Shown: positions 1 through 64,000, numbered from the stretch's first letter. The stretch: DNA of 64,000 nucleotides from Thermoanaerobaculia bacterium (GCA_963816185.1 CAWFJJ010000008.1:64001-128000); one strand, 5' to 3'. Translations and numbers: made by a program. The notes: generated by a model from the sequence alone, not told the origin.

Positions 1-218
1 CGCGCGTGTGCCGGATCGTCCTCGTGGCGCCCGAGTCGCCGCGGGCCGAGAAGCCCGAGGCGCTGCGCGTGCGGCTGGGGCGACCGGACCTCGAAACCGC
101 GGGCTCCGTGGCCGAGGGCCTCGCGCGGCTCGAGGAGGCGGAAGCGCACGGCCCGGCTCTCGTCGCGGGGTCGCTCTACCTCGTGGGCGAGGTGCTGCGG
201 CTAAGATCGACGGCGTGA
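1..218 (+). CDS. folC: Folylpolyglutamate synthase/dihydrofolate synthase, C-terminal end (partial)
   Basis: C-terminal motif VAGSLYLVGEV typical of FolC; gene begins upstream of the window. Confidence 0.8.
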   Translation, partial: RVCRIVLVAPESPRAEKPEALRVRLGRPDLETAGSVAEGLARLEEAEAHGPALVAGSLYLVGEVLRLRSTA

Positions 219-1579
219 CCTCGCCTTCTCCCGTCGCGGCTCTCGTCCCCACTCTCACGAAGAGGGATCTCGAAGCCCAGGAAGACACGCGGCTCGCGAT
301 CTACGCCTCGCGCGCGTCGCGCGCCGTCCGGCGGTACCCGGTCGCCGAGGAAGGGAAGACGTACGACTACAGGACGGAGTATCAGCGTGATCGCGACCGC
401 ATCATTCATTCGCGCTCCTTCCGCCGGCTCAAGCACAAGACGCAGGTCTTCATCCCGTTCGAGGGCGACCATTACCGGACGCGCCTCACGCACACGCTCG
501 AGGTCACGCAGATCGCGCGCACGATGGCCCGCGCGCTCGCGCTGAACGAAGACCTCGCCGAAGCGTGTGCGCTCGGCCACGACCTCGGCCACACGCCGTT
601 CGGGCATTCGGGCGAGAAGGTTCTGAACCGCATTCTCACGGGCGGCGAGCCCTCGATCCCGATCGACGCGAAGGTCGCGGCGCACGTCGGAGCGTTCAAG
701 CACAACTACCAGTCCGTGCGCGTCGTCGACGTCCTCGAGAAGCGGTACGAGCACCCCGGCCTCAACCTCACGAACGACACGCGCGAGGGCATCCTGAAGC
801 ACACGACCTGGCGGCGCGACTTCCCGTTTCCCGACGTGGACGCCGAGGGCCTGAACCTCTCCTCCGGCGGCCACCTCGAGTGCCAGGCCGTGGGATGGGC
901 CGACGAGTTCGCCCAGCAGGCGCACGACCTCGAAGACGGCCTCAAGCTCGTGGACTTCGGCAAGGTCCTCGCGCTCTCAGTGTCGCGCGCGGTCGTGGAC
1001 GCGCTGGGCCCCGCCTACACCGCGACGAAAGACAACACGGTGCGACAGGCCATGCTCATCCGCGGGATGATCCACCTCCTCGTCACCGACCTCATCACGG
1101 CCTCGCGCGCCTCGATCGGGAAATGGCTCGAGGCGAGGAAGATCACGACGTCCGAGGAGTTCTACGCCCAGCGCCGCAAGCTCCCGGGCTCGCTCGTCGC
1201 TCCTTCGAAGACGGGCGACCGCTTCTACCAGGAGCTCAAGGAGTTCATCTACCAGAACGTCATCCACAGCTATCGCGTCGCGCGGCACGACGGGCGCGCG
1301 CAGCTCGTCGTCACGACGCTGTTTTCGGCGTGGTACAAGAACCCACGCCTCCTGCCCGACTACGTGCTCCTGCGCTACCGCGACCTCGCGGGTATCCCGT
1401 ACCTCAGGGACGTCCCGCTCAGGCGCCTCGACGCGGAGATCGCGTCGAACTACACGAGGAAGCCGCTTTTTCTGCGTGCGATCGCGGACCACCTGGCCGG
1501 GATGACCGACAGCTACGCCCTCGCCGAGTACGACTCGATGGTGTCCGCTTACCCGCGTCACGCTCCCGAAGGTCCGTGA
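215..1579 (+). CDS. dgt: dGTP triphosphohydrolase (HD family)
   Basis: Motifs RDRDRIIHS, FRRLKHKTQV, RTRLTHTLEV, HDLGHTPFGHSGE, IADHLAGMTD; GTG start overlaps folC stop (GTGA). Confidence 0.92.
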   Translation: MTSPSPVAALVPTLTKRDLEAQEDTRLAIYASRASRAVRRYPVAEEGKTYDYRTEYQRDRDRIIHSRSFRRLKHKTQVFIPFEGDHYRTRLTHTLEVTQIARTMARALALNEDLAEACALGHDLGHTPFGHSGEKVLNRILTGGEPSIPIDAKVAAHVGAFKHNYQSVRVVDVLEKRYEHPGLNLTNDTREGILKHTTWRRDFPFPDVDAEGLNLSSGGHLECQAVGWADEFAQQAHDLEDGLKLVDFGKVLALSVSRAVVDALGPAYTATKDNTVRQAMLIRGMIHLLVTDLITASRASIGKWLEARKITTSEEFYAQRRKLPGSLVAPSKTGDRFYQELKEFIYQNVIHSYRVARHDGRAQLVVTTLFSAWYKNPRLLPDYVLLRYRDLAGIPYLRDVPLRRLDAEIASNYTRKPLFLRAIADHLAGMTDSYALAEYDSMVSAYPRHAPEGP

Positions 1580-1660
1580 CGCGTGAGGCCCGCCGCCGCG
1601 ATACGATCTGCGGCTCTCACAAGGACGTGAGGTGACCCCTCGGGCCAGCACTTCCATTCG

Positions 1661-4600
1661 ATGAAAAAGGCCAATCGCGTCGCAATTGGGCTTGTTCTTG
1701 CCTGGCTTGTGTCTCTGTCGCATCCCGGGATACGCGGGCGTCTTCTGGAAGACGGCGCCGATCGAGGGCCCGAATGTGCCAAACGTCGGGCTGGTCCTCG
1801 GAAACGAGAGCCGGACGCTCGCGTTCGACGGGTCCGGAACCTGGGAGTTCGACGGATCCTCATGGCATCGCATCCGGCTTTACACCGCCTCCGGCACGGA
1901 GACGACACTGCCCGGTCAGCCGTTTTTTCGTGCAGGCCGGTTCTTCGCGCTCGACCGCACGGACCAGTCGCGCATCCGGCTCCTCATGCTCGAAGGTGAC
2001 ACGTGGAAGACCCTCTTCGAGGCAGGCCCGATCGACACCCTTGCCATCGGAGCGACGAAGCTGTATTTCGCGAACGGCGGGTTCGACACCTTCTGTCGTT
2101 CGACGATTTGCTCCGATCCGTACTCCGAAGGGATCAGGATGTTCTCGGTTGCGCTCGGCGACGGGAGCGTCCGCGAGGAGGCGAAGCTCCCGGCCTGCAC
2201 GGGCGAGCTGGACGCGGCGGGGGACGTGCTCTATCTCAGGGCTCTGCCCGCGGGGTGCTCTGGCCCCAGCGCACGGACGCACCTGTCGAGGGTCTCGAAC
2301 AGATATGGCGACGCCTCGACCCCGCTGTACCGCCTAGACGGTGACCGCTGGACGCTGCTTCCCCGGCTCGACGAGCCTTACTACGGGCTGTTCACGACCG
2401 ATCACGATCTCTGGACGATCGGGTCAATCTCTCCGGTCGCCGAACAGATCCGGCGGCTGACGCCGACAGGTCTTTCACCTCCCGTCCTCCTTCCGTCTTC
2501 AGGCGTGTTCTTCGATCGCGAGTTCACGGACTGGAACGGCGAAGTCCTCTACACCACTGGATTCAGCGGCAACAACCTGCTGTACCGCCTGCATAGCGGC
2601 GCCTTCGAGGCCGTCGGCGCGCCCTTCGTCGGAGCTCGCTACTTCGTCGCGGGGAGCCGCCTCTTCGCCGCAGGCGCCGGCTCGGACGTGCAGCTCTTCA
2701 ACGGATCAGGCTGGAGCGCGACGACGGGGATCGAGGGATCTCCGGCGGCGGTGGACGCCTTCCTCGCAGGGGACTCATCGCTTTTTGCCGTCTTTGGCGC
2801 CGAAGTCTGGCGGCGGGACGGAACCGACTGGACCGGGTTGCCGCGGCCGCCCCTCGCGAACAACGTTCCGCGCGGGTTCGTTTTCCAGAACCGGCCGATC
2901 CTCGTGAATGGCTCCCGGTTGCTCGCCTTCGACGGCTCTGCATGGACGGACCTCGGAGCTTTCCAGGCGGACGTGTTCACCACGTCGTACGAATCCGTCC
3001 CTCCCACCGTCATGAAACCGGACGAGTTCTGGATTTCGGCCCAGATGGACGTGCTGCTCCGCTATCGCGACGGCGCCTTCACGACCTTCCACAATCCCGC
3101 GTTCCCGAGCACGGCGCCTGGCGGGGGGTACGAGAACCATCCGACGGCCCACGTTCGCGAGATGGGCGGCTCCATCGTGGTCTTCGGCAGCTCCGGCGAC
3201 GCTTACCGGCTGACCGGGGATGACCCGGAAGCAGGTTTTCGTCCCGGCCTTTCCCGACCTGACGGACTTCTGGCTGCTGGACGGCGCGGCGATCGACGGC
3301 CGAACGTTTCTTTCCGTGCAGCAGAAGCTCGATACCGCGTCCCTTCCGGCATCGCTCATCGAGATGACAGCGTCCGGAACGCGAACGCTGATTGCGGACG
3401 CCGATTACCAGCGCGGGCTAGGCAAAGAACCAGAACGAGGGTTTCCTTGCCGCGTTCGGTGGAGCGTTGCTGCTGGGTGGGCTGTCGGTCACGGACGCAG
3501 GCGTTCTCGCGCAGCGCGCCGATCGGGCCCAGCTCTCCGTGGACCCGAGCGGCCTCTTCGCGACGTCCACGTCCTTCGACGCGAGCTACGCTCCGCACGT
3601 CCGGCTGCTCCTGCCGACGGTCCGTGTCCGGAAGGAGATCGCGGCCTCCGTGGACACGACCGGAGTCGGAGGACAGCGGTACCGGACGACGCTCGTCGTC
3701 GCGAACTTCTCGGAGACGCGAGCCTGTGTCGCCCACGTGCTGCCGGGCGCGGCTTCCTCTCCGGCGTTCGACGTGCCGCTCGCTCCGGGCCGGCAGGTGC
3801 GAGTCGAGGATCCCCTGCCGGGCTTCGTCGGGCCTCTGTCCGTCGAGTTCGAAGGCCTCGAGGACGACCGCGACGCGTTCGCGGCCGTGCGTGTCTGGAA
3901 CCCGGCGGGGGATGGGACCGCGGGCGCGACGCTCGTGGGACGCGATTCGGGCAGCTCCACAGGCTGGACCCCACTGCTCCCTCCCGCCGAGCGGGCCGGC
4001 TCTCGCCTGCACCTCGCGACGTCGGCCGCGGCCGACGGACCCGGACAGGCCCAGAACGCGGCGAACTATGGAACCGATCCGCCCTCTCCCCTCGCAGTGC
4101 CGTCCGGGACCCTCGTTCAGGTCGACCCCACGGCCGCGAACCTGAACAAGATCCTCTATGTCGGGCAACTCGGCAGCGTGCCGAGCGACGACGTCCTCGG
4201 CTATTGCGTGAGGAACGACCCCGGTGTTGAAGACGTGACGGTCGTGAGCGCGGAGCCGCCGGGCACGATCCCGACGCAGCTCGTGCGATTTCTGCCCGTG
4301 GTCGTGTCCGTCACGTCCGCGTACGCGAGCTATCGGACGGAGCTGTCGCTCGGCCGGGCCGCGTTCGTTGCCTTTCTGCCGAAGAGAGCGACGTTCAACG
4401 TGACATGGAAGCCCGCCGGGCAGACGGACGCCTTCTCCTTCCGAGTGGACCTCGACGAGGGCGAGGTTCTGCACATCCCCGATGCGATCGCCTGGGTCGC
4501 ATCGAACGGCGCCGTCCTTCCCCCCGGGAACATCGAAGGCACGCTCACGTTTTCCAGCGACGACTCGGAGGGCGCCTCTGCGCTTCTCGTCAACGCGGTC

Positions 4601-5004
4601 GTCCTCGCGAAGCCGAACGGCTCTTCGGCCGAGTACGGCACGTTCGTTCCCGTCTACGCCGAGGGGCGGTGGGCCCGTGCGCGCGCGGTCGTACCCGGGC
4701 TCCTCGAGTCGGACGCCTTCCGCTCGAACGTCGCCGTCGCGAACCCGGAGAGAGAGGGCGGCCCGTCCACCACACTTTCGGTGGAATTGCGCTCGGCGGA
4801 GGGCTTGCGAGTCGGGACGCTTCCCTCCGTGACGCTTCGGCCCGGCGAGCGTCGGCAGTTCAACGGCCGCTCGCGCCGCGGATCGGTGACGCGTATGCCG
4901 TCGTCACGCGTGTCGCCGGCGAGGGGCGGTTCGTCGCGTACGGCGTCGTGAACGACAACGCGACCGGGAGCGGTTCCGTCTTCGAGATGACGCGGGCGGA
5001 ATGA
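1661..5004 (+). CDS. Large secreted beta-propeller-like protein with C-terminal Ig-like repeats (frameshifted, about 4 indels)
   Basis: Signal peptide in ORF at 1661; repeated (F/Y)DGxxW blades in ORF 1686; pieces continue in ORFs 3220, 3467 and 4405, ending AYGVVNDNATGSGSVFEMTRAE. Confidence 0.65.
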
Positions 5005-5012
5005 GCCGCCCT

Positions 5013-5021
5013 TGATAGGAT
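5013..5021 (+). promoter_or_regulatory. Putative extended -10 promoter for glyA
   Basis: TG-a-TAGGAT followed by GGAGG RBS before ATG 5040. Confidence 0.35.
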
Positions 5022-5039
5022 CGTCGCCCTGGAGGATCC

Positions 5040-6323
5040 ATGTCGACGACCGCCAGCCGCCCCGCCACGCTCATCAACCGGTCTCTTGCCGAGACCGATC
5101 CCGAGATCGCCCGCATCATCGCCGCCGAGCTCGCGCGGCAGCGTGAGGGGATCGAGCTCATCGCCTCCGAGAACTTCACGTCCCGCGCCGTCCTGGAGGC
5201 GGTCGGCTCGGTGCTCACGAACAAGTACGCCGAGGGCTATCCCGGAAGGCGCTACTACGGCGGGTGCGAGTTCGTGGATCAGTCCGAGTCCCTCGTCATC
5301 TCGCGCGCGAAGGCGCTCTTCTCGCCCGGCAACCCCGATGCGATCCACGTGAACGCCCAGCCGCACGCCGGCTCGCAGGCGAACGCGGCCGTCTACATGG
5401 CCTGCCTGAAACCCGGCGACACCCTCCTCGGCATGTCGCTCGCGCACGGAGGCCACCTGACCCACGGCCACCCGCTCAACGTCTCCGGGAAGCTCTACCA
5501 CGTCGTGGCCTACGGCGTGAGGAAGGACACGGAGGTCATCGACTTCGACGAGCTTCGTGCGATCGCCGAGCGCGAGAAGCCGAAGCTCATCGTGGCGGGC
5601 GCCTCGGCGTACCCGCGCACGCTCGACTTCCCGAAGTTCCGCGAGATCGCCGACGCCGTCGGCGCGCTGCTCATGGTCGACATGGCTCACATCGCAGGGC
5701 TCGTGGCGACGGGCCTCCACCCTTCGCCCGTCGGCCACGCGCACTTCGTGACGACGACGACGCACAAGACGCTGCGCGGCCCGCGCGCGGGCCTCATCCT
5801 CTGCACGCCCGAGTGGGCCAAGGAGATCGACAGGGCCGTTTTTCCGGGCCAGCAAGGCGGCCCGCTCGAGCACGTCATCGCGGCCAAGGCCGTCGCGCTC
5901 AAGGAGGCGATGGAGCCGGAGTTCGCGCGGTACATGAAACAGGTCGTCACGAACACCCGTGTCCTTTCGGAAGCCGTGGCCGCGAAAGGCTTCCGGATCG
6001 TCTCCGGCGGGACCGACAATCACCTCTTCCTCGTCGACGTCGGAAAGAAGGGGCTGACGGGGAAGGTCTGCGAGAAGGCGCTGGACGCCGCCGGGATCAC
6101 GGTGAACAAGAACACGATTCCCTTCGACCCGAACCCGCCGCTCGTCACGTCGGGCCTTCGCATCGGGACGCCCGCCGTCACGACGCGCGGAATGGGCGTG
6201 ACGGAGATGAAGACCATCGCCGGCTGGATCGGGGAGGTGCTCGACGCCCCCGAGGACGCGGCCATCCAGGCGCGCGTCAAGGGGAAGGTCAAGGAGCTGA
6301 CGGCGGCGTTCCCGCTCTACTGA
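5040..6323 (+). CDS. glyA: Serine hydroxymethyltransferase
   Basis: [33 protein letters not shown] (PLP lysine). Confidence 0.98.
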
Positions 6324-6348
6324 CGCGTCTCCGCGGCGCCCTGCGGAA

Positions 6349-7124
6349 CTACCGGCGCGCAGCCGCAGCCGGATGCGGAAGAGCTCGAGGTACGCCTGCG
6401 CGCCGCCGAAGAGTGTCACGCGCGAGTCGGCCGAGTTGAACCACAGGACGGGCACCTCGGCGATCGGATAGCCGAGGCCGCGCGCCAGGGCGAGCGCCTC
6501 GACGTCGAAGGCGAAGCGGTCGACGCGGGCGCGGCCGAAGATCGCCCGCGCGGCTTCCCGCGAGAAGAGCTTGAAGCCGCACTGCGTGTCGCGGATGCCG
6601 GGGACGAGAAGCATGCGCACGAGCCGGTTGAAGAGCTTGCCCATGGCGCTTCGGCCGAGCGACTGGCGCTCCTTCACGAGTGACTCGTCGACGGCGCGCG
6701 AGCCGATCGCGACCGGTGCGTTCGCGGACGCGAGCTTCTCCCACTCGTAGATGGGCGTCGAGAAATCCGCGTCCGACACGAGAATGAGGCGGCCGGCGGC
6801 TTCGAGACATCCGGTACGGACCGCGAAGCCCTTGCCGCTGTTCTTCGGAAGGCGGATGACGCGAAGGTCGAGGCCGTGGCGGCGTCCCGCGTCCTCGGCG
6901 CGCTCGGCGGTCGCGTCGGAGGAGCCGTCGTCCACGACGAGGACCTCCACGCGGGGTGCCGACGGCCGGGCGGCGAGATAGGCCGAGACCGCCCCGAGGG
7001 AGGCGGGCAGCCGCTTCTCCTCGTTGAAGGCGGGGATGACGATCGACAGGTCGACGCCACGCACCGATTCCGTCCGGGCGGGCGCGGCTTGCGTTCCGAA
7101 AGCCGGACTTTCGCGTGTCGCCAT
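6349..7124 (-). CDS. GT2 polyprenyl-phosphate glycosyltransferase (DPG synthase-like); stop probably displaced by an indel
   Basis: SIVIPAFNEE, VVDDGSSD, NSGKGFAV, DAD, DTQCGFKLF, FAFDVE; in-frame stop absent, TAG at 6349 lies in an adjacent frame. Confidence 0.85.
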
Positions 7125-7825
7125 CACGACGGCCGCGCCTCGTAGACGAACTGATAAGCGAAGAGCGTGGGCGCGAGGGTCGTAGCGGCGAGCGCGGCCG
7201 CGCGCACGACGCCGGCAAGAGGCGGGCGCGAGAGCGTGGGCACGGCGAGCTCGATGGGCATTGCGGTCGCGTCGATCGAGAGGACGCGATACCCGTTCTC
7301 CTCGAGGAGGGCGCGACCCGTGGCCCGCGTGAAGAAACGCAGATGCGTGCGGTCGAGGATGCCGCGGGGCGCGTATCGGAAACGGCCGAGAAGAAGGCCG
7401 AACCGCACGGTGACGTTCGCGACGTTCGGGAGCGAGAGCAGGAGAATTCCGTCCGGCTTCAGGAGGCGCTTCAGAGAGCCCAGGAGGGCCTCGGGACGCG
7501 GCAGATGCTCCATGACGTCGCCGGCCACGATCACGTCGAAAGGCTCCTTCCACGGCCCGGAAATTCCTTCGAGAAGGTCGCCGGTCACGGGGTCGTCGAA
7601 GAACGGAGCGCCTTCCTTCGCCGCTTCGGGGTCGAGCTCGACGCCGGCGAGGTACCGGCATGCCGGGCGGACGCGCCGCGCGAGAAGGCCTGCGCCGAAG
7701 CCGAGGTCGAGAACGGCGAGGTCCTTTCCGCGTGAAAGAACCTTCTCGAGGAGGAGCAGGTGCGAAGAGCCCGGGATCTCTTTCCAGGGGTATCGCTGCG
7801 CCTCGAGCGATGCGGTGTACCTCAG
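7124..7825 (-). CDS. Class I SAM-dependent methyltransferase (glycan-associated type); start uncertain
   Basis: VLDLGFGAG motif I, GDVMEHL, GILDRTHLRFFT; no canonical start upstream of motif I, CTG overlaps the nadE stop. Confidence 0.8.
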   Translation of the reverse strand: MRYTASLEAQRYPWKEIPGSSHLLLLEKVLSRGKDLAVLDLGFGAGLLARRVRPACRYLAGVELDPEAAKEGAPFFDDPVTGDLLEGISGPWKEPFDVIVAGDVMEHLPRPEALLGSLKRLLKPDGILLLSLPNVANVTVRFGLLLGRFRYAPRGILDRTHLRFFTRATGRALLEENGYRVLSIDATAMPIELAVPTLSRPPLAGVVRAAALAATTLAPTLFAYQFVYEARPS

Positions 7826-9516
7826 AGCGGCGCCCTCTGAGCGATCGGAATCCGGCGGCCGCTGCCGAACGCCTTCGCCGAGACCTTCAGGCCGGGCGCC
7901 ATCTGCTTGCGCTTGTACTCGGCGCGGTCCACCAGCCGCGCGATCTCCTTCACGAGCGCGAGCGGCACGTGCGCCCGCCGGGACGCGGCCTCGACGGAAA
8001 GGTTCCGCTCCACGAGGCCCTCGAGAATCGCGTCGAGGCGCGGATACGGCGGAAGTGAGTCCTGGTCGCACTGGCCGGGCCGCAGCTCGGCCGAGCACGC
8101 CTTCGCGAGCGACGCCTCCGGGATGAGCGCGCCTCGCGCCCGCGCGTTGAGATGCCCCGCGAGCGCGTAAACGCGCATCTTCGGGAGGTCCGAGATCGGC
8201 GCGAGCCCGCCGCACATGTCGCCATAGAGCGTGCAATAGCCCACGGCGAGCTCGCTCTTGTTCCCGGTCGTGAGGACGAGCGGTCCCTTCTTGTTCGAGA
8301 CCGCCATGACGAGGAGGCCTCGGAGGCGCGACTGGATGTTCTCCTCGGTGACGTCCTCCGCGAGGCCGCCGAACAACGGCGCGAGCGTCCGCCGGGCCTC
8401 GTCGAAGAGCGTGTCGATCGGCAGGATCTCGAAGCGGATGCCGAGGTTCTGCGCGAGCGCGCGCGCGTCCGTGATCGACCCCTCGGAGGAGTAGGGCGAC
8501 GGCATCCCGAGCCCCGTCACGTTCTCCCTTCCGAGCGCCTCGACCGCGAGCGCCGCGACGAGCGCCGAATCGATTCCCCCCGAAAGGCCGAGCACCGCCG
8601 TCGTGAAGCCGCATTTCCTAGCGTAATCGCGGATGCCGAGGACGAGCGCGCGCCGGAGCGACTCGAGCGGGTCGCCGCCGGCATCGTCGGCAAAGTCGCA
8701 CGCCTTCAGTCCCGAGACCGGGACGGCGCGCGCGGGCCCCCGGCCCTCGCGCACGACGTCCACGACCACGAAGTCCTCCTCGAACTTCGCGGCGCGCGCC
8801 ACGATGCGACCGCGACCGTCCAGAACCATCGAGTCGCCGTCGAAGACGAGCTCGTCGTTCCCTCCCACGAGGTTGAGAGACGCCACGGGGATGCGGCCGT
8901 CGCGCGCGTAGCGGGCCAGCATCCGGCGCCGAAGGCGGGGCTTCCCTTCCGAGAAGGGCGACGCGGAGATCGCGACCACGAGCGTCGCGCCGCGCTTCAC
9001 GAGCGTTTCTCCCGGGTCGTCGTGATACAGGCGCCTCTGCCTCCAGAAATCCTTGTCGTTCCAGAGGTCCTCACAGACGGGCAATCCGATCCGCTCCCCG
9101 CGGAAAGGGAGGACGATGCAGCCGTTGCCCGGCTCGAACCAGCGCCCTTCGTCGAAGACGTCGTATGTCGGCAGGAGCGTCTTCTTCGCGAGGACCTTGA
9201 CGCGGCCGCCGTCGAGCAGAGCCGAGACGTTGTGGAACGGCTTGCCGACGCGGTTCCGGTTCGGCACGAACGTTCCGACCAGGAGCGCGGTCCGGCGCGT
9301 GCGTCGCGCGAGGGACGAGAGAGCGCGCGCGGCCTCGCGCGCGAACGACGGGCGTTCCAGGAGGTCGCGCGGCGGGTAGCCGCAGACGGCGAGCTCGGGA
9401 AATACGGCCAGATCCGCCCGAGCTCCTTCGGCCCGGTTCAGTCCCTCGAGGATCCGGGCCGTGTTGCCCGCGAAGTCCCCGATAGTCGTGTCGATCTGGC
9501 AAAGCGCGAGGCGCAC
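7822..9516 (-). CDS. nadE: Glutamine-dependent NAD+ synthetase
   Basis: Nitrilase-fold N-terminus (FPELAVCGYPP, CEDLW) plus GLSGGIDS, TGNKSE, GYCTLYGD. Confidence 0.96.
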   Translation of the reverse strand: MRLALCQIDTTIGDFAGNTARILEGLNRAEGARADLAVFPELAVCGYPPRDLLERPSFAREAARALSSLARRTRRTALLVGTFVPNRNRVGKPFHNVSALLDGGRVKVLAKKTLLPTYDVFDEGRWFEPGNGCIVLPFRGERIGLPVCEDLWNDKDFWRQRRLYHDDPGETLVKRGATLVVAISASPFSEGKPRLRRRMLARYARDGRIPVASLNLVGGNDELVFDGDSMVLDGRGRIVARAAKFEEDFVVVDVVREGRGPARAVPVSGLKACDFADDAGGDPLESLRRALVLGIRDYARKCGFTTAVLGLSGGIDSALVAALAVEALGRENVTGLGMPSPYSSEGSITDARALAQNLGIRFEILPIDTLFDEARRTLAPLFGGLAEDVTEENIQSRLRGLLVMAVSNKKGPLVLTTGNKSELAVGYCTLYGDMCGGLAPISDLPKMRVYALAGHLNARARGALIPEASLAKACSAELRPGQCDQDSLPPYPRLDAILEGLVERNLSVEAASRRAHVPLALVKEIARLVDRAEYKRKQMAPGLKVSAKAFGSGRRIPIAQRAPL

Positions 9517-9524
9517 GGCGCTCC

Positions 9525-10223
9525 CTACGGAAGGCCGGAGGGCTCGGCGGCCTCCACGGGCTCGATCGTCGTCCGCGACACGAGGTCCGCGAGCGTTCGG
9601 CCGCGGCGGTCGAACGCAGCGACGAGCAGGGGCACGCCCGCGAGCGCGCCGGTCAGAAGAAAACCCACGAAGCGCAGCAGGGCCGCGTAGAGCGTGGGCG
9701 AGCCGCCGTCCTCGGCGCAAATCCTCAGGTCGGCGAGCGCCATGCCGGGCGTCGTGCCCCAGACGAAAGGCGCGAGAACGAGGAGGACGAGAGCCGCGAG
9801 AAGGAGGAAGGCCGCGAGCGGGAGGAATGCGGCGGGCGGAAAGCGCAGATCGAGGAGCAGCGCGCCGGCGGCGAGCTCGACTGCGCCGACGAGGGCGAGG
9901 ATGAGGAGATCGGCGAGGCCCGCCGCGACGCGCCGCGCGAACGCGACCGCGCGCCGACCTTCGGGCTCGGCGCCGGCAGGCTCGGGCTCGGAGAACATCG
10001 GTGCGCCGGCCTTGGACGCCTCGCGAGCCGCCGGCTCCCGAGGCGCCACGGCGGGAGCGGGCGTTTCGACCGGCTCTTTGGAGGCGCTCTCTTCGGGAGG
10101 GCCGAAGGGTTTCTCGGAGGCGTTCGGAAAGAGCTCGAGCGTCGTGTGCGGCGAGGAGCGCCGACGCGGAGGGTCGGGAACGAGCGGATGTTCGGCGAGC
10201 GGGTCGCGCGGCGGCTCGGACAT
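9525..10223 (-). CDS. RDD family membrane protein
   Basis: RRVAAGLADL, GTTPGMALADLRI, RTLADLVSRT; three hydrophobic segments. Confidence 0.8.
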   Translation of the reverse strand: MSEPPRDPLAEHPLVPDPPRRRSSPHTTLELFPNASEKPFGPPEESASKEPVETPAPAVAPREPAAREASKAGAPMFSEPEPAGAEPEGRRAVAFARRVAAGLADLLILALVGAVELAAGALLLDLRFPPAAFLPLAAFLLLAALVLLVLAPFVWGTTPGMALADLRICAEDGGSPTLYAALLRFVGFLLTGALAGVPLLVAAFDRRGRTLADLVSRTTIEPVEAAEPSGLP

Positions 10224-10236
10224 GTCGCGTCCGGCC

Positions 10237-12174
10237 TCAGGGCCTGAGGGTGAGGTGCTTGATGAGGATGCGCGAGAGCAGATCGGTCGCGCCTCGCGGG
10301 TACTTTCGCGCGAAGCGCAGGAGACGCTGCGCCTCGGCATCGCCCGGCCTGAGGTCGGTGGCCTCCTTGACGGCGGCGGCGGCCTTCGCCATGTTTCCAG
10401 CCTGGAGGCTCTGCACCGCCGAGTTGTAGTACGCGTTGACGAGGTACTCCTCGACGTCCTGGTTCTTCGCGTCGCCTCTGCGAAGGTCCCAGAGGAGCTT
10501 GATCGCGCTTTCGTAGTCGTTCTCGTTGTACGACTTCGAGGCGTTTCTCAGGGCTTCGACCTGCTCGTGTGCGCGCTGGGTCGCGGCCGCCACCTCGGCG
10601 TCTTGGGGACGGGCCTTGACGACGGGATCCAGGTTCTTCAGAGCGTCTATATACCGGCTCGAAGCCATCGCGGCGAGGCCGGCGGCGCGCATCTCGTCGA
10701 GCTGCGCGGCGCTCGGAGCGGCGGGCCCCGGCGTCGGCGCCGCCGAAGACTTCATCTTCTCGATCCGGAAGAGCGCCTCGTTGTGGCGCGGATCCGAGTC
10801 GGGCAGCTTCGCGAGAACCGCGATCGCGTCGTCGATCTTTCCGGAGTCGAAGAGGACCTGGGCCTTCTGGAACGGATCCTCGGAGGATGCCGTGCGCCCG
10901 CCCGGCGCACCCGCCTTCGAGGAGGGTCCGCCCGCAGTCGCGGGGCCCGCGGCGGACTTCCCGCGCAGGAAAAAGTACGCGCCGCCTGCGACGATCGCGA
11001 GAAGAACGGCCGCCGCCGCAAGGAGCATGCGCACGTCGATCCGGCCCTTGCCTCCGGGCCGGGCGGCCTTCTCGCCGCCCGGCGCCGCGGGCTCGAGGCC
11101 GGGGCTGCTCGCGTCCGCCTTGAGACTGCGCCCGATGCCAGAGTCGTCTGCGAACGAGGGAGGCGTCGGCGCCTCGATCTCGTGCTTCATGAAATCGGAA
11201 TCGCCGGCGCTCGCGGAGACGGGTGCGGGGCCCTGGGCGGACGCGAGGGCCGCCTCGATCTGGTTGAGATAGCCGCGGGCCGTGGCGTCGTGCTCGGAGA
11301 CAGCGAGAACGTCGAGGAACTTGTTCCGGGCGCCCGCGAGGTCGCCTTTTTCGTACTGGGTCACTCCCTCGGTGAGGAGCAGGTCGATCCTGCGCGCCGC
11401 CTCCGCCTGCGACTCGCGCGCCGCGTCGATACGGCGGCTCGCCTCCTCGTTCGAGAGGTCGATGAGGAAAACCCGGGACCAGAGGTCGATGGCTTCCTGC
11501 GCGTTGCCGCGTGCGAGGGCCTCGTCCCCCTGTTTGAGAAACTGCGTGATACGCGGATCGGCCTGGACGCCGGATGCGGGGCGAGGCGCGGCCGCGGCAG
11601 GCGCGGGCTGCGCGGGCGGCGACCCCGAGGGCGGGGAAGCGAGCGGAGGCGCCGACTCAGGAGCCGGAATCGCGCCCACGGCGCCCGGGCCACCGGGGGG
11701 CATGCTCATGCGCAGGTCGTCGAGACCGCCGAACGGGTTGCCGGCTGGAGGTGGCGAAGGCGCGCGCACGGGCTCGGACCGCGGAGCCTCCCCACCCCCC
11801 TCGTCGCCGAAAACGAGGTCGTCGAGCCCGCTCGCGGACGGCGCCGACGGAGGGACAGGAGAGGCTGGGCCGCCCGGGAATGCGTCAGGCAGCTCGTGGG
11901 CCGGTTCCGGAAGCGCCTCGCCCGCGCTCTCGACGCCGAGGTAGTCGGCGAATCTCTCGACGTTGACCGGCGTGCCCGGCGCGACGCCGCGCAGCGCCTC
12001 GAGAAGGCTGCGCGCGGGCGCGAAGCGCGCGTCCATCTTGAGCAGGAAATCGCAGCCGAGGAGAGCCTCCTCGTTCTTGCCCTCCTGCGCGAGCACGAGC
12101 GTGTGCCGAAAGGTGTGGAGGACCTTCTCCCGCGCCTCGGGGGCGAGGGCCGGGCTCCCGGCATAGGAACTCAT
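10237..12174 (-). CDS. TPR-containing single-pass membrane protein
   Basis: TPR-like helices on both sides of one TM segment, with Pro/Ala-rich linkers. Confidence 0.75.
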   Translation of the reverse strand: MSSYAGSPALAPEAREKVLHTFRHTLVLAQEGKNEEALLGCDFLLKMDARFAPARSLLEALRGVAPGTPVNVERFADYLGVESAGEALPEPAHELPDAFPGGPASPVPPSAPSASGLDDLVFGDEGGGEAPRSEPVRAPSPPPAGNPFGGLDDLRMSMPPGGPGAVGAIPAPESAPPLASPPSGSPPAQPAPAAAAPRPASGVQADPRITQFLKQGDEALARGNAQEAIDLWSRVFLIDLSNEEASRRIDAARESQAEAARRIDLLLTEGVTQYEKGDLAGARNKFLDVLAVSEHDATARGYLNQIEAALASAQGPAPVSASAGDSDFMKHEIEAPTPPSFADDSGIGRSLKADASSPGLEPAAPGGEKAARPGGKGRIDVRMLLAAAAVLLAIVAGGAYFFLRGKSAAGPATAGGPSSKAGAPGGRTASSEDPFQKAQVLFDSGKIDDAIAVLAKLPDSDPRHNEALFRIEKMKSSAAPTPGPAAPSAAQLDEMRAAGLAAMASSRYIDALKNLDPVVKARPQDAEVAAATQRAHEQVEALRNASKSYNENDYESAIKLLWDLRRGDAKNQDVEEYLVNAYYNSAVQSLQAGNMAKAAAAVKEATDLRPGDAEAQRLLRFARKYPRGATDLLSRILIKHLTLRP

Positions 12175-12243
12175 CGGATCGAATGCTAGCAAGAACGGCG
12201 CGGCGCGGCTCGCCGTCGGATACGATCGCCCGAAGGAGGGGTG

Positions 12244-13152
12244 ATGGCCGCATTGATCGAGTGCATCCCGAACGTGAGCGAGGGGCGCCGGCAGGATGTC
12301 GTATCGGCTCTGGCGGGTGCTGCGGTTGCGGCCGGTGAAGGGGTCGTCCTTCTCGATCGCACCTCGGACGCAGACCACAACCGCTCGGTCCTCACGTTCC
12401 TCGGGGACGGGGACGCGCTCGTGGCGGCGATGACGGCGCTCGTGGGCGCCGCTCTCGAGGCGATCGATCTCAGGACGCACAGGGGCGCCCACCCGCGCAT
12501 CGGAGCCGTGGACGTGATTCCGTTCGTGCCGCTGCGAGGCGCCACGGCGGCCGGCTGCGTGGCCCTCGCGAAGACCCTTGGAAAGGGGCTCGCCGACCGC
12601 TACGGCCTGCCCGTCTACCTCTATGAGGATGCGGCGACCTCGCCGGACCGCCAGAACCTCGCGAACATCCGCAAGGGAGAGTTCGAGGGCCTCGCGGCGA
12701 AGATGGCGGATCCGGCGTGGATCCCCGACTTCGGCCCCCGGGCTCCGCACCCCTCGGGCGGCGCGACCGTCGTGGGCGCCCGCGCCCCGCTCGTCGCGTA
12801 CAACATCAACCTCGCGACGCCGGATCTCGCGATCGCCGACCGCATCGCGAAGGCCATTCGCCACCTTTCCGGCGGCTATCGCTTCGTGAAGGCGATGGGC
12901 GTGAAGCTCGACGCGCGCGGCCAGGTGCAGGTCTCGATCAACATGACGAACTTCGAGAAGACCCCGCTCCACCGCGTCTTCGAGACCGTGAAATCCGAGG
13001 CCTCCCGCCACGGCGTCGCGGTCGTGGGCTCGGAGATCGTCGGGCTCGTGCCGCAGGCGGCGCTCCTCGCAGCGGCGGAGCACTACCTGAGACTCGAGGC
13101 CGACCCCGGGCCCCAGGTGCTCGAGAACAAGCTGCTCGAAAGGCTCTCATGA
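12244..13152 (+). CDS. ftcD: Glutamate formimidoyltransferase (stand-alone FT domain)
   Basis: IECIPNVSEGRR, DADHNRSV, HPRIGAVDVIPF, QVSINM; about 300 aa, no cyclodeaminase domain. Confidence 0.93.
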   Translation: MAALIECIPNVSEGRRQDVVSALAGAAVAAGEGVVLLDRTSDADHNRSVLTFLGDGDALVAAMTALVGAALEAIDLRTHRGAHPRIGAVDVIPFVPLRGATAAGCVALAKTLGKGLADRYGLPVYLYEDAATSPDRQNLANIRKGEFEGLAAKMADPAWIPDFGPRAPHPSGGATVVGARAPLVAYNINLATPDLAIADRIAKAIRHLSGGYRFVKAMGVKLDARGQVQVSINMTNFEKTPLHRVFETVKSEASRHGVAVVGSEIVGLVPQAALLAAAEHYLRLEADPGPQVLENKLLERLS

Positions 13153-14570
13153 AGAACGCCCGTCTCGCCCTCGCGGCGGCGCTGCTCTGCGCCGCGGCTC
13201 TCGCTTTCTCTGCGGCCAGTCCCGAAGCCCCCTCCGATCTCCGCGTCACGCTCGAGCGTCTCGTGCGCGCGGCCAGTGAGACGAACGGCGCGTACGACAC
13301 GACCCGGAGCCTCACGGACGACGTCGGCCCGCGGCTTTCCGGCTCGCCGGGCGGCGCGCGCGCGGTCGCGTGGGCCGAGACCGCGCTGAAGGCGCAGGGC
13401 TTCTCGAACGTCCATTCCGAAGCCGTGACGGTGCCGCATTGGGAGCGCGGCGAAGAGAGCGGCGAGATCGTCTCGCCCGCGCCGTTCCGGCTGTCCCTGT
13501 GCGCGCTCGGCGGCAGCGTGGGAACGCCCGCCGGCGGGGTCGAGGGCGAGGTCGTCGAGGCGCCGTCGCTCGAGGGAGTGGACGCGCTCGGCGAGAAGGC
13601 GAAGGGCAAGATCGTCTTCGTCTGGAAGGTCATGGAGCGCCGCTCGGACGGCTCGGGCTACGGCGCGACCGTTCCGATTCGCGGAGGCGCCGCCTCGCAT
13701 GCCGCGAAGCTGGGCGCCGTGGGCGCCCTCATCCGCTCCGTGGGGACGTCGAACGCACGCCTTCCGCACACGGGCTCGCTGCGCTACGAAGAGGGAGTCC
13801 CGAAGATTCCGGCCGCGGCCCTGGCGAATCCCGACGCGGATCTCATTCACCGTCTCCTCGCCGACGGGAAGACCGTGCGCGTGCATTTCGCGCTCGGCGC
13901 CCGGACGCTTCCCGACGCGACGTCCGCGAACGTGCTCGGCGAGATTCCGGGCCGCGAGAAGCGGGGCGAGATCGTCGTCCTCTCAGGCCACCTCGATTCG
14001 TGGGACCTCGGACAGGGCGCCGTGGACGACGCGGCGGGTCTCGGCATCGCGATCGAGGCCGCGCGCCTCATCGCGCAGCTCCCGAAACGGCCGCGCCGCA
14101 CGCTTCGAGTGGTCGCGTTCGCGAACGAGGAGAACGGCCTCGCGGGCGCACGCGCCTACGCGAAGGCGCACGCGGCCGAGCTTCCTTTCCACGTCGCCGC
14201 GATCGAGTGCGACAGCGGCGCGGGACGCGTGTCCGGATTCGAATGGACCGCCGGCCCCTCGGCGGAGGGCGTGCTCGCGAACGTCGCGGAGATCCTGAAA
14301 CCCTTCGGCGTCGGGGGCATCAAGAAGGGCGGCGGGGGCGCCGACGTGGGCGCGCTGCGCGCCGCCGGCGTGCCGCTCTTCTCGCCGATCCAGGACGTCG
14401 CGCGGTACTTCGACATCCACCATTCGGCCGACGACACGTTCGACAAGATCGACCGCGAGGAGCTGAACACCGGAGTCGCGGCGATCACGGCTCTCGCGTA
14501 CGCGCTCGCCGAATCCCCGACGCCTCTCGAGCGCATCCCGGAGGCCGAGCGCGTGCGACGTGAGCGCTGA
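13149..14570 (+). CDS. Secreted M28 metallopeptidase (carboxypeptidase Q-like)
   Basis: Signal peptide, GPRLSGS, GHLDSWDLGQGAVDD, NEENG, HHSADDT; ATGA overlap with ftcD. Confidence 0.9.
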   Translation: MKNARLALAAALLCAAALAFSAASPEAPSDLRVTLERLVRAASETNGAYDTTRSLTDDVGPRLSGSPGGARAVAWAETALKAQGFSNVHSEAVTVPHWERGEESGEIVSPAPFRLSLCALGGSVGTPAGGVEGEVVEAPSLEGVDALGEKAKGKIVFVWKVMERRSDGSGYGATVPIRGGAASHAAKLGAVGALIRSVGTSNARLPHTGSLRYEEGVPKIPAAALANPDADLIHRLLADGKTVRVHFALGARTLPDATSANVLGEIPGREKRGEIVVLSGHLDSWDLGQGAVDDAAGLGIAIEAARLIAQLPKRPRRTLRVVAFANEENGLAGARAYAKAHAAELPFHVAAIECDSGAGRVSGFEWTAGPSAEGVLANVAEILKPFGVGGIKKGGGGADVGALRAAGVPLFSPIQDVARYFDIHHSADDTFDKIDREELNTGVAAITALAYALAESPTPLERIPEAERVRRER

Positions 14571-14578
14571 AGAGGCCG

Positions 14579-14675
14579 AAGGATGCCGCCTACAAGGCGG
14601 CAGCGCGCGAGCCGTGGCGGCGGCGGCTTGCTTCCGAATGGTCCGTGAACCGAGGTCGAGGATTGGCCCGCGTGA
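14579..14675 (+). pseudogene. C-terminal remnant of a MazE-like antitoxin
   Basis: Reads KDAAYKAAAREPWRRRLASEWSV/TEVEDWPA* with one indel; stop overlaps the toxin GTG (GTGA). Confidence 0.5.
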
Positions 14676-14869
14676 AACGCGCGCCACGTCGCGGTGACGT
14701 CTATTGGGTCGCCCTCGACCCGACGCTCGGGACGGAGATCCGGAAGACGCGACCGGCGGTCGTCATCTCGAACGATTCCTGCAACCGCTACGGTTCGCGT
14801 GTGGGTATCAGGATTGGCCGGCGAGAGAGGCGAGCCACGTAGAAACGACGTCTATTGGATCGCACAAGA
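14659..14869 (+). repeat. Degenerate 60-bp direct repeat (14659-14718 and 14810-14869)
   Basis: Ungapped manual alignment, 46/60 identical. Confidence 0.85.
14672..14803 (+). pseudogene. mazF: Truncated PemK/MazF toxin (N-terminal 44 codons)
   Basis: RRGDVYWVALDPTLGTEIRKTRPAVVISND signature, then homology ends abruptly. Confidence 0.85.
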
Positions 14870-17175
14870 GCGCACCGGCAGGGGATCGTGCATCGAGACT
14901 TGAAGCCGGGCAACGTGATGCTGACGAAGTCGGGCGTGAAGCTCCTCGACTTCGGTCTGGCCAAGGCGATGACGCCGGCGGGAAGCCCGCAGCTGACGTC
15001 TCTTCCGACGCAGGCGATACGCCGGTGACGCAGGCGGGGACGGTTCTGGGGACGTTCCAGTACATGTCGCCGGAGCAGCTGGAGGGAAAGGAAGCCGACG
15101 CGCGCAGCGACATCTTCGCGTTCGGCGCGGTGCTCTATGAGATGGCGACGGGAAAGAAGGCTTTTTCCGGGGCGAGCCAGGCCTCGCTGATCTCGGCGAT
15201 CATGAGGGAGGATCCCGAAACCGATTTCGGCGGTGGAACCGATGACGCCGCCGGCGCTCGATCGAGTCGTCAAGACGCTGTCTGGCGAAGGATCCGGAAG
15301 AGCGCTGGCAGTCGGCGGGAGATGTGCGGAAGGAGCTGAAGTGGATCGCGCAGGGCGGACTCGCAAGCGGGATCTCCCGCGACCGCCGTCGCCCGGCGCA
15401 AAGGCCGGGAGAAGATGGCGTGGGGTATCGCAGCCATCGCGCTGCTCGTGGCGATCGCTCTTGGAATCGGCTACGCGCGGCGGGCGCCGAAACCGTTGCG
15501 CCTGCTTCGATCGACGATCGAGCTTCCGGCGGGCTTGCAGATCGATCGATCGGAGTCCTCGCTCGAGCTCTCGCCCGATGGCCGCTTGTTGGCTCTGGCC
15601 GCACCGGGCGCCGACGGAAAGCAGCCGATGTACCTGCGATCCCTCGATGGCACGGCGATGCAACCTCTCGCCGGAACTGACGGAGCGACGTACCCCTTCT
15701 GGTCTCCGGACGGGAAGTCGATCGCGTTCTTCGCGAACGGAAAGCTCAAGAGGATCGGAAGCAACGGGCGGAGCGATCCAGACGATTTGCGACGCGCCGC
15801 AGGGCCGGGGCGGCACATGGGGGCCAGACGGCACGATCGTCTTCGCGCCGACTCTTTTCGGTCCGCTCTGGCGGGTCTCTGCCTCCGGCGGCTCTCCCAT
15901 CGAGGCGGAGGCGGCGATCGGAGCCGGTGAGAGCCACCGCCTCCCGCATTTCCTGCCCGATGGAAGGAACGTCCTCTTCTTGGCGACAGGGCCATCCCGG
16001 CCGCAGGAGCACGGGATCTACGCCCTCGACCTCGCGACGAAGAAGGTCCGGCTCGTCGCTCACGGGTACAGTGAAGGGCGCTTCGTGGCGCCGGGCTATC
16101 TCGCGTTCGTGCGCGAGAGGAACCTGATGGTCCAACGCTTCGACCCCGACAGCCTCCGTCTTTCCGGTGAGGCCGTGCCGGTCGCGGAGAAGCAGCGGTT
16201 CAAACCGCTTCGTCGGAAACGCGGAGTATTCCTTTGCCGGCCCGGACCTTCTCCTGTACCGGGCCGAGGCCCCTCCGCCGCGAAGCCAGCTCACCTGGTT
16301 CGATCTCGAGGGCAGGCAGCTTTCGAAGGTCGGAGATCCCGCGACGTTCTCCTCCATCTCTCTGGCGCCTGATGGGAAGCGTGCCATCGTCGGGACCGAC
16401 GAGCCGGGGGAAGCCGAGCGTTGGAGGATCGATCTCGCGACGCGGCGTTCGCAGCCGGTTCGCACTCGGCGTCCGCGTAGTGGGGTAACAGCAAGAGCCG
16501 TCTGGTCGCCGGACGGCCGACATGTGATCTTCGCCGCTCTCGGCCGGAGGTGCTACGGACACGACCCTGCAGCTCGAGGACGCCGACGGAGGCTCTCCCG
16601 GGAAGAACGTCCTGACGGGTCAAGGCATCGCGCGACGCTGCGAGCTGGTCGCCCGATGGGCAGGTGGTCGCGTTCTTCACGCAGACCGAGGCGACCAGGA
16701 GCTACGACATCGGCATTCTTCCCATGACGGGCGACCGCAAGCCGCGGTTTCTCGTCGCCGGTCCCGCCGACGAGAATGGCGGGACGTTCTCGCCCGACGG
16801 CCGGTGGCTCGCGTACTTCTCCAACGAGTCAGGGCAGTGGGAGGACTACGTCGTTCCCTATCCGGGCCCGGGCGGGAAATGGCAAATCTCCTCGGGTGGA
16901 AACGGCGGACCCTTCTGCTTCTGGAACGGAAATGGCCAGCTCATCATCCTTTCGCATGACCGAAAGGTGCTCGCCGTCGATCTGACGGCGCGCGGCGGGA
17001 GCCTCGAAGTCGGGGCCTCGCATCGAATCTTCGGCGACACCGCGATGCCGGACGTTCGCTCTCGACTTTTCGCCCGCTCTCCAGCGATTCCTCATCGCGG
17101 TCCCGGTCGAAGAGCAGAAACCAGCCCCGATCACGCTGGTGACCAACTGGACGGCAGCTGCTGAAGAAGGAATGA
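14870..17175 (+). pseudogene. Ser/Thr protein kinase with TM and TolB/PD40 beta-propeller, 5'-truncated and multiply frameshifted
   Basis: [41 protein letters not shown]; WSPDG/FSPDG repeats; ends ITLVTNW; N-lobe (Gly loop, VAIK) missing. Confidence 0.85.
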
Positions 17176-17183
17176 GTCCGCTC

Positions 17184-18587
17184 CTATTCCCCGTCCAGGC
17201 CGAGCGCCTTCATCTTGCGGTGGAGCGTCGTGCGGTCGAGGCCGAGGCGCTCGGCTGCGCGCGACACGTTCCCTTTCGTCTCCGCGAGGATGCGCGAGAG
17301 GTAGCGCCTCTCGAACGCCTCGCGCGCGTCGGCGAGCGTCGCGTGCGCGGGAGTCTCGTCCGAGACCGGGCGGGACGGGCCGCGCCCGGCAGCGGCGCCG
17401 TCCTCGGGCGGGAGGTCCGCGGCCCGGACGACGGGCCCCGTCGACATGAGGAGGACGCGTTCGACGAGGTTCTGCAGCTCGCGCACGTTGCCCGGCCATC
17501 GCCGCTTCGCGAGGGCCTCGAGCGCCTCCTTTTCGAACGCCTTCGGGCGTCGCCCGCGCCGGCGCGCGAGGCTCTCGCCGAAGTGCGCCACGAGGAGGGG
17601 AATGTCCTCGGGCCGCTCGGACAGCGGCGGCACGCGCAGCGGGACGACGGCCAGCCGGAAATAGAGATCTTCGCGGAACGTCCCCGCGCGGATCATCGCG
17701 GGCAGGTCCCGATTCGTCGCGGCGACGATGCGCACGTCCGTCACCAGAGTCTTCGCGCCGCCGACGCGCGTGATGCGCCCGTCCTGGATCGCGCGCAGGA
17801 TCTTGGCCTGCGTGCGCGGCGACATGTCGCCGATCTCGTCGAGGAAAAGCGTGCCGCCGTCGGCCTGCTCCCACTTCCCCTTGCGGTCGTCGATCGCGCC
17901 CGTGAACGAGCCCTTCACGTGTCCGAAAAGCTCGCTTTCGATGAGCTCTTCCGGAATCGCCGCACCGTTGACCTCGATGAAGGGGCCCTCGGCGCGCGGC
18001 GACGCACGGTGGAGCGCGCGCGCGACGAGCTCCTTGCCCACACCGCTCTCCCCCATGATGAGGACGCGCGCTTCCGAAGCTCCGGCACGTTGGATCTCGT
18101 CGAGAAGATGCGTCATCGCGGGGCCGCTGCCGAGGAGCGTCTCTCTGGCCGCATCGTCCGTGCGGCTCATGAGCTCGAGCCTCAAGTCGTCGCGCTCGCG
18201 CGCGAGGCGGTACCGCTCGAGCGCCTTGTCCAGCGTCAGGAGGACGCGCTCGAGGGCCAGAGGCTTCTCGAGAAAATCGTCCGCGCCGCGCTTGACGGCC
18301 TGCACGGCCGTGTCCACCGTACCGTGCCCGGAGATCATGACGACCGGGATCGCGAGACCGGCGGCCCGCAGCCGGTCGAGCACGGCGAGGCCGTCGAGGT
18401 CCGGCAGCCAGACGTCGAGGAAGATGGCCTCGGGCCGCTGACCTTCGTCGCCGAAGGCGCGTGTGAGAGCCTCCTGCCCGAGGCCGACCGCGTCCACGGT
18501 GTAGCCCTCGTCGGCGAGGATCTGCGAGAGGGTCTTGCGGATACCCGGCTCGTCGTCGCACACGAGGACCCGGGGACCGTTCGTCAT
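17184..18587 (-). CDS. ntrX: Sigma-54-dependent response regulator (NtrX/NtrC family)
   Basis: Receiver domain, GESGVGKE, ESELFGHVKGSFTGA, WPGNVREL, Fis-type HTH. Confidence 0.9.
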   Translation of the reverse strand: MTNGPRVLVCDDEPGIRKTLSQILADEGYTVDAVGLGQEALTRAFGDEGQRPEAIFLDVWLPDLDGLAVLDRLRAAGLAIPVVMISGHGTVDTAVQAVKRGADDFLEKPLALERVLLTLDKALERYRLARERDDLRLELMSRTDDAARETLLGSGPAMTHLLDEIQRAGASEARVLIMGESGVGKELVARALHRASPRAEGPFIEVNGAAIPEELIESELFGHVKGSFTGAIDDRKGKWEQADGGTLFLDEIGDMSPRTQAKILRAIQDGRITRVGGAKTLVTDVRIVAATNRDLPAMIRAGTFREDLYFRLAVVPLRVPPLSERPEDIPLLVAHFGESLARRRGRRPKAFEKEALEALAKRRWPGNVRELQNLVERVLLMSTGPVVRAADLPPEDGAAAGRGPSRPVSDETPAHATLADAREAFERRYLSRILAETKGNVSRAAERLGLDRTTLHRKMKALGLDGE

Positions 18588-18629
18588 GCGGTCCTCGCGC
18601 GCATGCGGGCGCTCATGGGCGTGCGGCGC

Positions 18630-20801
18630 TCACGCGGCCGGCCATTCGAGGAGGAAGCGGCATCCGTGAGGGACATTCTCCTCCACGCGAACGCGCCCCG
18701 CGTGCTCGGCGGCGATGCGCGCGACGATCGCGAGGCCGAGGCCCGAGCCCCGCGCCTTCGTCGAATAGGCCGGGTCGAAGACGCGCTCGCGCTCCGCTTC
18801 GGGGATGCCGGCCCCGTCGTCCTCGACGGCGAGCCGCGCGCGTCCGCCCTCCACGCCCGCCGCGATCCGCACGTGGCCGCCGCCCGGAGTCGCCGCCACC
18901 GCGTTATCCACGAGGTTGATGAGGGCGCGCTTCACCTGCTCCGCGTCGGCGTTGACGAGCGGCAGAGTTTCCGGGACGTCGGCCGTCACCGTCACGCCCC
19001 TCTTCACGTTCGCGTAGAGCTTCGTGACCTGCTGGACGACCGCGCCGAGATCCGTCGGGGCGAGGTCCGCGGCCGGCAGGCGGGCGAAGCGCCCGAACGT
19101 GTCGACGAGAGAGGCGAGCGTCGTGACCTCCTCGATGATCGTGGAAGCGCCCTCGCGCACGACGGAGGCGAGACCGTCGGGATCGGCGTCCTTTCCGAGA
19201 GCGCGCCTTCGCATGCGCTCGGCCGCGAGACGGATCGGCGTGAGCGGGTTCTTGATCTCGTGCGCCATGCGGCGCGCGGCCTGCTCCCACGCCGCGGCGC
19301 GCTCGGCCGCGACGAGCGCGGTCGTATCCTCGAGCGTCACGACCCAGGCCCCCGCGTCGGCAACCCCGGCGGGAACACGGGTCACGCGGGCCTCGAGCAC
19401 GCGGGGTCCGATCTTCAGCGTCGCTTCGCGCGGGGCGGCGGCCGAACGGGCGCGCGACAGGAACTCGGCCAGCGGCGCGAGGGCCTCGGACGCGAGAAGG
19501 TCCTGCGCCCGGGGGAAGCGGGCGTTCTCGTCGTGGCCGAGCAGGCGCCGCGCGGTCTCGTTCAGGAAATACAGCGTGTCGTCGTCGCCGAACGCGACGA
19601 CGCCGGCGTCGAGCCGCGCGAGAATCGTCCGCACACGGCGCCGCTCCTCGTCGACGCGCTCGTTCGTCGCGGCGAGCTCGGCGTTCGCGGCGACGAGCTC
19701 GGTCCGGCTCTTGCGCAGCTCGGACGTCATCGCGTTGAAGGCGCGGGAAAGCGCGGAGATCTCGTCGCCCCCCTCCACCTCGACGAGCGCATCGAAATCG
19801 CCCGCGCCGACGCGTCGCGCCGAGGCGGCGAGCGCCGCGATCGGGCGCGTCACGCGGCGCGCGAGGAGGAGCCCGACCCACACAGCCGCGAGGAGAACGA
19901 GGAACGCGAGGAGGAGGAAGAACAGCACCTGGACGGCCTCGAGCTGGGCGCGCTCGGCCTTCAACATCGCGTATGCCGAGGTCGCGAGCGAGAGCTGGCG
20001 CAGCGGCTCGGCCTCGGCGGGCGGATCGAACGTGCCGACGACGAGAAGTCCGGACGGGAGGGCGACGACCGTGCGTCCGGCCTGCCCTCCGTCGCGCGTG
20101 GGCTCGAGGCGCCGCGAGAAGCCCCGCCCCTTCGCGTCCGCCAGCCAGTCGGCGCCGGGATCGTTCACGTCGCGCAGCGGCCACCTCGGGGCGCTCACGG
20201 CGACCGGCGGACGGCCGGGGCGTCTCCACTCGATGAGATCGACGCCGGACTCTTCGCGCGCGGCCGACAGCAGCGCGACGAGGCCGCTGTCGGAAACCGC
20301 CGCGAGCCGGGGTGCGAGGCGCTCGGCCGTGCGGCGCTCGAGGGCCGCTGACCGCGCGCGGACGAGGTCGGCGACCTCCCGCCCGGCGCGCACCGTCTCC
20401 TCGACCGGCGGCGCGAACCAGCGCTCGACGCTCTTCTGCAGGAGGCCGGTGGTGGGCAGGACGAGGAGCGCGATCGGCAACAGCGCGAGGCCCACGTACG
20501 ACGCGACCACGCGCACGCGGAAGCGCGATCCGAAGACGCCGCGGCGTGACTCGACGACGAGCTTCGCCGTGCTCCTCACGAGCACGAAGACGAGCGCGAG
20601 GATGAGGACGACGACGATGTAGAAGAGGACGAAGAGAAGGACGCGGTTCGTCGCGGCGACGGGCGCGAGGTTGCGCGTCCTGAGGACGAGCGCGTAACCG
20701 CCGGCGAGGGCCGCACCGAGAACGAGCGCGATCGCGACGAGGATCCGGTTGTCCCGCGCCCAGCGCCTCCCCGGCGCAACCGGCGGAGACGAGTCGGTCA
20801 G
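18630..20801 (-). CDS. ntrY: NtrY-like sensor histidine kinase (TM, HAMP, PAS, HisKA, HATPase); start uncertain
   Basis: AWEQAARRMAHEIKNPLTPIRL, NLVDNA, GSGLGL; lies between DUF4390 and ntrX. Confidence 0.88.
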   Translation of the reverse strand: MTDSSPPVAPGRRWARDNRILVAIALVLGAALAGGYALVLRTRNLAPVAATNRVLLFVLFYIVVVLILALVFVLVRSTAKLVVESRRGVFGSRFRVRVVASYVGLALLPIALLVLPTTGLLQKSVERWFAPPVEETVRAGREVADLVRARSAALERRTAERLAPRLAAVSDSGLVALLSAAREESGVDLIEWRRPGRPPVAVSAPRWPLRDVNDPGADWLADAKGRGFSRRLEPTRDGGQAGRTVVALPSGLLVVGTFDPPAEAEPLRQLSLATSAYAMLKAERAQLEAVQVLFFLLLAFLVLLAAVWVGLLLARRVTRPIAALAASARRVGAGDFDALVEVEGGDEISALSRAFNAMTSELRKSRTELVAANAELAATNERVDEERRRVRTILARLDAGVVAFGDDDTLYFLNETARRLLGHDENARFPRAQDLLASEALAPLAEFLSRARSAAAPREATLKIGPRVLEARVTRVPAGVADAGAWVVTLEDTTALVAAERAAAWEQAARRMAHEIKNPLTPIRLAAERMRRRALGKDADPDGLASVVREGASTIIEEVTTLASLVDTFGRFARLPAADLAPTDLGAVVQQVTKLYANVKRGVTVTADVPETLPLVNADAEQVKRALINLVDNAVAATPGGGHVRIAAGVEGGRARLAVEDDGAGIPEAERERVFDPAYSTKARGSGLGLAIVARIAAEHAGRVRVEENVPHGCRFLLEWPAA

Positions 20802-21370
20802 CGCGCGCCGCTCGCCGTCCACTCGAAGATTCCCGACCGCACCCAGGCGGTCTCGGCGCTCGTCGGCACGACTCCGAGGGCCACGCCGCTCCCGTAGAGG
20901 CAGCGCACGCGGACCAGAAGCTTCTTGCCGAGCAGGTGGTCGCCCATCGTGAAGAACGGCAGCCCCGGCACTCTCGTGAGCGAGGCCGCTGCCTCCTCGC
21001 GCGTCGGCACGACCCTCGTGTCGAGCAGGCGCTCGTCGAGACGGCGCTCGACGGCGTAGTCGGACGTGACGGGACGGTAGCGGGCCGTCACCGCGTAGCG
21101 CCTCTCGTCCTTGAGGCCGTCGAACCAGAGATTCCGAAACGAAAAGAGGCGCAGCTCCCACTTGACGGTCGTGGGAAGGCCCGAGGCGAGGCGCTGAAGC
21201 ACGTCATCGGGCAGGGCCGGCGAGAGGCGCGTGTCGACGTGCAAGTCGCGTCCCACGACCCACGTCGAAACCCCGGCAACCACCGGGCCGTCGTCGGAAA
21301 TGATCGCCCGGGCCGGGCCCGCCCAGGCGAGAAGGACAGCCAGAAAGGTGGTGGCGGTCGCGCGGCGCAC
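20798..21370 (-). CDS. DUF4390-like periplasmic protein
   Basis: Signal peptide, RLASGLP..., YRPVTSDY; position upstream of ntrY matches the known gene order. Confidence 0.75.
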   Translation of the reverse strand: MRRATATTFLAVLLAWAGPARAIISDDGPVVAGVSTWVVGRDLHVDTRLSPALPDDVLQRLASGLPTTVKWELRLFSFRNLWFDGLKDERRYAVTARYRPVTSDYAVERRLDERLLDTRVVPTREEAAASLTRVPGLPFFTMGDHLLGKKLLVRVRCLYGSGVALGVVPTSAETAWVRSGIFEWTASGAR

Positions 21371-21402
21371 CCCCCGACTTTAGCGGGTCGGCTCTGTTCC
21401 GG

Positions 21403-22290
21403 TCAGATTCGTGCGCTCAGACCCGCCGCGTGCGCCTGTGTCCCCGCAGGGGTCGCGAAGACCGTGCGGCTTTCCTCGCGCAGAAGGCGTGCGAGAGCTG
21501 CGTGCATCGCGTGGCCGGCCTTGTGCGCGACGACGTGGCCGAGCACCGGGCGTCCCACGAGCGCGAGATCACCGAGGAGATCGAGGGCCTTGTGGCGCAC
21601 GAACTCGTCCGCGAAGCGCAGGTTGCCGTTCTCGACGCGGTCGTCGCCGACCACGATGCAGTTGTCCTCCCGCGCTCCCCGAGCAAGGCCGTGCGCCTTG
21701 AGCATCTCGTACTCGGCGAGGAACCCGAACGTGCGGGCCGGTGCGATGTGCGCGGCGTAGGACTCGGGCGTGAGGACCACGGTGATCGACTGCCGGCCGA
21801 CGGCGGGGTTCGGGAAATCGATCGTGTACGTCACGCGCAGGTCGCGGGCGGGGCGAATCTCGATCTTCCTGCCGCCCGACTCGGCGATGGCGACGACGCG
21901 TGACGGGACGAACGGGACGGCGCGCGCGTTCAGTGCGACGAGGCCGGCGGTCTCGAAGGCGTCGAGCCAGGGGAGCGCGCTGCCGTCGAGGATGGGGATC
22001 TCGGGGCCGTCGACCTCCACGAGCAGGTTGTCGAGGCCCGCGCCCACGGCCGCGGAAAGCAGGTGCTCCACGGTGGCGACGTCGCGGCCGTGCTCGCCGA
22101 GGGACGTCGCGTGGTCGAAGCGTCCTGCCGCCTCGGCGACGGCCGGAATGAAGGCGTCGACATCGGACCGGTAGAAGACGATCCCGTGGTCTGCGCGGGC
22201 CGGATGCAGAACCACCCGGACGTGCCGACCCGTGTGCAGGCCGATTCCAGCCAGCCGGACGCGCCGGACGAGGGTGCTCTGGGCGCGCAT
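21403..22290 (-). CDS. lpxC: UDP-3-O-acyl-N-acetylglucosamine deacetylase
   Basis: GIGLHTG, TVEHLLSA, PILDGSA, ARTFGF, HKALDLLGDL. Confidence 0.96.
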   Translation of the reverse strand: MRAQSTLVRRVRLAGIGLHTGRHVRVVLHPARADHGIVFYRSDVDAFIPAVAEAAGRFDHATSLGEHGRDVATVEHLLSAAVGAGLDNLLVEVDGPEIPILDGSALPWLDAFETAGLVALNARAVPFVPSRVVAIAESGGRKIEIRPARDLRVTYTIDFPNPAVGRQSITVVLTPESYAAHIAPARTFGFLAEYEMLKAHGLARGAREDNCIVVGDDRVENGNLRFADEFVRHKALDLLGDLALVGRPVLGHVVAHKAGHAMHAALARLLREESRTVFATPAGTQAHAAGLSARI

Positions 22291-22303
22291 TCAGGCCGGG
22301 AAG

Positions 22304-22319
22304 TGCACGGGGGATGCCA
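22304..22319 (-). promoter_or_regulatory. Putative sigma-54 promoter of the lpxC operon
   Basis: Minus strand reads TGGCATCCCCCGTGCA (GG-N10-GC), ending 13 nt before the lpxC ATG. Confidence 0.5.
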
Positions 22320-22495
22320 CGGCCCAGACACGTTTTTCCTCGGGATTTCGCGTATCACGGCCTCCTGCGGAGACAAAGGGTGTGGCGGAAACCCCTCACC
22401 TGCGGCTTTTCCGTCACACCGCCCGGCGAGAGGCCCGGCGAGAGCCGTTCGCGCAGAATGGCGGCTGATATCCTCGTCGCTTCGGGGAGGCTGCC

Positions 22496-24229
22496 GTGCT
22501 CGCGCCCGCTGAGGAGAAGTACTATCAGGACTTTCTCGCCGTGCTCGGCCAGAAGTGGAGGCCGGCCAAGGCGGCTTTCTACACGCTCGATCCCGCGAGC
22601 GACACGTTTCGCCTGAAGGCGCAGTTCGGCTTCGGACGCACGGACCATCTCGCCGAGCGCCTCGGCCGCAACGACGCGCTCGTCAATCACCTCTACGAGC
22701 ACCGCGAGCCCACCTTCGTCAACAACGTGAACCTCGCGGGAAAGCTGACGGACGCGATGGTCCAGGCGACGTCCACGCACCTGCTCCTGGCCCCTCTCTA
22801 CCTCGACGGGCGAATCATGGGGCTCGTCGACGTGCGCGAGAAGGCCGGCCGCCAGGGCTTTTCGCAGGACGACGTGCTCGAGATTTCCGACCTCCTGCGC
22901 CGCTTCGCGATCGAGCTGCGCCGCATCGCGGATGCGCGCAGCGAAAGCATGATTTTCTCCGAGGCTGCGCCACAGATCGAACGTCCGCTCGACCGCACGC
23001 CCGCCGTGACGGCTCCCCCCTCCCCGCTCGAGCGCACGTCGGGCTTCTCGACGGCGCAGCTCAGCACGTCAGGCATCCATCGGCGGCCCGCGGCGTCGGT
23101 GGCCGATCCCGAGGTCGACATGACGCTCCCGAGCGCGATCGCGCGGGCGAATCGTCTCGTCGAGGAGACGCTCTCGCGCAGCGCACCCGCGAAGGTCGCC
23201 GCGGCGGCGGGCGGCGGTCTCACGCCGCACGAGGCCGAATTCATCGCCCTGTACCTTCCCACGTGTCTCAGCTACGAAGAGGTCGAGGTGGCCGCCGTCT
23301 CCTCCTTCGTGCCCGGGGGAGCGACCGTCGCGATCGCGGCGAGGCGTCCGCTCGATCCGGATATCGCGCCCGCGCTCCTCGAGAACCTCGAGAAGATCTT
23401 CGCGAAGACGGCCGTCCCGTTCCCGTTCACGTCCGATCCGTCCTGGCGGCCTCTCGACACGCCCCACGCGGACGCGCCCGCGATACGCCGGGCCGAGATC
23501 GTCTCCATCCAGTCGAGCGTTCTCGACAGCTCGACGGAGGGCGTCGTCCTGTTCTCGCTTCTGTTCCGTCACGGACCGAACCCCGAGGTCCGCGAGGCGC
23601 TGCGCGCGGCGCACGTGGTCCTCCGAAACGTCCTCGCCGGCAACCGCAGCGAGGCCCGCTTCCGCGAGGCGTACCGGGGGCTCGTCAACAAGCTCCTCGA
23701 GCCCGGCCTGCTGAAGCGCACCGCCCTGAAGACGCACTGTTTCAACGTGGGCCGAATGGCCCGCAAGCTCGCCGCCCAGCTCGGCGTGACGCCGATGGAG
23801 GTCGAGCAGATCACCGTGGCCGGAATCCTCCACGACGTCGGCATGCGCGAGCTCAGCTACGAGACGATCTACACCAAGCGCACGCTGACCGACGAGGAGA
23901 TGACCCTCGTGCGCCAGCATCCGCGCGTCGGGGCGTTTCTCGTCGAGGACATTCCGTGGCCGTACCCGATCGCCCCGCTCATCCGGCACCACCACGAGCG
24001 GTGGGACGGCGGCGGCTATCCCGACGGCCTGAAGGGCGACGAGATCCCGCTCGGCTCGCGCCTCATCCATCTGTGCGAAGCGTTCGACGCCATGACGTCT
24101 CCGACCTCGTACCGCGCCGTCCTGTCGGATTACCAGGCCATCGACATCCTCGACTCGAAGGCGGGCACGCAGTTCGATCCCGAGCTCACGCCCGAGTTCA
24201 AGCGGATGGTCGCGGACGCGTCGGACTGA
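22496..24229 (+). CDS. GAF + HD-GYP cyclic di-GMP phosphodiesterase-like protein
   Basis: LHDVG, HHERWDGGGYPDGLKG, FDAMTS, GTQFDP; N-terminal GAF-like segment. Confidence 0.88.
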   Translation: MLAPAEEKYYQDFLAVLGQKWRPAKAAFYTLDPASDTFRLKAQFGFGRTDHLAERLGRNDALVNHLYEHREPTFVNNVNLAGKLTDAMVQATSTHLLLAPLYLDGRIMGLVDVREKAGRQGFSQDDVLEISDLLRRFAIELRRIADARSESMIFSEAAPQIERPLDRTPAVTAPPSPLERTSGFSTAQLSTSGIHRRPAASVADPEVDMTLPSAIARANRLVEETLSRSAPAKVAAAAGGGLTPHEAEFIALYLPTCLSYEEVEVAAVSSFVPGGATVAIAARRPLDPDIAPALLENLEKIFAKTAVPFPFTSDPSWRPLDTPHADAPAIRRAEIVSIQSSVLDSSTEGVVLFSLLFRHGPNPEVREALRAAHVVLRNVLAGNRSEARFREAYRGLVNKLLEPGLLKRTALKTHCFNVGRMARKLAAQLGVTPMEVEQITVAGILHDVGMRELSYETIYTKRTLTDEEMTLVRQHPRVGAFLVEDIPWPYPIAPLIRHHHERWDGGGYPDGLKGDEIPLGSRLIHLCEAFDAMTSPTSYRAVLSDYQAIDILDSKAGTQFDPELTPEFKRMVADASD

Positions 24230-24242
24230 CCGGGGGCCTTCC

Positions 24243-24761
24243 GTGAAGTCCCGGATCGAGAGGCTGGGCGAGAAGGCGGCCGCGCGCGCGGCCCAGAAGA
24301 ACGCCGGGAACCGCCCGATCGCGTCGAACCGGCGCGCGTTCCACGAGTACAACATCGAGGAGAAGCTCGAGGCCGGCGTCGCGCTGACCGGCACCGAGGT
24401 GAAATCCCTGCGCGAAGGCAGGGCCAGTCTGCAGGACGGGTACGTGGCGGTGACCGGCGGGGAGGCCTGGCTGTGGAACGTCCACATCCCGCCTTACGGG
24501 GCGGGCAGCTACAACAACGTCGACTCGAAGCGGAACCGCAAGCTCCTCCTCCACAAACGCGAGATCGTCCGCCTCGGCTCGAAGATCCAGCGGTCGGGCG
24601 CCACGTGCGTGCCCCTCAATCTCTATTTCAAGGGCTCGCGGGTCAAAGTCGAGATCGCGCTCGTGACCGGCAAGAAGCTGCACGACAAGCGCGAGACGAT
24701 CCGCCGCCGCGAGGCCGACCGCGAAGCGCGCGCCGAGATGAAGTCCGCGCGGCGGCGATAG
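24243..24761 (+). CDS. smpB: SsrA-binding protein
   Basis: NRRAFHEY, EAGVALTGTEVKSLR, RKLLLHKREI, GKKLHDKRE. Confidence 0.97.
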   Translation: MKSRIERLGEKAAARAAQKNAGNRPIASNRRAFHEYNIEEKLEAGVALTGTEVKSLREGRASLQDGYVAVTGGEAWLWNVHIPPYGAGSYNNVDSKRNRKLLLHKREIVRLGSKIQRSGATCVPLNLYFKGSRVKVEIALVTGKKLHDKRETIRRREADREARAEMKSARRR

Positions 24762-24767
24762 ACACGG

Positions 24768-26699
24768 ATGCGCGGGGATCGGTTCCCCCGTCTTTTGAAG
24801 CTCGACCGGGGCGATCTCGGCGCGCTCGTTCTCGCGCTCCTCTACGCGATCGTTTTCAGCGTCCTGTCGCTGCTCCGTCACGCGGCGTTCGAGACGCATG
24901 CGTTCGACCTCGGTCTTCACCATCAGGCGACATGGAACACCCTTCACGGACGGTTCTTCCAGTACACCCTTCACGCCATGGATCGCTACGACCTGCCGAT
25001 CCTTCTCGGCGACCACGTCAACCTCATCCTCCTTCTCGCGCTTCCGTTCTACCGGCTCTTCGAGGGAGCGGGGACCCTTCTCGTCCTTCAGTCCCTGGTC
25101 ATCGGAAGCGCGGCGTTCCCCCTTTTCCGGGTCGCCCGCGAGGTGACGGGTGGCACGGCGGCTGCGCTGCTGCTCGTCACCGCCTATCTTCTCAACCCGG
25201 CGCTTCACGCCGCGAATCTCTTCGACTTCCACGCGATCGTCCCCGGGGCGGCGTTCCTCGTCTGGGCCCTCTCGCGGGCGCAGGCGGGTGGCACCTGGAG
25301 CCTCGCCGTCGCGGTGGCTCTCGCCCTCCTCTGCCAGGAGAACGTCGCGCTCGCCGTGGTCTGTCTCGGCATCGCCGTGTTCCTACTTGGGCGACGCCGT
25401 GCGGGTGTAGGCGTCGCCGCAGCGGGAGTCGCGTGGTTCGTCCTCTGCTTCTATGTCCTCCTCCCGCATTTCAATCCGGGAATAGGCTCCATCTACGTTT
25501 CGCGCTATAGCGAGTTCGGCGGCACTCCCTCCGCCGTCGTGCTCGGCCTCCTTCGCAACCCGTCCCGCCTCGTCTCGCGCCTCCTCGAGCCCGGAACGCG
25601 CGACTGGCTCTTCTCCTTATTTGCGCCGTTCGGATTCGTCCCGCTCCTGGCGCCGCAGATCCTGATCGTCGGAGCAAGCGAGCTGTTCCTCAACCTGCTC
25701 TCGTCCTTCCCGCTCCAGCGGACGATCGACTTCCAGTACACGGCCATCCTCCTGGCCGCGGCCGCGCTGGCCTCGCCGTGGGGAACGAGAGCGATCGCGC
25801 GCCCGATCGGCTCCCGGTTCCGCCTCAACCCCCGGATGGCCGCGGCGATCGTCGCCGGGCTCGTCCTCGTCTGCACGGTCGGGTTCCAAGTCGTCCGCTG
25901 GAGCACCCTTCGAATCCTCGCGGATCCCTACCGGACGTCTTATCGCGTGACGGACCATGACCGGATGGCGCCCCGTTTTCTGGACGCGATCCCGCCGGGA
26001 GCGACCGTCTCGGCCCAGGATGCCATCGTGCCGCATCTCAACCGTCCCGTGATCTGGTGGTTCCCGCAGGTGCGGAACGCCGACGCCGTCCTCCTCGACC
26101 TTTCGGGAGGGATCTTCCCCGTTGCCCTCTTCCGTCTTCGCGGGCAGTCCCCGGAGGCCAGCTACTACGAGTACGTACAGCGCCTCCTCGCCCACGGGGC
26201 CTATCGGATCGAGGACGCAGCCGACGGCTGGCTTCGCCTCTCCCGCGCGCGCGGGCTCCCTCCGGCCGACGCCATCCGGCCGGGCGCGGACGGCGGTCCT
26301 CCTCCCGTCCTCTTCCGCGCGGGGGTGCGGATCCTCGATGCCCCGGTTCTCGCGACGGCCTCCGCGCGCATGCCGCTCGTCGTCGAGATCGAAAACCTCT
26401 CCGAGGCGGTCTTCTTCTCCCGCGCCGAGGCGCCCGCCGGGTACGCCACCGGCGTGGCGGCTTACTGGATCGATCCGGTCGCAGGCACCGGAGTCGACCG
26501 CGGAGAACGCCTCTGGCTTCCGGTGCGCGTCGACCCAGGAAAGCGCGCGACGATCGAGGGCGAGGTGACGGCGCCGGCGGAGCCAGGGTTCTGGCTTCTC
26601 TATCTCGACGTCGTCACCGACCGCGTGGCCCGCTTCAGCGAGAAAGGCTCGCCGACCGCCTCGATGCCGGTGACAATCACGCCCGCCCCGGCGCCGTGA
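24768..26699 (+). CDS. DUF2079-type GT-C membrane glycosyltransferase with C-terminal Ig-like domain
   Basis: AFDLG..Q, LGDH, LLVLQ, FDFH, QEN, FQY motifs; multiple TM helices; C-terminal AP..PG...L..D.V. Confidence 0.8.
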   Translation: MRGDRFPRLLKLDRGDLGALVLALLYAIVFSVLSLLRHAAFETHAFDLGLHHQATWNTLHGRFFQYTLHAMDRYDLPILLGDHVNLILLLALPFYRLFEGAGTLLVLQSLVIGSAAFPLFRVAREVTGGTAAALLLVTAYLLNPALHAANLFDFHAIVPGAAFLVWALSRAQAGGTWSLAVAVALALLCQENVALAVVCLGIAVFLLGRRRAGVGVAAAGVAWFVLCFYVLLPHFNPGIGSIYVSRYSEFGGTPSAVVLGLLRNPSRLVSRLLEPGTRDWLFSLFAPFGFVPLLAPQILIVGASELFLNLLSSFPLQRTIDFQYTAILLAAAALASPWGTRAIARPIGSRFRLNPRMAAAIVAGLVLVCTVGFQVVRWSTLRILADPYRTSYRVTDHDRMAPRFLDAIPPGATVSAQDAIVPHLNRPVIWWFPQVRNADAVLLDLSGGIFPVALFRLRGQSPEASYYEYVQRLLAHGAYRIEDAADGWLRLSRARGLPPADAIRPGADGGPPPVLFRAGVRILDAPVLATASARMPLVVEIENLSEAVFFSRAEAPAGYATGVAAYWIDPVAGTGVDRGERLWLPVRVDPGKRATIEGEVTAPAEPGFWLLYLDVVTDRVARFSEKGSPTASMPVTITPAPAP

Positions 26700-26822
26700 T
26701 CTCCCCAATCCGCAACGGCGATCAAGTTTGCCGGCCGGCGTTGAACTTCCTGGCCCATCCTCACGGCCAGAAACAGCAGTAGTGCAGAGTCAGGACGGTC
26801 GTACAATAAGAACGATCATTCC

Positions 26823-28508
26823 GTGGCTAGAGATGGGAAAGCGCTTCGCGCAGGCCTTCTTCTGGTGGCACTCTGCGTTCTCGCGCAGACCCTCTACGCA
26901 ATGTGGCTGAACACGCTGCTGTACGCGCGGACCGGACCGTTCTACGATTCCATGAGCTACCTGTACGACTACGCGACGATACGGACCGTGTCGCGAGACC
27001 AGGGCATCCAGGCAGGGCTCAAACTGGCATTCCACTCCGGCACGGTCTCGCTGCCGTGGATCTTCACTGCCTTATTCAGCCCCATCCTGCCATTGTCCCG
27101 GCACGGCGGCATCTGGTTTCAGGAGATCTGGGTGCTGTCGCTGGGGTGGTCCGTCTTCTTCTATCTGACGCGATATCGCCGTCTTCCGGCCGTCCGCGCG
27201 TTTTGCCTGACGCTGCCGTTTCTCGCGTTCCGCACGGTCTTCGCCGCCAATGGAGGTGTCTCGGATTTCCGGATGGACTTGATGTTGTATTTGCTGCTCT
27301 CCAACATGGGGGTGTGGTATCTGGTCACGTATGAGACGGCATCGTGGGGACCATGGGCGGCCAGCGGGCTGTTCCTTCTGTTGGCCATTCTGAACCGCGC
27401 CACATCTCCGGTTTATATGGTGGCGATGTTCGGGCCGTTGCTGGCGGCGCGGGTATTATTTGGCTCCCGGGCCGAACGGGACCACGTGGTGACGCGCGTG
27501 CTGGCATGCTGGGGCCCGCCCGCTGTTGTCGGCTCGTTCGTTCTGATATCGAACTTCGAGCTGCTCCACTATTACTATTTTGTGTGGGGCGCCGATCCGA
27601 ACGCGCATCTACCGCTGTCTCGGAGCCTGGGCCACGTGCTGCTGGCCGGCTCCAGCATCGGAGTTCCGTTGACGCTCGTCGGTGTCCCTGCGCTGTTCCT
27701 GCACCTGTGGGATGGGGGATCGGCGCTTGGCCGCAGTTGGCGGAACTGGGCGAAGGCGCTGGATTGGAGAGTGCTGTGGCTGGGGACGGCGCCGGTGCTC
27801 ATGTTGGTGATTCGGGGTGCTGGGCTGAATCCCTTTGTCTCCATGCCCGCGGTGTTTGGCTGGCTGCTGTTCTGCTGGCTCCCCTTTGCACGAGATCTCG
27901 GGGGCCGCTCCTTGAGCCGCAACGTGATGGCCGCGCTGGTTGTGGCGGCCTGCCTGGCGAACGCCGCCCAGGGCTACTGGATGCACGTGAATCCGCCGGG
28001 GCTGGCTCCGGCGATGCCGGCGCTACGCCGCGCGGTGGACCTGATGCGCGATGACACGCTGCGCGGGGGAAGGACTCTGGCCCGCTTCGCCACCGCGCAC
28101 ATCGCGGATTTTGATGCGCTGGGCTTGCGCAGCGTGCTGGTTTTCGAGTTTGGCGCCGCGCCGCGGAACAACGCGTTGACCTATGGGGACGTGACTTTTC
28201 GTGCCGAGGACACGGGTCAGTTCGGCCCTGCGGTACGTGCCTCCTGGGACCGCGACGTGGCCGGACGCAACGACGAAGAGAAGCTGGCGACGCTGGTTTC
28301 TCTTGCCTCTAAAGATCTCGACTACGTCTTTCTGCCGGACGCGCGGTCGCTCGACTGGCTGGAGAAGAACCGCGCTTTCAACTTCGCGAACACGAAGACG
28401 CGGGCGTTGAAGTCGAGGCTGCTGGCGACCGGACAATGGGAGCCGCTGGGAGAGCCGCTGGTAGCGTCGGCGAACGAGACCGTGCAGCTCTACCGGAGGC
28501 GCCGGTAA
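26823..28508 (+). CDS. Polytopic membrane protein, putative GT-C glycosyltransferase
   Basis: About 10 TM helices, FYDS after TM1, DFRMD loop, soluble C-terminal domain; lower GC; true start may be ATG 26833 with an indel. Confidence 0.6.
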   Translation: MARDGKALRAGLLLVALCVLAQTLYAMWLNTLLYARTGPFYDSMSYLYDYATIRTVSRDQGIQAGLKLAFHSGTVSLPWIFTALFSPILPLSRHGGIWFQEIWVLSLGWSVFFYLTRYRRLPAVRAFCLTLPFLAFRTVFAANGGVSDFRMDLMLYLLLSNMGVWYLVTYETASWGPWAASGLFLLLAILNRATSPVYMVAMFGPLLAARVLFGSRAERDHVVTRVLACWGPPAVVGSFVLISNFELLHYYYFVWGADPNAHLPLSRSLGHVLLAGSSIGVPLTLVGVPALFLHLWDGGSALGRSWRNWAKALDWRVLWLGTAPVLMLVIRGAGLNPFVSMPAVFGWLLFCWLPFARDLGGRSLSRNVMAALVVAACLANAAQGYWMHVNPPGLAPAMPALRRAVDLMRDDTLRGGRTLARFATAHIADFDALGLRSVLVFEFGAAPRNNALTYGDVTFRAEDTGQFGPAVRASWDRDVAGRNDEEKLATLVSLASKDLDYVFLPDARSLDWLEKNRAFNFANTKTRALKSRLLATGQWEPLGEPLVASANETVQLYRRRR

Positions 28509-28775
28509 CGGGCGGTTGCCGAAGGCTGGGCTCGGCGCAGCCCGCGGGCCATGGCCCGGCATGTCCGAGCCTCGCGAGGACCCGGCGAGTTGACGAAAAC
28601 TGCGCGGTGTTCCCCTGCTGGCCACCGAATTTTGGCAGCGCTGGTCCTCCGAGATGCCGAACCAGGCGCCGGAAGCGGGCTCGCCGGTGACGCCCTCACA
28701 GAGTAAGATCAACATAACGTTAGGGTTCCGCACTTCATGGCGAAGATCTCACTTTCGGGCGCCCGGCAGGGGTTG

Positions 28776-28793
28776 CGGCAAGGACTGTGAATA
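28776..28793 (+). promoter_or_regulatory. Conserved upstream motif, copy 1 (CGGCAAGGACTGTGAATA)
   Basis: 16/18 identical to 33648-33665; both precede transcription units for proteins with the shared C-terminal domain. Confidence 0.55.
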
Positions 28794-28798
28794 CGGGA

Positions 28799-30909
28799 AT
28801 GAATTGGTTTCGGCGTACGGGAAGACGTGTCGCTGCCAACCGTCTCCTCGGCCGCACCCTCCTTGCGGTCGCGGTGGCGGCGGCGCTCGGAATCGCCGCG
28901 CGCGGAATGGCGCCGGCCAGGGCTCCCGAAGCTCTTCGCGGCGGCGACCCGGGCCGAATCGTCGATTTGCCGGGGGACCGCGGTCCGGGTGAGCTCCTGG
29001 AATTCGACGAACGCCTCGTTCCCGCGCTTCTCTCGCTGGCGCCTGAGGCCGAGCTCGACATGGCGGACTGGCCAGTCGCTCCCGGTATCCGACGCACCGT
29101 TCGCCTCGCGCGTCATGACATCTACGCGCCCGGTGCCCGCATGCTCCGCGTCGAGGGCGAGAGCACGAGAGAGCTTCCACGCTCGCGCCTCGTGTTCCTG
29201 TGGGGTACGGACGACGCGGGCGGCGGCGTCCTGGTCTCGATCGACCCCGAGTCGCACACGCTGCAAGGGCACTTCTACGGGCCGGACGGCGTCTACGAGC
29301 TCGCGCCGGACGCTTCCGACCGGAGCGGGCGGCACCTTCTCGCCCGGCCTGTTGTTCCGGAAGGAGCCACGTGGGCGTGCGGCGTGGAGGACTCCCCCGA
29401 GGCGGCGGCTTCATGGCAGCCTTCACCGAAAACGCGAACCGAATCCTTCGCCATCCACCCGAACGTTCTGAACTCGCTCCACAGCGGGGTCGTCGCGATC
29501 GACACCGACAACGAGTACATGGCGTACTGGTCGAACAACACGACGAACGTCACGAACTACATCGCGACTCTCCTCGCTTCGATCAACGTGATGTACGAGC
29601 GCGACCTGAACCTGCGCCTGCTGCAAGGCACGACGGTCCTGCGTGTCTCGACGACTGCGGACCCGTACACGACGACAGGCACGCCCTCGGGGAGCTGTAT
29701 AAGTGGCTCGGGCAACGCGGACTGTCCCCGCCTCGCAGAGTTCACGAACTACTGGAACTCGAACTATCCGAAGTCGACGTATCCGCGCTCCGTCGCGACG
29801 CTGCTGTCCGGCAAGCAGCCGGACTCCAGCTCGGCGTCCGGCATCGCCTGGATCGCGAGCTCGGTCTGCGGAAGCTCCTACGACTACAGCTTCTGCCAGC
29901 TCTTCAAGGTGAGCTACCTCTACGGCGACACCCTCATCGTCGGACACGAGATCGGCCACAACCTCGGCTCGCCCCACACGCACTGCTACGCGGACCCGAA
30001 GCCGGATACGTGCTACGCGGGGGAGTCGGGAACCAACTGCTTCTCGGGGACGCCGAGCTGTCCCGCTCCGCTGATGATCAACGGCTACAACGCGACGGGC
30101 ACGATCATGAGCTACTGCCAGCTCTCGCCCTGCAGCTCCGTCTCGACGCTTGTGTTCCATCCCTCGACGATCTCGCGGTACGTGGGATCCACGCTGGACG
30201 CGGGCGCTTCCTCCGGCTGTCTCGCCGTCGTCGGAGGCTCGACGCCGACCCCGACATCGACGCCCACGCCGACCTGGACGCCAACGCGGACTCCCACGGC
30301 GACCTGGACCCCTACGAGAACCCCGATTCCTACGCCGACGTCCACGCCCACGAGGACCCCGACCTTCACGCCGACGTCCACACCGACGCCTCCGCCCGGG
30401 GCGACGTTCACGCCGACGCCAACGCGGACGCCCACGCCGACTCCGCCTTCCGGATCGACTCTCACGCCGACCCCGACACCCACGCGCACGCCGACGATGA
30501 CGCCGACGCCGACGAGGCCGCCTGTCTCGGGCACGTGGCTCTACACGCTCACGCCCTGCCGCATTCTGGACACGCGCAACCCGGTTGGGCCGCTCGGTGG
30601 ACCCGCGATCGGCGGGGGTTCTCAGCGCACTTTCACGCTCCCGCCCGCGTGCGGGGTTCCGTCCAGCGCAAAGTCCGTTTCGGCGAACGTCACCGTCGTG
30701 AACGCGGGAGCCCAGGGCAACCTCGTCATCTACCCTGCGACGCTCGCCGCGCGCCGAACACGTCGACCATCAGCTTCCGGGCGGGACAGACGCGCGCGAA
30801 CAACGCGCAGCTTCTCCTCTCCACGGACGGCACGGGCCGGATCACGGTGAAGAACAACGCGGCGGGTGCACTCGATCTCGTTCTCGACGTGAACGGCTAC
30901 TTCAAGTGA
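28799..30909 (+). CDS. Secreted M12/reprolysin-like zinc metalloprotease + Pro/Thr linker + shared C-terminal domain (indel near 30750)
   Basis: Signal peptide, prodomain with [20 protein letters not shown] Met-turn; ends DVNGYFK in a second frame. Confidence 0.88.
30240..30520 (+). repeat. Pro/Thr-rich low-complexity linker (TPTPT/TPTRT repeats)
   Basis: Tandem ACGCC(G/C) degenerate repeats encoding about 90 aa of P/T. Confidence 0.9.
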
Positions 30910-33539
30910 GAAGCCCCGCCTTGAACGCCTTGATCGTTCTGGCCTTTCTTGTATCGGCGAGGGGCACCCGGGCCGCTCCGGTCGACCCGCCGGCCGCCGA
31001 GGGCATTCCAATCGCCGCAAGCGAGGTCGTTACCGAGACCACGTCCGAGATCATGGCCCGGGACCTGCGGATGTCCGTGACGGCGCCTCAGAAGACGCTC
31101 GATTTCTTCATCGGCCGGGAGGACACGAGCCAAAAGAGGGTCGACCCCGACGCCGAGAACCGGCGGCAGGGGCCGGCTGTGGGGCCGCAGTCACCGGAGA
31201 TCTCGACTGGAGGAGGTCCGCTCCTCCCGCAGATCATCGGCGTGAATGCGAACGGGCCCGGCTCGGGCTCCTCGCCGTGCGGAACGCCTCCGGACACGAT
31301 GGGCGCCGTCGGGCCCACGCAGTTCATCTCCATCGTGAACTGCAACGTCGTCTCGTACAACAAGGCGACGGGCGCCGCGGACGGCGTCCTGAACACGACA
31401 CCGAACAATTTCTTCAGCTCCGTCCGCTCGAACGGCACGAGCGACCCGCACGTCCGGTACGACCGAACCTCCCAGCGCTGGTTCCTTTTCATCATCGACG
31501 TGACGTTCCCGAACAACCGGCTGCTCGTCGCGGTCAGCAACACGGCGACGATCACCGGGTCGACGACCTGGAGCTTCTTCTTCGTCCAGACGGGTCTCGT
31601 CACTCACACGAACTGCCTCGCCGACTACCCGACGCCGGGAATCGACGCCAACGGGATCTACGTCGGTGTGAACCAGTTCTGCGGAACGTCCCTCGGCACG
31701 GCGACGTATGCCGGCTCGGACCTGTTCGTCATCCAGAAAAGCTCGGTCACGAGCGGCGGGTCGATCCACGCGACAAAGTTCACGAGCATCGGCCCCTTCA
31801 CGCCGCAGGGAGTCGACAACTCCGATCCGACGGCCACCGAGGGTTACGTGATCGGCACCAGCAATACTTCGTGGAGTCAGCTGGATCTCTTCCGTGTGAG
31901 CAATCCCGGGACCTCCTCTCCGTCGCTCTCGTCCGCCGTGCACATCTCCACGGCAAACCACGGGATTCCGATCACGCAGCCGCACATGGGCAACACCGGC
32001 GGAGCGGCGGGGCGGATCGACGGCAGCGACAACAGGCTCTATGCGGCGACGTTACGGGATGGGAGCCTCTGGACGGCCACGACGGTCGGGACCATCGTGT
32101 CGGGCGGCAACTGCGTCGGCGTGGCCGGCGGCACGGCGGACCGGGACGCGGTGTTCTGGTGGGAGATCCAGGGGATCCCGACCGGGTCGACCCCTTCGAT
32201 CCGGCAGGCCGGCATCGTCTGCGACCCGGCGGCGTCGAATCCGAACTTTTACAGCTACGGGACGATCGCCCCGAACGGCCAGGGGCAGGCCGCCCTCGGG
32301 TTCACGATCGCCGGAAGCCTGAACTTCCTGAGCGCGGGCACGGCAGGGCGGCTCGCCGGGGACACGCTCAGCACGCTGCGGTCGATCAACGTTTACGGCC
32401 CGGGCGTCGCCGCGTACAACCCGACCTTCGATCCTCGCTTAGACAACTACACGCGCTGGGGCGATTTCTCTTTCACCAGCCTCGACCCTTGCAGCGACAT
32501 GACCCTCTGGACGATCCAGGAGTATGTTCCCGTCGCCGACCAGTACGGTACGCGCTTCGCCGAGCTGAAGGGGCCGCCGCCGGCGACGCCTGCTTCGGCC
32601 AGCCCTCCCTCCGTCGCCGCCGGCCAGGCGAGCGCCAGTGTCGTCATCACCGGGACGTCGTCGTCAGGCTCCGGCTTCTACGACACGCCGTCGAGCATGT
32701 CGGCGGAGCCGTGCCGGACTCGCCTCTCGAGCGCCGTCTCCGGTGTCACGGTGAACAGCGTCACGTACAACAGCCCGACGCAGGTCACCCTCGGCATCAG
32801 CACCGTCGGCTCGACGGCGGGAGCCAAGAACGTCACGGTGACGAACCCGGACGGACAGACGGCCATGGGAAGCGGGATCCTGACGATCACGACCACCTGC
32901 ACGCCGCCGCCGGCGCCGGTCGTCACGGCGCCATCGGTCGTCGGCGCGGGTTCTCCGAACCGGATCGCCAGCGTCCCGAATCACGCGGGGTCGAGCTACG
33001 CATGGATCGTGACGAACGGGACGATCACCGCTGGACTCGGGACGAGCCAGATCACCTTCACGGCGGGGACGGCGGGGACGCCGCTGACTTTTTCGGTGAA
33101 CGAGACGGATTCCTCGGGCTGCACGAGCGCGGCGGGGACCGCGACTGCGGAGGTTGCGCCGGCGGGGTCGGCGGTCCAGTTCTACACGTTGACGCCGTGC
33201 CGGCAGCTCGACACGCGAGCAGGGGCAGGAACGCCACTCGCGGCATCTTCGACTCTGACGGTTCCGCTCACCGGGGCGCCGTGCGGCATTCCGGCAGGCG
33301 CCACCTCGGTCTCGGCGAACGTCACGATTACGCAGCCGACCGGGCAAGGGTTCTTGACCATCTATCCGGCGGACGAGACGCGGCCGGTCACGAGCAACAC
33401 CAACTTCACTGCGGGGCTGACACGCGCCAATAACGCGATTCTCCGCCTGTCGAGTGACGGGACCGGGCGCGTCAGCGTCTTCAACGGCTCGGGGGGAACG
33501 GTTCAGGTCGTCATCGACGTGAACGGGTACTTCCAGTAG
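30906..33539 (+). CDS. Secreted beta-propeller-like protein + Ig-like domains + shared C-terminal domain
   Basis: Signal peptide; PPD..GAVG, DP.V.YD, DYP, RWGDF motifs; VTVTNPDG Ig-like segment; ends DVNGYFQ; GTGA coupling. Confidence 0.82.
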   Translation: MRSPALNALIVLAFLVSARGTRAAPVDPPAAEGIPIAASEVVTETTSEIMARDLRMSVTAPQKTLDFFIGREDTSQKRVDPDAENRRQGPAVGPQSPEISTGGGPLLPQIIGVNANGPGSGSSPCGTPPDTMGAVGPTQFISIVNCNVVSYNKATGAADGVLNTTPNNFFSSVRSNGTSDPHVRYDRTSQRWFLFIIDVTFPNNRLLVAVSNTATITGSTTWSFFFVQTGLVTHTNCLADYPTPGIDANGIYVGVNQFCGTSLGTATYAGSDLFVIQKSSVTSGGSIHATKFTSIGPFTPQGVDNSDPTATEGYVIGTSNTSWSQLDLFRVSNPGTSSPSLSSAVHISTANHGIPITQPHMGNTGGAAGRIDGSDNRLYAATLRDGSLWTATTVGTIVSGGNCVGVAGGTADRDAVFWWEIQGIPTGSTPSIRQAGIVCDPAASNPNFYSYGTIAPNGQGQAALGFTIAGSLNFLSAGTAGRLAGDTLSTLRSINVYGPGVAAYNPTFDPRLDNYTRWGDFSFTSLDPCSDMTLWTIQEYVPVADQYGTRFAELKGPPPATPASASPPSVAAGQASASVVITGTSSSGSGFYDTPSSMSAEPCRTRLSSAVSGVTVNSVTYNSPTQVTLGISTVGSTAGAKNVTVTNPDGQTAMGSGILTITTTCTPPPAPVVTAPSVVGAGSPNRIASVPNHAGSSYAWIVTNGTITAGLGTSQITFTAGTAGTPLTFSVNETDSSGCTSAAGTATAEVAPAGSAVQFYTLTPCRQLDTRAGAGTPLAASSTLTVPLTGAPCGIPAGATSVSANVTITQPTGQGFLTIYPADETRPVTSNTNFTAGLTRANNAILRLSSDGTGRVSVFNGSGGTVQVVIDVNGYFQ

Positions 33540-33647
33540 AAAGCCGGGCCTGACAGTTTCTGTCGCCGTCCTCGCGGCCCCAGAGCAATAAATGGCTCCA
33601 CACGGGCCATCGTGGGCGCTTAGGGCGGTTTCGCGTCCTTAACCGGC

Positions 33648-33665
33648 CGGCAAGGAATGTGTATA
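33648..33665 (+). promoter_or_regulatory. Conserved upstream motif, copy 2 (CGGCAAGGAATGTGTATA)
   Basis: 16/18 identical to 28776-28793; about 35 nt before the GTG at 33701. Confidence 0.55.
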
Positions 33666-33700
33666 AGCGGTGAGGCGTCGACACTCCCAAGGGATCCCGT

Positions 33701-35213
33701 GTGAAGATCTTCGGTCGAAATGCCGTGCGAATCGTCTTCCTGGTGGCCGCCCTCGGGGCGGCGGGCCGGGCCTCGGCGGAGCGCCCGGTCGACGAGCGGC
33801 CAGATGGCGTTCTGGTACCAGCCGCGACGATTCAGCCGTCGAATGCGCCAGTCTCGAGATCTTCGGATGTCCGCGCGCGCCTTCCGCTCGTGGGAGAGCC
33901 GGTCAACGGGTTTCCGAACTGGCAGGAGCGGGTGATTCACGAGTGGATCAACCGGGCCCGTGTCGATCCGCAGGCCGATCTGGCCGGGTGCGGCACGAAC
34001 TGCGCAGAGAAACAGGAACTGCTATACCCCGCAGGGCCCCCTGATCTGGGACGCGAACGCTGGCCGCTCCGCGCGCTATCACTCCGCGGAGATGGGGCTC
34101 CAGAACTTCTTCGCCCACGACTCGGCCTGCACCCTCGTCAGCAACCTCAACAGCCTCTACCCGGGCAACTGTGGCGGATCCGTCTCGTGCGCCTGCGTCG
34201 GCGGCCTGGGAATGTGCAATCCCGCCTGCACCGCATGGAACGCCCGAATCGGGCTCTTTGGGGCGAGCGCCTACGGCGAGATCATCGCCGCCGGCTATTC
34301 AGATGCGAACAGCGCGTTCTACGCATGGCTGTGGGAGCAATCCACCTCCACATCGTGCTCCTTCAGTAGCGCCAACGGCCACCGCTGGCTGATCCTCAAG
34401 GCGAGCAGCGCCGTGGGCACGGGGTACCAGAGCGGCAGCGGCCCGTACAACCGCTACTACACCGGTGACTTCGCCGACTCGAACAGCCCGATCCCCAAGA
34501 TCCCTTCGGGCACGCACTACCCGCAGCAGGCCGGCTCCATCGATTTCTGGGCGAACTGGTACGACTCGGCCCCGCCTCAGAGTGCCGCCGTCAACGTGGA
34601 CGGGATCTGCCATCCGATGACGCTCCAGAGAGGGTCCGCAGCGAACGGAGCCTATGCGGCGCTGGGGATCGCAGGCCTCGGCTCGGGCTGTCACCACTAC
34701 TTCTTCACGTTCCACGATTCGTCGGGAAACGAAGTCACGTACCCCTCGAGCGGGTCCTACGGCATCGGCCTGACGGCGTGCAACGACTGGGATCTCTCGC
34801 GGCCCTTGCCCTGTACGTCTTCCCCCCCAACGGCGACCCGCTTCTATGCGGTGACTCCGTGCCGCGTCCTCGACACGCGGAAAGCGAACGGCCCGCTGGG
34901 CGGGCCGGCGCTGAACGGCAGCGGCGCCCGGCGCCTCTTCACGGTCACCGGAACCTGCAGCATTCCGACTTCCGCAAAGTCCGTGACGGTCAATCTCACT
35001 GTCACCCAGCCGGCCGCGGCGGGCAGCCTGACCGTCTTCCCCGGAAACGGCATCCCGACGGGCACCAGCTCGATCAGCTTCTCGGCAGGGCAGACGCGGG
35101 CGAACAACGCGATCCTTTATCTGGCCACGGACGGCACCGGCTCGATCGGCGTGGAGAACGACTCGGCCTCGACGGTGCAATTCATCCTGGACGTCGATGG
35201 CTATTTCCAGTGA
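33701..35213 (+). CDS. Secreted Cys-rich CAP (SCP) domain protein + shared C-terminal domain (indel near 34010)
   Basis: Signal peptide; INRAR, ARYHSAEM, FFAHDS, GEIIAAG, GHRWLIL; ends DVDGYFQ. Confidence 0.82.
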
Positions 35214-36585
35214 GCGGCTCTTTCTCGCCTTCGCCGTTCTCGCGGCTCTCGTCGCCGCGCCGGTGGCCGTCGGCCAGGCGGTGCAGGGCGGGGCGTTGCC
35301 GGGTCCCCTTCCGCTCCTTCCTCCCGACAACTGGTGGAACGTGGACGTGAGCGCGGCGCCTCTCGACCCGAACAGCGCCGCGTTCATCACCTGGATCGGC
35401 GCCACGAAAGGCCTTCATCCGGACTTCGGAGGGGATTCTTCGCCCTCTCCGCAGATCTACGGCATGCCGTACGTCGTCGTCCCGGGAAGCGAGCCCCTCG
35501 AGCCGGTGGCCTTCGACTACGCGGACGAGAGCGACCCGGGCGCCCCGGGCCGTCCTCCCGGCTACCCGATTCCCGCCGAGGCGATCTCGCAGCCGAAGTG
35601 GATCGAAGGGGGATACCCGGGGAACGCCACCGTCGGCGGCGACAAGCACATGCTCATCGTGGACAAGGACAACCGCATCCTCTTCGAGACCTGGAACACG
35701 CGGTTCAACAACGTGACGCAGTCGTGGGAAGCCGGTTCAGGGGCCGTCTTCCCCCTCGACTCGAACCAGCGGCGCCCCGACACGTGGACGAGCGCCGACG
35801 CGGCGGGTCTCGCCATCCTCCCCGGACTCATCCGGTACGACGAGGTGTCCGGCTCCGGTCCCATCCGGCACGCCTTCCGTTTCACCGTCCGTGCCACGAA
35901 CGGTTACGTCTTTCCCGCCTCGCACCGCGCCGGCTCGACGGCCGGCGCGCCACCCATGGGGACGCGCCTGCGGCTGAAGGCGGCGAAGGACATCTCGGGC
36001 TACTCCGCGGACGTCCAGAAGATCTTCCAGGCCATGAAGACGTACGGCCTCATCGTGGCGGACAACGGCACGGACATGTACGTCCAGGGGACGTACGACA
36101 CGCGCTGGAACAACGACGTCCTGAACCCCGCCTTCGCCAGCCTTCACACGAGCGACTTCGAGGTCGTCCGGCTCGGCTGGAGGCCGGTCCTCGAAACGAG
36201 CTCCGGCTCCACGTTCTTCTACACGCTCCCGCCCTGCCGCGTCGTCGATACGAGGAACGCGTCCGGACCCTACGGCGGACCGGCCATTCCGCCGGGTAAC
36301 CAGCGCATTTTCACGATCACGGGGCGGTGTGGCGTGCCGGCCACGGCGAAAGCCGTTTCAGGAAACGTGACCGCCGTCACACCCTCGTCGAACGGGGCCT
36401 TCCAGCTCTTTTCGGGGGACGACCAGCCGGGCGTCCCGACGACAATTTCGTTCGCCGCCGGAAAGACCCGCGCCAACAACGTCGTCCTGAAGCTGGCTGG
36501 TAGCGGCTCGGGAACCCTGGGGGTCGCCAGTACAGCATCCGGACCTGTCCATCTGGTCATTGACATCAACGGGTACTTTCAATGA
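35210..36585 (+). CDS. Secreted conserved hypothetical enzyme-like protein + shared C-terminal domain
   Basis: Signal peptide; DNWWNVD, GDKH, ADAAGL..LPGL.RYDE, HAFRF, YGLIVADNG; ends DINGYFQ; start is either GTG 35210 with an indel or ATG 35197. Confidence 0.8.
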
Positions 36586-36589
36586 GAAT
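36560..36589 (+). promoter_or_regulatory. Putative sigma-70 promoter embedded in the end of the upstream gene
   Basis: TTGACA-N18-GAGAAT followed by GGGGAG RBS before ATG 36614. Confidence 0.5.
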
Positions 36590-36613
36590 TTCGGAGCACA
36601 TAGGGGAGACACC

Positions 36614-37129
36614 ATGAAGAGAAAGAAGCTCGTCTCGACGTTCGCGCTGACCCTTCTTCTTGCCGGTATGTCCGTGGCAGCCCGAGAGGCCCGGGCGCAG
36701 AGCGGGCCGTTCCAGTATTTCGCGATCAGCCCGTGCCGGGTCTATGACACGCGCACCGGAGCTCCGTCTGCCGGCGGAACCGGCGGTGGGGTGATTTTTT
36801 CAGCGACGGTGCGGTCATTTCTCTTGCGCGGGCTGTGCGGGATTCCGCAGACCGCCGTGGCCGTCTCGCTGAATCTCACGGTGACGCAGCCGACCGCTCC
36901 CGCGGGCGACCTGCGCATCGCTCCAACGGGCGTCACCTTTCCGAAGGTGTCGACGCTGAATTACATCCAGGGCGACACACTCGCGAACGGGGCCATCGTT
37001 CCGCTCGGGACCGTGGCTACCGGACAGCCCGACTTCCAGGTGCTGGGTGCGGGCTGCGCGCCGTCGGGATGCACGAGCACCTTCACGTATCAGCTGATCA
37101 TCGACGTGACCGGATACTTCCAGCCCTAG
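36614..37129 (+). CDS. Signal peptide + stand-alone copy of the shared C-terminal domain
   Basis: MKRKK...ARA-Q signal peptide, then SPCRVYDTR...CGIP...NLT...IIDVTGYFQP. Confidence 0.88.
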   Translation: MKRKKLVSTFALTLLLAGMSVAAREARAQSGPFQYFAISPCRVYDTRTGAPSAGGTGGGVIFSATVRSFLLRGLCGIPQTAVAVSLNLTVTQPTAPAGDLRIAPTGVTFPKVSTLNYIQGDTLANGAIVPLGTVATGQPDFQVLGAGCAPSGCTSTFTYQLIIDVTGYFQP

Positions 37130-37180
37130 TCATAGACGCTCGATCGTTGATCGGTCTTCTTTGAGTCGGGCGACCGCGAA

Positions 37181-39102
37181 ATGAGGCGGGCCGCCCGGCT
37201 TTTTCCTTTTGCGGCGCTCTTTGCCGCGTCCCTCGCGACCCAGTCGTTCGTCATCCTCACCTCGAGGATCCCGCGGAACGCGGATCAGGCGATGGCCGGC
37301 CTCATCGCCAAGCACATCCTGGACGGCCGGGGCCATCCGGTCTTCTTCTACGGCTCGACCTACGGCGGAACGGCGGAACCGCATTTCATGGCGGTCCTCT
37401 TCGCGGCCTTCGGGGCGTCCCCCGGGGTCTACAGGGCCGGCCTGGTCTTCCTTCTCTGGCTCACGATCTGCGGTCTCACCGCGATCACCTGGAAGGCATT
37501 CGGCGCGCGCGCCGCGGTCGGAACACTCGGCTTCCTCGCGCTTCCGCCGTTCTACTTTCTCTACAAGGAGCTGACATCCGACGGTGTCTACGCCCCGGTC
37601 ACGCTGAGTGCCGTCGGAGTGCTGGCCGGCTCGGTTCTCGCGCTGCAGGCCGAGAGCCCGGTCAAGGGGCGCACGCCGTGGTGGCTCCCCGCGGTTCTCG
37701 TGGGGCTCGCGGGAGGAATCGGCTTCTGGGTTTCTCCGGGGACGCTGCCCGTGACCGTGATCGGACTCGTTACCCTCGCCTGGCGGCGTTGGGATCGATC
37801 CGCCCTCCGCTCCTTCCTGCTCTTCATCGCGTCGTTTCTCGCCGGGAGCGCGCCGTGGTGGGTCTGGAATCTCCGCCACTCCTGGCAAAGCGTTCTGTCC
37901 CCCGATGTCGCGCGGACGGACGCCCTGGGAGCTCTTCGGAACCTGCGGGATTTCCTCGTCTTCTCGTTTCCCGTCCTGACCGGGACCGCGGAGTCCAACG
38001 ACATCCACTCGCGCTCGCCGTTTCCTTTCGCCCGTCTGGCGGCCACAGCAGCCTTCGGAGTCGTGCTCCTTCTCGCGAGCCAGCAGAAGGGAACCGGGCG
38101 CCGAACCGCGCGCTTTCTCGTTCTCTGGCTGGCCGGGCTCGTCGTCGCCACCACAGTGTCCGCCCGCTTTTCGCCATTCGAGCCGCGGCTCGCCATCGCG
38201 TGGTACGTCTTCTTCGCGCCGCTCGTGGGCGCTGCCCTGGCCGCCCTGTGGGAAAAGAAGCGATTCGGAGCCGCGCTCCTCGGGGGTGTGCTTCTCATCG
38301 TCGATATCTCGAGCCTGGGCTGCCGCGAAGCGTCACCTCCGGAACAGGCGGGAGGTCACGGCCTCCATCGAACCCCTGCTCAAGCGCCTCGGTGAGCTCA
38401 ACGTGCGCGCTCTCTATGCCGATTATTGGACGGCCTATCGCGTCGACTTCGAATCGGGAGAGAAGATCATCGCCAGCCCTCTCGTCGCAGAGGACACGAT
38501 TCGATACGAGCCGTATCGGCGGGATCGTCGATACGTCTCCGAACCCCGCGGTCGTGATCCTCCTCGAGGAGGTGCCTCGCTCGGGCGAAGACGTGCCGCA
38601 ACGCGCGCGCGCGTTCGAAGAGTACCTTGCCGAGCTGCGTTTGCCCTACCGACGGGACGACGTCGAGGACTTCAGCATCTTCACCGGTCTTTCCGACTCC
38701 GCGCTCGCGACGATTCGGCGTGCGCAGTCGCTGCCGGTCCCCTTGGCAGCTTATCGCGTCGAATGGCTCGACGTCCCGAATCCTGGAGTGGTGCGCGCGG
38801 GAACGCTGGTCACGACGTCGGTCCGCGTCCGTAACGCCAGCAACTACTTGTGGAGTCCGGCTTTTCACGTCGGCGCCATGGTCCGCCGACAGGGGTCGCC
38901 ACCCGGCGAGAACGTGTCCTCGGCGCGCGGGCTGCCGGATCGATGGACGAATCCCGGGGAGAGCATCGAAGTGCCCGTGACGATCAGAGCGCCTTCGACT
39001 CCGGGCCTGTATCAGCTCGTTTACGACATGGTTTTCGAGAACGTGGCGTGGTTCTCGGATCGCGGCGGGATGCCTCATATCGTCCCGCTGGAAGTTCGAT
39101 GA
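37181..39102 (+). CDS. PMT/ArnT-like GT-C glycosyltransferase with C-terminal Ig-like domain (about 2 indels near 38320 and 38520)
   Basis: NADQAMAGLIA..I..G.HPVFFYG..YGG, multiple TM helices, ADYWTAY..F.SGE, C-terminal AP..PG.Y.L..DMV.E.V.WFS. Confidence 0.75.
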
Positions 39103-39109
39103 CCAAGCC

Positions 39110-40111
39110 ATGAGAGAGTCTTTCGTTCAATCCCTCAGGTGCCCGGCCTGCGGAATGTCCGAATGGCGGCTTTCCGTTCGTTCGAATGACAAGCGGGAGA
39201 TCCGCGAAGGCGAGCTGACGTGCGGGAGCTGCGAGAAGCATTTTCAGATCGAGGGCGGAATCGTCGATTTTCTGGACCGTGAAGATGACGGCCTCGCGCG
39301 GGAGGTCAAGGGCTGGCACGAGATGGCCGGCGCGCTGGAAGAGTCTCTCGTTCCGACGATGACGGCCCTCCCCTGGTATCCCCATGAGCCGTGGATTCAC
39401 GTGGCCCCCGACTTCTTCCAGCTCTTCGAACACGTCGATTTCGCGGGCCGCCGGATCGTCGATCTGGGCGCCGGCCGGACCTGGTCTTCGCGATTCCTCG
39501 TGACGGTCGGCCGCGCGGCGGAGGTCGTCGCCGTCGACGTTCTGAAAAAGCGCTTCCTCGGCCTCGAGACCGCCGATGTGTTCTTCGATCAGGACGGGAT
39601 CTTCTTCGAGAGAGTTTGTGCGGACATCCACCGGCTCCCGCTCCGGGACGCGTGGGCGGACATCGTGTTCAGTTGTGCCGCCATCCACCATTCTTCTGAT
39701 CCTCTGAAGCTCTTCCGGGAGGTCGGGCGGGTTCTGAAGCCGGCGGGCCTCTTCGTCTTCATCTCGGAGCCGGTCAAGAAGGAATCGATTTCGGCCCGTC
39801 AGCCGGACAACGACGAGACGCGGCACGGAATCAACGAGCACATCTACAGCTTCGCTGAATACCGTGACGCATGGCGGGCGGCCGGTTTTCGCGGGCAGCA
39901 GCTCTCGCCGCGCACCGTTCGGTACCGGGCGCTCTATCCCGACGCCGACTTCCAGAAAGGACTGTCGCCGGCCCTCGTGCATCTCACGCGCTCGAGCTGG
40001 GGGCGACGCCTCGTGACGAGGCTCCTGCGCGGCCGTTGGACCGGACCTCTCGTTTACAGATACTCGAGTCTGCCGCTGACATGCATCGTCAAGAAGCCGG
40101 TGGCGGGTTGA
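39110..40111 (+). CDS. Trm112-like N-terminal domain + class I SAM methyltransferase
   Basis: LRCPACG...LTCGSC...IEGGIVDF; VDLGAG; RVLKPAG. Confidence 0.85.
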   Translation: MRESFVQSLRCPACGMSEWRLSVRSNDKREIREGELTCGSCEKHFQIEGGIVDFLDREDDGLAREVKGWHEMAGALEESLVPTMTALPWYPHEPWIHVAPDFFQLFEHVDFAGRRIVDLGAGRTWSSRFLVTVGRAAEVVAVDVLKKRFLGLETADVFFDQDGIFFERVCADIHRLPLRDAWADIVFSCAAIHHSSDPLKLFREVGRVLKPAGLFVFISEPVKKESISARQPDNDETRHGINEHIYSFAEYRDAWRAAGFRGQQLSPRTVRYRALYPDADFQKGLSPALVHLTRSSWGRRLVTRLLRGRWTGPLVYRYSSLPLTCIVKKPVAG

Positions 40112-40147
40112 CGGTGTCCAATGTGTCCAGCGTCACCATTCACGCCT

Positions 40148-40163
40148 TGGCTCATGATTTGCG
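40148..40163 (+). promoter_or_regulatory. Putative sigma-54 promoter
   Basis: TGGCTCATGATTTGCG (TGGC-N7-TTGC) about 52 nt upstream of ATG 40216. Confidence 0.55.
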
Positions 40164-40215
40164 TCGAAGCATCTGGCTGGAGTTACGTCCAGCAATCCAG
40201 AAGGGTATGGGCTGG

Positions 40216-42192
40216 ATGAACGTCAAATTTTTGTCGGTTGCAGGAGTCGTGGTGGCTCTCGGGTTGTCAGTGCCGGCACTCGGACAAAACAACCCGCCGC
40301 TGCGCACGGGTTTCCCGCTCTTCATCAACGGCGGTGGAACACCTTACGGCCAGACGGTCGTCGCCGACCTCAAGTGGCCCGCGCCGTACGACCAGTACAA
40401 GTCGATCATCTTCACCTCCTGGAATCAGGCCACGTCTCAAGCATGGCTCTATGTCGTGCGATTCAACGGGACCAGCGCCTCCGTTCCGGCTCCGTTTCCG
40501 ATCGCGATGCCGACGCTCTGTGCCGGCAACCCGGCGGTGGGGGACCTCGACAACGACGGCGTTCCGGAGATCGTCGTTCCTTATGGCTCACAGTACCGAG
40601 ACAATTTCGTCGGCGGCGTGCGAGCGTACCGGCGGGACGGCACGCAGATGTGGGACTACCCGAGCTCGAACAACCCTCCGAGCTGCTGCGGCGCCGACTT
40701 TCCCTACGGTGTCGTCGGCAGCCCGGCGATCGCCGACGTCGACGGAGACGGATTCGTGGAGGTCGCGTGGGGGTCCTTCGACGGGAAGGTCTACCTCGTT
40801 GACGGGCGAACCGGCGCGAACAAGGCCGGTTGGCCGATCTTCGTCGGCGACACGATCTGGTCTTCACCCGTCCTCTTCGATCTCGATGGCGATGGGAAGA
40901 AGGAAGTCATCATCAGCGTCGACGACGGGCCCCAGAACGGGGGCACCCTCCACGTCTTTCGCCACGACGGAACGGGCGGCGGCGCGCCGGGAATGGTCCC
41001 GGTCCCGGAACTGCCGGGTTTTCCGATCGACTACGACCAGGCACTTTACAGCGCACCCGCAGTCGGCGACATCGACGGGGACGGGAAGCCCGAGATCGTC
41101 TTCGGGACAAGCACCTTCTACGGTAACCCTGCGCCCTGTGGAAGCGGCATCCCGCCCCTGCGCGCACGCCGCGTCTACGCCGTGAAGTGCGATGGATCCT
41201 CGGTTCCCGGCTGGCCCGTCACGACGGACGGTGAGGTCCGCACGACGCCGGCGCTCGCCGACGTCGACCTCGACGGCATCGTCGACGTCGTCGCCACCGA
41301 CATCGACTGCTCGACCGGGACACCGAAGAATTTCAAGGTCTATGGCTTCAAGGGAACCGGCTTGCAGCTCTTCAAGGCGACACCCCTTTCGTTCAGCGGC
41401 GTCAACCTGAACGCAGGCGATCCTGTGGTCGCCGACGTCCTCGGGGACGGGAAGCCCGAGATCCTCGTCCCGACGAACACGGAGATCGCCGTCTTCACGA
41501 ACACGGGGACACAGCTCACGCACAGCACCGGCTTCTCTCCACCGCCGCCTCCTGGTGTCTCGAGCTTTTACACGCCGACGTCGGTCTCTGGTGCCGTGGT
41601 CTCCTCGATGAAAGTCAGTCCGTCGTCGACCGACCCCGTGGACGTCATCGTGGTGTCCGCGTCGGACTTCCCGACGGCCTCCAACACACAAGTGACGGTG
41701 TGGAACCCGAAGATGAACCCTCTGCCCGCTCCGACGTGGGGAATGGTCCGGCAGAATCCGGCCAGAACGGCGGTCGTTCCGGGAACGCTTTCCTGTACGG
41801 CGGTGCCGCCGGTCGCGACGAAGTTCTACGTCCTTTCGCCCTGTCGCGCCTTCGACACCCGGAATCCCGCGGGGCAATTCGGCGGGCCCGCGATAGGCGC
41901 TTCCTCGAGCCGGACCTTCGATCTGGCCGGGATCTGTGGTATTCCGTCCGACGCGAAGTCCATCTCGATCAACGCGACAGTCGTAAATCCCCCGGCAGCG
42001 GGGTTCCTCGTCCTGTATCCCGCCGGCATGGGGCGCCCATCCTCGAGCACGATCAACTTCTGGCCTGGACAGACGAGAGCGAACAACGCGCTCATCCGGC
42101 TCTCCTCGGACGGCCTCGCCGGTCTCGTCGTGACGAACGGAAGTCCGGCGCCGACCGACGTCGTGGTCGACGTAAGCGGCTATTTCAAGTAG
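40216..42192 (+). CDS. Secreted FG-GAP/VCBS repeat protein + shared C-terminal domain
   Basis: Signal peptide; repeated PAxxDxDGDGxxEIV Ca-binding blades; ends DVSGYFK. Confidence 0.9.
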   Translation: MNVKFLSVAGVVVALGLSVPALGQNNPPLRTGFPLFINGGGTPYGQTVVADLKWPAPYDQYKSIIFTSWNQATSQAWLYVVRFNGTSASVPAPFPIAMPTLCAGNPAVGDLDNDGVPEIVVPYGSQYRDNFVGGVRAYRRDGTQMWDYPSSNNPPSCCGADFPYGVVGSPAIADVDGDGFVEVAWGSFDGKVYLVDGRTGANKAGWPIFVGDTIWSSPVLFDLDGDGKKEVIISVDDGPQNGGTLHVFRHDGTGGGAPGMVPVPELPGFPIDYDQALYSAPAVGDIDGDGKPEIVFGTSTFYGNPAPCGSGIPPLRARRVYAVKCDGSSVPGWPVTTDGEVRTTPALADVDLDGIVDVVATDIDCSTGTPKNFKVYGFKGTGLQLFKATPLSFSGVNLNAGDPVVADVLGDGKPEILVPTNTEIAVFTNTGTQLTHSTGFSPPPPPGVSSFYTPTSVSGAVVSSMKVSPSSTDPVDVIVVSASDFPTASNTQVTVWNPKMNPLPAPTWGMVRQNPARTAVVPGTLSCTAVPPVATKFYVLSPCRAFDTRNPAGQFGGPAIGASSSRTFDLAGICGIPSDAKSISINATVVNPPAAGFLVLYPAGMGRPSSSTINFWPGQTRANNALIRLSSDGLAGLVVTNGSPAPTDVVVDVSGYFK

Positions 42193-42207
42193 TCGGTGCG
42201 GTCCGGC

Positions 42208-42225
42208 GACCCGCAAGGGCGGGTC
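42208..42225. terminator. GC hairpin between convergent genes
   Basis: GACCCGC-aagg-GCGGGTC; no U-tract. Confidence 0.4.
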
Positions 42226-42273
42226 CGGCAAGCAGAACCGGCCCGGTCCGCCATCGCCCTCTCCGAACCGCGT

Positions 42274-42933
42274 TCATGCCGCTTTCACGGCAACGAGCCA
42301 TGTCTGACCTCCCAGAAACCACCACGCCGGACGACAGAGCAGATACGCTCGGACGAGCCACGGCTTCTGGGGTAGGCGGCTCCGGGTCGTGTACGGCAAG
42401 AACCGGGGAATTACCTCCTGAACGGTGAACCCCGAGATCTCGCACGCTTCAGCCAGCGATCGGTCCGTGAGCGCAACATGATGGTCGATGAAGTTCCAAT
42501 AGGCGCCTCCGACGAGCCGGATGTTGGGTTGGAGGACTAGCAAGCGTCCTCCAGGGCGAAGCACGGTGCGGATCTCCGCGAGCGTCGTCTCCAGGGCCGC
42601 CTTGTCCGGGAGGTGTTCGAAGAAGTTGCTGCAGAACACGATATCGACCGAATCAGACGCCACGCGTGTCGAGAGCTCTTGGCTCGGAACGATGATTTCA
42701 TCGGTGCCGGTCGGCAAGTGCCTCCCGGATATCTCTTCGATGTCGACTGCAATCCTGTGCCGACACTGGATATGTCGAAGGAACTCTCCGAAGCCGGCTC
42801 CGAGATCGAGGACGACATCCCCCGCCTTTACGTATCGCTGGAAGAAATGTCGGCAGAGCACTTGCCAGACAGCGTCTTTCGCATCCCGCTCGACTTCGGG
42901 GAAGCGAACACTGTAGATACGGTCGCGTCTCAT
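42274..42933 (-). CDS. Class I SAM methyltransferase
   Basis: VLDLGAGFGEF, SNFFEHL, VLRPGG, DHH, FLPY. Confidence 0.88.
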   Translation of the reverse strand: MRRDRIYSVRFPEVERDAKDAVWQVLCRHFFQRYVKAGDVVLDLGAGFGEFLRHIQCRHRIAVDIEEISGRHLPTGTDEIIVPSQELSTRVASDSVDIVFCSNFFEHLPDKAALETTLAEIRTVLRPGGRLLVLQPNIRLVGGAYWNFIDHHVALTDRSLAEACEISGFTVQEVIPRFLPYTTRSRLPQKPWLVRAYLLCRPAWWFLGGQTWLVAVKAA

Positions 42934-42972
42934 CGGCTGGATCCATGAGCCGCACGTTTCACGGCTTGTTGG

Positions 42973-43768
42973 CTAGCGGTGGTCGGAATCGGTGCTTTGG
43001 CCAAGGGTTCTTACCCGTTTGTAGTCGCCCCGGCTGAAGTATTTTTCGAGCCAGACGTAGAAAATGATAAAGAGGTATCTGCTTCCCATCTCCTTGAGCT
43101 TGAGCTTCGCCTCGCCAGTCCGGCGATTCCGCCAAGTGATCGGCATCGTAGTCCAGGAAAAACCCCGAACGATGGCTTTGAGGGGAAGCTCAACGGTCAG
43201 GTTGAAGTGCGGAGAGATGAAGGGGCGGCAACCGTCGATCACACACCGGCGATAGGCCTTGAAAGCGTTGGTCGTGTCGTTGAGGGGGATCCTGAAGAGA
43301 ATTCGGATAAAGAAGTTGGCAAGCCGGTTCAGGCGGAGCTTAAGACGCGGATAATCAATGACCCCGCCGCCCGGGAGAAAGCGGCTGCCGAAGACGCACT
43401 CCCAACCTTCATTCAGCTTCTGCCAGTATCGAACCGCATCGCGACAGTCGTCGCTCTCGTCGGCCATTACGATCGCTATGGCGTCGCCTGTGGCGGCATC
43501 GAGCCCGCGCGCCACCGCACGGCCGAAACCGTGAGCGCCGTCATTCCGGATGGGCGTGACGACGCCCAGGCGGCCGCGCAGGTCCTCGAGAATCTCCGGT
43601 GTTCCATCGCTGCTGCCGTCGTCGACCACGATGATCTCGTGCTCGATGCCGTGAAGGCGAAGTTCGAGATGGAAGTGCTCCACGGTCGAGGCGAGGCAGC
43701 CCCCCTCGTCTCGGGCGGGAATGACTATGGAGAGTTTCTTTAGAGGTGGAAGCGAAGAGTCCGCCATG
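42973..43768 (-). CDS. GT2 DPM1-like polyprenyl-phosphate glycosyltransferase
   Basis: SIVIPARDE, VVDDGSSD, MAD, FGSRF, DTTNAFKAY. Confidence 0.9.
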
Positions 43769-43788
43769 CAGGGTGTCGACATGTCACG

Positions 43789-44859
43789 TCAACGATCGGC
43801 GCAAGTCTCGAGCCAGTCGGGATGGCAGCGTGCATGCTCGAGGATCTCCTCGAGAATGGAATCTGTGGACCTCTGGGGAGTCCACGCCCAGGCCGCGGCG
43901 GCGCGACCGGAATCGAGCACGATCCAGGGAATGTCATAAGAACGGGAGCGGGTGTCGACGGAGATCGCCCGCGGTCCCATACGCTCCTCGCACCAGCGGC
44001 TCAGCTGTCGGAGCGAGGTTGCCGAAGCGCGACCGCCCGAGACGTTGACGACGCGAGGCCGGAGCGCCCCGGATTCAGCGAGCTGACGCTCGATGAAGGG
44101 AACGAGATCTGCGGGATGAAGGCAGTCACGCACCTGATGGCCTTCGCCATCAAAACCGATGTATTTAAGGGGCGCTGCGCGAAGCCACGAGTTGATCCAA
44201 TAGGAAAAGATCCCTTGATCCGGTCGGCCGAACTGTCCGGCGCCTGCGAGGACGCCACAGCGATTGATCCAGACCGGAAACCCAAAGAGGCTGCCATATT
44301 CAAGAGCAAGGTGTTCGCTGGCGAGCTTCGTGACGCCGTAGAGCGAGACGGGAGGAGCGGTCGAAAACTCTTCGGTGACCCCTTCGGGCCCGACGTGTAG
44401 TGGCCATGTCCGGGCAGGATCGAGCTCGAAAGCCTCGTTGACGACTCGGATGGGCAATGTGGCGAGCGGCGGAATGGAGTAGACCCGACTCGTACTCAGT
44501 AGGATAAAGGTGGCGGAGCTCCGACGGCAGAGTTCCAGAAGATTCAGAGTTCCGAGCAGGTTGTGCTCGACGAGCTGGCGAGAGGTGGTTCTCCCGTCGG
44601 CTGCCGCCAGCACACTGGGGTTCGCGGCCGCATCGACGACGGCATCGACGTCGGGCAGGCTCTCGACGTCGCTGGCAGATCTAAGGTCGCCATGAATCAG
44701 ATTCACACCGAGGCGGCGAAGCCTGATGCGGTTTGTCTCGCTGCCAGGCCGGGTCAGGTTGTCGATTCCCGTGAAAGTATGCCGGGCCCCGGCCTCGACC
44801 CAAGTTGAGATGAGCGTCGAGCCGACGAAGCCGCAGGCTCCCGATACAAGAAGCCTCAC
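43789..44859 (-). CDS. NAD-dependent epimerase (CDP-paratose 2-epimerase-like)
   Basis: [25 protein letters not shown]. Confidence 0.88.
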
Positions 44860-45911
44860 GAACTTTCCCGCCGGCGCCACGCCTCGACGATCTGCCGGAT
44901 GGTCTCTTCGAGCGAGATCGTGACGTTCCACGCTGGAAAGTGGCTTCGCATCTTTCTGAGATCGCTGTAATAGCAGATGTGATCCCCGACCCGGTTCGTT
45001 TCGAGGTAGGTGAAGACTTGCCGTTTTCCCGTGAAAGCTTCTGTGAGAGTGAACGCTTCGAGAATGCTGCAGGAGTTCGCCTTTCCCCCTCCGAGGTTAT
45101 ATACCTCGCCGGCGCGGGGGCTCCGGATGAACTCGAGGATGAAGCGCGCGACGTCCACGCTGTGGATGTTGTCTCGAACCTGTTTCCCCTTGTAGCCGAA
45201 GATTTTGTAGTCGCGACCTTCAAGGTTGCACTTCACCAGGTAACTCAGAAAGCCGTGAAGCTCGACACCGGTGTGGTTCGGTCCAGTCAGGCAGCCACCC
45301 CGGAGGCAACACGTTGGCATGTTGAAATAGCGCCCGTACTCCTGCACCATGATATCGGCGGCGACTTTGCTGGCTCCGAAGAGGCTGTGGAGGCTCTGAT
45401 CTATCGAGAACGATTCGGGGATCCCCTCGGCATAAGCGGGATCCCCATAGTCCCAGCGAGTCTCAAGTTCTTTAAGGGGAATGAGGTTGGGCGCGTCTCC
45501 GTAGACCTTGTTCGTACTCAGGTAAACGAAAGGTGCTTGAGGGCAGTGGCGTCGCGCTGCCTCAAGAAGATTGATGGTTCCGACGGCGTTCGTGTCGAAG
45601 TCGTCGAAGGGGATTGCCGCGGCACGGTCGTGGGAGGGCTGGGCGGCCGCGTGAACGATGGCATCGGGGCTGAGGGCTGCCACGAGTCGCAGAAGGCCTT
45701 CACGGTCCCGCACGTCGAGCTCGTGGTGGACGAAACCGGGAACATCACGGGAAAGCCGGGCCTGGTTCCAGCGTGTGTCTCCGGGCGGGCCGAAAAACAC
45801 GGCCCGCTGGTTGTTGTCGACGCCATGGACCTTGAAGCCTGTCAAGGCGAGGTAGGCCACGACCTCGCTTCCGATAAGCCCAGAGGATCCCGTGACGAGG
45901 GCAGTCTTCAT
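44856..45911 (-). CDS. NAD-dependent epimerase-like paralogue (CDP-paratose 2-epimerase family)
   Basis: GSSGLIG, AAQPSHD, STNKVYG, FGASK, GKQVRD, GDHICY. Confidence 0.88.
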
Positions 45912-46029
45912 CGGCTATTCTCCGAAAAGGTAACGTAGTCGAAGGCGATTCTACGGTAGCCATGTCACTATCGCGGGCTGGTCGAGATGGGGCAGGGCTT
46001 CCCTCGCCGGGCCCCCGCGCCGATAATCC

Positions 46030-46261
46030 CGATGGCACCGCCCCGGTCGACTATCGCCAGCTCGTCTCCTGGGTTCGCGCGGCGACGCTGATCATTACGG
46101 ACAACGGCGGAATTCCGGAGGAGGCGCCTACGTTCGGGAAGCTGACCCTCGTCGTTCGAGACACCACGGAGCGGCCGGAAAGGATCGAGGCCGGCATAGC
46201 ACGTCTCGTCGGAACGGACGAGGATCGGATCTTCATGCCATTCCGGGCCCCCGGCGCGTGA
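46030..46261 (+). pseudogene. wecB: C-terminal fragment of UDP-GlcNAc 2-epimerase
   Basis: IITDNGGIPEEAPTFGK..LVVRDTTERPE..EAG..RLVGTD; N-terminal three quarters absent. Confidence 0.75.
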
Positions 46262-48721
46262 TGGCTCGCCGACGTGGCCGCGACCAGGCGCCTCAATCGC
46301 CTCGTCGGGCGAGCACGGGACCGGTACCGACGCGGGAGGTCGCTCGTGCGACCGCTGTGCTTGCGCTCGCCCTCTCGATTCTGTTTGGAAATATCGTGTT
46401 TCTTGGTAAATCGCTTGTCTATTCGGACAATTTCAATCCGCTCGCCCCGGAGCCCCGGGCGGAGAATTACGGCGAACGGTTCGTTCCACCTTCAGTCTGG
46501 TTCGACCGGGGCCTGAGGCTGGATCCCAATTTTCACGACCCGGGGGCCGCACTTTACCAATGGGAACCAGCGGGCGAGATCCTCAGACAGTGTCTCAGGG
46601 CGCGGGAGTGGCCTTTTTGGGATCCATACGTCGGCGGTGGCGCGCCGCTGATGGCGAATCTGACCGCCGGCTTCTTCTTTCCGCCCTATCTCGCGGTGAT
46701 TGCGCTCGGGAACTCGTCGCTGCTGAAGAATCTCTACTTCCTGGGAATGCTTCTGTTGTCGGGTTCGACGTGTTACGCATTTTTGAGAAAGCACGGACTG
46801 TTCCGCGCGCCGTCGTTCCTCGGTGCGGCCGGGTGGATGCTGAGCGGCGGTCTCGTGATGAACGTCGGGTCGTTCATCGGACACACGGCATGCTGCCTTC
46901 CGGTAGCCCTCCTCGGGACGCGATGGTTTCTGGACTCGCCCAGCCGTCGTCGGGCGGCGGTCCTCACCCTTCTTTTCGCCTCGATCGCGCTGGCCAGTTT
47001 TCCCCCGGTTCTTCTTGGAGTTTTCGGATTGGTCGTTATTTATGTGCTCTTCGATGCCTGGAGCGGCCGCGGGACGGACCTTGCGGACGAGCGAGCCCGG
47101 GGTCTCCTCCTCTTTGGCCTCGCCTCGGCGTTGGCGCTTGGCGTTGTCGCGTTTTACTACGTTCCGGGTGTGGTTGCCATGCGGATGGCGCCGCAGCTTT
47201 CGCAGGTGTACGACACGGCGGCACGGGTTCATCTCGACCCAGTCGCGCTGGTCAGCCTGATTTCGCCGTACGTGCTGGAGCCGCTTTGGCTCTTCACCGT
47301 GCCGGGAGCCACCCGGCAGATCAGTCCGCAGTTGAGTTTCGTCGGTGTCGTGATCCTCCTTCTCGCGAGCCTGGCCCGGCCGCTCGCCGAAAGGAGGGCG
47401 AGGGCACTCTGGTGGACGCTGCTGGTGGGCGGGGGGCTGATTGTTCTAAAAGTGTTTGGCGTGCCGCCGGTGGAATGGGTGGCATTCCTGCCAGGGCTTC
47501 GGGCGATCCATTTCGCGCAGTATTTCGGCATCTTTCTCTGCTTTGTTCTCGCCGGGCTGGCGGCCTTCGGGTTGCAGGCTTTCGAGGAGGCGAAGGTCGG
47601 GACGAGGAGGCTGTACGGTGCGGCGTTGGTGGCAGCGGTCATGTTCGGGGGCTCGGTCTGGGTCGGTCAGAGCCTCGGGATCCTGCACAGCGCAGCCGCC
47701 CGGCGGTGGGTGATCCGAATGTCGATCCGGATGCTCGTGGCTGCAATAGTCCTGACGATACTCATTCTCGGTCGATTTCGAGCGCGATTTCGAATGGCAA
47801 CGGCGACGTCCGTCGTTCTGGCGGGAGCCTTTCTACTTGAAGCGTTCAGCAATGTCAGCTTTTCAAGGCAGTTTCGGTGGAATGTCTGGCAGAGTCCGCC
47901 GGGCTATGTTCGGTATTTGGCGGGCGCAAGGAGGGCTTGAGCGGGTGCTCCCCTTCGGCGCCCTTCCGGCAAATGCGAATTCGCCGTTTGGAATTTCGAG
48001 CGTTGAGTCCCTGATGGCGTTCAATCCGGGCCGGTCGTATGAATTCTTCAGGAAGTACTTCAAGTCGGATGAGCCGCTGTTTCTTCGCGGGCCGAAAGTA
48101 ATTCCGCCCGAGCCCGTCTTGGACGCGGCAGCGGTCCGTTTCGTGGCGATGCACGAGAGTGCCAAGGATCCGATCGAGGAGGTCCGTCGGCGCGGCTATG
48201 CCCTTCGTTACCGGGAGAGTACGTACCTGGTGTTCGAGCGGGATACCCTTCCACGCTACCGGTTCACGAATGACGTGGAATTCGCTCCGCCGGATGCCGA
48301 TCTGGGGAAGATGGCGGAGGCGGCCCCTCGAGGCCGGATTCGGGTCGAGGAGAGTCAGTTTGCGAGCGGGCCTGCTGAAAGTATGGATCGGGGTGGCATC
48401 GTTCGCGTATTGGAGTTCAATCCCAACCGGGTCGTTCTCGACGTCGAGGCTCCGGGACCCGGGCTCGTATATTGTGCCGACGCCATGGCCCCGGGGTGGA
48501 GAGTCTTCCGGAACGATTCAGAAACGCGCTTCATCCGTGCGAACTTCGCGTTTCGCGCCGTACCGGTCGAGAGGGGTCACTCGATCATCCGAATGGAATA
48601 CGAACCGCCGGGACTTCGACCGGGGCTGGTTCTGACTGCGATTGCGTTGTTGTCAACCGTGATCCTTGCCCGCCCGTACAGGTGGCCGGTCCGGTCGTCA
48701 CGGCTCCGCGACAAAAAATAG
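46261..48721 (+). CDS. YfhO-family GT-C membrane protein (indel near 47930)
   Basis: WPFWDPY..GG.PL.AN, many TM helices; C-terminal PGW...RAN..FRAV.V..G...I...YEP plus TM. Confidence 0.82.
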
Positions 48722-48744
48722 CCGGTGCCGTGCAGATGTTCCCG

Positions 48745-51000
48745 TCACTGTATATACCCGAGCGCGCGTAACCGGCGGATCTCTTCAGGGGGAAGCTCCT
48801 CACGGCTCCGTTTCGGGCGCTGAGCCGCAGCCCGGGTGCGAGCCAACCACTGCTCGAGCTCGGCCGAACACGGCCCCACCCGGGCATCGCTCATGGCGAG
48901 AGGCGCGTGCTCGCCCGGGTCAGCCGCCAGGTCGTAGACCGCGAGTTGGGGAGTCGGCCGGTGGAAGCGATCTACCGGCAGCGCGCTGTGGAGGCACTTC
49001 ACGTTGCCCGCTACGAACGCCGAAAGGTCGACCGGTCCCTGCGGCCCGCTCCCACCGACCTTGACTTGTGCGAAGAGCCCTCTGGCGGCGTCCGCGGTCT
49101 CCGCGGTACGAGGAAGAGACCTGCCGTGCAGACGCAGGCTCCCGTAAGGCTGCCCCAGCATCTCCAGGATCGTGGGTGGCAGATCGAGCGTGCTGACGCG
49201 TCCGGCGATCCGCGTTCCGGCGCCGCTCTGGCCGGGATACTTGACGAGCAGCGGCACGTGCAGAAGTTCCTCGTAAAGCGTGCGGCCGTGGTCGAATCCC
49301 CCGTGCTCGTAGAACTCCTCGCCGTGATCGGCGACGAGGATGATCAGGCTCCGCTCGTAGAGACCAAGGTAGCGAAGCATGTCGAGAAAGGCGCCGAACT
49401 GTCGGTCGGCGTGGAGGACCTCGCCGTCGTAGAGCGCTCGCAAGTGCGCCGTGTCCGCCGGGTTCTTGCCGAAGCCCTGGGCGAGAAAGACCTGCGGGTT
49501 ATAGAGCTGAGATGGAAGCGTGCCCGGCTGCTGGTCGGCAAAGACCCTGTCCTGCCCCTTCGGATCGTAGACGGCATGCGGATCGGAAGTGTGGATGTAG
49601 GCGAAGAGCGGCCGCTGTGGCTGCGGCCGGTTGAACAGGTACTGCCAGAAGAGACCGCGGGCGAGCTCCGAATAGCTCTTCGTCATCAGTCGGACATCCA
49701 GTGTGTAAGTGCCGAAGCCGCGCTCGAGACCGAAGGGCCTGCCGAGAGGCCACTGAGAGATGGCGGCGGTTTCGTACCCGAGCCGCGAAAGAAGCTCAGG
49801 CAGCCACGGCACGCCCTCGGCGGGAAGCCGCTCGCTGGCTTCGTCCATGCCGTGCTCGAACGGGTAGACGCCAGAAAGGATCGAAACCGTCGCCGGAAGC
49901 GTCCAGGAGGATGCGCTCCAGGCCCGCTCGTACGTGACCGCGTCGCGTGCGAAGGCGTCGATGCGGGGGCTCGTCGGCAGGCGCGCGCCATACGTTCCGA
50001 CTGCGTCGGCTCGCAGCGTATCGATGATGTACAGGAAGATGTCGGGTCTAAGGGGATGTGCCGTCATGTCCCCATCGCCGGACACCTCCGGAGCGGTCAG
50101 CTCGAGGTCCACGCTTGCCTTCGAATGCAACGGGGATCCGGAGTCCGTCTGCGCTCGCAGGAGCAGCATGCCGGCCGTCGCAACGTCGTCGACCCCGAAG
50201 TCGAGCGTCGATCCCGACAGCTTCGCCGCCGAGCCTTTCCAGATCGTCTTCCGGGAGCCTGCCCGCCAGAGGTCTACGGAGATCATCGCTCGAGGCTCCT
50301 GGGAACGCACGGCGCCGACGCGGAGGCGATAGCGCAGCCCGGCCGGCAACGGAATCGCCACTCCCTCGCCTTGAAGCATCACTTCGCGCGAAGCGCCCTC
50401 GCCGTTCAACCTGGACTCGGGTGCCGACGCCGGGCGCCCTCGTGGCACGACCGACAGATCGCCCACGACCGCGGCGAGCTCTCTCGGATCTCCGGGTCCG
50501 ACCACTTTCGAGGGGGCGGCGGAATATGCAAACGTCAGCTGCAAGTCGTTGAGAGGCGCCCGAAGGAGACTTTCCGGCAGCGGTACGCGCAGCTCCTGCC
50601 AGTCGCCGGCCAGTGTGACGACGGGCAGGGACGTGCCGTTCAGGATCGGCGTCAGGGTTTGCGGCGGTGCTTTCGGATAGGTAAAGGGAGCCAGGCGCGC
50701 GACCAGATCCACGTCGTGCGAGAAGGGCACTCCGAAGTAGACGTGCGCGGACCGGGCCGCCCAGGAGAAGCCTGACCAGGGCCCGGTCTTCTCGACTTGC
50801 TCGATTCCGTACCAGCCGGTGCCGAGCGTGACCTTGCCGGCGGAACCGTCGAATCGCTGATGAAAAGATCCGGGGTCGGAGTCGACGAGCTCGGCGTCGA
50901 AGGTGACGGCTGCATTGGATGGCGTTGTCCGGCGCCTGCAGCCGGGTGCGGCCAGAACGAGAAGCAGCGCGGGCCAGGCCGCCGAACGAGCGTCGCGCAT
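48745..51000 (-). CDS. Lipoprotein of the sulfatase/alkaline phosphatase superfamily (Thr-type)
   Basis: Lipobox APGC; IIDTLRAD, WTLPATVSILSG, DPHAVY, ADHGEEF, LRALGYI. Confidence 0.85.
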   Translation of the reverse strand: MRDARSAAWPALLLVLAAPGCRRRTTPSNAAVTFDAELVDSDPGSFHQRFDGSAGKVTLGTGWYGIEQVEKTGPWSGFSWAARSAHVYFGVPFSHDVDLVARLAPFTYPKAPPQTLTPILNGTSLPVVTLAGDWQELRVPLPESLLRAPLNDLQLTFAYSAAPSKVVGPGDPRELAAVVGDLSVVPRGRPASAPESRLNGEGASREVMLQGEGVAIPLPAGLRYRLRVGAVRSQEPRAMISVDLWRAGSRKTIWKGSAAKLSGSTLDFGVDDVATAGMLLLRAQTDSGSPLHSKASVDLELTAPEVSGDGDMTAHPLRPDIFLYIIDTLRADAVGTYGARLPTSPRIDAFARDAVTYERAWSASSWTLPATVSILSGVYPFEHGMDEASERLPAEGVPWLPELLSRLGYETAAISQWPLGRPFGLERGFGTYTLDVRLMTKSYSELARGLFWQYLFNRPQPQRPLFAYIHTSDPHAVYDPKGQDRVFADQQPGTLPSQLYNPQVFLAQGFGKNPADTAHLRALYDGEVLHADRQFGAFLDMLRYLGLYERSLIILVADHGEEFYEHGGFDHGRTLYEELLHVPLLVKYPGQSGAGTRIAGRVSTLDLPPTILEMLGQPYGSLRLHGRSLPRTAETADAARGLFAQVKVGGSGPQGPVDLSAFVAGNVKCLHSALPVDRFHRPTPQLAVYDLAADPGEHAPLAMSDARVGPCSAELEQWLARTRAAAQRPKRSREELPPEEIRRLRALGYIQ

Positions 51001-51002
51001 CC

Positions 51003-52885
51003 CTACCTGTATCGCGATTGAAACGAAGGTCGGCTGTCAATGGAGGTAAGCCGCTCGACGATCCGCTTCGCCGCACGCGCCCAGGTCCACCTCTCCGTCA
51101 TTTCCACCGCGGCTCTGCGGCCGATTTCGGCAGCCTCGGCGCGGTTCTCGAACACGTGCCGCAAGAGCTGTCCGAGGTGTTCCGGATCCGGATCGGCCCA
51201 GGAGAAGCCGTCGTAGTAAGGGCAGAGGGCCTTCGCCGGGATGGTTCCGCGGACCCGGAGCGGATACGCGATCCCGGCGTGAAGGAATTCCGTGTGCGCG
51301 CCCCAATCGGTCGCAATCGTGGGCAGGCCGCAGGCCATCGCCTCCATGAGCGGCATGTCCCAGCCCTCGCCGCGTCCCGCGGAAACGTAGCAGTCGGCCG
51401 ACCGGTAGAGCGAGCCCAGCTCGTGGTACGGGAACTCGCGGTTGTGAATGAACGCGATGCGGCCGCCGGAGCCCTTGAGACGGAGCGCCTCGATCTCGCT
51501 TCGCACGCTCAGGCCTCCGTTCCGGTTGATGACCTTGCACACGAGGACGACGGGGTCGTGGCGGCGGAAGGTCTGGTTGAATACCTTCAGGAGCAGCTCC
51601 GGCGCCTTCCTTTCGCCCCACTCGAAGTTGGAGAGAAAGACGAAGTCGCCGTTGCGGATTCGGGTGGTTGCTTATCCGCGGATGGAAGTGGTCGACGTCG
51701 ACGCCGAGCGGCATCACGTGCACGGGCTTCGTAACGCCGCAGCGCACGAACCCCTCCCGGTTGAACGTGGTCGGAACCCAGACCTCGTCCATCGCGTTCG
51801 CCTGCCGCACCCATTCTTTCGGAAAACCATCCACCTCGAGCATGGTGTAGCCGATCCGGTAGCGGCCGCGATTCTTCCGGAAGACGTCTCCCTGCCCGTA
51901 GACCACGGAGACCGGCGGGTGCGAGGGCATCTTCCGCTGCCGGACGGCGTTCAACAGGTGGTCGCCCGACTGGTCGGGCTCTTCGAGCGGGAAGGGCGTC
52001 CCCTTGCCGTAGACGTACTGGTAGGCCACGCGGACGCCCTCGGCGTCGAGGCCGCGCAGGATCTCCCGGCAGCTCATCGCATAGCCGGTTGGGAAGTTCA
52101 TGATCGACTGCCACGCCAGCGGCCGGGTGTAGCGCGCCTCGAGCCGGCCGGCCCACTTGGCCCTGAAGGTCCGGCGGCTCTTCTTGAAGAGCCGGTTGAA
52201 GAGCCGTGGCGTGTCGCTGGTCGAGCCGTGCTCGTCGTGAACCAGAGTCACGGCGCCGCAGCAGACAGTCCGGAAGCCGGCCTCGCGGGCGCGAAGGCAG
52301 TAGTCGGTGTCCTCGAAGTACGACTCGAACTCCTCCGAGAGGTCGCCGATCTTCGCGATCACCTCACGCCTGATGTACGCGCAGGCGAAGACGATCCCCT
52401 GCACGTCGCGCGTGGCGGCGTACTGGTTGACGTTGGTCTCCAGGGATCCGATCTGCTGGCCCCAGAAGGTGTCCGGGAGGATGTACGTCCCGGCGTGGAT
52501 CAGCTTTCCGTCGGGGAAGACGAGGCGACAGCCGACGAGGCCGACGTCCGGCGACGAGTGAGCCGCCTCCCGGAGCTTCTCGAGCCAGTCCGGCTGGTGG
52601 ATCTCGATGTCGTTGTTCAGAAGAAGGACGTCGCTCTCCGGGTCAGCCGCGGCGATGCCGGCGTTGTTCCCGCGGACGAAGCCGAGGTTCCGGTCGTTCG
52701 TCAGGACCTTCAGCCACGGGTAGGCTTTCAGCTTCTCCGGCGTCTCGTCGGTCGAGCCATTGTCGACGACGAGCACCCGGGCGGTCGAGAGGTCGGTCTG
52801 CTTTCTCATCGACTCGAGGCAGCGCCTCGGTCAGCTTCCAGCGGTTCCAGCAAAGGACGATGATCGTGACGGGGCGCGCCGCCAT
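51003..52885 (-). CDS. GT2-GT4 fusion glycosyltransferase (indels near 52830 and 51660)
   Basis: IIVLCWN, VVDNGSTD, LLNND, YFEDTD; then RGEGWDMPLMEAMACGLP. Confidence 0.85.
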
Positions 52886-52889
52886 GGCG

Positions 52890-53174
52890 TCAGGCGTTCC
52901 GGTCGGGAGCGAGACGCTCCCACAGGAGGCGCATCTCGGTGGCGACATCGCTTGGCGTCAGGCCGGTCGTCTCGTGCCACCCGTCGAGGATGTCCCACGC
53001 GGCGGCGTGGGCCTCGAGCGCGTCGAGGTCCTCCTCGAAGAGGTTGGAGTCCTCGGGCGGGAGGAGGCGGTGCAGAGCGAGGAGCCGGGCCCGGAGTCGC
53101 TCGTTCGAGGCCGCGAGGGCCTCCGCGCGAGCCTGCCAGTAAAGCCTGCCGCGGTCCGTTCCGGGCCTCGTCAC
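52890..53174 (-). CDS. Small hypothetical protein
   Basis: Co-oriented and overlapping with the upstream small gene; short coiled-coil. Confidence 0.55.
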   Translation of the reverse strand: MTRPGTDRGRLYWQARAEALAASNERLRARLLALHRLLPPEDSNLFEEDLDALEAHAAAWDILDGWHETTGLTPSDVATEMRLLWERLAPDRNA

Positions 53175-53476
53175 CAGCGGCGCCCGAAGACGCCCCGCAA
53201 GGCTTGCAGCAGCTTCCAGCCCTTCGAGCCGTGGAGCGCGGCGACGTACCGCTCGCGTTCGTCGAGGCGGTTGCGCAGGGCGGTCTCTTCCGAGCGGAGC
53301 TGCGCGACCTGATGCTCCATCTGCCGCATCTCCCGCTCCAGGCGCTTCACCGTTTGGCGTGCGAGGTCGCGCTCGAAGATCACCTCGTCCAGGCGGACCT
53401 CCAACCGCGCGAGGCTGGTTTCTTCTTCCGGCGCGGGGGTGCTGCTCGGGTTCGTCGTCGCGTGCTCGGCGGCCAA
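53171..53476 (-). CDS. Small coiled-coil protein with amphipathic S.GWK...LR end
   Basis: Heptad-like E/R/L-rich helix ending HGSKGWKLLQALRGVF. Confidence 0.65.
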   Translation of the reverse strand: MAAEHATTNPSSTPAPEEETSLARLEVRLDEVIFERDLARQTVKRLEREMRQMEHQVAQLRSEETALRNRLDERERYVAALHGSKGWKLLQALRGVFGRRW

Positions 53477-53586
53477 GGCGTTCCTGTCTTCCCCAGGAAG
53501 TTCGTTGAACGGTCAGAGTCTAACCTCTCGCCCGAGGCCGCCGCCACAGTCGGTGGGGGAGACGGCACGCTACACTCGGCCTCTAC

Positions 53587-54414
53587 ATGCCCGCCGACGC
53601 CGTTCCGGTCTACGACTCCGCGCGAAAAACCCTGAAGTGGCTCGAGGAGGCCACCGAGCTGTGGCGGTACCGCCACCTGGTGGCCGAGATCGTCGTGCGC
53701 GACATCAAGGTCCGCTACAAGCGCTCGGTCCTGGGCGTGGCGTGGACGATGCTCAGCCCGCTCCTGAACATGCTCGCCATGACGTGGGTCTTCTCGATCG
53801 TCCTGAAGATGGGCATCCGGAACTTCCCCGTCTACTTTCTCGCCGGGTCGACGTTCTGGACGTTCTTCGCCCAGTCGACGGGGCAGGCCGCCTCGATGAC
53901 GATCGAGGCCATGGAGATCACGAAGCGCGTCTACGTTCCGCGGTCCGTCTTCGTCATCTCGGCCGTCGGCGTCGGTGTCGTCAACCTGCTCTTCAGCCTC
54001 GTCCCGCTCCTCCTGATCATCCTGGCGACCGGCTACCCCTTCCACACCTCGTGGCTCTTCCTCCCGGTGGCCGTCGTCATCGGCGCCCTCTTCACCACCG
54101 GCGTCGGCCTCCTCGTCTTCACGATGGCCTCGCGTTTCGTGGACATCAAGGAGACGTACCTCGTCCTGGTCGGCGCCTGGTTCTTCGTCACGCCGATCGT
54201 CTACACGTCGGAGTTCGTCCCCGAACGCTTCCGCTTCATCGTCCGCTACAACCCCATGACCTACCTCGTGGAGGTCTTCCGCGCGCCGCTCTACGACGGC
54301 TGGCTCCCGGGTCCCAACACGCTCGCCTTTGCGGCGCTGGCGGCCGTTTCAGCACTCATCGTCGGCTGGCTCTTCTACTCCGCGAAGATCGAGGACTATG
54401 GCACCCGGAGCTGA
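53587..54414 (+). CDS. wzm: Polysaccharide ABC transporter permease
   Basis: RDIKVRYKRSVLGVAW, FFVTPIVY, NPM; six TM helices. Confidence 0.93.
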   Translation: MPADAVPVYDSARKTLKWLEEATELWRYRHLVAEIVVRDIKVRYKRSVLGVAWTMLSPLLNMLAMTWVFSIVLKMGIRNFPVYFLAGSTFWTFFAQSTGQAASMTIEAMEITKRVYVPRSVFVISAVGVGVVNLLFSLVPLLLIILATGYPFHTSWLFLPVAVVIGALFTTGVGLLVFTMASRFVDIKETYLVLVGAWFFVTPIVYTSEFVPERFRFIVRYNPMTYLVEVFRAPLYDGWLPGPNTLAFAALAAVSALIVGWLFYSAKIEDYGTRS

Positions 54415-55160
54415 CCCGGCTGTCGAGCTCTCGAACGTCTCGGTCTTCTTCAAGGTGCCGAACGAGGTGATCCTCTCCTTCAAGGAGTACGCCATCCGCA
54501 AGCTCCAGAGGCGCATCGTGCACGGCGAGCTGGCCGCCCTGAAGGACGTCTCCTTCACGGTGGCGAAGGGCGAGCGGATCGGCGTCATCGGCCCGAACGG
54601 GGCGGGGAAGAGCACGCTCTTCCGCGTCATCGCCCGCGTGCGGCGGCCCTCCGAGCGGGCGGGTCGTCGTTCGCGGGCGCGTGGCGCCCCTCCTGGAGCT
54701 GGGGCTCGGCTTCCACGGCGAGCTGACGGGCCGCGAGAACGTCATCCTCCACGGGACGCTGATGGGCTTCTCGCGCGGCGACATGGAGGAGCGGATGGCA
54801 CGCGTGGCGGAGTTCGCCGAGCTGGAGCCGTTCCTCGACGCGCCGCTCCGGACGTACTCCACCGGCATGGCGGCGCGCCTGGCCTTCGCGGTCGCGACCG
54901 ACGTCGACCCCGACATCCTCCTGGTGGACGAGGCGCTCTCCGTCGGCGACGAGCGGTTCAAGGTGAAGTGCCACGACCGGATGGCGACGTTCCGCGAGCG
55001 GGGAAAGACGTTTCTTCTGGTCTCCCATTCGCTCGGGGACGTGACGGCGAACTGCAGCCGCGCCCTCTGGATCATGGACGGCGGCGTCGTGAAGGACGGC
55101 CCCGCCGCCGAGATCTGCGACGCGTACCAGGCGTGGGCGACGGGGGGGAGCCCGGCGTAA
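54398..55160 (+). CDS. wzt: Polysaccharide ABC transporter ATPase, no C-terminal carbohydrate-binding domain (indel near 54655)
   Basis: GPNGAGKST, ELTGRENV, YSTGM..RLAF, LVDEALSVGD. Confidence 0.9.
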
Positions 55161-55174
55161 GCTGGCGGCGCATT

Positions 55175-55217
55175 CGGCCGCGCTCACACCCCGGGAGCCG
55201 GGGAGTGCGCGAGGCCG
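55175..55217. terminator. Long imperfect hairpin between convergent wzt and HEPN genes
   Basis: CGGCCGCGCTCACACCCCGG pairs imperfectly with CCGGGGAGTGCGCGAGGCCG. Confidence 0.4.
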
Positions 55218-55337
55218 GTTCGCGATGAAACATTCCGACGCTCCCCTTCCGGCCCGGCTCCGGCGCTTCTTCGGACTCTGAGGCTGCGACGCGTAGGCGC
55301 TGAGATGAATGCCGGAGTAAGAATCCTTGAAATGCTG

Positions 55338-55736
55338 TTAGACGCCAGTCCGCCGCTCGAGCTGGGACAGTAACCGGTCCATGAGCCGAGCGTAGCCGTC
55401 CAGTCGCCCGAAAATCCGGAGGGCCACCGGCTTGGCGTAGGTATGCACCACGTCGTTCCGATCGTCCACCATGGCGAGCGCAAGCTCCGCGTCCTCCTCG
55501 CTAAGGACCGAGACCTGTAGCAAACCGCGGAACGCTCCCTTCGGCGAGCCGACCTCCAATCCCTCGGCGTCGCGAAGAAACTGTTGGCTGGCTTTCCAGA
55601 CGGCTTCTACCGTGTACTCGAAGCGCTGAATCGCCGCGTCACGCTGGATGTCGCTTACCTCTCCAACGAGAGGGAGCTCCAGCAACGTCTGCAGCGCCTT
55701 CCGGGCAACACCCAGCCTCTCCGTCAGGCGGCCCAT
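55338..55736 (-). CDS. HEPN toxin (HI0074/HepT-like)
   Basis: RDAAIQRFEYTVE, SPK, RNDVVHTY (Rx4H). Confidence 0.9.
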   Translation of the reverse strand: MGRLTERLGVARKALQTLLELPLVGEVSDIQRDAAIQRFEYTVEAVWKASQQFLRDAEGLEVGSPKGAFRGLLQVSVLSEEDAELALAMVDDRNDVVHTYAKPVALRIFGRLDGYARLMDRLLSQLERRTGV

Positions 55737-56029
55737 ATCACGCCGGTCTCGAGAACTCGCTCGCGAAAGGCGGGGTCAACCGAAGAGAGATCCACCACAT
55801 CCACGTGGTATGGCACGTGGCTCTCCTCCAGAGCCTCGCGGATTCCGCCAAGGACCCCGGCCGGCAGCGGGCGGCGCGGGAGCACAGCCACGTCGATGTC
55901 CGATGCGACTCTCGCCGAGCCCGAGGCGCGCGAGCCAAAGAGGACGACCATGGCCTCGCAACCCTTCAGGCGCTCCGTCACGATGCGCCGGACCTCTTCC
56001 AGAGCCTCCTCAGCAGTGGCGCGTCTCAT
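55724..56029 (-). CDS. Minimal nucleotidyltransferase antitoxin (MntA-like)
   Basis: LFGSRASG...SDIDVAV, VDVVDL; coupled to the HEPN gene. Confidence 0.9.
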   Translation of the reverse strand: MRRATAEEALEEVRRIVTERLKGCEAMVVLFGSRASGSARVASDIDVAVLPRRPLPAGVLGGIREALEESHVPYHVDVVDLSSVDPAFRERVLETGVIWAA

Positions 56030-56126
56030 GTCCAAAGTATAGGACCCACCTACTTTCAGCGCTTTCTCCCCAGCGTCTTCGTCAACACGACGCGTGGGCG
56101 CAGCGGACGGCGTAAGCTGGCGACGT

Positions 56127-56384
56127 ATGGTCGAATTCCGTACGGCCGATACCTCCGGAGGCGCGTGGGAGCTCACGCGCGCGGTCCACGCGCGGCTAGG
56201 GCCCGAAGGCCGTCTTCGCGCGGCCTTCGAGGCTTCGGAGTTCGTGCGATCCATCGCGCGTGAAGGCATCCAGGCCCGCCATCCGGGATATGACGCGCTT
56301 CAGCTCGACCGCTCTCTCTTCCGGCAAATCTACGGCGAGGCGCTTTTCCGGAAGGTCTTCCCCGGCGTCGACGAAAGGCCGTGA
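56127..56384 (+). CDS. Small helical protein, putative antitoxin/partner of a nucleotidyltransferase
   Basis: DTS...GPEGRL.AA...S...R.....GI.ARHP pattern; GTGA overlap with the next gene. Confidence 0.6.
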   Translation: MVEFRTADTSGGAWELTRAVHARLGPEGRLRAAFEASEFVRSIAREGIQARHPGYDALQLDRSLFRQIYGEALFRKVFPGVDERP

Positions 56385-56607
56385 GCGCGCCGCCGCGCGC
56401 CTTTTTGGGCTCGACGTCTACGTCATTTCGCCGGAAGGCTCCATCCTGTCGAAGCTCGAGTGGTCACGGCGCGGGGGCTCCGACCGCCAGCTCCGCGACG
56501 CGTCGGCCGTCCTGGCCGCCAATCGCGAGACACTCGACTTCGACTACCTCCGCCAGCAGGCACGCGGGCTGGGCGTGGACGACCTGCTCGAGCTCCTGCT
56601 GGGGTAA
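56381..56607 (+). pseudogene. C-terminal remnant of a nucleotidyltransferase-family protein
   Basis: SPEGSILSKLEW...SDRQLRD...LDFDYL...LGV; catalytic N-terminal part missing. Confidence 0.6.
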
Positions 56608-56702
56608 AGCGGCGGCGCCTGAAGCGATCGCCGGGCTCCGCTGACTTACCGCCCTGAGATCGCTATTCCGGGCCCCGACCAGCCGGCGAAGGAAATCGTC
56701 CG

Positions 56703-58471
<1,769 letters not shown>

Positions 58472-58539
58472 TCATCACCCGCTCACCGGGTTCGATCGAA
58501 TGCGACGCGCCTCACCGCGATGGGTTAAATCTTTATCTG

Positions 58540-60004
58540 ATGGGTCGGGTTCATCTTGTCGGTGCCTCGATCCCGCGATCCGGGCACCATTTCCTCGTAC
58601 AGATCCTCCAGCAGCTTCTCGGCCCGGCGTTCGCGCACTGCGAGTTCTACGGTCCGGATGACTGCTGCCGCTCGATTCCGTGCCGGCGATTCGGTGACGT
58701 GCAGCTCTTCTTTCAGAAGAATCACGACCTGGACCTCACGCTTCCCGCGAGTCTCGAGGGCGTCACATACGTCGTTCAGTTCCGCGACCCGGTCATGAGT
58801 GCGCTTTCCGACCGGGAGCACCGCGCCTTTCTCGAAGGCGAGGCCCGGCCGCTGACCGGGAGGAGCTCCCCGTCTGGCTCGGCCGGAAGGCGGCCTATTA
58901 CGAGCGCTTCTTTGAGAAGTGGGTTCGGCCCCGTGCTTCGAACTGTGTCTTAATCGACTACGACAGCCTCGTCGACAACACCGTCAACGTGGTCGAGCGA
59001 TTTCTATCGGTGATCGGCATGCCGATGGAACCGGGCGCCGTTGCCGCGGCGTGCGAGGCGAGCGCCAGCCACACTGCCGCCTTTCCGGCAGGTGCGCAAA
59101 GCGAGACCTTCGCTCGGCGGACGCTCGAGAGAAACAGTTCCTTGACCCAGTCTATTTCCCGGTCTTTGAGTCACTCGTCCTCGATCGGCTTCCGGAGCTC
59201 CGCTCAAAGCGGCGACTTGAGAACGTAGCCTGGGGACATCATCCCGTCGCACACGTTTACCGGGCCGAGATGGCCCGGGCGTCAGGCGATCCCGCGCATG
59301 CGCTGTCCTTCGTCGGCGAGGCTCTGCAGACGGCACCGGCCAACTGCATCTTCTGGCAATGAAGAGCTGATCTTCGGAGCGCGCTTTGACCTGGCACCGA
59401 GGAGGCGATCGAGGCCGCGGCCCTGGCGGTCAGAAAAAGGCCTGACGACCCGGAGAATCTTCGTCGGCTGAGCGATCTCGCCGACTACAACAAGGCCCGG
59501 GAGACGCTTGCGAAGGGGCGGTGGCTGGGTCGCCGAGCAGCTGGTCAGCCTCTATCCGCAGGATACGGGACACCGGCTTCATCTGGCAGTGATTCTCCTC
59601 GCGCTCCACGAGGTCGGCGCGGCGCAGGAGCATGCCGGACAACGTCATTCAGATCGGTCCGCGCTACCGGGACGTCTGGGGGATGGCCAGCGATGTTCTC
59701 CATGGCCGGAAAGAGCTGGCCGGCGGCTCTTGCCGCGGTAGAGGGTGCCTTGACGCTGTGCCCCCTGGAGGCCGAGTACCATCATCACCGGGCCCACACC
59801 CTGGCCATTCTGGGCCGCATTGACGAGGGGGAGCGCGACGCACCACCAGGCGATCAGGCTGGATTCGAATCAGCCCGACTGGTGGTGGAAGCCGGCGAAG
59901 ATCTGCGCATCGGCAGGCCGGACAGGCGGGCGGCAAGCGAGACGGTCAAGAAAGCGATTTTGCTGTTTCCGGTACATCTGAGTTTGAGAGCGCAGGCGAA
60001 GTAG
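58540..60004 (+). CDS. Sulfotransferase-like domain + TPR repeats (several indels)
   Basis: SIPRSGHH (5'-PSB-like), K.HD, QFRDP (3'-PB-like), DYDSL; C-terminal TPR-like helices. Confidence 0.65.
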
Positions 60005-60419
60005 GTGAGCGAGATCCTTGGCGGGCGCTTTGGGACGAGCGGACGTTTCCTCGGGTGTGAGCCCACGGAGTAGCAGACGCAACCCCGACTAAATGTGGGT
60101 GCGAGCAGCTATGACGGGGAGGGTCTCCATCGTGACCATCGCCTAGAGATCCGAGAGCCTTGCCAGGCTTGGGCTTAACGATAGCGGTTCCGACTTTTGC
60201 CCTAGCTCTAAGCCAGAGTTGTCTCAGCGAAAGAGGCTCTCTGGAACCAACATGTTCGTGCGTTGTGGGGCGATTTACCGCCCATTTCTTACCAACCCGA
60301 GGTGGCACCACGCCCTTTAATCAACGACCGGTTCCCCCTAGAGTCGGAGGGGTGGCAGTCCGGTGGATAGAAGACGAATGCCGTTTGAGCACTGAAGATA
60401 CGCCAATACGCTTGGCGCA

Positions 60420-61130
60420 TTGTGAGCACCCCGCGTTCGGGGAATAGATGGCGATGTTACATGCTCGCAGAAGCGTTGGGTTTGGAACAGTTCCCTGTTC
60501 ACCATCCGGGACTGCTTTGGTGGTCGTCACTTCCGATGCGATCAATCGTCCAAAACGTCGATGGCTTCAGTCGGAAGAGTTCTCGGCAGTGTTGCTGGCG
60601 AACCACGTTCGGCCTATTGTCTGGGCGAGGCACCCGCTGGATGTCGCTGATCTCGATTCTTCACTTTTGTTTCGCCTAGAAAAAGACAAACATTTTCTCG
60701 GCTTGCAGGTGCTGGGGGGTCGGAAGAATCAATTCCGGGCGCGGACCCTTTGAGTGAAGCGGTTCTCGAGTATGGCAGAGGTCCGCGGGTTTCGGGCCCT
60801 TTTGGCTGCAAGCCGAGAGTGGTGGATTCAATCAAAAAGTCGTAAAGGTCCGGTATGAGAGCCTCGTCGGCGATACCGCCGGAACGCTCGGTGGACTTCT
60901 GGCGAAGTCTTCAGGGTGAGAGAGCGGAGACCGCGGCTAAGGCCGCCCGGATCGCGTCCAAGTACTCGCTGGATCGCTTGCGGCCCACGAGTCGGAATGA
61001 TCACTTCTGGCAGGGAAGGCCGGGGCTTTGGCGCCAGTTGCTGCTGCCCGACCGGGTCGAGAAGATCGTGGCCTACAAAGAGATTCCTTTCGGCAGTCCG
61101 GCTATGAACCGGTTGCGGATGGCGCATTGA
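60420..61130 (+). pseudogene. Second sulfotransferase-like gene, heavily frameshifted
   Basis: STPRSGN.W...ML, ARHPLDV/LISILHF, RYESLVGD, HFWQG.PGLWR across frames. Confidence 0.6.
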
Positions 61131-62801
61131 CGGCGGATCGCGTGCGAGCTCTTTGGATGGCGCTAGGAGGATAACTGTGAAAGACAACCCCGCCTTGCAC
61201 ATCGACGATCCTTTAGCAGACGGTGGACGATCGGGCCGGTCAAGCGGTTTGAACATGTACGCCATTTGCCATTGCTCTGTGTGCCGCGTCAGGGCAACCA
61301 TGCTCAAGCCATACGTTGCCTTAACTCTGGACGGGCGTGAGGGTCCGCGGAGTGCTACGAAGCGGAGACTGCGAAGATAGGTACTCATAGAGTAAAGGGT
61401 CGAGGGTTTCGGGCCAGTCTGTTTCCGCATTTGCGCCTGTGGCCGGGGCTACCGAGAGACCACGGGCTGTCCCTTTATTGCGTCCTTAGTCACACCGACT
61501 CCGCCGAGATTTTGGATTCTCTCGGTGGGGCTGACGTAGAGATTCGCCAGCGGATTCCTGCAATCATAGACCGACGTAAACCCGACGCGCCGGTCGGACC
61601 TCGTACATAACGAGGGACGAGTGAGCCAAACGGACAACTGGTTGTTAAGAGAGGCTCCTGAGCACCTTAACTTCTTGATGCCTGGTCGCGCCGGGGGCAT
61701 GTTCACTCAACGTCTCTCCCCAATACCGCCATTCTCGCCAGGGATAGGACGTCACGGGTGGGCTGGCCACGTGCGTCTCAAACACAGCAAAGTCACGGCA
61801 TACGTCGCTGACATTGTGGTGCTTAGGGGGTCGCGAAGGGAGGGCGAGCGAATGGTAAAGAATGCCTAGGCAAAGAACCCCATCGAGGTAGCCGTAATCG
61901 TCCTTAGTGAGGTCACGAACGTCGGCTTTTACAAAGTCGACGTTTGAAAAAGAAAGAGCGTGCTTTGTGCGACGGGCAACGTCAAGCCATTATCGCGGCC
62001 TTCAATGCCGAGTACGAAGAGCGCCGCGGCGTGCAAGCTTGATCAACAACACGCACGATGGGACCATGATACGTCGAGTATGCGATAACCTGGAAGTGGC
62101 CGATGTGCAATGTCGCAAATGGTTTGGAGGATGCGATGGAAACCATCGGAGTATTGTCGACGGTTGGCGCTGGATCGAGCATGAAGGTAGCGTCCTTTCG
62201 GGGTATATTGAACAAGGAAGGGCGTAGATCGTGATAGTATCTTCGGCGCCTATTCCAGTGAAGAGGATACAGCGTATTGGATGTTGGCGCGAAGGGCGCG
62301 CAAAGATTGCGATCGGCTGGGATATCAAGATCGGGATACGCCAATTGGCCGAGCCGGGTTCCTATTGCCGTGTGTAACAACATGACATTGAGGGTTCCAT
62401 TAGAGGGTGCAATGAGTACCGGCGGCGTTTGTTGAAGGAAAGAGGTACTTGGGGTGGCGGGGTGAAAGGACCAGGGGCACAGAGGATGATGAGGAGTCCG
62501 CCTTTTCGGAGAGGGGCGCCAGCGTTCGGCAGTAGAGCACCGGACGAAAGGCGTTGGCCCGCGCAAATGGGCGCGGATCCACGCGTTGTTAGGGGCCAGG
62601 TAGAGAGGACGGCTTGACGACATGCGGGATCCGAAGTGGCGGTTCGCCTCGAAGAAGGATAATTCCCCGCTTCCTAGTCCTGAATCCAGACCTCGATTGC
62701 GTTGATCTCTAACTCCGGGAACCTTCTCCTCATGAGCTTACTTACAAGCGGGTGGCGAAAGAGGCCCGGATCTAGGGCAAGCGCGGGCCGGACATGATTC
62801 T

Positions 62802-63645
62802 TCAGGTCCGGGACCTCCTGCCGAAGGAACCGAAAACGGCTTTCGTGCTCCCGAAGGATGCGGCGAGTCCTTCGAGGGATCGGGATGATTCGAGTGCCGC
62901 CGCGGCCATCGCCGCATGGGGTTGTGTAACGGCGTCCAGACCGGTGGCGAGGTGGGTCACCTTGGCCAGGGTGCCGCCGAGTGCGGGAAGACCGAGCCGA
63001 GCTCGGGGGTGAGCGCGTCGACGAGCTTCAGGCGGGCAGCCGAATCGGCGAGGGTGGAGAGACCTTCTCGTGGGCTGGCGAGGGCCTCGCCGATCCCAGA
63101 GAGGCGGGTTTCGAGATCGGTCTTCAGCGTGTCCAAGGCGGGCGCCCGCGCCACTGAAGCGTCGAGAACTCGGACCTCCTCCTTCAATGCGGAAAGCGAC
63201 TCCTCGAGGGCATCGCCCGTTCGCCTCGCTTCGGCGAGGTGCGATTCGGCGGCACCCATCCTGAGAGAAACCTCCCCAAACGCCCGGCCGACCGCGTCGT
63301 TCGAGGTCTGTACGGCGTCGACGCGCCGCCCAAGGAGTGGAGATCGGCGGGAATGGACCGGAGATCCTCCACGTCCTTCTGAAGGCGCGCGATGTCCTTC
63401 CCGAAAGACGCGATCTCCTCGATCGTCGCCTCGAGAAGCCGGCTCTCCAGCTCTTGGTGCTTCCCGAGCATCCGGAGCCTGCGGAACGAGCGATACAAGA
63501 AACCCCGGACCTTTCCCGGCAGGGAGCCCTCGACCCCGGGGGCGGACGTCCACGCCCGCAGCCCCTCGAGCTCCGAGGCAAGTCGGGCGAGGCGCTCGTT
63601 GCGGCTGTCGGGACCACGGCCGGAAGCGGGCGGGAGTTTGCTCAT
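62802..63645 (-). CDS. Coiled-coil protein of the polysaccharide locus (frameshifted; 3' end unresolved)
   Basis: GKVRGFLYRSFRRL...QELE...heptad-rich helices over several frames. Confidence 0.5.
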
Positions 63646-63697
63646 CGGCGCCTCGATGATACGGGCAGCTCGAGACCTGTCCTCGCGCTTCTTCGCG

Positions 63698-64000
63698 TCA
63701 CGGTTTCGCGGTAGCCCGGATGAACGCCACGGCTCCCGCCCCCATGGCGAGGTCGTGGCGGTCGCGGTAGTCGTACCGGACGACGTCCAGCTCCGGAATG
63801 CGCTCGTACGCCGACCCGACGAGAGCGCGGTACTCGATCTCGCAATTCCAGTGACGAAAGAGCGCCTTGATGTCGACCGGGCTGTATTGCCGGTACCAGG
63901 AGGCAATCTTGCTCTGTCCGGCGGGGACTGTTGCGATGAGACGTCCTTCCTGACGCAGGAGCTCCCGGACCTCCGCAAGCGTCAGGCGATCTCCGTCCGA
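63698..64000 (-). CDS. C-terminal part of a methyltransferase-like protein (partial)
   Basis: Open frame GDRLTLAEVRELLRQEGRLIATVPAG...WYRQYS...AVAFIRATAKP*. Confidence 0.6.
   Translation of the reverse strand, partial: SDGDRLTLAEVRELLRQEGRLIATVPAGQSKIASWYRQYSPVDIKALFRHWNCEIEYRALVGSAYERIPELDVVRYDYRDRHDLAMGAGAVAFIRATAKP

Follow-up and report, generated by a model that had tools for sequence, protein, structure and literature searches.

In a 64,000-nt stretch of a Thermoanaerobaculia genome (G000:C8:64001-128000; hereafter the window), a short gene at 36614-37129 encodes a signal peptide followed by a single domain, and five other genes of the window end in a related domain. The locus raises two questions, namely what a bare copy of a domain that is otherwise fused to larger secreted proteins may be for, and whether a promoter-like sequence lying across the end of the preceding gene serves its expression. 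The genome has a total size of 5.09 Mb in 30 contigs, with a G+C content of 67.2%.

Translation of the gene bore out that it consists of a signal peptide and the domain alone. The protein begins with MKRKK, continues through a hydrophobic core to ARA/Q, and is completed by the domain of about 140 residues, the last residue being a proline. The ATG at 36614 is the start, with GGGGAG located 5 nt 5′ of it, and the listed open reading frame begins at TTG 36560, which is merely the first half of the hexamer TTGACA (Table 1). Downstream of the gene, the segment 37118-37215 folds with -39.3 kcal/mol (z -2.06), which is weak evidence for an intrinsic terminator. The first 17 nt of 35197-36585 lie within the frame 33960-35213, and 28 nt separate the stop of 35197-36585 from the ATG at 36614. 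Since the upstream genes overlap each other, any promoter of the stand-alone gene is, by this arrangement of frames, internal to a co-directional, operon-like row. Genes encoding a DUF2079 protein, a GT2 glycosyltransferase and an epimerase are also found near the stand-alone gene. Reading frames are broken at 28787/29200, 33701/33960 and 37181-39102, which may reflect either assembly errors or pseudogenes.

Table 1. Coordinates of the stand-alone gene, its putative signals and the related genes of the window.
Feature	Position	Strand	Description
Stand-alone gene	36614..37129	+	171 aa: signal peptide (residues 1-28, 36614-36697), ANGAIVP-class jelly-roll domain (about 33-171)
Ribosome-binding site GGGGAG	36603..36608	+	AAGGAG or GGAGA at the same position in related loci
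-35-like hexamer TTGACA	36560..36565	+	from (A)TT GAC A(TC), codons near the end of 35197-36585
-10-like hexamer GAGAAT	36584..36589	+	overlaps the stop (TGA) of 35197-36585; spacer of 18 nt from the -35-like hexamer
Terminator-like hairpin (weak) and T-rich tail	37140..37154	+	11 nt 3′ of the stand-alone stop
Upstream fusion gene, 462 aa	35197..36585	+	signal peptide, domain of about 330 aa without known family, C-terminal RANN-class copy
Paralogue, CAP-like secreted protein	33701..35213	+	C-terminal RANN-class copy; two frames (33701-34369, 33960-35213)
Paralogue, 877-aa secreted protein	30906..33539	+	C-terminal RANN-class copy
Paralogue, M12/reprolysin-like metalloprotease	28787..30909	+	Thr/Pro linker; C-terminal copy split across two frames
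Paralogue, FG-GAP repeat protein	40200..42192	+	C-terminal RANN-class copy; listed ORF from 39871, start probably about 40200

A sequence-only reading of the window had called this the most divergent copy of the domain, and the peculiarities on which it relied are all present: TLANG where the others read TRANN, a 10-residue insertion with a C-x4-C loop, and a proline after GYFQ. The accompanying gap in identity is slight, however, as the stand-alone copy is 33-41% identical to the other four intact copies of the window, and those four are 38-47% identical to one another. Judged by motif and phylogeny, the real distinction of the stand-alone copy is its class, rather than its degree of identity.

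A conserved family and its two classes

An HMM built from the window copies identified 33 copies of the domain in this genome, and a separate genome search also gave 33. Exactly one stand-alone gene was found, compared to about 30 fusions; a second candidate, a 214-aa frame on contig C1, was rejected as the tail of a larger gene continuing from another frame. Outside this genome, 210 proteins of 94-300 aa matched at E ≤ 1e-3, and about 58 of the 120 listed were at least 57% identical, mostly with lengths of 153-188 aa. The named relatives of the stand-alone protein come from metagenome-assembled genomes of Thermoanaerobaculia and Holophagales, both Acidobacteriota. Searching the genome contigs with the single protein returned two loci, and a search of 401 genomes of the phylum at E ≤ 1e-32, a threshold too strict to inform, returned the window's own gene alone.

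Alignment A1, composed of 71 sequences, contained the motif ANGAIVPL and the invariant residues P40, C41, R42, C75, P78, N87, P104, N125, G126, D164, G167, Y168 and F169, so that the cysteine pair C41/C75 is invariant. Related loci supplied 72 further stand-alone genes, of which 63 had enough upstream sequence to judge their context; some contigs are near-duplicates, and the 72 loci are not fully independent. In a FastTree phylogeny of 192 domains (73 stand-alone, 119 others) taken from these loci and this genome, every one of the 73 stand-alone copies fell into one clade of 84 with a support of 98, the loci having been retrieved by stand-alone-derived patterns, so other stand-alone types may be missed. 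The other 11 rows of the clade comprised three mislabelled stand-alone copies, three N-terminal copies from metagenome loci and five N-terminal copies from this genome. Between stand-alone and fusion, the label changed six times on the tree, compared to about 58 times with shuffled labels. Stop-to-stop frame length was rejected as a criterion for stand-alone genes, given that true ones with overlapping starts lie in frames of up to 587 aa, and the score with a profile built from the A1 alignment was used instead, the lowest score among the 73 stand-alone genes being 144 bits and the highest among fused copies 139 bits. The idea that stand-alone copies might be sporadic truncations is thereby set aside; on the evidence of relatives, tree and profile, the stand-alone gene is a conserved gene of its own class.

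When considering the copies within this genome, two classes can be distinguished. The motif ANGAIVP, or ANA(A)VVP, was present in the stand-alone gene and in five of the seven N-terminal copies, while the RANN-like motif was present in the C-terminal tags and in the other two N-terminal copies. The RANN class tags about 25 secreted proteins, including enzymes and binding proteins. In the five proteins with an N-terminal ANGAIVP-class copy, the domain is followed by collagen triple-helix repeats (two), collagen and Kelch repeats (one), a Peptidase_S74 domain (one) or an unassigned region (one), and the Peptidase_S74 protein showed matches to phage tail-spike and tail-fibre families.

About 23 copies are located exactly at the C-terminus of unrelated cargo and end in GYF[QKR]-stop, as would be expected of a secretion or sorting tag resembling the type IX C-terminal domain, with the stand-alone protein as a by-product or decoy. 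A tag of this kind would be expected always to occupy the extreme C-terminus of its cargo, whereas the domain described here is also N-terminal (seven copies) and stand-alone (one). Tandem triplets in other genomes and the conservation of the stand-alone family likewise argue against a tag, and no sorting-domain model of Pfam or NCBIfam matched the six proteins searched, making this account hardly credible.

Regarding distribution, 33 of 41 related genomes contained the domain, as did 23 of 24 from the same genus, and a stand-alone-type gene was among the matches listed for 17 of those 24. With the A1 profile, no stand-alone-class gene was found in G003, G008, G010, G019 or G024, same-genus genomes that are 88-99% complete and carry 11-24 domain matches each; their best score was 127.8 bits, short of the lowest stand-alone score given above. 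The expectation that fusion-rich genomes always keep a stand-alone copy thus failed in five cases, which argues against an obligatory "major subunit". This bears on the function first suggested for the bare domain, that of an abundant protein which would build a lattice, S-layer or filament as its major subunit and take in the fusions. Such a role also sits poorly with a single stand-alone gene beside some 30 fusions and with the assignment of the stand-alone form and the C-terminal tags to different classes. In addition, GC3 was 0.80 in the stand-alone gene and 0.86-0.88 in the adjoining fusion genes, and by this comparison no codon-bias sign of high expression was found.

Predicted jelly-roll fold and proposed three-domain unit

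The A1 profile matched 34,102 representative proteins at E ≤ 1e-3, 23,950 at 1e-10 and 7,760 at 1e-30. For six proteins of the window, no Pfam or NCBIfam model of the domain was found (Pfam at E ≤ 0.01), and the ESM Atlas returned 30 clusters of hypothetical proteins, none sharing a Pfam family. In a Pfam search at E ≤ 1, a match of PF21592 (Bc2l-C_N, a trimeric lectin) on protein P0193 had an E-value of 0.14, which is at chance level, and was discarded. A literature search for secreted C-terminal domains of Acidobacteria and Thermoanaerobaculia gave nothing relevant by title or abstract among the matches listed, and the domain may have been described elsewhere.

When the 34,102 proteins were ranked by total score using the stand-alone-class profile, 133 of the best 150 contained exactly three copies, which were in tandem with gaps below 40 aa in 132 of them. 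A further 12 contained six copies, arranged as two blocks of three; two contained five, and one each contained nine, eight and two, while four or seven copies did not occur among these 150. Given the ranking by total score, four-copy proteins, if common, would stand above those with three copies. The predominance of triplets suggests that three domains form one structural unit, which fits the trimeric best fold match described below and the fusions to collagen repeats and Peptidase_S74.

A structural model built with A1 was all-beta, with a pLDDT of 89.5 and a pTM of 0.79; the model from the single sequence (pLDDT 48.6) was useless. Foldseek with the A1 model returned nothing at E ≤ 1e-3, and the weak rows comprised jelly-roll capsid proteins, the tip of Bd2133, PRD1 P5 and CBM36. 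The weak rows and the model point to a beta jelly-roll, nearest to the trimeric fibre tip of Bd2133. When three copies of residues 31-171 were submitted to complex prediction, the median score was 0.39 (mark 0.42), with individual runs of 0.39, 0.18 and 0.72 and controls of 0.00-0.02, a result that speaks neither for nor against binding. From the triplets and the fusions to collagen or S74 fibres, the stand-alone protein probably assembles in threes.

Trimeric jelly-rolls of the TNF/C1q-like type, which stand on collagen stalks, offer a likeness, and BclA may be comparable to them. EDA-A1 (1RJ7) and CD40L (3QD6) of this type were among the structural matches. Bd2133 of Bdellovibrio bacteriovorus is reported to form a "mosaic adhesive trimeric" fibre with a C-terminal tip domain after a beta-helix (PDB 8OND, 8OK3; PMC10769870). 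The A1 profile detected no sequence relationship to that tip, as it returned 0 chains at E ≤ 1 from all PDB sequences. The tip of Bd2133 is C-terminal and the domain described here is stand-alone or N-terminal; the conserved cysteine pair is a feature of the latter, unlike the Bd2133 tip, and its trimeric state is a prediction.

Since a closed unit of three domains, and not an open polymer, is suggested both by the best fold match and by the tandem triplets, and the predicted fold comes closest to carbohydrate-binding modules (CBMs) and a trimeric fibre tip rather than to lattice proteins, the lattice, S-layer or filament proposal does not hold up well, and we consider it highly unlikely. In another alternative, the domain is glycan-binding (CBM- or lectin-like), and the stand-alone protein would be secreted as a lectin in its own right, outside any assembly with the fusions. 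CBM36 was among the weak Foldseek rows; CBM35, CBM36 and CBM6 gave no sequence match, there being no Pfam match to them at E ≤ 0.01 or at E ≤ 1, and CBMs do not typically occur in tandem triplets, as conserved stand-alone genes or at the N-termini of fibres. We regard an independent lectin as unlikely but to be reckoned with; it overlaps partly with the explanation that we prefer.

Operon coupling and the promoter-like site

The sequence-only reading took the promoter-like site as a sign of selection for separate, strong expression of the bare domain. As a general rule, separate expression is not supported by the related loci, given that in 48 of the 63 informative ones a gene ending in the domain lies directly upstream on the same strand. 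Of the coupled loci, 13 have a gap of -4 nt between the two genes (ATGA overlap), 12 a gap of 9-33 nt, 15 one of 61-101 nt and eight a longer one. Two of the 15 loci without an upstream fusion, L006 and L014, are from the unpublished genomes G025 and G030, and no conclusion rests on them. Orthologues of the 35197 cargo precede the stand-alone gene solely in L004, L012 and L016, with a partial one in L058; in the other loci the cargo differs, so the coupling is to "a fusion gene" and not to one particular enzyme. The proportion of coupled loci, with 13 overlaps of stop and start, indicates that the stand-alone gene is usually operon-coupled, and because of these overlaps a promoter of its own is not, as far as the compared loci reach, a general property of the stand-alone family.

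In this genome, the hexamers TTGACA and GAGAAT, separated by 18 nt, and the GGGGAG ribosome-binding site were all found where they had been reported. The site lies within the last nine codons of 35197-36585 and matches 10 of the 12 positions of the sigma-70 hexamers (TTGACA, TATAAT). The spacer is the longest permitted in our promoter scan; the -10-like hexamer has the A at position 2 and the T at position 6 but lacks the first T. Between its end and the ATG there are 24 nt, and the ribosome-binding site falls within the predicted transcript. Internal sigma-70 promoters in the 3′ end of upstream genes are alike in having the -35 element in coding sequence, the -10 element over the stop codon, a short leader (about 17 nt here) with a ribosome-binding site, and a dependence on synonymous codon choice. 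The site described here differs from them in being a candidate, with GAGAAT as its -10-like hexamer, in an uncultured lineage of Acidobacteriota.

The particular codons that create the site had been said to occur in the upstream paralogue alone, and comparison of the final 11 codons across the 33 copies in the genome confirmed and extended this: ATT GAC ATC ... TTT CAA TGA was present only in 35197-36585. All three codons are rare in this genome, where ATT accounts for 8.5% of Ile, TTT for 9.9% of Phe and CAA for 8.1% of Gln codons, and these frequencies multiply to about 7e-4 for a single copy, or to about 2% when any of the 33 copies may carry the three.

Locally, the number of such sites did not exceed chance, as the region 28000-43000 contained this one site and shuffled sequences contained 1.0 on average (sd 1.1). 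Genome-wide, sites with at least 10 of 12 matches numbered 62 on both strands of the 5.09 Mb, compared to 13-36 for four permuted-hexamer controls, and a ribosome-binding site, start and open reading frame followed 13 of the 62 sites, compared to seven of 99 control sites. The excess over the controls and the enrichment before genes suggest that the hexamer motif carries information in this genome. The chance expectation of a site on the right strand within 110 nt upstream of the stand-alone gene was about 7e-4.

Conservation of the site could be followed in locus L016, the sole other one that combines a close orthologue with sequence upstream of it; identity there is 61% for the stand-alone protein and 73% for the fusion that precedes it. 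This locus reads ATT GAC GTC AAC GGC TTT CTG CAA TGA GAAT, that is, TTGACG-18-GAGAAT, and the stretch CAATGAGAAT at the -10-like hexamer is identical, although the DNA flanking the site is well diverged. The three rare codons are retained, and they are also rare in the codon sets of that locus (ATT in two of 53 Ile, TTT in two of 53 Phe and CAA in three of 32 Gln codons; 4%, 4% and 9%). Likewise, a contig from run X5, about 89% identical, differs at 39 positions over 36219-36589, and its alignment ends at 36589, the last base of GAGAAT, a comparison that concerns the extent of the alignment and not identity within the hexamers. Beyond this point the contig shows about 25 nt of divergent sequence, followed by an AAGGAG-type ribosome-binding site and an ATG. 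Both comparisons thus indicate conservation beyond coding need, and the nucleotides that form the site look selected, judging from the rare codons here and in L016.

Among relatives, an alignment of upstream regions revealed a common conserved intergenic element in six of 10 loci. In four measured loci of genus relatives, a -10-like TAGA(C/A)T is located 25-37 nt before the ATG, and in these loci no -35 element was found at the canonical distance from it. A site with at least nine of 12 matches was present in the 110 nt upstream of seven of the 73 stand-alone genes.

Part of this evidence can be read without any functional promoter, the stand-alone gene being the last cistron of the row 33701, 35197 and 36614, and the hexamers and rare codons reflecting chance or an A/T-rich, unstructured region for ribosome loading. 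The 17-nt overlap and the 28-nt gap within the row agree with such co-transcription, as does the norm of the family, in which 25 of the 48 gaps are at most 33 nt, including the 13 overlaps. The same holds for the single site in 15 kb, equal to the shuffle mean, for the imperfect -10-like hexamer, and for TTT CAA TGA, located 25-36 nt before the ATG in a zone where low RNA structure is often favoured. Against this stand the position of ATT, which at 54 nt before the ATG is beyond the usual structure-avoidance zone, and the retention of ATT, TTT and CAA in L016. The small number of such sites in the genome, their enrichment before genes, and the end of conservation exactly after GAGAAT in both comparisons are also difficult to reconcile with chance. 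We therefore lean somewhat towards the site being a working promoter, while co-transcription alone is a plausible, less favoured account.

Proposed role of the stand-alone protein

Our best explanation as a whole, to which we assign a probability of about one half, combines a secreted domain of the ANGAIVP class, a three-domain unit, a homotrimer or mixed trimer, and an added internal promoter. The gene encodes the genome's sole stand-alone member of an unannotated and very large family, whose jelly-roll domains (about 125-140 aa) are secreted and contain disulfides, and whose ANGAIVP class also provides the N-terminal head of collagen-like or tail-fibre-like, hence trimeric, proteins and forms tandem triplets elsewhere. 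With three domains as the working unit, the bare protein would either form a homotrimer or occupy the remaining places of a mixed trimer, alongside the fusion encoded just upstream. A filler or adaptor role of this kind is possible and fits both the gene coupling and the three-domain unit; the mixed trimers themselves we purely infer. Assembly at the cell surface is suggested by the signal peptide, the cysteine pair, the Thr/Pro linkers and the nearby DUF2079, GT2 and epimerase genes, and the stand-alone protein may serve there in adhesion or anchoring. Transcription by read-through would, in this lineage, be supplemented from a sigma-70-like promoter of the stand-alone gene, for which a start near 36596 is predicted; written into the last codons and the stop of the upstream gene, it would raise the stand-alone protein relative to the fusion.

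A further elaboration, quite unlikely in our judgement, is a display system in which one RANN-tailed enzyme associates with two bare ANGAIVP subunits, or docks on the ANGAIVP heads of collagen-like fibres. In its logic this would be similar to cohesin-dockerin pairing, but with homologous partners. If true, the internal promoter would set a 2:1 excess of the bare subunit, and the system would represent an undescribed way for soil Acidobacteriota to organise secreted enzymes.

The promoter question offers a clean and cheap test case for regulatory signals in synonymous codons in a genome with 67% G+C. The more interesting result is the family itself, which is very large and unnamed and comprises two classes, with a probable unit of three. 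The domain is among the larger protein families still without a name, and it marks more than 30 secreted proteins in one soil acidobacterium. If the three-domain unit in its two classes, as enzyme tails on the one hand and as fibre heads or free subunits on the other, proves true, it would provide a handle on how extracellular enzymes are arranged in these abundant and mostly uncultured bacteria.

Arrangements of the domain and its partners

Among the best 150 of the 34,102 representative proteins matched by the profile of the stand-alone-class alignment (P0121–P0270), tandem triplets and 3+3 or 3+3+3 layouts were the main arrangements of the domain worldwide. One of these, P0243, consists of three domain copies and little else; its 395-aa record lacks an obvious signal peptide and is perhaps incomplete. 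In the genome under study (G000), three secreted fibre-like proteins carry, after the signal peptide, an ANGAIVP-class domain and a 'SLNG..G.LTL' segment, with collagen repeats, Peptidase_S74, or a Kelch propeller coming next. At the extreme end of contig C30 there is a truncated second copy of L096.

The approximately 330-aa N-terminal part of the fusion just upstream of the stand-alone gene (35197-36200) had no Pfam, NCBIfam, or PDB sequence matches. It is 72–73% identical in three further loci (L004, L012, and L016), so this stretch encodes a second conserved domain, of no known function.

Gene neighbourhood and frame-broken genes

The domain-bearing genes are interleaved with genes encoding a DUF2079 membrane protein, a class I methyltransferase, a GT2 glycosyltransferase, and two NAD-dependent sugar epimerases/dehydratases (24768-26699, 39110-40111, 42973-45911), a setting that constitutes a cell-envelope glycan neighbourhood. 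Three genes of the window were readable only with a frame switch, and comparable breaks were found on contigs C11 and C1 of the same genome; these are either assembly errors or pseudogenes.

Fibre-like proteins of G000 and frame-broken genes of the window
Feature	Location	Remark
Secreted fibre-like protein L095	C29:318595-320685	
Secreted fibre-like protein L096	C30:576306-578024	
Secreted fibre-like protein L097	C24:405491-407518	
M12-like protease	28787-30909	frame switch within C-terminal domain
CAP-like protein	33701-35213	frame switch needed to read
~640-aa membrane protein	37181-39102	three frames; resembles DUF2079 gene at 24768-26699

Sequences bordering stand-alone and fusion genes

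In genus relatives, the stand-alone genes (L005, L007, L008, L009, L010, and L012) are preceded, within 100 nt, by a conserved intergenic element with the pattern CACTACC..GAAA..CTCAGTTAGACT, which does not match canonical -35/-10 spacing and could represent an alternative promoter or operator. Three fusion genes of G000 (C10:2386-4293, C11:2600-4315, and C1:150965-152566) have the same final codons, and the 60 nt beyond them are also identical, reflecting either recent duplication or a single repeat assembled at contig ends. Another fusion gene, C28:264332-265813, closes with several rare codons (GAT TTG ... GTA ... TAT), and the next gene, with a GGGGAGG RBS, follows after 26 nt; this is possibly another instance of signals embedded in the end of a gene.
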